The notes beneath the pieces are model-generated. The model searched no databases, was not told the origin of the DNA, and was given only the letters and a program-made list of their open reading frames with translations. A program made the position numbers and the translations under genes. From NCBI RefSeq assembly GCF_026571515.1, contig NW_026856914.1:124001-188000 (forward strand): a DNA stretch of 64,000 nt, given 5' to 3'. Below, in pieces: positions 1 through 64,000 of this stretch. The stretch's first letter is position 1, and each line of letters starts with the position of its first letter. The DNA is from Ruditapes philippinarum (lineage: Eukaryota).

Positions 1-465
1 TACCCACAGCTTGTACAAACAAATGGAAATTTTCAAGAATTTAATTTATATAAATATCATTATGAACAAATAAAGAAATGCCTGCCCCTAAAATTAGAAA
101 CTTTATTATAATAATTCTACCATTTTACAAATGACAATAGCTAAATGTAACAGCCAGCTAAAATGTAACATCCTTGTCTGCAAGGTAAGAGCAGTTGCTG
201 TTCTTAAAGTATAAACTACCTCAATGAAAAGTATAATTCTTTCATCATTCACCACAAGAATGACACCTAATCTTAAAACCACCAAAGTAAAAATATTGGT
301 CTTCGAATTCAATTCTGAATCAGCTTAAAAAATTAAGCAAAAAATAGGGCAGTTGATGGTGTATGGTAGTTGATGGGGTAAAACTTAAAAGTAACAAAAC
401 ATACATGGTTATATTACATTGTTACATAATTGTTAAAATTGAACAACTTTTGAATAGAAACAAAT

Positions 466-702
466 GAGCTGTGTCATGACAAAACCAACATAATGCGTTT
501 GCAACCAGCATGGATCCAGACCAGCCTGCGCATCCCCGCAGTCTGATCAGGATCCATGCTGTTCGCTATCTGAGTTTCTCTACTTGTTATAGGGTTTGTA
601 AGCGAACAGCATGGATCCTGATCAGACTGCGCGGATGCGCAGGCTGGTCTGGATCCATGCTGGTCGCAAACCCATTATGTTGGTTTTGTCATGACACGGC
701 TC
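466..702. mobile_element. Palindromic ~237 bp MITE, Sola-like (copy 1)
   Basis: Near-perfect fold-back with GAGC...GCTC termini. AAAT at 462-465 and 703-706 is a 4-bp TSD. Five more copies occur in the window. Confidence 0.85.
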
Positions 703-762
703 AAATATTGAACTGAGGTTTATTAACTTGAAGATTTTTAAAAAAAATGCCTGCTATTTGAT

Positions 763-1674
763 GAATCCCGGACAATCCCCCTCCCGGACGATTCCCCTTC
801 CATATTATTTTCACAACTCGGACATTTCCCCTCCCATTATTTTAATAGGGCGGACTTTTCCCCTTCCGTTAATTTAGCAGAGCGGACAATTCCCCTCCCA
901 TTTTTTAGCAGAGCGGACAATTCCCCTCCCGTTTTTTCACATTGCGTATAAGTAAATGTTAAAACAATTCTTATTAAAGATGACAGTTTTTACTCTTAAC
1001 AATAAACTGTTAAAGATCGGAACTTTTAACAATCATTATTTCACAAAAGTGACATTTATTCCGCCTTTTTATCATTTGCCGCCGCTGCTTAAGATAAAAA
1101 AAACTGTCAATAAAAATCTTTAATCATTGCCGCCCTTAGTTAAATGTGTCCTTTGATTGCAAAACCCAATTAAAAATGAAGGAGAATATTCCTACAAATG
1201 TGTTCCAATCATATATTAAAATCAAAAATGATCCACTGATTATTTTGTGTTAGGACTTCATGTACTGATTCAATATGGTGAATATGATTTTCTAATTCAT
1301 TTAATGACGATGATGACAGTTCAACTTACTATAACATGTGCATAATATATTCTTTGCAAGAAACTACAGCTTAATTTTTTTGTTCTTTTATTGTTTTTGC
1401 CGCTGCAAAAATGTATATACCTTTCAAATAAACAGTATTATATAACATATATATTCAATAGCCACGAGAGGGAAATTGCCCGCTCTGACAACAGCGGGAG
1501 GGGAATTGTCCGGGTTGTTAAAAGAACGGAAGGGGAATTGTCCGGGTTGATAAAAGAACGGGAGGGGAATTGTCTGCCGTAAAAAAATAACGGGAGGGGA
1601 AATGTCCGGGTTGTGAAAAAACATTCAAATTTACTGGGAGGGGAATCGTCCGGGAGGGGGATTGTCCGGATACC
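763..1674. mobile_element. Non-autonomous Mutator (MULE)-like TIR element
   Basis: 9-bp TSD CTATTTGAT at 754-762 and 1675-1683. The termini start with G and end with C. Inverted subterminal arrays of CGGACAATTCCCCTCCC-like motifs lie at both ends. Confidence 0.8.
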
Positions 1675-4044
1675 CTATTTGATGTATGTCTAGACTAACA
1701 ACTTGTGTGAAAAAACACAGTTCATATACCCAAAAATATTATGCAAAATGACAAAAAGATGAAAATCGTTGCAAAGCTAATTTCATCCATTTAGTAACTG
1801 AGGCTTAATTAAGCAAAAAATGATCTTCAAATTGACAGTCAAATTGTAAAACATTATTGTATCCTTAACAGTTAAAGTCATTTCTTTTATGTGTAAAACA
1901 TTATGATCTGCCATGAAATAATTTCCAAATTTCAACAAGGGGAATAAATCAAGTTAATATTTCTCTGTCTTCATTCAACTGACCTACATTTTATGGAATA
2001 AGAAAACAAATTGCATAAAAAAAGGCTTAAACCAAAACCAGGGTAAAGGAAAAATTATAATTTTCTATTCCTTGAACACTATCTAGAAACAGACAATTGA
2101 AATACACATAGTTAAAAACATTTCCTTCTCATCAAACAAACATTAAAGTCATAAAAAAACAGGGCTTAAGCTAAATGGGCTGATAATATTACAAGTTGTT
2201 ACAGTAGCCCAATGCCTCTGTCCTCCATATCTTTATTTACTGCCACATTTATCTACATCATGTTGACTTTCTGATAACCTGCAAGCTTTCATCTCAAACT
2301 GACTAAACAAGCTGCTGCTTGACATAGATTTGGGCAAAAATAACCTCCGATAAAATACGCTGAACATGTGCCTATTTAAGCTTGATGACAGAGTCAAAGA
2401 AATGACCTGAAAAGGTCACAATCACCTGGACATGTTGTTTAAATGCACAGAATACCTCAGAAACAAATAACCTTTTGCTTCTTTAGAAAGGGTGAATCTT
2501 TAGAAAAGGCAAACATGAGGTAAATAATGGTTTAAGAGCATGTAAGAAGCTATTATCATTTAAAGAAAGTAGCAATGATTGTGAAATCAACAAAGAAGTA
2601 TTTTGACTTCCATAAGTATAAAAACGAAAACCATAACTTAAGCACAGAAGCCCATTAAGACAGTTTAGGTTTAAAGCTAAAGTGAACCAATGAGGAATCA
2701 AAATGTGATATCAAAAATTTAAAAGCTTCTTAAACATGAAAAAAAAAGCTTGTTGGACATAATGGCCTTAAAAAGAAAACACCTTAAACCACCGAGGTTA
2801 CCTTTAGAAAATTTAAGTATTATTACTACAAGTTAATGTAGTCTTTAACCATTTAGCGCCTGCTCAGGTATGGTATAAATATGTAAAGTTGGGGGGGGAG
2901 GGGGCCCTGGGCTGTCTCTCAGTCAGTGTTAATGCCCTTTCTCACAAGTTATAAAACACTTCTTTCACCAATTTTAAAACATGAAAGAGGTTACGATCTT
3001 CAAATATAATTCACTTTTTATTAGCCTATGATTTGAGTTTTATATATCACCATTAAGGTAGGTCACATGAAATAAAAAATATTTGTTAATATTATAATTA
3101 TATAAAAAGAATGTATAAATTGTGTCTTAATTGACTAAATTGCATGATGATAATCACAATTAAATGCTGTTATATACAAAATCTTCAAGTTATTTGTTTA
3201 CAAGTAACACCAAACGTCATCTCTCAAACCACAAAGTTTTAATCTTTTGCAAAAGTTGAAACATTTTTTTGTTGTTGCCAACACCTTTTTGTGTAATTTC
3301 ATGTCAAATTTCTAAATTAACATTATAAACCCCACATACATTTTAACTTAAGTCGTCCTACCCAACAAAACAGCCCAACTGGAAAAAATTGTTCACCCAC
3401 TGTGACTTAAATACCCAAGCAACGGCTGAAAAACTGCCGAAATACAAAATTGTTTAAAATCTAAAAAAAAAGTGAAACGTGCTAAAAGCATGAAGAAGAA
3501 ACGTGAGATTATCAGTCAATGGGTTATAAAGATTAAAATTTAAAGAGGAGAGAAATCGAGAAAGTAACAGTTAGCTATAAACTTGTCAATCTTTTTGATA
3601 AGTATGAAAAGTATAATCTAAGTTAAATATTATGATAAATCCAATGCCTTTTCATCTTTAATATCTCCTGTCCATTGAATCAAAGTGCTTATAAATATTT
3701 CTCAAATATTTCTGTCAACATGGTGAGAAAAGTAAGACAAACTTTGATCTTCAGACAGCCTATCAAAATGCCATCAGCTCTACAACACAAAGATGAAGGA
3801 AAAAACTAACAACATTTTAAGAAAAACTCTCACTCAGATTATAAGCCATTATAAATAGGACATTATCTCAACAATGAAATTTGTTCAATTGGAAAAGTCC
3901 AATATCAGACTAACATGTCAAGAGCATTGAAAAATCTAGATACCTGATTTTAAATATATATAATAGCATATTAATTGAAAATATCTGCAGGTCCAACATC
4001 TGTAGATATTGTATGTGCTACTTGGGTTGAAGTTTTTATTGTTT

Positions 4045-4273
4045 TGTTTTTTATTAGATTTCATTTCACAGCAATGCAGTATAGGTGATAAGACAATTTT
4101 CTAGCTTTACTGGTGAAGAAAAATGTAAGACGCCCCTCTGTGTCTTATTTCAGGCACAAAAAGGCACCCAAGTAAAACCAGTGACATACTAAACGCTAGC
4201 TGAATAGCTTTCTCTCATGAAAGAATCTGAGGGCACTTGCGCAGCTCGAACCTACAGTGGGAGGCAAGTGGTT
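4045..4273 (-). mobile_element. Degenerate tRNA-derived SINE
   Basis: B-box-like GTTCGAG on the minus strand. Shares blocks (GCCCCTCTGTG..TTATTTCA.GCACAAAAAG, GCTG.ATAGCTT..TC..ATGAA) with 9591-9890. T-rich tail on the left. Confidence 0.55.
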
Positions 4274-5358
4274 ATAATAATACTATAATATGTGCCAAAG
4301 TTATGGACCACAAACAGCGCTTAAAAATCACATTTAAGTATGCAAATCAGTAATTTCAATCAATGACCTGCTGTGACCTTCACCTTTGACATTGAGGGCC
4401 TGGGTGTTGCAAACATGACACAGCATCTATTTTTGTGGCTGTATGACCTGGTTTGTGTTGCAATCCCATCATGCATGAAGAATTAATAACTGGACATAAA
4501 CTAAACTATCAAGAAAATATGATAAATAATAAAATATAATAGGTTTTTAGCACCTTCAGTGACCTTGACCTTTGAGCTAGAGCCCTGGCTTGATCTTGCA
4601 TATAACATATCATCTACTTATAATGGTCATGTCAACCAATTTTCATTTTGAAATCCTATCATGCATACAGAATACATGACAAATACACCTTGTCCATTCC
4701 CTAATTGTGATAAGTTAATGAGCTTTAAAGTTTATAGCAACCTCTAAGACAAGACACATGGTGTTCTTATCGTGGTTCAGGTTGTGTGAATTTATTTTGA
4801 GAATACCATCACACATGCAATATTATGAACCGGACACAAAGTATATATACATTTTCAAACGCCTACAAATAGTATAATATCTTAATATTATTATATGGCT
4901 ATTCACTGTGGACAGACAGGAGTTACACTATATATCCCCTCATCCCCACCCCATCCCCACCGTCCCCACCCATTTTATTATAAAGGCATGAAGTCCCATA
5001 CCATCATTTCAAAAGTACAACATCTCACTGATCATGTTTGAATACTTTATCTTGGGTATATTTCCTTAAGTAGGAAGAAAGCCCTTCAGACAAAGGAAAT
5101 GTAAACAGTGTGAAGTTCATTGTTCAGAGGACTTCAAACCACCTGTCCACCTCTTTACTGGAACCAAATCAAAACCTGGTGTAAATTAGATAATTGAGAC
5201 ACATTTTTAAAAGACACCAATATCTTTTTAATTATTCCCTGCATAAATCTATCAGGTTTTGAACATTTAAATTAAGTTTGTATGTTTGTTTTTTCTTTTG
5301 TTTCTTATCACATAAATTTGTAAGTCTTATCTCGGTCAGGTCTTTCCAGTCCGAATTT

Positions 5359-5625
5359 GCTGGATAACTAACCAGTTACATTACCGGTTTCCCTGGATAA
5401 CTAACCAGTTACATTACCGGTTTCCCTGGATAACTAACCAGTTACATTACCGGTTTCCCTGGATAACTAACCAGTTACATTACCAGTTTTCCTGGATAAC
5501 TAACCAGTTACATTACCAGTTTTGCTGGATAACTAACCAGTTACATTACATGTTTCCCTGGATAACTAACCAGTTACATTACCAGTTTTCGTGGATTATA
5601 ACTAAACCAGAGTTACATTACCAAT
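5359..5625. repeat. 33-bp minisatellite, ~8 copies
   Basis: Unit GGATAACTAACCAGTTACATTACCGGTTTCCCT starts at 5362, 5395, 5428, 5461, 5494, 5527 and 5560, plus one degenerate copy. Confidence 0.95.
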
Positions 5626-6480
5626 TTCTTGCAAGTAATACTGCTAACTTCTATTTAAATTATTAACCATTTTGAAACTGTGAGATAACTTAATGGGGTA
5701 ATATCCGTACCATACTTAGATCTGTTCTTAATTGGCTTTCCTTTTTTGTTGCTTTTCTATATTAAAACGGAGGAATCAATAACAAACAAATCTTATAAGT
5801 TCATCGTGGCTTATACACGATTCTGTCTGTCTACGGAGACTTTAAGAGAAGATATATGCACTTAAATAAAGACAATTTAAGAGCTCTCCTACAACAATAT
5901 TATCTATTAACCATATACGTTTAAAGCATTCCTTATAAATCAATTCATTCATTCTATTTTGTACGTAGAGTGATAATCGCTCCCTCGCCTGGCAACTAAT
6001 CCTACAGATTTCTTTTACGATCATTATAGCTAGTTTGCGTTCTTATCAATAAATGTCCTTTTACGTTCTTTTTTTGCCCCGTTGATCCTTTAAACAGAAT
6101 ATTGTGCATGTCGGTAGTCAGGTAGCAAAATTTGGGTAAACAATTTTGATTGCCTTAATCTCCGACAACATGGGAATTTTGATATGATGGGAATTGTCAA
6201 TTGTCACATCGGAGAGGTATTCTTTTCTGTATTTATTCTCACTAAGGTGTTGTCACTCATTCCTGTCAATTTACAACTTGGCTAAATGATTTTTTCCCGT
6301 CTTCCATCAGCACAATATTGTAATTTATCATACTTGGCATTCAGGTATTCAATACCCCCTGGAATCAAGAACTGTTGGAAGTTGAAATAATCTTACTTTT
6401 TTTTCAAATTTGTCTTAAAGTCTGATAATGATCATCAGGCCATCACTGTCTTAAAAACTTTCAAAACTCATAGTTTCTAA

Positions 6481-6969
6481 TAGGGCTGGGGCGAGTATCT
6501 GAGTGCTCGGATAATCACAAATCAAAGTGAAAAATCGAGTTTGAATATTCGTAAGCCCAGAGATCGTGGATCGCGATCTAATATTTTTTTATATACATTC
6601 ACTGTTTCTCACACTTTTAAAATTGAGAAAATACGATTTGAGTATAAATTATATGAAGTTAACCTAATTACAATTTGCCGGTTAAAGACCATGTACCATG
6701 ATGCTGAGCTAGGAAGTAATTGGTTTCAAAAAACAAAACAAAAATACTCATCCAAAGAATAAAAACATAAACCTAGTTTATATTTTATATGTTAATGTTG
6801 AGTATTGTTGTTGTTTTTTTTTTTTTTTAAATAAACATGTTTTTATAACTAATGTATATGTTTTTATGGGTGTCTTGATAACAAAAGATTTGTGGTTCGA
6901 TTTGTGAATCGTAAGTGCTGAATCGTGGTTCGGATCGGATCGTCACTTATCCGACGATCCACACCCCTA
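6481..6969. mobile_element. hAT-like MITE
   Basis: TAGGG...CCCTA termini with a perfect 8-bp TSD GTTTCTAA at 6473-6480 and 6970-6977. Confidence 0.8.
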
Positions 6970-8059
6970 GTTTCTAAAGGCACATTAAGTCTCAAAAAAC
7001 AATAATTTGGTATTTCTTTAGAATGTTAAAACACCTGTGTTTAATAATGTTTAACTAAAGGATCCGATTTAGAGCATATTAGGTTAAACTTAAACAACTG
7101 AAAAAGGAACCACAGAACATGCAGAAATATCGTCACAAAGGAAGCACAATGTAAACAAAGAAGTATTTTGACTTTGTTACAGAATAAACTAAATCACTAG
7201 AGCTATATACCAACTGGCAATGAGCAAAAGCAAAAGATAGTTCATCTATATGGCCAATGAGTAATTGTTTTGGAGATTGTAACACTTGAAGGTACCAAAA
7301 ATATTATGTTTTTTAAGAAGGTATAAAAATGATAGAATTTTGGGAGCTCAATGAATGTTGAACATTTTTGCCAACTTATTTTAAAATCTATCAATGCACA
7401 TACATTGTAGAAGTTTTACTGTGGACAAGCATTTCCCTTTGACCTGTAAGAGTGCCCAATTACCTAGAGACCCGCTTCATGCCTGCAACACAACATCTCA
7501 TGATGGAAAGCATTCATGTCACATTAAACTTAAATCCCTAAATGCAAGTAGAAGATAGGCTGCAGACAATTAAAGCTGGAAGCTGCCTTGATGCTGCTTA
7601 TAGTCCCATTTTATTTTTTAAATAAAAATTTCAATTCCTCAAAAAACAAACTTCCCCTGACCTTATGGCAATTATTGACTACTACCTGCAAATTTAGGTT
7701 TTCTAAATGTATTGCATTTGCATCTGCAAAGGACATGACCAGAAAGATATTTCAAATTCAATAATTTTGTCACTGGTATCTGCCATGCACTAGAAGGATC
7801 TTAGTTAATTTAATTTTGTATGACAGAATGTAAATATAGAGACTCATGCAGACATTATATAAAATGTCACAAAATCAACAATATTTTGCTGAATCATTAT
7901 AACTTATAAGGTGTATTATCTTACAGAAACATTATTGCAGCAATGAAAGCAAAAAAATTGACTAGAAATGTGTACATAACACTGATTGATGACCTTCTAT
8001 ATCACTCGGACAATTCTCAAAGCAATGCCTTAATTAGGAAAAGAAGAAACAATTTTTTC

Positions 8060-8348
8060 TCTTAACTTCGCTGACTAATTTGCCTGAAAAGCGGCGCGCA
8101 GAATTGGTGTCCATGGATAGTGACAATAAATTAAACAAAGTTAAATATCAATAAAAAATTTCATTTAATAAACGAAGATGCCAAGATATTTTGACCTCTT
8201 TCTGGCAGTTTACATGGAATACAAGTGCCATTAATAATGTGTTAATCGGTTCCTTTATAATGGTTATATACTTCACAATATTAAACTTTTAAATACATTT
8301 TCAAAATATTCATGAAAATTAACATGAATCTGGAGGCGTGCTGCTTTA
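8060..8348. mobile_element. Partial Kolobok-like MITE (same family as 13261-13596)
   Basis: Ends in ATCTGGAGGCGTGCTGCT|TTAA. Positions ~8290-8344 are the reverse complement of the left end of the 13261 element. The left boundary is uncertain. Confidence 0.5.
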
Positions 8349-9065
8349 AATAAGCTCTCTCCACCAAAAAAAGAAGAAGAAAAAAGATAACCATAATTTT
8401 AGATACTGAAGAATTTCTGTACACTTGTGATTACCAGGATCATACAAAGATATTTTCTGCGGGAGTTAATTATAAATAGAAAAGCCTCAATAAGCCGTCT
8501 CATTTCCATATAAAGATTGAGGCTAAGATTAGCACAGTGTTCTGACTATTGGGAATGGGAAAATTTCTGGGACATTTGTTTTAATTCTGTTATATCTTAT
8601 ATATCAACAAGGAACAATCATTTGAAAACACAACTGATACATAATTTAAAGGCAATGAGGAAGGGTTGGGTTCACTAATCAATTTACATCTGCTCAAACT
8701 AATTACAAAACTCATATTCCTTATGTCTGCCTTGGGACTGATAATATGTTTTAATTTACTCAAATCCTCTAAAATATAGGCTAAAAACACAAAGCTTTAT
8801 CACATAAAAGAAACCAGTCTTAATTATTTATAATACCAAATCCAAAATGATTCCCAAGAAAAATGGATCCTATGAGCTTTTTGAAATTCAATGTGTAAAC
8901 AAAATCATACATTTTTGTATTCAAATAAAATCCATCTTTATCTCCATGCAGTATTGAGCATACATGACTAGTTTTATTTCAATCATAAAAGCCATATATA
9001 TATAAGCCCATGATGACATGATATTAGCATAATACAAGACATGTCGACATATACTAAACATAAAT

Positions 9066-9246
9066 GAGCATCCGCGCAGTCTGATCAGGATCCATGCTGT
9101 TCGCTTACCAACTCCATTACAAGTAGAGAAGTAGAGAAATTGATAGTGAACAGCATGGATCCTGATCAGACTGCGCGGATGCGCAGGCTGGTCTGGATCC
9201 ATGCTGGTGGCAAACCTATTATGTTGGTTTTGTCATGACGTGGCTC
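9066..9246. mobile_element. Sola-like palindromic MITE (copy 2, left arm internally deleted, spacer inverted)
   Basis: AAAT TSD on both sides. GAGC is joined directly to the internal ATCCGCGCAGTC sequence. Confidence 0.8.
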
Positions 9247-9590
9247 AAATATGGATTACTAATAACAGACCAATTGATGACAATATCGGAGAAGGTCATA
9301 AGAACAAACTCTTCAAGTATAAATACATTAATGTTGTGTTTAACTTACATTTATATGCATAGTAAGTAATTCATTTGATATAAATGTAAACAAAAACATA
9401 TACTTGATAAATGTTTTAAGTTTTAAACCTACATGTATGTGACATTACATATATTTACAACACACAGAAACAAATAATAGTTTTAATATATACTGAATAT
9501 ATCCACTATTCTTGCCATATTATAAGACAAGAAACAAAGATACAATTTATAAAATACTAACAAGATATCTCGATACAGTATCAGTTGGAC

Positions 9591-9890
9591 GTTTGGTTGG
9601 TTGGGTCATGTTTTAAGTCAAGTCAATACTGTTAAGGTCATTATTGGGAGCTTCCAGCGTTACTGAAGACTGAAGGAGAAAGACCGCAGAGGCCCCTCTG
9701 TGCATTATTTCACGCACAAAAAGATGTCTAAGTAATATAGTCCCAATAATGTTCCATAAATAAGCTGGATAGCTTCCTCACATGAATGAATCCATTTAAG
9801 TCCCTAAAGGGATTTGAACTCACAGCTGTACGGGTAAGTGGTTTGAAGTCAACAGTCAGTATGAGTGCTCTCTCGGACAACCAGGACTCT
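9591..9890 (-). mobile_element. Degenerate tRNA-derived SINE
   Basis: B-box-like GAGTTCAAATCCC on the minus strand, a (TTGG)n tail, and homology to 4045-4273. Confidence 0.55.
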
Positions 9891-11662
9891 AAGAAAGAAC
9901 ATAGTGCACCATTCCTACTATACAATATGTGCAAAGGTTCATGCATGCTGACAGTGACTGTTTTTTTTTCCCATTATTGTGAAAATCTTCACATCTTGTT
10001 CTGTTTGACAAAAAGTGGATTGACTGACACTTGTATGCAAATGAAGCATGTCTGGGCAGCATGCAGCTTAGTTGTTCACAGTGTATTGGTCAAAACATTA
10101 ACATTCCCCTACCCTATAATTCCTTATACCTAAAAATCACGCTATTATATTGTACTTAATGATATGTTTGCTTTTAACACCTTGTAGAATATTTCGTGAG
10201 ACTTAAAAAACCATTTTGTCTGCCCATTTAAAACTAATAAAGTACCAAAGACATTGTAGAAAGAGGAAAATTACTGGATCCTATAATTTCATACGCTTTC
10301 TAAAGCTTCAAAGGGCAAATTCGATAGCCAATAACACCCCACACACAATAGAATACTAATGAATTCTCTCCTTAAGTAAATTTAAAACAGGCTCTTAAAG
10401 ACTTTATAAATCCCAAGTGACTACAAACGCCAACAATTTCTTGAATAGAAAACGTATCGAACAAATATTAGCATTTTAGAACGATAATGGACACATTTTT
10501 TTCTTTAACAGTATGGTAATAAAACCAGAGGGGTAAATTAGACTAGATAAAAGCACCTTTCCCCCAAAATTAAGGTTAAATAAATAAGAACATTTAAAGA
10601 CCTCCACCAAATCAAGTCAATCAAAATCGGTAGTTTCAGCAGCTAATGTTTACGTATGCCTTGAAAATGACAAAGAAAACCCCAAACAACATTCCTGTTT
10701 TAACAATTTATATAATACAAGCTGTTTTTAACAATTTAAACAAGAGCTGTCTGTAAGTCAGTACACTCCAGTAATATCAGTGCTTGTCAGAGGAATAAGG
10801 GGGATAGCTTTGTAAAAAGGAAACTCAGAGTTATGGAACCTGTGCCCATTATGTTAGAGTATAACAAAGAACAAGTGTGTTTCACATATTTTTTTGCAAT
10901 TTCAGATCAATTACCGGGGGACAAAAATGAAAAACGAGCCATGCCATTTGAGAACCCACTCACACTTTCAATAATGGAGCTAAAACTGCTTGAAGTATTG
11001 AAGAATTACTGTGATTCAACAAGATCTTCATGATGGACCCAGAATACCTGAAATCCATCAATTGGCTTTCTCAAATAAATACAAGTTTGAAAACTAGACA
11101 TAAAGTCAGTTTCATATATGAATCTATAAATGTAAATCATTTAGAGACCCATGAAAAGAAGCCAATTTTAATCAGAAGGTCAAGATTTGATTTGTTCGAC
11201 AGTATAGGTTATACAGCGACTTTCCAGATTTACTGGTACAGGAAGACCACATGAAAGTTGCTGATGGACCCATGGCGGTGAGAGGTAAGGTACCCCCTGT
11301 CATGATTTGAAACAAAGTTTGTAGTTGGCCACTAGACAATGCTTCACAAGAAATAACAAAGCTTAAAGGCTTGCACTTTAGGAAAATAAGATACTTAAAG
11401 ATCACGGGTTTCAAATTTCAATTCTAGGAATTTTTTCTGCCAAGTTTCATCAAATTTAGATTTTGTGGTTTCAGAGATACCATTTAAATTCAAATGGTGG
11501 ACAATAACCACAGACAGTTAACTATCCTAATAGCTAACACTGTAAGTCACTTAATAACAAGTGACATTAATTATAAAGTTGTTGAATACTTCCATTGAAA
11601 TTTCTTATATTTTCATCTGGAAAAAACAAACTTGAATATCAGTTTATAATAAAACAACATAC

Positions 11663-12012
11663 CTTAACTTTTCATGAAGTCTCGCTCTTGTTATATAACA
11701 CAAACACAACATAGAAAATTATATGGTCCAGGAAGGAAGATAATTCACAGTGAGATCCGAGATAACTGGTTTTTCACAGAATGCGATGATATATTTACAT
11801 CACAGTCAAGTTGCATTCAATTACAATAAAATATGCATGATCTGTTTTATCAAAGGACCAATCATGCAATCTGGTTGTTTCTATGATGCCTTCCTTAAGT
11901 TCCTCCGAACATTACAGAACATGACGTATGTACGTTTTCCCCTCATTTAAACTCACTTGAACTCATATGTCATCCTTGCCCAAGTGTTCAGATAAATCTC
12001 TCTAATACCTTC
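11663..12012 (-). other. Candidate host-gene exon on the minus strand
   Basis: Strong acceptor TTTCTCTCTTTTACAG at 12013-12028. Two possible donors: CAA|GTGAGT (exon end 11957, reading EGIREIYLNTWARMTYEF) or AAG|GTATGT (exon end 11663). No product recognised. Confidence 0.35.
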
Positions 12013-12258
12013 CTGTAAAAGAGAGAAATTTTAATGAGTTGTTTAAATTACTTACAAAAACAGCTACAAACATAATTATACCAAGTATTTGGGAAAAGAT
12101 AATAGGGAATTTCTTTTATCTATCATGGAATATTGTCAAAGATTCTGTGAACTGTTACTATGTACTTTGATTAAAGGCAATTTCGCTTGAAGACTTAATC
12201 CTATAATAAATATTGTTGAATATTGTCATTTCATTTTTTTGTCAAGCTTCTCTTTCCG

Positions 12259-12414
12259 CAGTCATTGAATTTAAGACTTTGAATTTAATGGCCCAAATTC
12301 CAGTTTTGAATTTATTCTACTACATATTTAACTAAATTTTCTTAAAATTTACACTGGCCCGAACTAATTTTCACTGGCCATGGGCCACCGGGCCAGTGCT
12401 AAATTCGATGACTA
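12259..12414. mobile_element. Small hAT-like MITE remnant
   Basis: Inverted termini CAGTCATTGAATTTA / TAAATTCGATGACT with internal ACTGGCCC motifs. The TSD is not clean. Confidence 0.45.
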
Positions 12415-12831
12415 AACTTTCCATGTGTAATGATGACAAACAACTGCTTCACTACTGTCCAAAGTCTCTAAATTATAAGGACCATGTTTTTTTTTTCAAC
12501 AAGATGTCATGTTGTTGCATGGAATGTTCTTATGTAACAATGGTTGTTTTTTCATTGGCCATGGTCAGTTTTTGACCATGGTATTTCATGTTTGTTCAGT
12601 GACAGTATTTGCACCCTGGAAAATATTTTAGAAAATCAAAATTAAAGAAATACTGTGATATAACTAGGGTAACATTTCACTTAGGTCACCAGAATATAAT
12701 AAGGGCTAAAAAATTATAAGAAACAACCTGCGATTGAAAATTATCTTAATCAGTGTTCTGTTGATCAACTCTGATACCAATCAGAACATAAAGCTAAAAT
12801 CTCCATGTTTGATGTATTAAGAAATATAATT

Positions 12832-13066
12832 GAGCCGAGTCACAACAAAACCAACATAATGGGTTTACGACCAGCATGGATTCAGACCAGCCTGCGCATC
12901 GGTGTAGTCTGATCAGGATCCATGCTGTTCGCTATCAATTTCTCTACTTGTAATAAATTTGGTAAGCGAACAGCATGGATCCTGATCAGACTGCGCGGAT
13001 GCGCAGGCTGGTCTGGATCCATGCTGGTCGCAAACGCACTATGTAGGTTTTGTCATGACGCGGCTC
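12832..13066. mobile_element. Sola-like palindromic MITE (copy 3)
   Basis: Full-length match to 466-702. The flanks AATT/ATTA are an imperfect TSD. Confidence 0.85.
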
Positions 13067-13260
13067 ATTAATATTCTAATTTTTCATCTCTTTAATCTTC
13101 TCATGAAATTATTATCATTTTACAAAATCTACCTTCAAGATAAGCATAACTTATTTATAGAATTGAATCTAATGTGATCATAACAAATTACAGTTTAAAA
13201 TAATAATGTGGTTTTCAACTGATTTCAATGTACCAAATACTAACAGCATGGATTCTTTAA

Positions 13261-13596
13261 AGCAAAACGCCTCCAGATTAATGTTAATTTTCATGAAAAT
13301 TTTGGAAATGTATTTAAAAGTGAAATATTGTGAGGTGAACAAATAAAGTAATTTACATATTGCAATCAGCACTTACAATCCAAGAAATTTACCAAAAAGT
13401 GGTCCACACAGGCAAAAAACTGCCTGTACGGCATTAGTATTACACAGAAAAAATATGGTGATAAAATTTTGCAAAATCAGTTTTAAACTGCACATTACAT
13501 GTAAAATATAATTTGGATCTTCTCTTAAAATTTTAGTACATTCTCTCAATATTGATTTTTCTTGAAATATTTTGGCTCATCTGGAGGCGTGCAGCT
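13261..13596. mobile_element. Kolobok-like MITE
   Basis: TTAA|AGCAAAACGCCTCCAGAT ... ATCTGGAGGCGTGCAGCT|TTAA, i.e. a TTAA TSD with AG...CT termini. Confidence 0.7.
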
Positions 13597-14121
13597 TTAA
13601 TGATTCCCCCCCCTCCTCCCCCCCACCGACAGTTATTAATTATAAAGCAAGTCCTTAATCTTAAATTCTTAGTATTCAGATGCGACATTGAACATAGCAG
13701 AAAAAAAAGGGAAATTTTATCTTTCCCATTGACTTTACCGAGAAAATTTCAAAATTTTCTTCCAGGAAAAATACAGTTGGAAGAAAACAATAATTCTCCA
13801 AGCAACATTAACAGATTGAAGAAGAGGCATACAGGCACACTTTTCTCTGCATTTTCAAGGGTAATGTATCTATATGAAATGAAGCAGAAAATCATAATTA
13901 CTCTGCACTTTCAACATTTGACAGTTTACATTTATTTCCTGTTATCCATGCTTTCTAAGAAAGAAATATCTGCATTTTTTCCCCCTCAGACAAAAAGCTA
14001 CCTCTCCAATAGACTTCATAGGGAAAATTGCATGTCCAGTGTGCTGGGGTTAGACTGGGCAAGTTTTAAGAGCCACCAGTGATGCACTCAAGTATTTTTA
14101 AATTTTGAATAAACATGATTA

Positions 14122-14432
14122 GACACTGACAACAATTTGACAATGGTTAAACACTGACAGCAATCTGACAATGGTCAAATACTGACAAACACTGACAACA
14201 ATTTGACAATGGTTGAACACTAACAACAATCTGGCAATAGGTAAACACTGACAACTATCTTACAACGGTTAAATAGTGACAACAATTTGACAATTGTTAA
14301 ATACCGACAACAATTTGACAACAGTTAAATACTGACAACAGTTAAATACTGACACACACTGACAACAATCTGACAATGGTTAAACACTGACAACAATTTG
14401 ACAATGGTTAATGCTAACAACAATTTAACTTG
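14122..14432. repeat. 28-bp minisatellite, ~11 degenerate copies
   Basis: Unit ACACTGACAACAATTTGACAATGGTTAA. Confidence 0.9.
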
Positions 14433-17400
14433 ACATAATTATTCATCTCATCTAAAGGCTTTTTATTACCCTTGTGTATTGCAATGTATTTAGCCTGTAT
14501 GTTTAATATAATTTGTTTGCCTTGTTCTTAAAAGCTTACACCAATTTCAACAAAAATTTTATCACATGTTGGCTGTCAGTTGCTTTAGAGGATACTGTAC
14601 TTAACCAGTTAATCACCAAACCAACTATATGAAATGGTATAGATGGTAAAGCATGTTGCTGAAAGATTCTTATATTAGGTATTGTAACCATGTTACAGAA
14701 ATTAATATGTATGGAATTCATAACTGTTTATAGCATAGCTGACAAAAAAAATTCAAAGCTTACAAAATCATAAGAGTAGTATTAAAATGACTTCTCTTGA
14801 CAGGGTATAAAAATCTGCTGAATTACATTTTATATGTAGCAACAAGGTAATCTCCAAAACCAGTGTACAGTCTCATACTGGGAAGTTTTAGAGGAGAGGG
14901 GATTAGAGATTTTCCGCATGAGTTACAATAGGCTACGGTTTGACAAACTCCATCAAAGGAATTTATACAGCAATACCCGCATCACTAGGGCAGCGGGTCG
15001 CCACGCGTGCTTGGAATGCATTAAGCTCACTTTCTGATCCGAATTGTGAATAAATTATCATACCAATGAGATTGTTTGCTATGCAATTTAACTCAGTAAT
15101 AGTTCTTTAATCTTTCTTAATGTCAATATAAAACTGCGAATGACAAAACAGTTGGTTTATGACTGACACTAAAGCTGCTTCATGTTGAACTGTAACCTAC
15201 AAATAACATGGAATTCAGGTCACAGAAATTTTAACATGCATTTAAAGTCACTGAAACTCACCACTAACACTGTTAAGATTAAAACTATTTAGTCATTGCA
15301 ACAATATTCCTGATCTTGGATGCAAAAACTGACTGTCCCCCCATCCCCCAACCCACCCCTACAGATTATTCCTTCTTCTTCCTTTCATCTCTTGCCTTCT
15401 TTCATAAAATAAACTACAAAAATTTGCAATGTTACTCTCTTATACATAAATGGCTTAAAACTGCAAGAAACACAATATACATAAATTTCGTTCAAGAACC
15501 CAAAATAGAATAAAGCCTTTTGCACCAGTAACGAGCCAGGCTAGCCTGGTTGCCTGGCTGCACATGAAGACATACTGACCACACTCTATACTGTGAAGTT
15601 GTTTTTATTTCGATACTGAAATCCCTTTTTAACTTCAAAAGGACCGTTTCAAATTCAAAGCAGGGCCAAACCATTACACAGTTCATTTAGGGTTAAATGC
15701 AGGTTTATGATAACGATATATTTCAGCACATGCGTATCAAATCAAAATTCAACCTTGTTCTTCCCCCAAGCACGCAAACTTATGAATACTTATAAGGCGT
15801 AAATAAAAGGATTACATTTATTTAAATCTAGTTCTTTTTCAATTTAAAATTTAATCAAATATATCCCCAAATCTTTAAATTGATTTAATGGTGTCACATA
15901 CATGTATATAAGAGAGGGCTAATCACTTTCTGTTTGGGTTACGTTATGGGTATAAGACTGAAGAAGACACCCAAACTGGCATCTCAAGGGCTAACAACTG
16001 AACATCTGAAGCTAGCCATACTAAGCTACCTCATATGAAAGCAACCAATATCCCAGAATGAACTCAAACCAACAGTTTCGACTGTAGAGTGACCTGTTAT
16101 TATTACCAAATCTACCAGGCAATGAACAACTTGCATAATAACATTTGTGAACTTAAATCTTAAATCCTAGTTTAGGCGATGACAGCCACAGTTTATAATC
16201 ATCATCAAAATCATAATAAAGAATTAAACTCCCATTCCTAAACTAAAAACCGTTTGTAAGATCAAACGATGATAAATCATGATAAACGATTGATGCATGA
16301 TGACTATGAGTGATGACAAGAATGATAAAATAATTATCTTGTGTGTTTTTTTTGTTACTGGTTCACTTAACTGCTGTTCATCAAGATTTTATATACAGGT
16401 AAATGTTTTTAAAGTCAGCCAATGGACTTATCATTAATCCCATCAGTACAAAACTATTTTGTTTCACTATAGTATCATGATCTTTCACGCAAAATATCAA
16501 ACTTCACTGTGAGCAAAGAAAATTAGGTTAAAAAAAGAATTAATGAACACTGTACATTAATTGCCACTTTATGGACCAGACAGATTTTTACAAACATATA
16601 CATGTATATTATGTCAAACAAAGTTTCAAAACCAACAACTTCCAATGAACTTATGTTATTAAGCGCACAGCGATATTTTTCTTTGAACAATTTGACACAA
16701 TGATCTTTCATTTAGCATCTAGCAATTGCTGGCACTAATATAGAATATACATATATTTTATTTGTGCCTCAAATACATTAGTCTCAATATTTCCACTGCA
16801 TTTTACAAACTGATATTACAGAAACTAATGTCAGGTGACCATTGGCTATATAATAAAAAGCACAAATTATGTTGGGCAAAAATACATGTGAAATTATTGT
16901 TTTATTTGTTTAGAGTTTTTTTTTAAATTAAAATTTTGCTTTCTCCCCGATTTATTTAAATCACGTTTCAAAAAACTAGGGGCTTATGATAAAGAGTAAT
17001 ACAGAGTCCTCAATGTTTGACTTGTTGATACCTAAGTTAGGTTCATGTGCATAAATGTTTACATGTTAAAAGAGTAAATAGAGTCAGGCAGAAGTGGCCT
17101 TATGTCACTATTTGTTTATACCCCAGTGTTCTTATAGCAAATATGCAAATATTTGACATGGCTGATCTTTCTTTTCAGTACTATTATAGTTTTAATCCTT
17201 AAAGCAAAATTTTTGATGTTTCTACAAAAATAATTGAAATTTTCTGTACTTTTAAGTTAATATATAAACTTGTGAAACTGTATTATCCAATTTAAATTTG
17301 TTTTCTCAAGTTCTGAATGAAGAATTTAATTGCTTTTTGAACAAATGAACACAATGTGACTTCTCTACGAAAACAAATGTTTCATAACTTTTTAATGCTT

Positions 17401-18793
17401 TTGGTTAAGATTTTGAGCAAATATTTCTCTTAAATTAAGCAATTTTAAGGGGAAGTAATGCTGTAGATACTTTCACTACCTCTGAGTACAAAACCTGAAT
17501 GAATAACCTCCCTTTTCTAATATAATCTTGTAAGAGTAAAATTAAAGTCATTTTTTACAATTTTTTTGATAAGGAGAAAAAAATTGAGTAAGCCTCAGCA
17601 AATTCTTTCTTTAAAGAAAATCATTAAAAAACATTGTCAAGTGTACACATACAGTGATCAAAGCTAAATTGTACTCGGGTACCATTCACAGAAAATCCCT
17701 AACATGCATCAAAAAATTTGAAAAAAAAAAGGTGCAGTAATAGCATTTATTCGATAAGAAATGCAAGGAAATGAAACACTATTTAATACTTAACCTGCTG
17801 AATTCAGTTAATGGACTTGCCTGGCTTTAAATATGGAAAAGTCCTTTCCAAGTTCAAAGGATTTTAATATCAAAATACATTAACTATAGCTTTCAACTGA
17901 ACAGTATAAGCTTGATCAGACTGCTGGCCTGGCTATATACTAGTATCAAACGCTTAATATCAAGTCCACTTATTGCAGGTAGGTCAGGAGTTAAAATTTT
18001 TGCATCATTTTAATTTAAAAACAAACTGCAAGTTTATATCCAGACCTATACCAGACCTTGATGTTATATCATATTCTATGACATAATAGGCAAATCTGGG
18101 AAGAAAAACAAATGTTACAAACATTCTTAGGCTAGCTTACTGTTATTTCAGTAACAATGTGTACTATATGTTTACATTAAGTATCAGTATAGCATATAGT
18201 ATATACAAAGTTCCAAAGTGCATCTTGATATGCATACAATCCTGTACATAACAAAACAAAACACAAAACAATACATCTAGCCTTTATCAATAAATGTGGT
18301 ATGACCTTTCCATGACCTTTCACCTGTAACAGCCATACTAGTGTGAAGGAGGTCCCCCATAAGTCGGGGTCTTGATATGGATACGTCCCATGACAATAGG
18401 ATGGCACAGTCTTGTATGGAAACCAAATCATATTTACAAAGATTCTATTCTACTTACTTAAACACATACTTATTGTTTTAACATTGATCTTGTCCCTTGC
18501 TATTATATTTGCTTGTTTTTCAAATTAATCTCTGGAAATTAATATTTCAATTAAAACTTTAGTGTTTATTTACATCATTTGTTTACTATAATGGGAAGAA
18601 ACGTAATACAACACTTGACTATAAATAGTTTCATTATGTATTGATGTAATCAAAACTTTATCATGCATTATATACGAAACAAACTTGTCCTATTCTGATT
18701 ATATGGAGTATAGGCATATACATTTGTAATATCCACTCTTAATTTAACTGTTATCTCATCTGGTATCTGAAATGGACTTTTCAATCTGTATAT

Positions 18794-19028
18794 GAGCCAT
18801 TTCATTACAAAACCAACATAATGGGTTTGTGACCAGCATGGATCCAGACCAGCCTGCGCATCTGCGCAGTCTGATCAGGATCCATGCTGTTCGTTATCAT
18901 TTTCTCTACTTGTAATAGGGTTTGTAAGCGAACAGCATGGATCCTGATCAGACTGCCCGGATGCGCAGGCTGGTCTGGATCCATGCTGGTCGCAAACGCA
19001 CAATGTTGGTTTTGTCGTGACGCGGCTC
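18794..19028. mobile_element. Sola-like palindromic MITE (copy 4)
   Basis: Full-length match to 466-702. Confidence 0.85.
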
Positions 19029-19193
19029 AATATTATCTGTCTTAATTAGAAAAAATTTCAAAGTAAGTATTACCTGGAATTTTTGATTTTTTTCGACTTG
19101 CCCATGGACAAGTTGAACTAACAGCTAGAGTTCACTTTCCCAAATAAATAGTGAAAAACAGATTTATCACACTATGGCTTTATTTAACCAATG

Positions 19194-19533
19194 CAGAGAT
19201 TTTTTTTTTTGCTTATTATATAGCCATTATTTGGTCATATTCCCAATTGAAAATAGTATATTATTTTCCCAATCCACATGAAAAAATTCCAAATTGAAAG
19301 TTGCAAAAAAATATATTGAATAAAAATTCTAAAATCCTTGCAAATAAGGGCTTCTTCACTGTAATAGTGCTTAAATGTTTGAAGATGCCATCATAAACAG
19401 TAATTGTTTGCATCCATTTAATCACTGCAAAATTTCAGTTATGCATTTTTCCCCAATTTTTAACAAAACACCGCTGAAATTCCCAATTCCATGGGTATGG
19501 GTTGTGTTCCCAAAATCCTGGAAAAAATCCCTG
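19194..19533. mobile_element. TIR element (CAG(A/G)GATTTTTT...AAAAAATCCCTG), hAT-like termini
   Basis: Inverted termini and internal TTCCCAAT repeats. CAATG is directly repeated on both flanks. Confidence 0.55.
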
Positions 19534-19994
19534 CAATGGGTCCTTGTTTACTAGGTATTTGCTTAAACTCGTATTTGGACATGCATGACACGTTTCGACA
19601 ACATCTGATGCGAAAAAAGAGTATCCTTTCTTATTATGATTTTTCTATGTAAAGGACCAAAGTCATATTTGCGGTTTGTGGGGAGATTCTGCAAACATGA
19701 TAATAAAGTTTGTCTGAATTATTGTATTTTCGAAGTAGGAATTGGTTAACCAGCTATCTTTAACCACAAATGCGTTTCAATCATATTTTTTGTCTCTCTG
19801 CACGTTTGATTTACGCTTTTCAGATTCTTTTCAGACCCAATGAAAAATTTTGTCCATTTTGTATCAAAACAATTCACAACGCAACAACGAATATAATTAT
19901 GATGCTACGCATTATTTACTAAGGCGCAGGTCAGTTGCCTCGATACGACCAAACGCCAAGCTTGTTTTCCCATAGAAGCGAGAGGCCTAAAAAT

Positions 19995-20545
19995 GTAACC
20001 TCTAGAGTGATTACAAAGTTTTTCCAATTTTGGTCTGTGTGACCATGAATGACGCATGTTCAAAACTAAGCTAAAAATCATCAAAACAAAACTTTCTGAC
20101 AAATTTTCAGGATACTTGGGATGAAAATTTTACCTCTAGAATGCAAACAATATTTTCCCTAATTTGGGTTATGTGACCTAGTTTTTGACCCCAGGTTCAA
20201 ACATGACCTAGAAACCATCTGACTTATTTCCAGGATATTTGGACCTAAACAGTATCCTCTACAGTGTTAGCAAGGTTCTCCCATATTTCGGCTGTGTTAC
20301 CTAGTTTTTGAACACATATGAACTATAGTTGAACTTGAGTTAGACATCATACATGTACAAACAACCTTTCTAACCAATTTTCAGAATATTTGGACCAAAA
20401 CAGTAGCCTCTAAAGTTTTAACAAGGTTTTTCCATATTTTGGCTGTGTAACCTAGTTTTCGACCCCAGGCGACCCATATTAAAAACTGCTCTAAAAATAA
20501 TCAAATCAACCTTTCTCACCAATTTCCAGGATATTTGGACTGAAA
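19995..20545. repeat. ~4 tandem ~130-140 bp units of a dispersed 'GTGACCTAGTTTTTGACCC' repeat (satellite-core, Helentron-like element)
   Basis: Recurrent blocks AATTTTCAGGATATTTGGAC, CCTCTA.AGTGTT and GT.ACCTAGTTTT. Related TGACCTTGACC tracts occur at ~4370-4840 and ~40730-40905. Confidence 0.65.
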
Positions 20546-21079
20546 CCACAAAAATTTGTTTCACAACAGCATGATCTAAATAAATAAAACGGTGAAAAGC
20601 AAAAACAATATGAACAAATTATAGAATAGTATAATTGTTTTTTTAAATAGATAAATATCGAACATAAAACCACAATCAATTAGCCTAAATTAAAGCCTAT
20701 ACAGGGACTGACAATAGAACTTTAGAATGCGTTTCACAGAACACGAAAACTTTCCTCAATGATGGACAAACTTCAGTAATTCACATGTTATGATTAATAT
20801 TAAATCATAAGAGCTTTCTACCATATGTAATACCTAATTTCATATTAGTTTTGATAGGTAAAAAAATTCAGCACTTGGTTGCCATGATGCCAAAATATTA
20901 GACCACATGATTACAAGATTGACCTTCACAGCTTATAAAGTTTTGGAAGCCAGAACTACACACTTGCATGACATACTTAACTTCATCCAGCATTATAAGG
21001 GTCCTGAGATCAGAAATCTCTGGTAACCCCTCAAGGTCTAACACCTGATAATTATTTTCCAGTATATAATTTGTTTCTG

Positions 21080-21230
21080 ATCTCATAACTTTATCAAGTC
21101 AGTTTTTTAACGAATTCAGCATTGGTGAACATATCATAGTATCTGGTTATCTATTCCATTCTGGAACTATATTCTAAGAAAAAATGCTGAAGAAATGAGC
21201 AGCATGCCCATTCACACACTACAGTGCGTA
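21080..21230 (-). mobile_element. Old CR1/L2-type LINE ORF2 C-terminal remnant
   Basis: The broken minus-strand reading HFFS..VPEWNR.PDTMICSPMLNSLKN*LDKV resembles the 'FFS.R.V..WN.LP......S.NSFKNRLDK' tail of CR1/L2 ORF2. Confidence 0.45.
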
Positions 21231-22025
21231 ATTCACGTACAAAATTATATATGTACGCATAAAAATTGTAGGAAGTTAGGAAGTACATGCACGAAAATTA
21301 AACTTGTCAGAATGAATGTTTGGGATAGTTACTCTAATCTGCATATCTGCTAAGTGTCATAATAATTTACCAATTGTTAGGAAAAGTCTAAAATGAGTTT
21401 CAATTATATGACTGATTTTAAAAAGTCATTACATTCTGATTCATAAATATTTTAGCCGAATCTTGATGTCACATGATTGTATTGTAATAACCCACCTACC
21501 TAGAGGTGTACTGGTAAGAAATCAAGGTAATCCTCGCATGTATCAGTGCAATTAACTTGGCATGTAAAAGAACAAAGGGGTTTTTATTCAATAAGAGCTA
21601 GGGACAGGTTACTGGATTCCCTTGTTTCTCATAGCTGTCTCTGAAGTCTAATCATGTGTACGTCCCTTAGGGGTCTGAGTAGGTAGGACTAAGGTAGATA
21701 GAAAATCACTTGATTTTTAGACAATTAATCTTTAATTGTGAACATTACAAATGTCATATGAAAAGGTAATATAAATAATAAACCTTTAGAAATGGATGTG
21801 CATAATTTCGGATATACAAAATTTTGGTTATGGTTAGTAAGTATTAAGGGCTGAACAGAAGATCAGTGATTGTAATGTCTGCCAAATTAAGTGCCTGTGA
21901 TAGTGTACTATTAAAGTGCAACAGCTATTTAAAAGGCAAAGCCTTAAGGTGAGCTTGATTTACTTTAAGGCCAAATAAAAAATATGTCTGGTTCAGGAAA
22001 CATTGGTCCAAAAAATTAGGAGGGT

Positions 22026-22075
<50 letters not shown>

Positions 22076-22741
22076 TTGAGAGAATGTCTTATTTTCCATA
22101 TATAGATGTGTTGCTTGCTTAACATACTTAAACAAAGATTGTAATCAATCAAAGCCTCAAAGCGAGCTTGATTTACTTTAACCAAGAAATAGTATAAATT
22201 AATCATTCATTTTTATTTTACATTTTCCGTTTTAAAACTGTAATTCAGTATTTTATACACTGCTTCCGTTTATTTTGGGTCCTGTCCTATTATGGTTCCT
22301 ATAAAACTGCGCAGGACACCAGACTACACATCCCTTTTCAATCAGTATACCTCGCTTTTATCATTATCTTGTAATTTGAAAAGTTGTCATGTGTCAATTC
22401 TGCGAACAAAAGTTTTCAAAACCATCACTATCTAGCAGGTACTCGTGTTACCGTAAACCTCGCTTTGCCAGCAGGCCTTTTGTACCAGCTCTTTGAGCTC
22501 GCTATTAACATCATTCATGAGCTTTTTGACAAAATTGTTCTTACAAACAAAAAATCATTTAAACTTCTGTGTACCCCTAGGTTTGAAATGTACCCCCAAT
22601 TTTCAATGACAGGGGGTAAAGCACCCTTACATTTGAAATCGAGTGGGCATGCTGCATTATACAGACTAAACAGCTGAAGAAAATTATGCATGAAGTGTTC
22701 AGGTGTTCACCGTGTTGTATCCGTCATAAAATGAAACAAAG

Positions 22742-23240
22742 ATTCACGAATTCGCAAACCTAGCTAAACGCCGTTTTCCGGTACTTTCTGTACATAGCTC
22801 TGGGGAATTCACCTAATGGAGTGTAATAGCGAACTCGTTGTTTTCGACCTTTTTTCAATTTAAATTGAAATAAAACAGTTATTTCTTTATAAGAAAAACA
22901 TTAAATATCATTGTATGAATAATTCCATACAAAAAATAAAGTAAATACACAAGTTTATGAAAATAACCTTATTTATTATGGAAGATTCCACTATGTCTGT
23001 TTGAATTTTATTGATTTTCATTATAAATCATCTATTTTTTTGAATACTTTGCAATGGATATGAAAGGAATATTGATAATTTTCAAAAACATCAATTTTTT
23101 CACCTTAAACGGTTAAATAATGATAGAAAAATAGAAATATCACGTCACTGTGTTATGTACTTCATTTGGTGTAATTCCCCAGAGCTAAAACGGTAACGTA
23201 CCGGAAAACGGTGTTTAGCTAGGTTTTCGAAAAGGTCAAT
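22742..23240. mobile_element. MITE with ~65-bp imperfect TIRs
   Basis: AAACCTAGCTAAACGCCGTTTTCCGGTAC...TAGCTCTGGGGAATT is inverted at 23173-23230. A second partial copy lies at ~27700-27896. Confidence 0.7.
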
Positions 23241-26200
23241 ACCGGTGACAGTGCTAATGAAAAGATGAAATATACTGTTAAAAACACTTAAGATGTTAAA
23301 AAAACAACCTGTCCCATTTGAATGCCTTACCAAAAATTTACAGGAGTCATGGATTTTTCTTTTTACAAGATTTCCAAATTTTGTTACACCGTGAAAAGTA
23401 CTTATGTGTGAGTTTTACAAGTACCTGATATGTTCCGTATATACAGCACGTACGATTCCGTACATGCATCTTCATATAATATTTAGTCACATTCAGCCTC
23501 AGAAAGAAATAGAGTTTTCTTTCGTAAAAAGGTAAAACACGAGTATGTTTATGATAGTTCGACCTATACTATAGATAACATATCCCCGTACTGCCTCTTT
23601 CCGATCAGCTAACAGATTTTTCAACAATAACTGACAGTGAAATTATATATAAAATAAATTCTCTTTCAATTCTGCGAATATTATCATTTCAGCTAATAAA
23701 TGCACCAACTTTTTAAAATTTCACTTCAATTATTACTATGAATCGAGGACAAATCATTACTGACCCATTTTCCAGTTCTTCAAAATTTCACAACCACTTT
23801 TCAATCAGTTAACAAAATATAAACTGTACCACATAAAAATTGTCATACTATGTTAAAATATAATTAGTTCTGTATTTTGGAGAAATTTTGACAAACTCAA
23901 CTTCAGATAAATGGTAATAAACAATTTTAACCTAATTATAATGCCATTTTTCAATCTAGATATCTATTTGCAGTGGTAAAGCTGTCACAATTGGGGTATG
24001 GATGTACATTTCAATTTGCATAACAGATAAAGCATGTTCTTGTGAAATTTTTAGGATCTTAGGGTCTATATGACCCCATTCTAGTGACTGCTTACTGAAA
24101 AGTTATCATAGACAATGTTTTTCCTTGGTTAAGTGACTGTTACTTTACTGATGTATTACCTCCCAATTAAAAACTGTATGGTAAAATATGTACATATTAA
24201 AATTACAGCTTTTGAAGTGCAGTATATATTATGAATTCATGATATTGAAACAGTTGTCCAACTTAGTATCCATTTCTGCAGACTGACAAAAAACTGAGTC
24301 TGTAAATCAATTATTTTTAGAAAATTATTGCGATTTGTAACTTGGAAAATAAAGGATTAGTGGAAAACACACATTTTACATATTTTGAACTAAAATGCTA
24401 GCATTTTCTTTTTTTATCGCCATAATTGACATTGCTGCTGATAAATTTAGTCAAGGTGAATACAAGATGTTCTTACAGTTTGGTTACATGACAAATAAGG
24501 TCAAAAATAAAAAAATTCTAGTGATGATTTGTAACCAAAGGGAAATAATCAGTTGTAGTTTATTGATTGAAATCTGTAGGAGTGATTTCCCTTGGCTGTT
24601 TTATTAGTTAATCATGCGTGTAATTGTTCCCGCCGTTTTCTGAGTTGTCATCAGTTTTTGGTAGAAGGCAGACATGTTTTTCAGTTGTTTAAAATAATAA
24701 ATTGGTTATTAATTCTTAAATAGGATTTTGGATTTTGGATTGAGGTTGGTGAAGTTTAATATTGGTTGCTTACTTTGTTTAAGTGAGTTACAAATGAGCT
24801 GTGTGTCTAAAGTTTATTAAAATAAGATATTCATGTATATTGTACATGATTTGTTTACAATGCATCTGATAATGGCAGCATATTTAAAGTAATATCTATT
24901 TGCAGTAATTAATATAAATCACTGTCATTCTCTATTGTGCACATGTTTAATTACAGTATGTTGCAGTAACATCACAAGATTGAGAGGATTTTTGTATGAG
25001 TGTCATTGAGTCCAATCCACAATTGGTATGTATAATTGTACAAGTCATATTATTGTTTTACTATTTTATAAGTTTACTATATTCATTTAATAGACCACTG
25101 GATTGAATTATTTAATATTTAATATAATACAGAAAACAGTACTTGGAATGTTCAGTCATTAATTTAGAAGTAATTAATTGATGTAATGGTTTAATGACTG
25201 TTATATTGGCTATTTGATGTGAGATGTTTGTTATAATCATGCTATGACTTAAATTGTATATATTGTGTTGTGTTAATGATCTCAGTATGTACATGTATTT
25301 AGTATTGCTATATTTGTTTGTTTCAGGGCTTGATCTTCATATTGATCTTCATATTGATATCTACATTTCATACTGATTATATATTGATTGGTGCTTTAAC
25401 AAGTGCTTGATGTGAAGTTGTGATGTGACTTTAACCTCTTGGGTTAAATCTACTGGAAGCTTTATATTATATAGTAATATACTGAGATCATACAATGAAT
25501 GGACATTTCAATTAAAAGTATTGAACGAACTCAGCCTCGTTGATATTTATTCCTTTACATCTTTAAGGGCATAATTTTAACAAAGGTAACAGATTGAAAA
25601 GTGGTTGTGATTGAAAACTGGCAGTATGTGGATACTGTGGGTGTTATGTTTTTTTATCTGATAAAGAAACCCAGTGTCTCACAGGTTAGTATAACCTAAA
25701 ATCAAGTATATCACGTGTTTATAGTATGAAATAAATTTACATATTTATTTCTATTATCCATAGACAAAGATAACAGTTTTTTATGTCTCTGTATTATCGG
25801 AGGTAAACACTCGTTATCATTCTGAAAATATTGAAGTAGGTCATTCACCTTGAAGTTTTAAAGATAGGGTTGGAAATCATGTCCAGTAAACTTTAAGAAA
25901 AAATTCCCTCGCACTTTAAATGTGTTTGCACGATTGAAACGAAACGATTGACCTTGTATATTGAGATGGGCAAATTAATTAAAAATATTTTGCAGTTCAA
26001 ACAAACAACAACAACAACAAAACAACGTACAGTTGGTCGAACATATTTCGATTGGATAAAATTAATAATGTTAAACCTTATTTTTTTAATCTAAGCATTA
26101 ACAATCGTCGGTATATGATTTTTGGCCTCGTGGGTATCCGACGATGAGCATTAACTTACCTTTTTAAGTTTTATACAGTAGGTCGTAATATTGTTAAATT

Positions 26201-26494
26201 GTAGGTGAATCTTTGTAAAATTCAGTTCAATGGTTTCCAGTAAATCACAAGCATCAAGATTGTCCTAAAAATGAACTCTCAATAAATATTCACATTCACC
26301 ACAGAAACAACTATATGTTTGCCCTTAGCTTATGGTATTTGGTATCTGGCATCACCTTGCTGTCTATTGTAATATTTATGTTAATCATGCCTTCCACCTG
26401 GATCAAAACCGGCCCATTCCGAGGTCTTTAGTCTGAATAGGAAAGCGTATTTAGATCTCCTCTGAAAATAGAGTGCTAGAGTTAAGAGATCTAG

Positions 26495-27330
26495 TCAAAT
26501 CGCATTTTATTGTTTTTCTTTCAATACAAAACAAATACAATTTCCCATACATACATAACACAAGCAATTGATCAAGAAAAATATAATAATAATAATAATA
26601 ATAATATAATATTAATAATAATAATAATAAAGTTGCAATATAAGATTTAACAACATTAGAGGGTTTGCCCATAAATTTTGTTGCAGTCAATAGATATTGT
26701 TCAATATACATTACACACATGTATAATTAGCATCAATATGATAATACTTGGAAAATAAAATACATCTTTAAGATGGCAAATGGCCCGACTAAAAATAATT
26801 TTTGAAAGAAAGAATAAAGAAGAAGAAATAAAGAAAAACGATGAAAGAAAGGCAAAATCACTAAGCTGAATATTCCTCTCCAGTTCTTCCATCATCGTTA
26901 TCGATATCGTAAATAACAATAACATTTTGAAAGTAGGAGACTATAAGATCTAGACGTTGTCTAGCCTTCTTGAAAATTTGATAAGAATTTAAACATAGTG
27001 GAATTCGTATTTTTGTCGTCATCAGTATGGTCACTGGTACTAGATAGTTTATACCACGAAGAGAACGATAAACACGATGAAAAAGATAAATGGCAGTCTC
27101 TGGTCCGTTTACAAATGAAACTTAGTTTGATTGTCTGCGTCTTAAGAATAAAAACCGCATTCACAGTTTGAACTGTCGGCATTTAGATTACTACACTTAT
27201 TTTCAATTCGTGTGTGGGGTATTATGTAAACGTCTGTCATCAGAAAAGATCTATGACGGAACTTTAAAATATGTTTTAGACATCTTGTATGCAATAGTGC
27301 GTAGTTACTATCCACAAAATATACAAGTAA
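26495..27330 (-). mobile_element. Degenerate 3' fragment of the same CR1 family as 58545-62568
   Basis: TCTGCGTCTT.AGAATAAAAACCGCATTCACA.TTTGAA and CTACACTTATTT...CGTGTGTGG match 59260-59370. ACAACATTAGAG and the tail ATTTTATTG match the 3' UTR. Confidence 0.75.
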
Positions 27331-27699
27331 AATGGTTTCCTGCGGTGAACATTTTAATGATATAAAGATATTTCATTTAACTAGTTTCAACATTATTTGG
27401 GGGGGGGGGGATAAATTAACGTTTGTATCAGGAATATAGTTGACAATAATCGATCAATATAGAAGAAGGTATTTGGAAACTGGTGACCGTTGAAGAACAT
27501 AAAACAATTATTTCTTTTTAAGAAAATGATTAAATAGGCCTACCATTTTATGAATTATTCCGAGCAAAAAATAAATTAAGTAAACACACAAGTTTACGCA
27601 GAAAATATCTCTATTTATTATGGCAGATGCCACTACGAATATTTTAATTTTGTAGATTTTCAGTTTAAACAATTTATTGTTTGTAAAATTGAGATAGAT

Positions 27700-27896
27700 A
27701 TTAAAGAAACATTGATAATTTTCAAACACATCATTCAAGTTTTTCCACCTTAAACGGTAAAATAATCATAGAAAATTAGAAATATCACGTAATAGTTTTT
27801 TGTTCTCAATTAGGTATAATTCGGACTAATTCCCTACAGGTGAATCCGTAACGTACCGGCTAACGGTATTTAGCTGGGTTTTCGAAAAGGTCAATT
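27700..27896. mobile_element. Partial second copy of the 22742-23240 MITE (right end)
   Basis: Shared ATTGATAATTTTCAAA...CACCTTAAACGG...GTAACGTACCGG...TTTAGCT.GGTTTTCGAAAAGGTCAAT. Confidence 0.65.
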
Positions 27897-28584
27897 AACC
27901 AATCATATACGGTTTACATATCACATGCTCCTCCATGTACCGAAAACAGGTCACGTGCTCCTCCATGCCTCAAAAGTTAAACGCGTACCAATACCCTGCG
28001 GTCTCCAGACCGCAGGGAATAAATCATGTCACTTGACTATTAAAATGTCCTACCACCTACCATGGGGCCACTCTTTCATTTAATTTTGTAAAAAAAACTA
28101 ATTTTAAATTTTCTCAAATACTACAATGCCTATACCTAAGATATTTGGCATGTTGAATCACTTTCTTATTCTCATTAATAGTGTCCACAAGATCAAAATT
28201 GATGGTTATTTAGTATAAATAGACATATGCATAACCCTATGTGGATCTCATTAACTGAAGCTACATTCCTTCAGCCTAAATACTTTAAAACATATAGACA
28301 AATAAACCTCAAAAAAGTTTTTGTTAAACATGTCCAATGAGTCAAAATAGGCCTGCAAAGGTTCACTTTTGATACATTGACCTTTTACTAAGTGTTAAGG
28401 AAACATAATTTAAACGTCGTCACCTCAGAACCAACAGTACCCAGTGTAGCATCACCTTTTGGTACTCTACAATAATTATCTACAGCACACAACTTAGGTC
28501 AAAACTGGTATTACCCTTGTCGTCACTTGTTATACTCGTATCTAGGACAACACAGTTAAAAGTTGTTGATGTGAACTACGTACG

Positions 28585-28739
28585 TGTACATGGCATTGAG
28601 ACTGTAGCATTGCCTAGTGAACATTTTAAAAAGACATGATTTTTGGCCCTTAGTTAAAATGGCTCTGCTCTGCCGTGATGTGACCCAGTGATTTATTTCT
28701 GCATTGAAATGAAAGAAAATTCGAATCTAACGTATAATC
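28585..28739 (+). repeat. ~155-bp direct repeat, second copy at 31083-31240
   Basis: GTGTACATGGC.TTGAGACT.TAGCATTGCCTAGTGAACATTTTAAAAAGACAT...GAAAGAAAATTCGAATC.AACGTATAAT is present twice. Confidence 0.85.
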
Positions 28740-30002
28740 GGACACGATATATTTTTTACAGATTTTAAACTACTTTTTGCCTGTCATATGAATGCATATT
28801 TTAATCCCTCTTATGACTCGATGTTTATCTTAAATAAATATGACCTAAAATAAATATCTGATTAGTTGCATGCTATAGCGGACTTAATTGGTTGTCAATT
28901 AAAGTCCGTGTTGATAACTAAGATTAAAAAAAAAATTGTCTGATCATGTGATCCAAAACTGTTTTCTGAAAATGAATGTCGAACACTAGATATTTAGGGT
29001 GTGATATATTCGAAGCTGCCATTAATATAAAGATGGGCAATAGTTCCGGACATATTCTAACGCAATCAATTATATAAATATCAGCGACAATCTTCTTAGT
29101 ATTTGACGAAATTGGAAATGAAATAACTTGTTTATAGCAGTAAGTTGAAACATTATGTTTTAGTTTTATTTTTGATTAAGTAAAAACAAATTTTGTAAAA
29201 TTTAACAGACATTTTAAATCTTAAACAGACATTAAATATTGAATGAGTAATTATTGATCAAAAATGAAATAGAAATCGAAAATGAAAATCAGGAGCGTTT
29301 AAATATGTGTTTGGATGAACAGGGAATGTCGCATGATTGTAAAATTTTGCTATGTTTGTTACTAGATTTATTACGCATTTTTTCTACCGATCGCAAAGAT
29401 AGAATTTACGAAATCAACGACCAGTAGAATCGTCAACTGTTGAAGTAGATTTATCTTTACAATATACACATGTAGTTAATTAATAAGTAAGTGATTGATT
29501 GATAATAATTGATTGTTTGATTGATTGACTGAAAGAATTAGTGATTTAGTGACTGAGTGGCTTTGTGAGTGAGTGAGTGAGTGAGCGAGCGAGTCCTATT
29601 CCTGCTGGTGTATGCATGCATATTGTCTGCCACCAGAGACTTCAAACGTACGAGGGCTGTTCCACATATTCGTGGAATTTTATCGTAGATATGTTAGTAA
29701 TAGACAGATGTAAAATATTTTTTTTTCATAGACATGAAACAACACTTTTGCATCCGACCATACAGTTTTCATTCAAATATAACTATGAAAAAAAAATAGT
29801 TACATCGATTTATATAACACCATGAATCATACATTGGCCGGCTTCAAATGTGAGTCAACGCATGAGCATTAATAACAGACAAGAATAAAGATCAACAAAG
29901 CAAAAGACAACATTCACAGGACGCAGCCCCGACACACACAAAGTAGGGCACCCAGAAGGCACCCAGAAGTCAAGTCACACTTTCCACTAATTCTGCTGTA
30001 TA

Positions 30003-30746
30003 TTATTGTGGCGGTTGCGGTTTATTTTCAAACCAGCGAAATATTTTATCGTTTGATCATAAAATGTCGCGGGCATCTTACAAATCCGCGATTATTTTTT
30101 TTTGTCGAAATCGTACAAAATGTCGCGGGGAACGTAATAACCTCGATATCTTATAACAGTTGTTGGAAACAGCAAGGAACATTTTTGACTTGAGTGGCCG
30201 GTAGCGTCCATGGGTTTGACTCTACTTTTTTATCCCTCATTTTGTCTATAACAAGTCGAGAAACGGAAAGAAATCCGCGACATTTTTTGCAATTGTTGTT
30301 AAGAAATTCTACAAAATGTCGAGGGGAAAAATTATAGGCCCCCGAATTTTTGTTCTTTAACAACCACATTTTATAAAAGTTGCGGCTAAAAAAGTCACGG
30401 CTTTTGTAAAGAATCCGCGACTTTTTTAGTCGCGACTTTTTGCGCATCACAATGCTGAATGCTCAAACTCGACTTTTTACTAGGTATGCATCAAAACAAA
30501 ATATCACGGATTATAATGGCCGTAATCGGCTAGCTTTATTCTGCTATTAACACAGAACTTGTCGCAGTTTCCTTCTTAAATCTCGACTTTTTACGACAGA
30601 AGTGTGATAGGAAAACTCGGGAATTCTATAAGGGGCGACATTTTATACACAAACTATCGCGGATTTAAAAGTTGCCCCGCGACATTTAATATAACTGACG
30701 GTAAAATTTCTAGCGGCTTTAAAATGGGCGCTATCGGCCACCATAG
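30003..30746. mobile_element. TA-flanked MITE with long imperfect TIRs (Tc1/mariner-like)
   Basis: Left TA|TTATTGTGGCGG...AAATGTCGCGGG versus right CCCGCGACATTT...GGCCACCATAG|TA. Internal AAATGTCGCG/CGCGAC repeats. Confidence 0.65.
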
Positions 30747-31593
30747 TATATACACAATGTGGCCATGTACCCCTCAACGTGAATATGATTCTTTAGTTTT
30801 AAACATATTTATTGTATATATATACATACATACATACAACAAACATTATCGGGGGCCTATGATCTAATGGTGTCCTGGTGGCGCGGCGAAACTCCTGAAT
30901 GCTATCGAATTTCTTCCGCTTTGATTTTCGGGAATAGGAGCAGGATATGGAGAATATGGTGGATTCTCCAATACTTCAAATCCAGCAGATTATTGGTAGA
31001 TCAGGAAGTGTTGGAACACATCATCCAGACCCAACCCTGATCGTTTCCTGACATCGCGTTTTACAAGGTCTCATAGAGATCAGTGTACATGGCTTTGAGA
31101 CTTTAGCATTGCCTAGTGAACATTTTAAAAAGACATATGATTTTTGGCCCTAAGTTAAAATGGCTCCGCTCTGCCATAAATGTGACCGAGTGATTTATTT
31201 CTGCATTGAAATGAAAGAAAATTCGAATCCAACGTATAATATAATACGTTGGGCAAAATTTATTAACAACATTTCTGACAATCGCGTTTACAAGGTCTCA
31301 TAGAGATCAGTGCATAGAGATGAGCATTTTTGACGACATGATGTCTGGTCATCGTGTCTTGTGTGTCATTATCCTTAAGTTTTGAAAAACATCGCCTAAT
31401 TTACATGGTACATTTTAATCAGACTTTCAAGAAATGTTTAACTTTCAGGTGACCCTCTGCACAGAGTGTTAAATAAATCGGGTGTAATCCACAAGAATGA
31501 CACATGAGAATCAAATAAACTTTTTTAAGATAAAATATTTTATAAAAACTTTGTCACAGGGATGATATAAAATATTCATCCTGATTTTTTGTT

Positions 31594-31952
31594 GAATCGA
31601 ACCTGGGACCTTTGGAATAACCGTTTCGCGGCTCTACAGACTGAGCTATCCGGTCGCTTACACATCTCTCTCCCCCCCCCCCCCCCCCAAAAAAAAAAGT
31701 GAACAGTTCTGAACCCTGACATACTACCGCGCTATATTGAAATTCTGCCTCGAATTTCTTAGGTTATAGATCAATGCTAATTAAACTCTAGCTATATGCA
31801 GTCACTGTCCTCCGTCGGGCGGCAAATGTCACAGGGTAAGAAATATGTGCAGCCTGACCGGGGTTTGAACCCGGGACCCTCGGAATACTGTTCTGCGGCT
31901 CTACCGACTGAGCTATCCGGTCGCTAACACTTCTTTCCAACAGCTCTGAACC
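31594..31952 (-). mobile_element. Miniature LTR retroelement (TRIM-like) with tRNA-derived LTRs
   Basis: On the minus strand the LTR at 31929-31827 starts TG and ends CA and contains A box TAGCTCAGTCGG and B box GGTTCAAACCC. It is followed by PBS-like TTTGCCGCCCGACG, a ~165-bp internal region, a G/A polypurine tract, and a second truncated LTR at 31662-31594. Confidence 0.7.
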
Positions 31953-32400
31953 GTTTCAATTTTATTAATGTTCACAAAAACTGCCATGCACAGCGCTTAT
32001 ATATTTGAAATGCACCACTACCGTGTGTTCATTTACCAAAGTTATACAAATTATGGCCCTGAGTTCAACACAAGCCCGTCCTGGTGTAACCTTTACTTTG
32101 TGTAACCCTAACTTTATATAAACTTATATAGAAACACACATTTAAAACGTTAAACTTGTTTTGTTTGATGATAAAATAATAAAATGCCAATCAAAAGTTG
32201 ATGATTCTCTGTAATTTAACATATCAATCGCAATACACAGATCGGATACGGTATTTCGGTCTAACTTACGCATGTAAACATGCTGGGAGTTGCCGACAAG
32301 TTTTTTTCCAATATATCATGTAAAAGTCCACCTAAAATAAGTTAATTCATAGAAACAAAGCAGACAATACATTATTTATATATTTATTATTATGGTTGTA

Positions 32401-32412
32401 GAAAGCGAAAGT
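32401..32412 (+). promoter_or_regulatory. IRF-element/ISRE-like motif GAAAGCGAAAGT
   Basis: Matches the GAAA(G/C)(T/C)GAAA(G/C)(T/C) consensus, ~0.9 kb upstream of the DUF6119-like ATG. It is a short motif and could be chance. Confidence 0.3.
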
Positions 32413-33277
32413 ACAAAATGCCAACCTGCTGACATTTAGTTGGATTTGTGAAAAATTTGACATCAGTGGGTATATTCAAATCACAAATGGTTGTCCGACA
32501 CATTTTCAATCATATTTGTACAGACTTTATTTTCGTTTGGATGCCAAATATTCGTTTTACATTATCGAAGATTTAACTCTCTGTTTTTTTATTCTGGTAT
32601 AACTACTTTCAATCAGTATTAACTTGGAGGTTATTAATGAAAATAGCCAAGGATGTTCCGATCGATAACATGTACGTTGAAATGCTGCATTGTCTTAAGT
32701 TTGTGTAAGGTTAAGAATTGTCCTGCAGCATCACCTTGTGGTCCTTGTCAAGCGTTGCATAATAAAACGGACAGGACCATAAATGTGACCCCAGTTCTAT
32801 GTTCGTTTTATTTATATAGACATATATAGCATTCAGAAAAAGAAGGATTCTTCAAAACAATGATAAACCATGGCTTTTAGTAATTGCCATTTGGTTCATT
32901 TCTACACTTCCAGTCACTGTGCGATTACAAGTTTCTCCTGAAATGACTCTTTGTTGAGCTACCTGGGACAAGCACGATCCTCATCTTCTGAAGTTTTATA
33001 TTTTACACTTTTCCAATTAAATTCATGCTATTTTTTATGACTGATCTAAGGGGAAATCACATTACTTTGGCGATAATAAGAAAGGAACTACTCAGTAGTC
33101 TTTGTTTATTAAGCATTTTATTTCGACCAACTATGTAAATTTGCATGTTCACTTAGTATATTATATTATATTTACAGCTTGTTATATCAAAGATGTAAAC
33201 GTTGACCTTGGTATTAATTATTAAACACATAAGCATCAGTCAAAGGCAAACATCCATGGTAAATCTGTCGCAACTAC

Positions 33278-35887
33278 ATGGATCGACAGACGAGATTAGC
33301 ACCGATGACGAGCAATATGAAGCAACTTGATTATCTCGACAAAACCTTGGATTACATAAACATCATTAAAATCAATACCAGCGGTTTTAAGAAAAATGAA
33401 CATATTCAAAATCAGGATGATTTAGAAAATGCTGAGGGTATTATAGATGAGATCACTAACGGAAGAAAACGAAAGTCTTCATTCAAAACAAATGCTCCAA
33501 ATTCAAAAATTGCTAGAACCGATCCAAACTTATCAATACCGTCAGAAACTGTCAAAGCTACACAAGGACATGGATACAAGTTTAAACAGCTTTTCCTTCA
33601 ATCGCAAGTAATGGATATGCTGAAGCAGAAACGGGTCAATTTCGAAGTTCATCTATATTTAGTTGAAAACCATATAAGTTCTAAATTTTCTAAAGCCTTT
33701 TCAGAAATTGTTACCAAGGAATGTAAACAAAAGCTTCGTCAAGATAAAGAGGTTACTAAAAGTTACATGCTTTTTTTCTACAGAAATGTAAAAAAGGGAA
33801 AGTTTTTTACACCTGAAATATACGCATTATCTACCGGTTTCGCATGGCGAGTTGTAAAACCGTTTGCAGAGATGAATTTTGCCAAACATGTTGAGAGGCG
33901 GGTTCTTAGTTTTCCGTGTACGAAGTTTCATTATGATCTAATAGATGGGCATATATCCTCGATTTCAAAGTTGGCAAGACCTGGACGTGAAATAACATTT
34001 ACAACATGGGATTTTCTTGGGATATTGGTAAAGAATCGAACCAGACAAATCCGTGACAACTCATCTTTATACTCGTCTAAAATAGATGCATTCGTGACTA
34101 AAACAGGAAAACATATACCGACCAAATTTCAAGTTGGTAAAAACAAGTTGAAAATTCAGCGTAAGCTAAAGTTATCTCAACTCGGACGTTTGCTTGAGCA
34201 TTTTTCCAAAATAATCTCAAACGAAAAGCCGACGTACTTGATTAATGATAAGAAAGAAGAAGAAAAAGATAACCCATTGTTTCAAATGTATGATTTTGTT
34301 TCACAAGTCACTAAAAAAGGGGTTCGCGAAAATTTAAATAAAAAACTGAACAAAACTCTTCAAGACAGTATGGATGGCAAAAATTCAACAATATATTTAA
34401 TGCATAAGAAGAAAAGCGTATGGTCAAAGGCAGATGAGTTCAGTCTTCGATGTTTGGATAAATCAGCTTCGGGATCGAAAAAGAAACACTACAAAACAAT
34501 AAAGAAATGGAATGTCTTTCCAAAACTTGATGATGTCATGCGCGCGTTAAAAAAAGAGTATACACCAAAGTTTCAACCCGAATGGTTAGACAATGTCATA
34601 ATTGAATTTAGAAATATAAAGGCAGCCCTGAAGGAATGCATCTTCAGACGTTTTATTGTAGGAGGCATCGGAACGTATATATATAATCATGGAGAGTGGA
34701 TTGAGATGAAAGCTGAATACCTTTATTGCATTGAAAGGGACTTTGTTGAAATATTGAAGCATCACTGCCAAAGTGATCTACCTTTGCTTCTTCCATGGAA
34801 ACATCTTTGCAAAAAAGGGGAGAAGAAAAAAGATAAAAAGAAAGATGAACAAAAGTTCCAATTACAACAATTCAAGACCGAAACAATGGTACCAAAGTGG
34901 AAAAGTCATTATTAAAAAGTCTGCAAAGGTGAAAATTTACAAGAACTCACAAAGCTTATGGAAGACAAAACCGACCCAGTTTATGACTTTGAACGGTTTC
35001 AAACGATGAGTTCATGCAAGAAAGCTGCGAGCCTGTACAAGCTTTTGGAGTGTAGACTTGAAGAAGACAGCTACAATTCAGCCCATACATTACTGAACAT
35101 GATCTTACCTGATTCATCTGACACGAAAATAATAACATGTGATAAAAAACTGGTGAATGGTATCGAGCTATGCGACATAATGATTTTCGACAAGAGTGCT
35201 ATATACCTTGTTCACGTAAAAGCAAAATTCAATGGAGAATCTATTCGAGCGGTTTGCTCTCAGATAAGAAATGCTGCTGATTACATTTATAGAGAGATAA
35301 CTCTAGGAAGAAGTACTGGTATTTTCGATCAGTACTGGAAGGAGCTCACCAAAGCTGCTGCTAAACCAACAACACACGGAAATGAAGTGAAAAGTGTTTT
35401 GGAAAATATGACAAAGAAAACATTCAAGGAATATTTCAAAGAGGGGCGGGATATCATATTTGTCCTCGCGTGTCGAGACACCAGGAAGAATGCAGAATTT
35501 ATTGAATTTGGTGATAATTCTGGATTATTAAAAGTTCCTTTAGCAGAAGAGATCCAGAAAAAGATTAAAGAGAATACATCTGAAGTCATCTCTAAATTAA
35601 CAAAAGAAAAGTTTCTTACTGAAGATGGACATTTAACAAACAAGTTTATTTTAAAAGGAAAGAACACCAAAGAAGCATTTATAGAAAAAATAAAACAATG
35701 GAAATGTATTAAGAATAAGAAAACGGCAAGAAATGTGTCTAAAGTTCTTATGTCCGGGCTTTCAAAATCAAAATCCACTATCGCTAAAATGGATATCATT
35801 AGACTTCTAAAAGACTTCGAGCGTTACAACGTTGATGATCGCAAGCTACAGCTAAAATTGCTTAGTATCAAAAAGGATTTTCCTTAA
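33278..35887 (+). CDS. TIGR04141/DUF6119-like protein (bacterial-type, C-terminal PD-(D/E)xK-like nuclease motif), interrupted by one in-frame TAA at 34913-34915; possibly a pseudogene or split gene
   Basis: ORFs 33278-34915 and 34958-35887 are in the same frame, joined by TAA then KVCKGENLQELTKL (869 codons in total). Collinear family-like motifs: IYALSTGFAWRVV, NFAKHV, VGKNKLKI, YDFVSQV..K...ENLNKKL, TYIYNHGEWIEM, LPW, EEDSYN, CDKKLVNGIELCDIMIFDKSAIYLVHVK, IIFVLA, IAKMDIIRL. Splice acceptor TTTACAG ends at 33177. Confidence 0.75.
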
Positions 35888-36109
35888 ATGATCCGAACAC
35901 ATCAGTGGTTTTCTTAGCAACTCAGAAAGTAATTAACACATTGCAAACGGAACTTACAACCTAGGAGAAATAAGATGATAAATACTGCAAAATAAGTCAT
36001 TAACTGCGCATAATATGTAATTTATTGCTTGAGTATTTAATAGTTTTACTTTTCTTGAAATTTTAGTACATGCACAATTTTCTCAAGTAAAGTTTTCTTT
36101 AAATATTTT

Positions 36110-36270
36110 AGTTCATCCCGTGGCTTGCAGCATTCAGAAAGTACAATACCCAGAGTTTAGATATTTTGTATGCAGCACCCCCCTTTGGCCCTTTACGAAT
36201 CTTTTTTTTAATTGTGTTCTTTTCTAGCAATGTAAGGTGAGTGATCCAGGTCCATCATGACCCTATGTTT
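36110..36270 (+). mobile_element. Helentron/HINE-like repeat 3' end remnant
   Basis: Terminal AGGTGAGTGATCCAGGTCCATCATGACCCTATGTTT is a short hairpin plus T-run, resembling ends of bivalve Helitron-related repeats. Related decayed cores lie at ~28040-28560, ~31980-32130 and ~58225-58395. Confidence 0.4.
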
Positions 36271-37134
36271 TAGTTTCCCCTTTTGGTCGAACTTGTAAAG
36301 TCCCTATATGATTAATTTTTATACAGGGTCATAATATGATAAACAATTATTTATAGTTATACAGGCAAACTGTCTTAAACATTGACATGTGAAAGTATTT
36401 AGAATTGATATACATGTATTCAATTATCATAATTATTTTCTTTAGATATATTTGTAAATTTGTTGTCTCGGATATACATTAGTTACGCACTATGGAGGAT
36501 ATGGCGTTGGAAGAGAAGGAGACTGTTATTATATGGTTGGCAAAAAATATAAAAAATAAGGACACAGAGAAGAAAAACAATAGCTCTCGATTTAAGACGT
36601 GAAACGATAATTCCACACAAAAACATACATTTATCATGGTAACTTACGCTTTGCAATGTTTTATAATATCCAAATATAACTATAACTATGTAGCTGGCAC
36701 ACAATCATAGAAAATGAGGACTAGGGGGAGAAAATAAAAAAGATTTTCATTTCTTGTTGACATGCGTTATTATAAATGTGACTGAATTCAGGCCCAGCAA
36801 CGTAATACAAAATAAAATAAAGTAATTAATAAGCTAATTATCATAAGATGAATAAATAAAATGGAGGCAATAGAAATATTATAGCTATACAGAGCACAGT
36901 AGTGAAATATAGAGAAGTTGTCCTGTGGCCATTACTGCTTGAAAGAAAAACCTTCGAAATACAACAACACACGTTGAAAATACGATCTCAAACTCTTCAT
37001 ATCTAGTCGAGAGCTTAATACAATATTGCTGAAGATAACAGTTTATCATTTTCGTGTGTTACAAATAGGAGATCAGAAAAGAGAGCGATGTACCTGTACA
37101 TATTTCTTAAGCATTAAAGACAGCTTTAATTCTT

Positions 37135-38310
37135 AGAAGATATAGAGGATATTTGTTTGTTTGTGTGTAAGATGAAATTTTATTTCATCGAGTTGGCTTT
37201 AAAAACAGTATTCTCACGAGTGGCGTAGCCACGAGTGAGAATACTGTTTTTAAAGTTCACGAGATGAAATAAAATTACATCTTACATAACAAACAGACAA
37301 ATTTTCTTTTTATTTTATGCTTAAAAACAAGTTAAAACGAAATTTCCATAATTTTAACGTTAATATTAAAATTTGTTTCCCCCATTGAGAGCCCCATTTA
37401 GACGGAATTTCACATTAAAAACAAAAAGTCTTGAGCTGAAAAATAAGTCCGCCAATCAAGGTTAAATGACGGTGATATTTATTCATTTTATTAAAAAATA
37501 TGAATGATCGCTTGTTTTAATAATAAAAATAAACAATTCTTGTAGGAGAAAAAGTCCAACCATCCATCCATATTTCTGTTACTTACTGCGAATTTATATT
37601 AGACATGGCTTTGTAAATTGTAAGCGGCAGCCATTTTTTAAATTTGTGTATTTCATGGGAGGAAAATAATTGTGTAAGATTCAGAGGGATATAATTTGGA
37701 TTTGTTAGTCATACACCTTTTTAAAAGAAAGAAAACTTATTTGAGGATTGTAACAGACAAAAAATAAGTGTTGACAGATGTGAAAACATTCAGAAAAGGA
37801 GCTTGGAAAATGGAAAACTCGGAAGCTTGCTAAGGAACGCTGCCGCTGGGTTGTTTTACTTATTCTACGAGTGATGGTTGTCAATGCTTTTCAATTTTTC
37901 ATAAAGCATACGGCAGTTATTGCTCGTAGGATACTTTAATATGCCCAAATGTCATCAAGAGCAGTTTTGCATGGGGAAGAAATGTATTTTTCAGACTGTA
38001 AAAACGAAACAAAAAATTTAGAGACGAAATTTGGTGATTGGAATATAAATGAATAAAAGTAAGCTTTCTCTCTTTATTACTTTTGACTTTTAAGTTATTT
38101 ATCTATTTCAGCTTTGCTATTTCTTTTAACAGCCTGACATTGTCAGAATTGTCAGTAAAAATAAAATTGAGGTACCACATGGGGATAATCTTAAAAAAGT
38201 AGTTTCGTCATTGAAAAAAGTGAAATTATATTTTGATAATTTTCACTGTGAAATTATCAAATATAATTTTCACGGATAAATCAGTAATCCACTGAAAAGC
38301 ATAAAATAAA
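37135..38310. mobile_element. Hairpin-terminated interspersed element (possibly non-autonomous Crypton-like)
   Basis: ~150-bp palindrome at 37151-37300 with a perfect 21-bp core stem. TTTATTTTATGCTT (~37309) is inverted to AAGCATAAAATAAA (~38297). A second hairpin lies at 38220-38273. Confidence 0.5.
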
Positions 38311-38962
38311 TAGCTTTACAATACCTAATTAATCGGACTGTAATAGAAACTATTAATTGAAACAAGAAAAGCCATAGATATGATACAAAAGTCAATCGTT
38401 GAGTGCTTTATTAATGTGATATAATGTTTGCGTGTGTAAAAAAAATTATGTTAAAAGTGAGAGCATAAAAAGCTTGCAATACATAGACAAATGTCTGCAG
38501 AAAAGACAAGCAAATATAAAATCTATGTTTATATCATACAATTTAAAAAAGCAGTCATTTCGGTGAAATTATCGATCTAATGACAAATCTTAGTTTCATG
38601 AAAAAATTATAATTGCTATAAGAGTTTACATAACTAAACTTTTATGGAGAACAAAATAAATGTTGCTGCCAAAAGCAAAGGATGATTGTACCCACGGCCT
38701 CATATATTTGTGCCAATGTAAATGATACTTGTCGATATTTGTGTGAACATAGCGGTCTTGTTTTCAACATTTTTGTATTTGCTAAACATTTTATTTGTAG
38801 TTTTTTTGTAACTTGTAAGTACAGTTGACATCATTAAAGTCATCTATCATATTTTAAGTAAATTAATGCTGTTCAGAAATAATTACATATAAAATTATAG
38901 CAATAGCTAATCTGTGTTGCAGCAAATATGCCTTGTATTTAGCCTTCATATTATGCTTAATT

Positions 38963-39240
38963 ATCAAATTGAAAATTATCATTTTCTGTTCAAATTCTTT
39001 TCTGAATCAAACTTATGAAATGCTACATATTGTATTCAATTTAGTGTAATAATTATCTTAAAAAGTTGAAATCGAAAAGGGAAGAGCAACTTAACTTTAG
39101 CTCAATAATCAAATTGCATTTATCATTTTTTTTTGGTCCAAATTGTTTTCTAAATCAATGTGATGAAATGCTACATATTGTATTCAATATAGTGCGATGA
39201 TTAATTAAAGTTAAAATCGAAAAAGGAAAGAGCAACTTAA
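38963..39240. repeat. Tandem duplication of a ~140-bp unit
   Basis: ATCAAATTG...ATGAAATGCTACATATTGTATTCAAT...AAATCGAAAA.GGAA.GAGCAACTTAA occurs twice. Confidence 0.85.
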
Positions 39241-41377
39241 AGCATTTTGCAATAAATATGTTATCTCGTCATCAAACTGTGTACACGTGTAGTATCCATA
39301 GACTTTTCTTGTAGGCACATTATTTCTCCCAAATCCATATTTCTTTATTTTTTAGAAATGTCCTACATGTGTTTTATAAAGTTTTAATAATGGCTTAAGA
39401 GCATTTTAGATGTTAATCAATTGACGAAGTAGGGCTGAACATGCAATACTGTGTCGTAAATGAAACAAAATGTAAACAAAGTAGTATTTTGACTTCCATA
39501 CAAAATACCAATTCACTGTGATTATACCAAATGCCAACATAATAAAATCAGCAAAAGATAGTTTAAGCATATGACAAATGAGTATTGTGTTGGAAATTAA
39601 AATGATAGCATTTTTCAATTTTATGGGTCTTCAAATGGGCTTTTCTATCTTTCATTCTTGACGACATATGTATCATTTTAGGGAAAATTACAAAAAATGT
39701 ACTGATTGATTCTAATAATTTAAACATTTTTTTCTGTTATTTGAACTTATTCCTTGTAATTATGTGACTATGTTAAATCTATCATCATAATTTTCTGTAA
39801 AAATTATGTATATTTTTTACATGTGTTTATTTACAAAATTAATGAATGTATATGTATATACAATGTTTATGTTAAATATAAACCGCAAATCATAAAACTT
39901 GACGATGGTCATGTAATATATTTATGCCAATAAACAATTTGACTAAATTTTATGGATGAACAATGCAAACCATACCATGACGACGTCCATGCTGAAACTT
40001 GGTTCACACCGGTCGAATGGATAAAATCTGTTGCAGCTATGTGGCTAGCTATGGTAATGTAACTGCTGCCTGCAAACATTTTCCTGCTATACATGTTGCC
40101 TGATTTTTCATTAGATATTTTTTTCAACTGCCTGTAGTATGCAGACTTCATAATCTCTTACAGCTCGGGAGCATTCCGCCGCTGTTCCATTAAAGGTTGA
40201 TAATCTCCGCCGTATGGATGAATTAGCCAATGTTTCTTGATCGTTCATGTATTATGTTTGAGTTCTACTTAATTCGGTACTAGAGGACATAAGTTACACT
40301 TACCACTGACATCCATGAACGTGGTCTAAATCAAACCGAGCCTGCTACTTTAAAGGCGGTTATCAGGTCATTCTTTAACCATTAATTGTCGTGTTTATAT
40401 ATCTATATATAATGTATTTATATATAATTGTGTAATAAATTGATTTGGAAAATGTTATCTGTGTTTATCAATTTAATATGTCCTTGCCTAGTTTATTGTA
40501 AAGTGGTTATCTTAACATTGGAATGAAGTAACTATAACAACAACAACAACAACATCAACATAAAACCCAACTAAAATTATCATTTATATTTGATATTTGT
40601 AATCAAAGCAAGAGCAAAAAATAATGTAGGCCTCTAGATTTGGTCACATATGCACACAGGTAATGATTTTTAAGAAACGATGTTGTTATTGCATGCTCTA
40701 TTACAATAATTTGACTATCAAGGACAAGGTATTTCAAGGTCAAGGTCAATTTGAGTTGGATCATTTTTCAAGACATCGTCCTGAAGGAAGTTGTGCTCAA
40801 GTATAAAGTCAATCCGTTTAAAAATATCAACATTTTAGCCAAAAAGAGCAAATTTCAAGCAATGAAGTAAAATTCATTAATTTGACCTTCAAGGTCAAGG
40901 TCATTGATGAGCGAATACCATCATCATGTCGGTCTTCATTATGGTCTTATTCTTATAAGTACTGGTTTTTCTTTGCTCGGATAAAAATATAAAAGTATGT
41001 TGTTTATATGTGTTTTAAAGAAGAGTCGTGGCTTTGATTTTGGACGATGAGAATTTGAATTATTAATATATTTATATATTGATGAAATTGGTTGACATAA
41101 CTTTCATCATAGTTTCCACCATATTTAATACAACGTATTTTCACCAATAATTATGGAAGAGAAACTGCATTACATAACTGTAACATAACTAGTGAGCAAA
41201 AGCCCTTGAGATCATCTACCTGTCCTTCATCAGACTTATCATCGAATATGGTGATGTCTTATTTGACAATTGTACCAAAATAGAGAAAGTAGTTCGAACT
41301 AATCTAAAAGGAAGCTTAAAACATAGTCAATAGCATAAACTTATTCTATTTTACAAAATGGAAAATTATCATTTTTA

Positions 41378-42218
41378 ACATCTGTCATGAGACGTAACAA
41401 ATGGCAATCTTTCATAAGAAGTAACAAATGGCAATCTATCATAAGACATAACAAATGGCAATCTATCATAAGACGTAACAAATGGCAATCTATCATTAGA
41501 CGTAACAAATGGCAATCTATCATAAGATGTAACAAATGGCAATCTATCATAAGACGTAACAAATGGCAATCTGTCATAAGACGTAACAAATGACAATCTA
41601 TCATAAGACGTATCACATGACAATCTATCATAAGACGTCACACATGACAATCTATCATAAGATGTAACAAATGGCAATCTTTCATAAGATGTTACAAATG
41701 GCAATCTTTCATAAGATGTAACAAATGACAATCTGCCATAAGACGTAACAAATGGCAATCTATCACAAGACGTAACACATGACAATCTATCATAAGATGT
41801 AACAAATGGCAATCTTTCATAAGATGTAACACATGACAATCTGTCATAAGACGTAACAAATGGCAATCTATCATAAGACATAACAAATGGCAATCTATCA
41901 TAAGACGTAACAAATGGCAATCTATCATTAGACGTAACAAATGGCAATCTATCATAAGACGTAACAAATGGCAATCTATCATAAGACGTAACAAATGGCA
42001 ATCTATCATAAGATGTAACAAATGGCAATCTTTCATAAGATGTAACAAATGACAATCTGTCATAAGACGTAACAAATGGCAATCTGTCATAAGACGTAAC
42101 AAATGACAATCTATCATAAGACGTAACAAATGGCAATCTATCATAAGACGTAACAAATGACAATCTGTCATAAGACGTAACAAATGACAATCTTTCATAA
42201 GACGTAACAAATGACATG
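41378..42218. repeat. 27-bp minisatellite, ~31 copies
   Basis: Unit ATCATAAGACGTAACAAATGGCAATCT. It generates the 9-aa-repeat ORFs in the track. Confidence 0.97.
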
Positions 42219-43267
42219 ACAAATACATGCATGCCTAACTTATTTTACTTTAAGTTGTTAATTAGTCTTTAAATAATCTGACATCTTTAAATTAAGAAAT
42301 ATACGCAGATGTGTTCATGTACAGTAATCGGCGATTATCATGTAACTTTCAATGTGATACGTTAGCGCCATTCCATGTCATGATAAGCAGCGTATGTCTC
42401 CCAATTAATAAATGCGTGTGCTCTTAACCAAAAAAACAATGGACGGAACTAAAAAAATAGACTTCTGAAAGGGGATCTAAAGGCATGAAGCCTGCATATC
42501 ATAGGCGAGACGTCAAAAGAAAAATAAATAAAACAAGCAACATAATATGCTAAGGGTTGTTATACAGTATTAAAGTACGAATGACGGAACCACCCAAGTT
42601 GAAAAAGGTCAAGATCATTTAGAAGTAACTAAAATACCACATGACTTGTACACACAACAATAATGTCGTGCTAAATGATCTTCAGGGATCGAAACAATAA
42701 CATCCTTGATTATATATGCACGGGCGACTTTATACGGCCTCCAACCGGCACGAAATATAATTAAACAAGATCATCAAGGAAGGGCGGCATTCAATGAACG
42801 CATCCCAACAACAAAACCCTGCAACACAGACCACCGACAAGGAGCCCAACAGGAAACCAAACATCACAGGGCACTGGTGCAAATCACGGGCGGGATGTCA
42901 TTTTAAATTATTAGAAGTAGGTAATCATAGAAACCGATGTCCGTCGTATCAAAAGATATCTACTACCATATAATATTTTTTATGCTAATATTTCATGTTG
43001 CATCGTTTTACTATATTTTATAGAAACACGATAGTCTTACTGTAGATAAGGGTATAAATTCTGTAACATTTCAGTAAAAAATGTGCCTGATTATATGTTG
43101 AAAGTGCCATTTATTTAGCTTATATAAATGTGACATGTTAGAAACTTGACAAGGTGTAGACAATGCCTTGTTTTTGGTTGAAAAAAAATAATGTTGATCA
43201 TTAAATAGGTTAATGTTTAATAATAGGCAGGCAGGCACTAACCTATACTTAAAAAAACATTCAAAAC

Positions 43268-43480
43268 CGCCTCCGCGGTCGAGGGGTTAGAGTCGATTAC
43301 TTCTAATCCAGTTACCTCTCTGTCTTTGGTTCGATCGCCGGGCGATGCTTTGGTAGCTTTGCACGGAGGAAGGTAGTCTATTACTGGTGTAACTCCCAGG
43401 AACGATGGTTAGGAAACTAACCGCCTATATGACGGAAATACTTTTGGGGAAAGGCGTAAAATGAAACAAAAAACAAACAA
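43268..43480 (+). mobile_element. Degenerate tRNA-derived SINE
   Basis: A-box-like GGTCGAGGGGTTAG, B-box-like GGTTCGATCGCC, and a 3' end GACGGAAATACT...GGCGTAAAA followed by an (AAAC)n tail. Confidence 0.6.
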
Positions 43481-43780
43481 GAATCATTCAGGTAGGGTGT
43501 CTCATTATGCAAGACAAGATAATATGATACTTGCATTCAAGACTTGGAAAGGTGCAGGCGCGGCCTAAGAGGAAGTGTAAATATCATGTTTCAATGAACA
43601 GTTATTTTTAAACCTGTTGCTGTGCGAACATGTATATGATATGATGAGAGAAATTTACATCAGTTTAGTACGGAAGCCCATATGTGCCATTTCGTCGTAA
43701 GACTTTTGTCTTATGACTAATGACTTATGTATTATGATATTTTCTGTCTTATGTATTAGTTTTCATCAAGTACATCCATC

Positions 43781-46700
43781 ATGGCTGACGTTGGAGGTAA
43801 ATCTGGTAGTGAAACAGACAGAAGAAGCTTTGGAAAGTGTTGAAATATAAACAGTTTGACAGTAATGTATCATTTCCCTTACAAGGTTACTTTTCCATTT
43901 GTAGCGAACACATATCTATAATACTTATAAATTATTATTGCTGTAGAAACCAGAAGAACAAAACGTCTCCCGGTTGACACAGTGTGCACTTTAGATCAAT
44001 AATGATTGTCAGACATGTGTTTATTATAAATTAAAAAGTTTACCGAAATAGACATCATTTTTCTTTTTGATGTAAAAAATACACTCGTTACATATCATCA
44101 GCTTACACATTCTGCTTTTGTTTAGAACTACTTTCAAATCCAAATAAGTCCCAGGTTATAATGAATAATAGCTAAGATTGATATTTGCCTAGTCCAACTT
44201 ATTAGACTTCTCAAAGAGACATCTTGAAAGATAGTTTTGGACGGGCGATGTCTTTTTCCAGTTTGACAGAACGAAAAAACAACAACAAAAAAACAAACAG
44301 TTAAATGGGTAAAACAGCTTGATTATTAAGGCTAATTTGTCTCGGCTAAAATCAAAATAGATCCCGTAAATATTACTAAATAATATAAGTTTGACAAAAG
44401 TTTCAAATGGTCTGTGCAACAAAAAATATAGTTAAAGAAGAAAAATATAGATAGTTACGGATTCAAGTATTTCGAAGCGGACGTTAGGCACTTAGGAGTC
44501 AAATAGTACGATCGTAAAACACACATGAGTTGAAACAGTTAAGAAAATAAATACTAAAAGAAAAAATATCCTGAAATAATATATATATATATTGGTTTGA
44601 ATTTTTGCAATCATTATGAAGTAGAATTGGTTTTAATGTCGTCACTTTTGTCATGTGGTTTGAATGTTGTCAGGGATAATGCACAGTCTGTGGTATTAGT
44701 TGTTTTTCCTACACCTCCAACCAAGAAGCCTGTAGATGAACTTTGGATTTATTTCATAAATGTGTGTGTATGTGCGTGCACGTGCGTGTGTGTGTGCGTG
44801 GGCCTGCGTGTGTGTTTTCTTTTTACTAGCACACCTGACACATAATGTCACATCGTTCAATGTTTAGCGTCCATCCACATTAAGTTACTTAATTCTCTAG
44901 TTATCACATCTGAGCCTCAACTTTAACTTCCTCAGGATGTTTGTCCTAGTAGTTCCTCGGGCGAGTTAGAATACGTGTCATCTTAGATTAAAAAGTAGGT
45001 CACAGGGCCAAACAATCGTGTTAGCTGTTAAAGTTTTGAGTATTTAAATATTTGCAAGACTGACACATTTTAAAACTTTTGTGAATCTTTATTCTTACAA
45101 CATTCTGTATAAAATATAAATTATTTTTTCCTTATTTCTCGTTTAAGCAAATTTGAGAAGTAAATGTATTTAGGCATAGCAGGTCAAAAGAATAAACAAC
45201 AGAAAAAAAAGAAGAAAATATAAACTTATGGAAAATCCGTCGATGGTAAACATTTTAGACATTCTGTCTGTCATCTTCTACCTGTTACTCTCTTTACAAA
45301 GGAAATAACAAGTACTTCATTTGATGTCAAAACTGTTTTATTAAAATGGAAAGATGATGTTTGCAATCTTTTGAACATTTATAATTCTGTTGATGATGAA
45401 ACAATTCATGTACCAACGAAACATGTATATGTCCAGGAGCTTGATAATTATATAAGCATAAACGAAATTGTTAAAGTTATTGAAAAAGCTAAGTTAAACA
45501 AAGCTTCAGGTATTGATCTTATTCCTGTGGAGGTTTTAAAAAATGACACAGCCTCATTGATTCTGCATAGTTTTTTTAATGTCTGTTTTGAAACATGAAA
45601 AGTACCTTCAACTTGGTCGAAAAATATTATTATCCCAATTCCAAAATCTGGGACTAAAGACAAGCGCCAACCTTTGTCTTATAGAGGTATTTCCCTTGCT
45701 TGTACTATGTATAAGTTATATACCAGCATTCTTAATGAACGAATTGTAAAATGGACCAGTAATGTTGATACTTTAATAGAAGAGCAAAATGGATTTCGAA
45801 GAAATCGTAGTACTATTGACCATGTGTCTAGTGTAACACACGCAAGAAATGTAAATTATCCACCTTTTGTGCTTTCATTGATTTTCGAAAAGCATTTGAT
45901 TCAGTTAATAGAAACGTGCTATGGAAAAGGTTAGAAAATAAAGGTATTTCAACAAAAATGTTAAATGCTGTCATCTTGTGTCAGGGTAAACAATTTAACA
46001 ACTGACTGGTTTTCAGTAAATTCCGGAGTAAGACAAGGATGTTCACTGTCATCTGTATTGTTTAATATCTATATTAATGACTTAGCTTTGTTACTAAAAA
46101 TAGTAACAAAGGCATTGCCATTAATGAAGATATTGTTGCAATTCTTCACTATGCCGATGACATTGTATTGATAGCTGAAAACGAAGAAAACCTTCAATGT
46201 ATGCTGAATTTATTGTCTAATTGGTGTACTGTAAATAGTATGACTATAAATGTTGAAAAAAGTAATGTTAGTCATTTTAAAAACCCTTCTACACCAATTT
46301 CAAATTTACATGTGGTGAGTCTGCGTTAGAAACTGTCAACCAATACATGTATTTGGGTCTATTGTTGAACGAATATTTGGATTACAATATCACGGCTAAA
46401 CATGTAGCTCAAAGGGCAAGTCGTGCTCTTGGTCTCCTTATAGCAAAATTTAAAAATTCAGGGGGTTTGCATGTTTATACGAAATTGTATTATACGTGTG
46501 TTGTACCTGTTATATCACATGGAGCTTCTTTTTGGGGTACCAAATCTTATATTTGTATAAATAGTATTCATAACAGAGCTATGGGGTATTTTCTAGGCAC
46601 GGGTAAATACACACCAAATGCTGCTGTATATGGTGAAACGGGTTGGAATCCAATTATTGTTGAACAATGGAATGCAGTGGGTAACCACTGGCACAGAACA

Positions 46701-47990
46701 CTTTGTCTTAGAGAAAGTAGAATGAATAAGAAAATTTTCAACTGGGCTTTTAACAAAAAGGGAAAAAATTGTAAAAACTGGTGCTATATTGTTAAAAACA
46801 CTTTATTGTCATTAGGACTTGATGTTTATCAATATGTTCATTTCCCGTTTAATCGCAAAACTATGGCTGATGATTTAACTAAAGCCTTGTTTGATGTTCA
46901 TATTGCTCAGTGGACAGCGGATATTTCCAGGGAAAACAGTAGCAATGGTGCCGGGAGAAATAAACTTCGTACATACAGGCATTTCAAAAAAGAGTATGTT
47001 TCAGAGAAATATTGTTGTTTATTAATTCCTGTTTCTAACAGGTCAGCTTTGGCTAAATTCCGTTGCGGAGTTGCACGTATCCGTCTTGAAACTGGTCGAT
47101 ATGAATATTTACCTGAACATGAAAGGATATGTCCACTTTGTCTAAATGGTATTGAAAATGAAATGCATGTAATAATGGAATGTTCTATGTATGACAATAT
47201 TAGGAAACCATTGTTAGATTATGCCAACTGTACTTGTGACTTATTTACTACAATGTCAAAACATGAAAAGTTTATGTACTTATTTGCCCACCAGGACACT
47301 CGTATGATAAGATTGCTCATTAAATTGTAACACACCACTATTATTTGACTATACAATAGCACAATTTTAACAAGTTTTTAATGGTTTTATTTGTTAATAC
47401 AAGTACAATTTAAAGATGTTTGGAAATTATTATTTTTAAAGAAGTAATGTTTTGTAATTAGGACAAAATAAATTATTTTGACTAGTTGTACAAGTACAAA
47501 ATTTTAACTTTGTTTCAAGATTTTTGTCATACATAATAAGGTAAATTATGATATATCAATTTAGTGACACGTGCTTTTTCCCCTCTTCAATGAATAACGG
47601 ATGCATCCTTGTTGAATTGAAGAAATGAGAATTTAAATGTTAATTTTCTAGATAAATATGTATCACTTGGTCTATTTCATTAAATTATCCTTGATAGTTT
47701 GTTGTTGTTTGTTGCTGTTTTTTCAGACACAAGGGAGTACTTGGAGACACATATAAGCTTGGATGGCTTTAAGAAGTTCTCGGGGAAATTTAGATAAGTG
47801 ACAGCACGGAAAGAGGTGCAAAATTATACGAGATCAATAACAAATAAGAACTGTCCAACTGTGCAATAGATTTTTTTCCATATGGGAAACTTATCAGATT
47901 ATGGAAGTGAACCTGTTAAAACATAAAAGAGAATTGATTTCAAAAATGGCCATGCCAAATGAAGATGTATGTAATTTTCAAATATAAAAT
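43781..47990 (+). pseudogene. Possible decayed two-exon gene remnant (death-fold-like spacing)
   Basis: ATG GCT GAC GTT GGA G|GTAAAT (43781-43796) is phase-compatible with acceptor TTTTTCAG|AC at 47727, giving MADVGDTREYLETHISLDGFKKFSGKF, then stops and frameshifts (ISDST...ELSNCAIDFF..WETY). Confidence 0.25.
45310..47340 (+). mobile_element. 5'-truncated, frameshifted non-LTR retrotransposon (RTE-X-like) reverse transcriptase
   Basis: KASGIDLIPVEVLK, PIPK...YRGISL, EEQNGFR, FIDFRKAFDSV, GVRQGCSLS..LFNIYINDL, YADDIVLIAE, YLGL, KLRTY..FK, LAKFRCG..RLETGRY and a C-x2-C...H...C knuckle, with stops and frameshifts. Confidence 0.9.
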
Positions 47991-50900
47991 CAATTGGTGT
48001 GTTTTTATCGCAGTACGGTTTATAGTTAAAGAAGACCCAAAAGAAGCGAGCGGTTGAAGGTAGAGAGTTCCCAGGTGGAAGCTCATAACAGATTTCCCGT
48101 TGCCTTCATATCCTTGATAGTGAATGACCAAAAACTTTGGAGAATATAAGTACAGTACATGAAACTGTGCAACTCATCATTCACAGTAAAACGTTCAGAA
48201 AAAAATCCTGTCATACAATTAATGATTTTCGTTCTTGACTCAAGCTCGCCAAGATAGACTATCTCTTTCGCTTAGTTAGTTGTATATACATTTGTGTAAG
48301 CAAATCTTATTTGACACGATGAAAACTTAAGATGTATCCCATTTCTTCAAAAATGAAAATAAAAATTGTTTATTTTTCACATGAGTGTATTAATATTGTA
48401 TTGATGGCAAAGAAAGAAAAAAGATCAATGTTAAAACAAAATAAGTTAGATTTTTGTAAGCGCGAAAAAAGTCTTGTTTATGTAGTTTAGACCTTCTGAT
48501 ATTATATATTATATATTGTATAACATATTTGTAACATCACTGTGACGTCAATGCTGTTTAAGATGTTTAGACAATGGCAGAATTTACCATATCCATAACA
48601 AATTGTTTCATTTGCAATTAAAAGTTAACATCTGATAATAAGATAATAACATTAAATTAGTTTCCTTTGATATTGAAATTTATTGTATGTCTTGATTTTA
48701 TTTATAACGATATAATGAATTGCTCACAGAGACGTATAATCTTTAATAATAATTTTTACATTCTTATTTAATAAACCCAATGTGCAAAAGATACTTGTGT
48801 ATTTAAATACCCACATTATTGTTGAACAAGAATAAAGTAAAAGTACACGTAAACAACTTCTTCAGTAAGTTCCAGTAGTTCCCTGTATATCTTCTTCAGC
48901 CCCTTGTTCATCCGTGGGAATCCGAAGGTTATGCTTAAGTTATTTTACTAACTCTTGGATTGAAATTCTTCCAGCATAAGCCGCACATTTCGCAACAATC
49001 ATCGTTGATCTACGATCTTTCCATAACTATGTCCGCAAAAATATTCCGATAGAAAGTAAAAATAGTACCTCAGTATTTCTTTGTTTATGTAAGAAAAGTA
49101 GGTCCAATTCACCGCTATTCTGTTAAGCTCGACCCGAAACAAGTGCATAAAAGTTAATTATTACCATACTCGTGACTGTCTTTTAAATCTTTGAAAATGA
49201 AACTCCACCTCCTCTCCAGATCCCTTTTGAAACGTTTTGTTTTTCGAAAATAAAACCTCTAGGTCTCGACATATTATTTGTATTATTGTACCGGAAGAAC
49301 AATTGGAGTAAAGGTCGACAGAGTTGAGTTTTCCGTTTCTTTATCACAACGAAGTATTTGTGGAGCAACGCAAAGCATCTCCAGTACTACAAGATAACAT
49401 ATTCATTAACGATATCTGAAAAACAAAGTACCGAAGCTATTAAGCTATTATTCACGTAAGATGTCAAAAAGAATATTTATATGTAATGTATTATGCATAT
49501 ATATTATGTTGCTGTATAATATATCTTTGGCAATTCTTTGAATTTGGTGCATAGCACCTAGGTAATAGTTTGGTTTCCGTGAAATTAAGATGATGAAAGC
49601 TTGATCGTAGATAGAGTTTTGTTCGCAGCTACTTTGTTGGTAAGATGGTAGAAACTATAGCTATCTTGTTGCTAAGGAAGACAAATAGTGCAAGTTGTTA
49701 GTAGAATGTAAAGTTGTATCTAAATTAAAGTGTAATCAAAAATAAGTAAACCAAAGTATTTATTTATGGCTAGATTAGAGATATTTCTGCTAAAAAATTA
49801 GGAAAGTTTTTAGTTTTGTTGTGCTTTAACACAATAACACAGTATTTAAGTCATATATCGGTGGGCAGTTAACTTACCAATGCTCCTAGATTCTGTACTG
49901 GTACTAATATCTTCTCCACGAGTTTAGCGGGCGAGATATAAGCAAAAAGAACAAGAACACCATATAACACTTGAACACTTAAAATTATTTAATGCTTTTA
50001 AAAGAAGTTAACAGCAGCGTCATCAATTTAATTAAAGTTTCAAGTTATGTACAAAATTATGTCTTACAGTTTTGGAAAAAAAAACTGAAACAGATGCAAG
50101 GAGGAGTTGCTTTTACAAAGCGTTTAATTTTTAGAGAATCGTTGCTTTAAAGGGAGTTTTGTTGAAGTGTTGAGGTTGGTTGAGTTTAATTGTGGTGATC
50201 TTTATTGATTAATGTCTATTGGCTGTAATTAGTTGTTTTGGTTGTTGCAGTTATATGTGTTTGGTAAGATATATTTGGTTAAGGTGCCTTGAGTGATTTT
50301 GTCATGTCAAGATTATCATTAAAAACATGCTTTGGTTTCGAAGACATATGTAAATACTGGTTGTTTGGGTTTACGTTGTTTTCTGAAATTAATATTTTTG
50401 ATTGAATGTTTGTGGTCTATACTGTATTATGGAGTTGTAAATAATTCATTTTATGTGCTTATGTGCTTTATGTTGTTGTGATTTTACTGTCTTGTTGCTC
50501 ATAAGTTGTTTAGAGATTGGGCTTGCCAAGTGTTAAGTATTGTTTCGTATAAAAGACGTATACCTGACAAGATTTGTTTGTGCAAATGGTTAATGGATGG
50601 TGTGTTTTTGTTTTAGTTGTAAATAATGATCAGAGTGTTTGTCTTTTGAATGTACATAATAATAAGAGATTTTGTTGTATTAATGTATATATTGACTTGA
50701 GATAGAAAAAGATAAAACAATACCTTAAAAAATTTAAACTAAACAATTACATACTACTTATCCGACTAAGAATATTTCAAGTTGAAGTCGGGCGGTGCTG
50801 CCCAGCCTCCATATTTTGGAAATTGATTATAATATTTCCTAAGATTAATAACATCAATGTAGTCATTCTCCTGTCAGAAATAAAACTGAAATTATTCACA

Positions 50901-51039
50901 TTAACCCCAATACATGTCTTGAGATCCTAATTGGAGGTAACTTTCCAAGGCCCATAAATCTCTGGCACAGAATTGTACTGAATAGCCCTTTATGAATTTA
51001 GATACGCTCCCTTCGCAGCTTACTGAATACACTCCCGTT

Positions 51040-51250
51040 ACTTCAGACCGCTGCTGTAATACGCGTCGATTCATGATATTGACCTTTACAGTGAACTTTA
51101 AACGACCAATGAAAGTTTTCCAAATTCCAAATCAGCCTAAAATCTTTATACGCATTTTCATTGGTTGAAACAGATGACGTGTGTACAAAATTATAAATAG
51201 ACGGGTATTTCCTCAAAATTATGTAAACAAATAGCGTAACCGGCACCAGA
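51040..51250 (+). promoter_or_regulatory. Candidate Pol II core promoter
   Basis: CCAAT at 51106, ATTGG at 51160, CRE-like TGACGT at 51175 and TATAAATA at 51192 are clustered in a relatively CpG-rich patch upstream of exon-like remnants. Confidence 0.35.
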
Positions 51251-52588
51251 CATCACTACAGAAGTTTGTTTTTCGTGCAACCTTGAACAAAATTTGGATA
51301 CATTTGATTGTTCTAAACATGGTCATTTAAGAAACTTTGTTTTTCAAGGAAAAGCGCACCTTCATCGACACTGTCCAGCCTCCAGATTGTTTCAATACGA
51401 CAATAGACAGACTACTTGAATTGTGATTGAACAAAAATTAATGATTGTAGATCAGCAAATCCTAAATATAAAAAGACTGCAACAATCCTTTAATAAAATG
51501 ACAGCCACACTTTTTAATAAAATGACTACCACACTCCTTTAATAAAATGACAGTTTATGAAGGATATTTACAAATCTTTTTTTGGTTAATGGGATTTATA
51601 CATTACTCAGTTATTTTAATTTTAATGATCACAGAATCATGACAAATGTATACCTACCCAGGAAAACATGATTCAGCACCCTTAATTAGCATTACTAAAT
51701 GTGAAATATCTCAAATTGGCGAGATTATCTTTCAATATGGACTGAAGCATTTATCAATTTGAAAGAAACTTCACAATTTCTAGTGACTGAAAAGGGAATA
51801 GTGCAAACCATGATCAGATCTTACAACGCAGATATATGCTTCCACAATATAGCTTCTCTATAATTCTATAAAGTGTAAAAATTGTATAAAATATATGTAA
51901 CCATGCAGCTAAACTGAAATTTAATCTATGTATGCATGGAATATAGAAAATTAAGTAGCAATCATTTCATACAGTGTTTGATTTCTCTTAAACTCTTTTA
52001 CAATGTTTGTTTTTTTTTATTTATTTTTTTTTATTAACAATTACAAAAATACAAATGTAATTATATTTAGAAATTCTAAAATATTCACTTTATTGATATT
52101 CATTTCATTTTGTTAACAAGAATATGTGAAGCTGTAGATGATATGTTTTGAATTTGTAACATAATATAAACATTTACAAGATATCTTCCAGATTGACCAC
52201 AATAGAGAAATTTATGTGGCTTGTAAATAAAAAAAATCTTGTAACAGTTATCATATTTTATGTATTAATTAATATAAAAGGACCATTACAGTTATCAAAA
52301 TTGATTTATTAATAAACATGTCAGGGTTATGCAGGAGATTAGTGCTTTTCATGTATTTAAAAAAACAACTTATAATGAGGGCCCAGTGGATTTGTTCTTT
52401 ACTTGAAAGTTGAAAACACAAACCTTTTTTAGGCAAAGACTGTCAGGAGCGTTTGGCAAATGTGTATATTTATTTGACCTTTATAGCTGAATGGCTTAAA
52501 GCTTAGTAGTCATTTGTCTAAATACTAGAACAAAACATTGCTTCTTGGACAGTCAAAGTTCTTGACAAGAAATGTAAATAATACATAT

Positions 52589-52822
52589 GAGCCGCGTCAT
52601 GACAAAACCAACACAATGGGTTTGCAACCAGCATGGACCCAGACCAGCCTATGCATCCAGGCAGTCTGGTCAGGATCCATGCTGTTCGCTATCAGTTTCT
52701 CTACTTGTTTTAGGGTTGTTAGCGAACAGCATTAATCCTGATCAGACTTCGCATATGCGCAGGCTGGTCTGGACCCATGCAGCTGGTCGCAAACCCATGT
52801 TGGTTTTGTCATGACGCGGCTC
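52589..52822. mobile_element. Sola-like palindromic MITE (copy 5)
   Basis: Match to 466-702 with an ATAT TSD. Confidence 0.85.
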
Positions 52823-53691
52823 ATATATATCTTCCAAATTCCATTATAGGTCATTTAAAATGTAAAGAGTTTGTTACAGTTATATTTCTCTTGGGAGAAA
52901 TTAGGATATTTTTGATAGACTGCACAAATATCTGTTTAAGGTCACATAATTATAGGCTGCCTCAAAAACAAAGTTACTATTAAAGTTTGGCCATGATAGC
53001 TACAGGGATTCTACTTACCCTAAATGTAAGGTGCTTATGGGGGTATTGAAAGTATAAATTAAATAGTTGCTCAGAAGGAGATATTTTATGAGATGATTTA
53101 ATTTCAAATTTTAAGTTTCTGCATTTTGACAGATTTCTGTAGATGTTTAAATGGATCAACACCATTTATTTGTTATCCTCTTCTGACATTACAGACAGTG
53201 GACTATATTTTGACATTTATTAACATAAAGTTGGTTATTTTCTTTAAACAACAGGACTGTTACTGTATAATTAAATGATGTTTTCATACTGTACAATTCT
53301 TATATACAGTACTATATACATGTATATAATTAAATAAATGTCACAACTTCTGTTTTTTAGGGTATATGACAAAAAAAAACAGAAAGATGTGTTTCATCCA
53401 GTGTTCACAGGGGTTGAAGAGCTTTGCTAGCACTTACAACTACAGCTAGGCCAAATAAACATTGTGTACTAGGTACATGTATAAAATAGTACAGTTGAAC
53501 TTGAAGGCAGAAAACATAGAAGAAATCAGTGATCAAAGTATCTGTGGATCTGAAAGTGGGAAGTAAATATTATGAACAAATGACTTATGTGATTTTCATG
53601 CATTTACAGAAGATAAAATAAGGATTTTTGACCTTTTTTATTTATTTTAAAAATAAAATTTGGGATGCAGAATTATGTGACATATTAAATA

Positions 53692-56600
53692 TCCTGTACG
53701 AAATTTTGGCACGGATTCTGGGCGGAATTGGCACGGAATTCGCACGGAATCAGTGATTTCTGGGCGGACCAGGGACGGAAACGCAAAATCCATGCCATTC
53801 TGTCTCACAAGAAAAATATTTTGTTCACTTTTCTGGGCGGAAAACTAGAAAAATTCCGGCTGGAATTTTATTTTGAGCAGAATTTATACTTAAACATTTC
53901 ATCTTGGACAGAATTTTCAACTTTGAAATTTTTTTGGGTAGGAATAGTCTTCACTATGGGCGGAATTCTATACTTAAACATTTTTCTTGAACAGAATTTC
54001 ACATATAAGATGTCCAAATCATAATTGTACTCCTGTTTTTGCACTTGCAGACATTGAAATTTTACCTACTGTACTTATTTTTTTTGCTGAACCAATAATT
54101 ACAGGTGTATTTTTAGAATTAATATATTATTTTTTTATAGACATGAAAATAGGCCTTCTTTTTAGATAAAAAATGTGGCATTAATAATATATTGTCAGAC
54201 TAATTTATATTTTTTGTACTGAAAAACAACTGTAATAATCTTAGTGTAGAATTTGAAAACATTCACCTCCAAAATGCTTAAGTTTATAATATAAAGATTT
54301 TTCATACAGCTTGTATTATAATACATTTACTGTATTATGAATTTTTAAATATGATTTTAGGACATCATCTAAAAGCAACATTAAAATAAGAATGCTTTTT
54401 AAATTTGAATATACTATAGAATATAGGGCAGTCACATCGGGACAAGATTATAAGTGTGCTTGCCATTTTAAATTCTAAGAATTCATGATTTTGTTATAAA
54501 AAAAATAAACAAAACAAAACAGTGCATGAAATAATCTCATATATAATGCCCTTTTAATCTATATAAAATTGATCAACCAATATGCCCAATAATTGCTTTT
54601 ATTTACCGTAGGTAAATAAATACTACTATGTATATTCTCACTGAGATTATATTCACCTAGATTTTACACTACACAGATCAGAGCTCTGATAAAACTCTAC
54701 TGACCAGTAGTTTCCCATCATCTATGCATGACTGGTCATTCCAACAGATCAGGCTGTTCCATGTAATTATTTTGGGGAGAGATAACATTATAAATTGCAT
54801 ATGATACTAGAATTTGTCTAGGACATATTGCAATTTTTTTGTACAAAAATTTGTAATTGTTTTTTAAAATTTATATATATCTATTTGTTATTTGATTTAT
54901 CTTTTACATTCAATGAATGAAAGTTAAGATGATGAGTAAATTAACCCTGTTTTACATAATGATGGACCGGTCCATTATACAGTAAACTGTTGGGAATTTT
55001 GAATTCTAAGATATCTGGGTCAGCATTACAGAGGATGTACTTGATATTTTAACAATTTTGGAGTAAAGTTTTGTTTAAGATCTCAAAGTGTTAAAGTAAT
55101 TGGTATGATAACATGGGACAAGGAGATGTATAACATAATCAGGTAATTATTAACTTTTAGTTACATTAATTTAATATGACGACTATCAATACTATTAGTA
55201 GCCAACTAAAATTTGTAACAAGAGGTCATTGTTGTTTTAGTATTTTCAACTTCATACATTTGTTGTTTTTTTTCTGATAATTGTTTTAAATCTTTAATAC
55301 ATGTATTATTTGCAAGTTAAAAATTATTCAATGATTTTTTTGTTAATATAATGATTGTGTAAATCTATATTGTATAAATAGCATGTAAGTATATCTTTTG
55401 CATTTCCTGGAAATTAAACAAATTAAATAAATTTGATTTAATAGGACTAAATGGTACAATCAGTAGTTTTGTACAGTTGAACAGGGTCATCATAATCATT
55501 TATTATTTTACATGTTTGTGTTGTCTTTCCTATGGAACAATCTAAAATTACATTTTACACTCATAATTTGCAGGCTGCTCAGGGACTTAAGTGCTGACTG
55601 TGAGATTGCCAGGTGTTTAATAATGATGTGCAGTATTAATCCTGAAAAGGTATATTTTTAAATCTCTATACTTAACTATTCAACATCTTTCCTTGAAAAA
55701 TACATAACCAGTAATAAATAGTGTCACACATAAAGCAGTCAGTGACTCAGTTAATTCTTATACAGAGCAATTCTTAAACATTTGTACACTTGAATAACTG
55801 ATTCTGTGTTGCTTTACTATTTTTGAATATGCTTTATAAGCATAGTTAATATTTAATACTGTTGAAACATAAAATTTGATATTATTAAAAGATATAAAAT
55901 ATAACTGCATATAATTATGCAATAAAACATAATTAAGCCGTGTCATGACAAAACCAACATAATGGGTTTGCGACCAGCATGGATCCAGACCAGCATGCGC
56001 CTCAGCGCAGTCTGATCAGGATCCATGCTGTTCGCTATCAGTTTCTCTACTTGTAATAGGGATTGTAAGCAAACAGCATGGATCCTGATGAGACCGCGCA
56101 GATGCGCAGGCTGGTCTGGATCCATGCTGGTCGCAAACCCATTATGTTGGTTTTGTCATGACACGGCTCAATTCATTACAAAATATTTGTTTAATTAATT
56201 ATTAATTTTATTATTAAAGGTGAGCACATCCACAAGAAGTTCTAGGAACAAAGGCAGTGGACTTAAAACAGACATGGATTAAAGAAATAGTAATTTAAAT
56301 AATCAGAAACACTTGAAACAAATTTATGATTGAAACACTTCCAGCAAAATAATTGCAAAAAAAACCCACAAAGTGTTGGATTCTAAGATTCCAAAACCTG
56401 CAGCTAGACAAAAACTGTGTTATAGTGAATGTAGGGTATTCTATTCTGTATTTGGACTAAAGGATATGATATTTTTTTATTAAATTTTGTGAAAGAAAAT
56501 TTAATGTGATACATTATTGATAATTTTATCCCAAAATATATGATCATGTTAAACTCATGAAATTCCGCCCCCTGAATTCTGTCCCAGAATTCCGCCCAGA

Positions 56601-56873
56601 ATCTTGTTTGACAATTCCGCTCCGAAATTCCGCCCCAAGGTTCCGCTCCAAAATTCCGCCCCAAGATTCCGCTTCAAAATTCCGCCCCAACTCATTTGCA
56701 TATTTCGTCCCAATTCCGCCCAGAATCCGTTCCATTTCCGCCTGGAATCCGGCCAGAATCCGTGCCAAAAGCAAATGGTTTAACACTTGTATATTCGGGG
56801 GAGAATTTAAATTTCTGGGCGGAATCTGCCTTTGAATTCCGCCCCATTTCCGTGCAGAAAATTTCGTACAGGA
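53692..56873. mobile_element. 3.2-kb TIR-bounded region, EnSpm/CACTA(CMC)-like termini
   Basis: TCCTGTACGAAATTTT...GCACGGA at 53692 and its reverse complement ending at 56873. Subterminal GGGCGGAATT arrays on the left and AATTCCGCCC arrays on the right. No clear TSD. Confidence 0.65.
55935..56169. mobile_element. Sola-like palindromic MITE (copy 6), nested in the CACTA-like region
   Basis: Match to 466-702 with an AATT TSD. Confidence 0.85.
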
Positions 56874-58544
56874 ATTATCAAATATCAAATCAATTCATCA
56901 ATCAGAGCCAAATAGAAGTCTTAAAGTCTTCATCACTGCAAAAATGTTGAAATATGATTAGACTTCAATACTTGTACAGTATGGACCATCATCAGATACC
57001 TGCATTCAACATATTGATTAAGTTAAAGTAACTTAGTGTTGGAACACTTTCTCATGGAATTATAGTATAGTGTGTAATAAATTTCAGGTCAAGGTTTTGC
57101 CCAGGTTTTGTCCAAAATGATAAGTTTTGTGAAAGGCAACACTGTCACAAATAATCCTTTGACAAATTCATGAAAACTACACATATATTGGTGCTGCAAG
57201 TTGTGACCTTTGTCAAAAGGATGTAATGATGGAAATTGTAGAAATTTATTTTTACTGGTATTATGAAATACATGTGCATGTGCAATTTAAATTTTTAAAC
57301 AGTTATATAATCAGAATCTTTTAAGTTTCCTATCAACACTCGCATCAAATGGCTGTACATATGTTTAAAATTCTGGCATCATTTTTAATGAAAATTAGAT
57401 ATTTTCTTACACAATTTTGTAATTTTTGATAAATTTTAAAATTAGCTGTTTCTGAAACTTTAAAATTTACTGTGTGAGATATTGTGTAATACATTAAGGA
57501 TGTAACAAGTTGAATTTTGTTGACATCATTTTCTTCCCAGATCAGGACCAGTATTTTGTGAATGATATCTCCTTTATAAATTTGAATTTTTAGGGTGTTT
57601 ACAGTATCTATGTTATTACTGTTGCTTATTTATAAATGAGATAGCACTTTTAATTAATTAACAATGAGTTATGTCTATTTTTTTCATAGTCTTAAATAAA
57701 TGTAGATCTGCTGGAACCTATGTTATTATTACATTGTAAATGATAGCATTTGAACTGGGGACATTTGTTTCACATTAGCATCATATCATAGAACAAGCTG
57801 CATAAATCCTGCATGATTATATTTGTTTAGGAATATGGTTCCTGATCCTAAGTTAGATTTTTTAATTCAACTTGTAATGTCTGAACTAACAGTTTTGCTT
57901 TAACATGAAATTATTTATGGGATATTTGTCATTCATTACAACATAATAAGACTTGCAGCCTTTCTTTAAATGCTTTTAGATGTTACCTATTTGATTTTGA
58001 ATTTTGCAAAATGAGAGCATTGATGCAAAATTATATCAACCCTTAGCCTGTAGAGTTTATAAATGGACATGTCTGGCTTTCATATTTAAAAGTGTCTATT
58101 ATCATTTTGGGTACATTATTCATCAGGATGAAAAGTTAAAGTTAGTAAGACAACAGTGTGGATCCTGTTCAGTCTCCATAGCCTGGCTTTATACTGCTGG
58201 CAAAAAATCTTCTTAATAACCCTGCCGGGGGGGGGGGGGTCTTTCTCTTTCCCTATATGTGTATAGTAAAAACTTAAAAACTTTCTTGGAGCTAGAGCTT
58301 AGATATTCATCATGAAACATCTTCAAATGGGTGTCTACCAAGTTTGTACAAATAAAATCCCTGGGTTAAAATTGGTCCCGCCCCGGGGACCTATATACAG
58401 ACGCGCGTCGTGTTTTTTTTCTTTTGAATGATTTTCTATGTCATTATTTGAGAAATTATTAATAAGCTAACTTCCATACTTGCTGATAAAGCTTAGAAAT
58501 CCTAAAACAGTTTAACAGAAAAGGAGGTTTTTGTTTACTTGTGT

Positions 58545-61500
58545 AGTTTAATTTTAGTTTAGTTTAATCATATTTTATTGCTTTTACATTTTATACAAAA
58601 ACAGATACATTGTCACATGTAAACATACTACAAAACAGTAACAAATACATTTACAGTTAATACATGGATGTTATAGTTATTATAAAAAAGCAAAAGGGTC
58701 GGGCCACAAGTTTTGACAACATTAGAGAATTGGCCCTTCCCACAACGTCTAACTTGTAGTAAAAAGATGTGCATAAATTCAATTGTAATTGGAATTCCAT
58801 AAATGTATATATCAGCAATCAATATGATATTATTTGAGAAAATAGAATTTGATTATAAAAAATTGTTCAAAGACTAACAAAACTTGAATTAAAAAGTAAT
58901 AAAGAAAAGGAAAAGAGAAAGGAAGAAAGAAAGAAAGAAAGAAAGATTTATTGATTGAATAAATGAAAGAATAAGCACCATGTAGGAGATTGCTGCCCAG
59001 TTCCTGTCCTCAGCATTTATATATAAGTTATGGACAACAATTTACAAGCGTACATGTAGTTGGAAAATTAGTCATTTTCAAATCTCCTTGAATACTTGAT
59101 GAAATTTTGAACGTGAAGGAATAACATATTATTGTCTTCATCACTAAGATGAGTGATACCGAAAAGCAATTTATGGGCACTAAGAGGGTGATAATCACGA
59201 GTATTGGTAAATAACGTTAGCCTTTGGTTTATATACAATGGACATTTGAAAAAGTAATGGTCTGCGTCTTCAGAATAAAAACCGCATTCACAATTTGAAT
59301 TGTCACGTAAGTGATTGTAGTGCAAATCAGCATTTAAATTGCTACACTTATTTCTTATACGTGTGTGGTGAATTTGTAAAAATCTGTCACCAGTAAGGAA
59401 ATATATCGGAACTAGAGGCGGCGTAAAGATTTTTTTAATTTTGGTTTTGAAAGATGAAAGTGTAGGAGACGATCGCGTTTCAAGATCTAAACTGTTCCAT
59501 AATTTAATGGAAGATGGTATCACTGATTTTGAGTAAATTTCTAGACGTCGGGTAACAGTTGCGTAGTTTTCGTTGTTTCTTAAATTATATGTACTAGTAT
59601 TACGAACTATATCTGGAAAAATATCACTTAAATAACAGGGAAGCTCGCCTTGGTTATGTTTATAAACTAGAATTAATTTTTGCATTTTCCTTCTGTCTGC
59701 AAGTGATACCCAACCGATTTCACGAAGAAGGTTGGCGATAGATACTGACCTCGTTAGACCAGTTACAATTCGAGCAGCATCGTATTGAATGCTTTCAAGT
59801 GAATTTTGTTCATACACAGTACAACTATCCCACACTATAGATGCATATTCAATAATTGGTCTTAAATAGGCTATATATATTTGATTAAGTGTTTTCCTTT
59901 TTAATTTAAACTTTAGCATTCGCATTGAACCAAGAATTTTAGAGGCAGAATTAGTTATATTCGAAATATGTTGATGCCATGTACCATCATCACTTAATGT
60001 AACACCTAAATGCTTGTGAGAATGAACAAAATTAAGATGATTATTTTGGAAGTAAATATCAGGGGTGTCGCGATTATTTTTGGAAAGTGAAAAATACATA
60101 ACTTCAGTTTTAGCAGCGTTAAATTGTATTAACCACTGATTTGCCCATGTTGATATAATTTCCAGGTCAGCGTTTATAGTACTTTCTATATAAGTTTTAT
60201 CTTGCGAACTTATTGCTAATGAGCTATCGTCTGCAAACAACCTTGTGACACTTGTAAGAGCGTCAGCTATATCATTCACATAAATAAGGAATAAAAGAGG
60301 CCCTAAAACTGAGCCTTGAGGCACACCAGCTGTTAAAAATTTCTCATTAGAGTATGTAGTACCTACAAAAACTTTTTGTTTTCTATTTTCTAAATAATTT
60401 GAGAACCAATTTAATAAATTTCCGGTAAATCCGTATTGTTTCAGTTTGAAAATGAGACCCTTATGCCACACTCTATCAAAGGCTTTACTTATGTCACAAA
60501 AAACTAAACATGTAGCTTTTCCTTCATCGAAAGCTTTACATATTTGATTATAAATGTCTATTAATTGGTACACGGTTGAGTGTCCTGGAAGGAAGCCTGC
60601 CTGATTTCTGTATATTAATTTATTTTCATGTAGAAAGTTGTAAGAATACTTAAAAATAATACGTTCCATAATTTTTCCTACACAACTTATAAGAGATACA
60701 GGTCTGTAATTGGATGAAATAGATTTATCGCCTTTTTTAAATAATGGCATTACATTAGCAACTTTCCATAAGTTTGGATATGTGTTATTTTGAATGGATC
60801 TATTAAAAAGTATAGTCAAAGGCTCACAAATAGTGTGACAAGTTTCCTTAAGCATTCTATGACTGATTTCGTCTGGTCCGCTAGCTTTATTTACGACGAG
60901 ATTAGATAATATGTCTATAACATCTTGATTTGTAATATTAATATTGCTTAAATTTTTATTTGTTTTTGGCTCGAACTGAGGTAAATTAGTATGAGAGTCG
61001 TCAATATTTGCAATTGAAACAAAAAAATCATTTAAAGTATTGGCTTTGTCTAGATCAGAAAATGCTAATGTGTCCGTGTTTATATAAAGCGGAGGAATAT
61101 TTACGCAACTCGATGAATTTTCTTTAACTAAAAGTTTTACCAATTTCCAGTATTCTTTTTGATTATTTGAACTAAGGTCGTTAAGTGTAAGCTCTATATT
61201 ATTAAAAAATATTTCTTTAGCATGTTTTTTCATGTTATTAACTTTATTTCTAATTCGTTTATAATTGTTCCAATCAGACAGGCTTCCTGAATCCACAGCT
61301 TTACGTTTTTGTCTATCGCGATGTCGGGAGGTTTTTCTTATTTCAGAGTTGTACCATGGTCTGTCGTTTGGTCTAATTGTTGCTAGACTAGTCGGAATGC
61401 ATGACGAAGCTAATTCTAAAAATGTATTTGTAAATGTGCGTGTAGCATTATCTATATTATCACTTTGTAAAAAAGACCAATCTGTCGCTCGAATTTTATT

Positions 61501-62568
61501 GTTTAGTTCATTAAAATCTGCACGTTTATAGTTCCATACTCTGCGTTTGAAAGAAGTCGTAGGGTGAATGTAAGTTTTGATAAAAGAAAATGTTCCGAAA
61601 TGATCACTTATACCTTTGTCCGTTTCGAAAATACCCGAGTGCAAATTTTGAATATTGTTTGTTAATGCAATCGGATCTAAAAGTGTTCGAGAATAGGGAC
61701 TTATACGCGTAGGCTCACTTATAACATTTTTCATATTATTTAACATTAATATATCTCGGAACTTGTGGTTATTCACGTTAAGTTGATCTTCGTTTACATC
61801 TCCTAACAAAATAATATTACTTGAAAGTTCTGAAGCCCTATCTATGCAAATATTAAGCCTTTCCCATAATTCTACAGGCGTTTGTGGAGGACGATACAAA
61901 TTACATATAAAAAATTTGTTGGAATCAGTTTTTACTTCCACCCAGATAGATTCTGGTAAAATGTTTTCCAAACTCAATAGTCTTTTAGATGCGAAGTTAT
62001 TAGACACATAAACTAAAAGTCCGCCGGAATGGGAAGAATTATCTTTTCTGTATATTGAGCTATAACCATCTAATGTTAACATGTCGTCGGTAACATCTGG
62101 GGACAACTTAGTTTCAGTGAAACATAAAACGTCGAAGTCAAGAAAATTATTTTTTACATAATCAAACTTGTTTCTAATACTTCTTATATTTTGATGAAAA
62201 ATAGAAAAAGACGCAGACTCAGGACCTGGATTCAATTCGACATCTCCAGACAATAAAATTAATATACTCAAAAATAACAAATAATAACAATTAATCAATA
62301 CAAATGTATAATCACTTGTTATCTCCCTTTGACTGCAATCGTTAAGTATCAATATAATAACACAAAATGTAAAACCAATATCACTATAAATGTATTGTAT
62401 CTTAGCTATACTTAACTCCAAAAAATTAATGAAATGTAATACTAATTTAACTAACGATAAAATGAGTTCTTGAAAAAATGTAACTTTAAATTGTAAACGC
62501 TTCTTAAACCGTTGTCTTCCATTATTAAATAGCCCAATAGCCGATCGATAAGCTTCTATATCATTCAT
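58545..62568 (-). mobile_element. CR1-group LINE, 3' end complete; the 5' UTR probably extends beyond 62568
   Basis: Intact ORF plus a ~520-bp 3' UTR ending in AATAAAATATGATTAAACTAAACTAAAATTAAAC on the minus strand. Confidence 0.9.
59068..62568 (-). CDS. LINE polyprotein: hydrophobic leader, 2A-like motif, APE endonuclease, reverse transcriptase, C-terminal Zn knuckle
   Basis: SGDVELNPGP; APE motifs HQNIRS, FTETKL, LYRPP, LLGDVN, SDH; RT motifs KASGPD, NYRPVSL, QAGF, DISKAFD, GVPQGSVLGP, LFADD, HLGV; CECG...H...C. 1166 aa with no interruption. Confidence 0.95.
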   Translation of the reverse strand: MNDIEAYRSAIGLFNNGRQRFKKRLQFKVTFFQELILSLVKLVLHFINFLELSIAKIQYIYSDIGFTFCVIILILNDCSQREITSDYTFVLINCYYLLFLSILILLSGDVELNPGPESASFSIFHQNIRSIRNKFDYVKNNFLDFDVLCFTETKLSPDVTDDMLTLDGYSSIYRKDNSSHSGGLLVYVSNNFASKRLLSLENILPESIWVEVKTDSNKFFICNLYRPPQTPVELWERLNICIDRASELSSNIILLGDVNEDQLNVNNHKFRDILMLNNMKNVISEPTRISPYSRTLLDPIALTNNIQNLHSGIFETDKGISDHFGTFSFIKTYIHPTTSFKRRVWNYKRADFNELNNKIRATDWSFLQSDNIDNATRTFTNTFLELASSCIPTSLATIRPNDRPWYNSEIRKTSRHRDRQKRKAVDSGSLSDWNNYKRIRNKVNNMKKHAKEIFFNNIELTLNDLSSNNQKEYWKLVKLLVKENSSSCVNIPPLYINTDTLAFSDLDKANTLNDFFVSIANIDDSHTNLPQFEPKTNKNLSNINITNQDVIDILSNLVVNKASGPDEISHRMLKETCHTICEPLTILFNRSIQNNTYPNLWKVANVMPLFKKGDKSISSNYRPVSLISCVGKIMERIIFKYSYNFLHENKLIYRNQAGFLPGHSTVYQLIDIYNQICKAFDEGKATCLVFCDISKAFDRVWHKGLIFKLKQYGFTGNLLNWFSNYLENRKQKVFVGTTYSNEKFLTAGVPQGSVLGPLLFLIYVNDIADALTSVTRLFADDSSLAISSQDKTYIESTINADLEIISTWANQWLIQFNAAKTEVMYFSLSKNNRDTPDIYFQNNHLNFVHSHKHLGVTLSDDGTWHQHISNITNSASKILGSMRMLKFKLKRKTLNQIYIAYLRPIIEYASIVWDSCTVYEQNSLESIQYDAARIVTGLTRSVSIANLLREIGWVSLADRRKMQKLILVYKHNQGELPCYLSDIFPDIVRNTSTYNLRNNENYATVTRRLEIYSKSVIPSSIKLWNSLDLETRSSPTLSSFKTKIKKIFTPPLVPIYFLTGDRFLQIHHTRIRNKCSNLNADLHYNHLRDNSNCECGFYSEDADHYFFKCPLYINQRLTLFTNTRDYHPLSAHKLLFGITHLSDEDNNMLFLHVQNFIKYSRRFEND

Positions 62569-62922
62569 CTATAAGGATACAGTACAACTGCTAAATAAAC
62601 TATGACCGACCGTAGGACTGAGTAATAAAAGTTAATATCATGACTGAGACCAGGTAACGGGCAGGCAACGTAACACAGTGCTATATTCAGAGAGACAGTG
62701 GTTAGCATAAATAAAATAACAGAAATGTAAATACTAAACATAATGAGATAGGAATAAACTAGTTCCTCAAGTATGATGATAAAGTAGAATAAAATAACTT
62801 AATTATGGTACAAAAGACAGTACATATATGTAATGGACAAGATACCAAACCAGACCAAATAATACATTAAAGTACAACTAATTGATTATTTTGTTCACAT
62901 TTTGCAAATTTTGTCATAGAAT

Positions 62923-62991
62923 GCGCGTGTGCATGTGTGCGTGTACGTGTGTGTGCACGTGTGTGTGTGTGTGTGTTGGTGTGTGTGTGCG
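62923..62991. repeat. Imperfect (GT/GC)n microsatellite
   Basis: Alternating purine-pyrimidine tract. A similar tract lies at 44761-44814. Confidence 0.85.
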
Positions 62992-64000
62992 TTTATACAC
63001 TACATGTACTTACAATAAATTTGAATTGACAGAAACGATATCGTTTTTTGTTACTAAAGTCAGAGATTTTATGGTGACAAAATACCAACATTCAAAATCT
63101 ATTTTAATTTTCAATATTCAAAGTTAAAATTTTTACTAATAAAAAGATAGAAAAAATAAGAGTACACAAGAAACTTGATCAACTTACACGAAGTCTATAG
63201 CACAAAGAAATTTACAAACTAGCTACAAATCAGAATACTTTATGCATCAGTAAAGAAAGAAAATTTTACAAACAATAACAACAAGGAAACACCAAGCATA
63301 CAATACAAATTAAACAAACAAACAATCAAAAGGTCCAGACTGACATTTATTTGACAAAAATCTACATACGGCCCTAAAAAAAAACAACAAAAAACAACCT
63401 TGTAATACTTATCTTTTATAAACAACATGAAATCAATCGTTTTCATAGACTGTAATACACCACTGGTTATTAATTACATTTGTTCGCAAATTTTAAAACT
63501 GAAGTATTAATTTATCAGTAAAACTTAAATGAAAAACAGAGCATAATTTAATTACATTTATAATCTGACATGGTGAAAAATACATGATGTAAATTTACAA
63601 TGACATAATAACCAGTTTTCTGTGTGAAAGATGAACGAGTTATTTCTCTTTATGTTTCTAATCGCGCGCTTCATGGGTACTGAACATGTGTGTTACCAAA
63701 AACATGTACTCGTTCATGAAATGAAATAATCTTTTTATGAATTAATTGAGAAATTAGGTACATTCATAATGCTACTGAATAATTATTTAGACTAATAGCA
63801 AATGTGCAAATGAATATATGGATTGGAATTAATGTGCAGAATATTATAAACAGTTAGACAATATAATAAGGATATATCGGGATAAATCGTCTGCTCATAG
63901 AAAATCTTACAGGTAAGTCTTATTTACTATGCAGGTCATTCTTACTACCTGGTTGTAATACGGCTGAGTGATCATGAATAAATGAGCCTTTATGTCAACA

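Follow-up and report, generated by a model that had tools for sequence, protein, structure and literature searches.

The window, by which we mean the whole analysed stretch of 64,000 nucleotides from the Ruditapes philippinarum genome, carries on its forward strand a single long reading frame (33278–35887) of 869 codons which, together with the terminal TAA, comprises 870 (Table 1). The intronless frame described in the initial annotation is indeed present, and it contains one internal in-frame TAA, at codon 546; hence it falls into a first piece of 545 residues and a second of 323, which were searched separately, with the read-through version bearing an X at the position of the stop. This TAA is genuine: it is spanned with no differences by a DNA contig of run X1 (34666–35791) and by an RNA-seq contig of run X15 (34799–35064), that is, by contigs from two studies (one DNA, one RNA) rather than by individual reads. 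It could be polymorphic in the population. The paralogous copy described below has a sense codon at this position.

The frame is preceded by the spliceosomal acceptor recognized at the outset, and RNA-seq data now back it: the contigs of three runs (X15, X16 and X12) all begin to match at exactly 33178, the first position after the AG, and those of X15 and X16 carry 15–20 unmatched letters upstream of that point. Contigs from two runs tile 33178–35888 and break at the acceptor (33177/33178), with the qualification that RNA libraries can carry DNA, which bears on the coverage of the gene body and of the 3′ stretch. No upstream exon joined to 33178 was found within 31500–37400, or else the 15–20-letter overhangs are too short to place. 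The untranslated part of the exon contains an in-frame TGA before the ATG as well as a two-codon upstream ORF, and AATAAA hexamers are seen downstream of the frame at 36733, 36811 and 36851. The best explanation of these observations is that the gene in the window is transcribed, with a spliced 5′ leader followed by a single exon that holds the whole coding sequence.

Table 1. Features of the locus, in positions of the window
Feature	Position	Strand	Evidence
3′ splice acceptor (ttacag) before the single coding exon	33172–33177	+	sequence; RNA-seq contigs
5′ untranslated part of the coding exon	33178–33277	+	sequence; covered by RNA contigs
Segmental-duplication unit (~10 kb) common to three copies	33234–42996	+	blastn
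First piece, 545 codons: predicted N-terminal RdgC-like module (~33341–34222) and middle DUF6119 domain	33278–34912	+	Pfam; hhalign; structure model of the paralogue
Premature TAA in frame, preceding the nuclease-like domain	34913–34915	+	sequence; DNA and RNA contigs; sense codon of the paralogue differs by one base
Second piece, 323 codons, with a predicted nuclease-like core (~35006–35485, and the last strand at 35840–35866)	34916–35884	+	AlphaFold model; VIA-align matches
Predicted helical HhH/SAM-like insert (~35525–35761) and conserved tail	within 34916–35884	+	
Core motif I-E-L-C-D ... H-V-K (E84, D87, H100 and K102 of the second piece)	35162–35221	+	alignment conservation
Terminal stop codon TAA	35885–35887	+	sequence
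Likely 3′ untranslated region	35888–37145	+	RNA-seq contig coverage; DNA carry-over possible

The surroundings of the gene are those of an animal chromosome. It sits in a 210-kb contig with LINE and other high-copy repeats, and its G+C content (0.33–0.35) is the same as that of its flanks. The animal repeats that had been reported on either side of it were recovered: a LINE ORF with endonuclease and reverse-transcriptase domains (59071–62568), a ~245-nt element that occurs five times in the window, in either orientation, a ~290-nt element with more than 3000 candidate copies in the genome, and a palindromic high-copy element (37166–37286). At either end of the frame, DNA contigs of other runs read across into the flanking DNA. 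The genome, of 1.4 Gb, holds three copies of the gene, all of them within a segmental duplication of ~10 kb, whose unit matches C5401 (201.7–209.4 kb) and C12801 (in reverse) at 82–90% identity in blastn and has sharp ends, near 33.2 kb and 43.0 kb, that all three copies share. Two of the copies are in tandem orientation, 44 kb apart. Every one of the three carries a lesion: the copy in the window has its TAA, the paralogue 44 kb downstream has suffered a 98-nt deletion that removes a tail conserved across the family, and the third displays many frameshifts. The tail lost by the paralogue is retained in the window copy, and the dN/dS between these two is 0.48 over the first part of the protein and 0.90 over the last third. 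The window copy is thus probably a young pseudogene, i.e., a recently inactivated paralogue, that can encode at most a 545-residue putative DNA-binding part; and given that all three copies bear lesions, its adoption as an immune effector, as first proposed, is unlikely.

The initial annotation had placed the frame in a TIGR04141/DUF6119 family by its motif blocks, and these agree well with the actual consensus of the short bacterial members. The DUF6119 part of the assignment stands: the first piece matches the Pfam model (PF19614) with 33.6 bits (E 2.2e-8; gathering cut-off 27 bits) and the mollusc-clade protein P0004 passes it with 32.7 bits, a pass that is marginal since the cut-off is not reached by the second piece on its own, nor by the paralogue or the Mercenaria proteins. 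A profile–profile comparison with hhalign aligns the mollusc profile with that of the short bacterial forms over 527 columns (probability 100%, E 1.6e-51, template 6–546 of 590), phmmer searches from the paralogue reach short bacterial forms, one of which has the source name ‘TIGR04141 family’, and among the 30 ESM Atlas clusters closest in sequence features, 28 have DUF6119 as their common Pfam set, those listed being bacterial. The TIGR04141 part does not hold, in that neither window piece nor the paralogue matches this model (cut-off 35 bits). The short bacterial forms used as positive controls score 116.8 (P0091) and 92.9 bits (P0101), while among the long forms the Pecten protein P0095 attains 20.1 bits and the Mercenaria, Haliotis and chlamydial-type (P0025) proteins give no match; membership in this subfamily was accordingly rejected, the mollusc and chlamydial long forms all being below the cut-off. 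Homology to bacterial DUF6119 over the whole length is nevertheless supported by these sequence comparisons. The short bacterial proteins (~590 aa; ‘TIGR04141 family sporadically distributed protein’) are collinear with the mollusc protein over ~530 profile columns and agree with it in their core residues and conserved tail, but the mollusc protein is ~280 residues longer, with an N-terminal extension, features, after the middle domain and ahead of the core, an insert of ~88 residues in place of the 4–7 residues of the short forms, and is encoded in an animal, behind an intron. Measured between a conserved W and a conserved E, this insert has a median length of 88 residues in molluscs, 143 in the other long forms (the chlamydial ones included) and 5 in the short forms.

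Searches of 1.84 billion representatives returned 125 relatives, and among the 30 whose source names were examined the only eukaryotes are molluscs. With homologues in Mercenaria, Pecten and Haliotis, the gene belongs to an old mollusc family, and the earlier picture of a private adoption by one invertebrate does not apply. The bacterial relatives span several phyla. In our trees, whose supports are SH-aLRT values from quick searches, the mollusc clade (98–99) is the sister of a clade containing Chlamydiota, with the short bacterial forms as the outgroup and 84–89 at the deeper forks; the mollusc side also includes five deep rows of unassigned origin (P0022, P0045, P0049, P0069 and P0113), and the chlamydial side is the more diverse, with 67 of the 103 tree rows. 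The Chlamydiota, which are intracellular bacteria, carry long forms of 1000–1500 aa in complete chromosomes, such as those of the Parachlamydiales OY969899.1 and OY969414.1; the scan for related loci used a narrower alignment, biased to one long-form subgroup. These proteins share with the mollusc ones the insert ahead of the core, and align with mollusc-clade proteins over up to ~790 residues at 22–38% identity. They differ at the C-terminus: six of the eight chlamydial proteins scanned have a UCH-type deubiquitinase there and one gives a weak Ulp1-like match, whereas the mollusc proteins end at the family tail. Among 301 sampled Chlamydiota genomes, 13 match PF19614 and 31 match P0025. The prokaryotic origin by horizontal transfer suggested at the outset is supported as the best reading of these trees, which place the molluscs beside the clade with Chlamydiota and the short bacterial forms outside.

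The E-x-C-D...H-V-K core singled out by the initial annotation is borne out both in its exact position and in its conservation. Running from I83 to K102 of the second piece, it is conserved across 100 family members; an alignment of 49 family sequences shows no variation at E84, D87, K102, R111 and Q116, and at least 90% of these sequences have E50, N54, D76 and H100. The full set of core residues (E..YN, D, (I/V)ExxD, HVK, R and SQ) is found in the second piece. We obtained confident AlphaFold models of this piece (pLDDT 89.7) and of the paralogue (pLDDT 81). With respect to the proposed restriction fold, Foldseek against the PDB returned no significant match for either model (E-values above 0.07 for the second piece), whereas the top VIA-align matches are mostly PD-(D/E)xK enzymes, namely N.BspD6I (Z 6.1), the small subunit of R.BspD6I (5.9), Bse634I (5.8), NucS (5.7), FokI (5.5) and HamA (5.0), all, like every fold match mentioned here, below the Z of 8 that the tool calls safe. 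The modelled core has the same helix-strand-strand-strand-helix order as these enzymes (N.BspD6I/R.BspD6I, Bse634I/Cfr10I/NgoMIV, the FokI cleavage domain, NucS and HamA). Its conserved acidic and lysine residues fall, in the model, on helix 1, at the start of strand 2 and in strand 3, recalling the PD-(D/E)xK arrangement with a Glu on the first helix, an Asp at the start of strand 2, the xK in strand 3 and a Gln on the next helix. The likeness has its limits: the sequence identity is 6–15% at Z values of 5–6.1, a His stands where the first residue of (D/E)xK is expected, and, unlike in PD-(D/E)xK enzymes, an inserted helical bundle separates the last strand from the rest of the core. For this helical insert of the second piece, VIA-align gives the Rad51 N-terminal domain as a match (Z 5.4). 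The N-terminal module, as modelled for the paralogue, is matched best in structure by RdgC (2owl_B), the recombination-associated DNA-binding protein of E. coli (Z 6.6, 195 of 301 residues, rmsd 4.9), which Foldseek ranks third with a probability of 0.57; at 11% identity and with no sequence-level signal this is a lead only. Thus, the models make a restriction-endonuclease-like C-terminal core plausible and suggest an RdgC-like N-terminal part. A literature search found no paper studying DUF6119 and no nuclease activity reported for any DUF6119 protein.

Taken together, we favor, with a probability of roughly 0.6, the interpretation that the gene is a nuclear mollusc copy of a divergent long-form DUF6119 branch that is bacterial by ancient transfer, that it was triplicated, and that the copy in the window was recently inactivated. 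The encoded protein would comprise an RdgC-like N-terminal module, a middle domain whose fold is unknown and, at the C-terminus, the core of a putative PD-(D/E)xK-type nuclease with an inserted helical HhH/SAM-like bundle and a conserved E...D...ExxD...HxK...R...Q signature. Since an RdgC-like module would here be combined with a PD-(D/E)xK-like core, metal-dependent DNA binding and cutting is the most likely predicted activity. A single, ancient horizontal transfer from bacteria most likely brought the family into molluscs, and its closest living bacterial relatives are the long forms of environmental Chlamydiota; in the present genome the gene was triplicated with its ~10-kb flank, after which the window copy acquired the premature TAA just ahead of the nuclease domain.

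That the frame might instead derive from a bacterial contaminant or a chimeric assembly join is scarcely credible. The family is bacterial and chlamydia-like organisms inhabit marine invertebrates, but the base composition equal to that of the flanks, the three diverged copies with common non-coding flanks and the contigs of other runs bridging both frame ends led us to reject this explanation, and the RNA-backed splice acceptor, the identity of only 22–38% of the window pieces and mollusc-clade proteins to chlamydial ones, and the orthologues on chromosome-scale scaffolds of three other molluscs likewise speak against it. The integrated state claimed in the initial annotation is therefore upheld. 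Only slightly less improbable is a reading of the frame as the nuclease or transposase of an animal mobile element, with the 10-kb unit as the transposon: the sharp shared ends of the unit and the joining of a nuclease-like to a DNA-binding-like part in one protein would fit it, but it was rejected because the 1.4-Gb genome holds just three copies, of which two lie in tandem orientation, and the ends of the unit show no terminal inverted repeats; moreover, profile searches gave no match to a transposase family, and in Haliotis the annotation presents LOC124276581 as an ordinary gene that has two isoforms. A more serious contender, if still unlikely, is that the window copy remains functional, be it because the TAA is polymorphic and intact alleles exist, because the 545-residue putative DNA-binding product is useful, or because the stop is read through. 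This would accord with a transcribed gene that shows just one lesion in 869 codons, when the third copy exemplifies free decay, with the past constraint implied by a dN/dS of 0.48 over the first part, with the retention of the conserved tail, and with the breaking of the X12 and X16 contigs near the stop, as at a heterozygous site. It is countered by the identity of the TAA in the contigs of both studies, the dN/dS of 0.90 against the paralogue in the nuclease part, and the lack of any sequence sign of programmed read-through.

The direction of transfer calls for separate consideration, because the mollusc and chlamydial clades are sisters rather than nested, and the tree thus does not fix it. 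Conceivably, the long form is of molluscan or other eukaryotic origin, and the chlamydiae that live as parasites inside such hosts' cells took it up and extended it with a eukaryote-type deubiquitinase domain. UCH domains occur mainly in eukaryotic proteins, so their presence in the chlamydial long forms would suit such a course, as would the small share of sampled Chlamydiota genomes with a match. Nonetheless, we regard it as distinctly doubtful: the outgroup and the bulk of the family are bacterial and drawn from several phyla, the greater diversity lies on the chlamydial side, molluscs are the only eukaryotes among the 30 relatives examined by source name, and a transfer from bacteria to an animal would be needed first, followed by a second one back. 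Within the favored bacteria-to-mollusc direction, a bolder scenario, which we consider improbable as a whole, dates the capture to more than 500 million years ago: a chlamydia-like intracellular bacterium would have passed a long-form DUF6119 nuclease to an ancestor shared by bivalves and gastropods, before these classes split, and selection would have preserved it in molluscs ever since as a working DNA-targeting enzyme directed, e.g., against viruses, intracellular bacteria or mobile DNA. The deubiquitinase-fused chlamydial sisters would then be secreted into host cells, and one nuclease module would have been deployed on both sides of a host–parasite conflict.

These findings give DUF6119, a domain without known function, a testable outline in the form of a predicted DNA-binding module and a restriction-type nuclease core, and delineate a long-form branch that, among the relatives examined by source name, is common only to molluscs and environmental Chlamydiota. 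Should the transfer and its long persistence in molluscs be borne out, we would have here a clear-cut example of an animal lineage that has retained a bacterial nuclease over hundreds of millions of years, and the chlamydial nuclease–deubiquitinase fusions would be candidate host-directed proteins. The window itself offers a more modest picture, that of a transcribed paralogue whose nuclease half has just been lost. As for the anti-phage role that had been envisaged for the family, it gained no support from the comparison: the nearest kin are the Chlamydiota forms with deubiquitinase fusions, PADLOC-DB 2.0 has no defence protein model matching either piece at E up to 1, and the short bacterial form P0091 has no relative in 50,697 phage records. 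With these fusions, the chlamydial long forms look like host-directed proteins rather than phage-defence genes. A plasmid collection yielded two weak Streptomyces matches, and in one Streptomyces plasmid, a single case, the DUF6119 gene adjoins a type I restriction-modification system.

By sequence comparison, the gene classifies as a true yet divergent member of the DUF6119 family (PF19614) that lies outside TIGR04141. The initial annotation had assigned it to both; that call holds at the Pfam level and fails at the TIGR04141 level. In hmmscan searches, the first 545-residue piece of the frame reaches 33.6 bits for PF19614 (E 2.2e-8; cut-off 27 bits), whereas the second 323-residue piece alone has no Pfam match, and neither piece has any match among the NCBIfam and PADLOC models. 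As the Pfam cut-off is passed only marginally, homology was tested in three further ways. A phmmer search of 1.84 billion representatives with the open paralogue as query recovered 125 relatives, including bacterial proteins of ~590 residues (hereafter short forms), one of which is named "TIGR04141 family" in its source; 28 of 43 aligned family members match PF19614. A profile of proteins grouping with the molluscs (n=14) aligned to a profile of the short bacterial forms (n=16) with a probability of 100% and an E-value of 1.6e-51 over 527 columns, spanning almost the entire bacterial protein. Likewise, 28 of the 30 nearest ESM Atlas clusters by sequence features have the same Pfam set, namely DUF6119, and those listed are bacterial (Bacillota, Actinomycetota and Bacteroidota). 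Membership in TIGR04141 is rejected: its model gives short forms scores of 117 and 93 bits but recognizes neither the mollusc nor the chlamydial long forms.

The named eukaryotic homologues are all from molluscs: two proteins from Mercenaria mercenaria (48-51% identity), five from three species of Haliotis and one from Pecten maximus. Three further proteins from the search (P0004, P0006 and P0008; 38-42% identity) cluster with the bivalves, and P0006 is encoded on a 1.35-Mb contig. The next-nearest relatives are metagenome proteins of 1000-1550 residues. Scanning prokaryotes (one genome per species) with the alignment of one long-form subgroup yielded 10 loci, seven of which are titled Chlamydiae, Chlamydiales or Parachlamydiales, with complete chromosomes among them; the other three are in metagenome-assembled genomes, one being near-identical to a Chlamydiales locus. 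Four of the metagenome proteins correspond to scanned loci at 99.9-100% identity. A second subgroup, that of the relative P0025, is also chlamydial: one Chlamydiota genome matches P0025 over its full length at 53% identity and two others match it at 31%. PF19614 occurs in 13 of 301 sampled Chlamydiota genomes versus 0 of 14 controls. Of eight scanned chlamydial proteins, six (L012, L014, L015, L017, L018 and L020) carry a UCH deubiquitinase domain at the C terminus, its place being taken in L019 by a weak Ulp1-like match. In one genome (G138) two chlamydial long-form genes are adjacent to each other, and the C-terminal ~270 residues of one long-form subgroup (758-1030 in P0025) recur alone, as a shared module, in other chlamydial open frames of 1800-2800 residues (G038, G161, G218 and G275).

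The long forms, chlamydial ones included, share with the molluscs an insertion that precedes the core and lies between a conserved Trp and a conserved Glu (median 88 residues in molluscs and 143 in other long forms), which the short forms, with 4-7 residues, lack. A 103-row tree (LG+G4; SH-aLRT support throughout) splits the short bacterial forms from all long forms (99). It recovers a 13-row clade (99) of nine named mollusc rows, the three bivalve-like proteins and the relative P0022, and places all chlamydial rows inside a 67-row clade (98). A second tree of 47 rows was computed with the LG+C20 mixture model, with the short forms as root. In it, 12 mollusc rows form a clade (98) that groups with the Pecten lineage and three rows of unknown origin (89), and this group is sister to the Chlamydiota-containing clade (84). 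The simplest reading is that the long-form branch of a bacterial family was transferred a single time between early molluscs and a chlamydia-like lineage. As the mollusc and chlamydial clades are sisters, the topology is compatible with either direction of transfer, of which bacterium to animal is most likely. The horizontal acquisition originally proposed is supported and sharpened, in that the family is an old one, spread across molluscs, whose sister proteins are chlamydial.

The frame itself is animal DNA and is expressed. As first observed, ORF listing and translation confirm a single frame, here with a lone internal TAA. A DNA contig and an RNA contig, each from a different study, both show this TAA unchanged. 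The G+C of the frame (0.335-0.348) is indistinguishable from the remainder of the window (mostly 0.27-0.38), which belongs to a 210-kb contig in a 1.41-Gb assembly. Twenty public runs from nine studies contain the stretch in whole or part. When their contigs (rather than reads) were mapped onto 31500-37400, contigs of a DNA run spanned both ends of the frame (32896-33313 and 35764-37145), and two RNA-seq runs with the label "mollusc metagenome" yielded contigs that tiled 33178-35888 and extended to 37145, with the limit that RNA libraries can contain DNA. In three runs the match begins precisely at 33178, the first base after an AG acceptor; in the two RNA-seq runs it is preceded by 15-20 unmatched letters, as expected of a spliced leader. 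No upstream exon was found in the RNA-seq contigs over this interval, and an in-frame TGA lies between the acceptor and the ATG.

Only three loci were recovered genome-wide with both pieces, the family profile and Pecten's deeper paralogue as queries. A unit of ~10 kb, devoid of terminal inverted repeats, is common to all three at 82-90% identity, which makes it a segmental duplication rather than a high-copy element. All three copies in the assembly carry a lesion. The paralogue 44 kb downstream is open for 894 residues from its ATG and has a sense codon, differing by one base, at the position of the TAA. It also lacks the last ~36 residues, owing to a 2-nt insertion together with a 98-nt deletion; this tail is conserved from bacteria to molluscs and makes up the last helix and strand in the model. 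Frame-breaking indels and stops are numerous in the copy on contig C12801. Before the stop, the window copy and the paralogue differ with dS 0.40 and dN 0.19 (ratio 0.48), versus dS 0.05 and dN 0.046 (ratio 0.90) after it, where 34916-35790 is ~95% identical to C5401:203513-204409 (genome G000). This difference between the first two thirds and the last third suggests that gene conversion recently took place between these two copies, which lie 44 kb apart, and that constraint was then relaxed. The window copy is transcribed but truncated ahead of the predicted nuclease domain.

A restriction-type fold had been proposed for the core of that domain. The core placed there by the initial annotation coincides exactly with I83-K102 of the second piece and contains residues that vary little or not at all among family members. 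AlphaFold models of the paralogue (102-sequence alignment; pLDDT 81, pTM 0.78) and the second piece (49 sequences; pLDDT 89.7, pTM 0.82) gave no significant Foldseek match in the PDB, the weak rows including RdgC, Hjc, PfoI, HincII and N.BspD6I. With VIA-align against 48,161 chains, all Z values fell below the tool's safe level of 8: the N-terminal module (paralogue residues 38-369) matched RdgC (6.6 over 195 residues), and a helical insert (second-piece residues 204-282) matched the Rad51 N-terminal domain and SAM domains (~5). For the C-terminal part, the top matches of the model make up a run of restriction-fold enzymes: N.BspD6I and a CdiA-CT toxin domain (both 6.1), the R.BspD6I small subunit (5.9), Bse634I (5.8), NucS (5.7), FokI and EcoT38I (both 5.5), Cfr10I (5.2) and HamA (5.0). 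The fold gains weight from conserved residues being placed where it requires them: in the second-piece model the first long helix carries Glu50, strand 1 is followed by Asp76, strand 2 opens with Glu84 and Asp87, strand 3 contains His100-Val-Lys102, and the next helix bears Arg111 and Gln116. Unlike the (D/E)xK motif, the mollusc protein has a His at the acidic position. In the Cfr10I/Bse634I/NgoMIV group the acidic residue of the motif is recruited from elsewhere in the chain, and by analogy Glu84 could be the stand-in.

As to function, the papers searched include no study of DUF6119, only passing mentions. On a Streptomyces anthocyanicus plasmid (NZ_CP109103.1, 46491-61609; locus L033) a short-form gene sits beside a type I restriction-modification operon, with TPR, AAA-ATPase and helicase genes as other neighbors; this looks like a defense island and, as a single case, hints at a defense role. 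Against this, PADLOC has no model for DUF6119 and the phage collection holds no relative. The deubiquitinase fusions suggest that the chlamydial long forms act inside host cells, rather than in defense. Conservation of the core residues over bivalves and a gastropod argues for a long-term function of the family in molluscs, though it does not indicate which; the immune-effector role suggested at the outset is speculation.

The window also contains animal repeats (table). The LINE ORF appears to belong to a young copy of a non-LTR retrotransposon. The MITE- or SINE-like ~245-nt element recurs at C12801:10886-11151, and a ~290-nt element in the window has thousands of candidate copies genome-wide. 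The palindrome, together with its word depths, points to a very high-copy foldback element.

Features of the window, with strand where assigned
Feature	Position	Strand	Remarks
DUF6119 frame	33278-35887	+	870 codons including final TAA
AG acceptor	33176-33177		5' flank ...atttacag/ct...
Internal TAA	34913-34915		
Motif core	35162-35221		
Duplicated unit	33.2-43.0 kb		
Tandem array in duplicated unit	41380-42213		27-nt unit, 30.9 copies, 92% match
285-residue ORF	41375-42232	-	rejected as repeat by-product; weak Pfam matches spurious
Palindrome	37166-37286		near-perfect; 59-nt arms, 3-nt spacing; DNA-run word depths in hundreds of thousands
~245-nt element	462-706, 12826-13075, 18790-19036, 52577-52826, 55911-56178	both	80-94% identity
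LINE ORF	59071-62568	-	1166 residues, intact; Exo_endo_phos endonuclease and RVT_1 reverse-transcriptase domains
ORF without Pfam match	46347-47330	+	327 residues
ORF without Pfam match	13552-14082	+	176 residues
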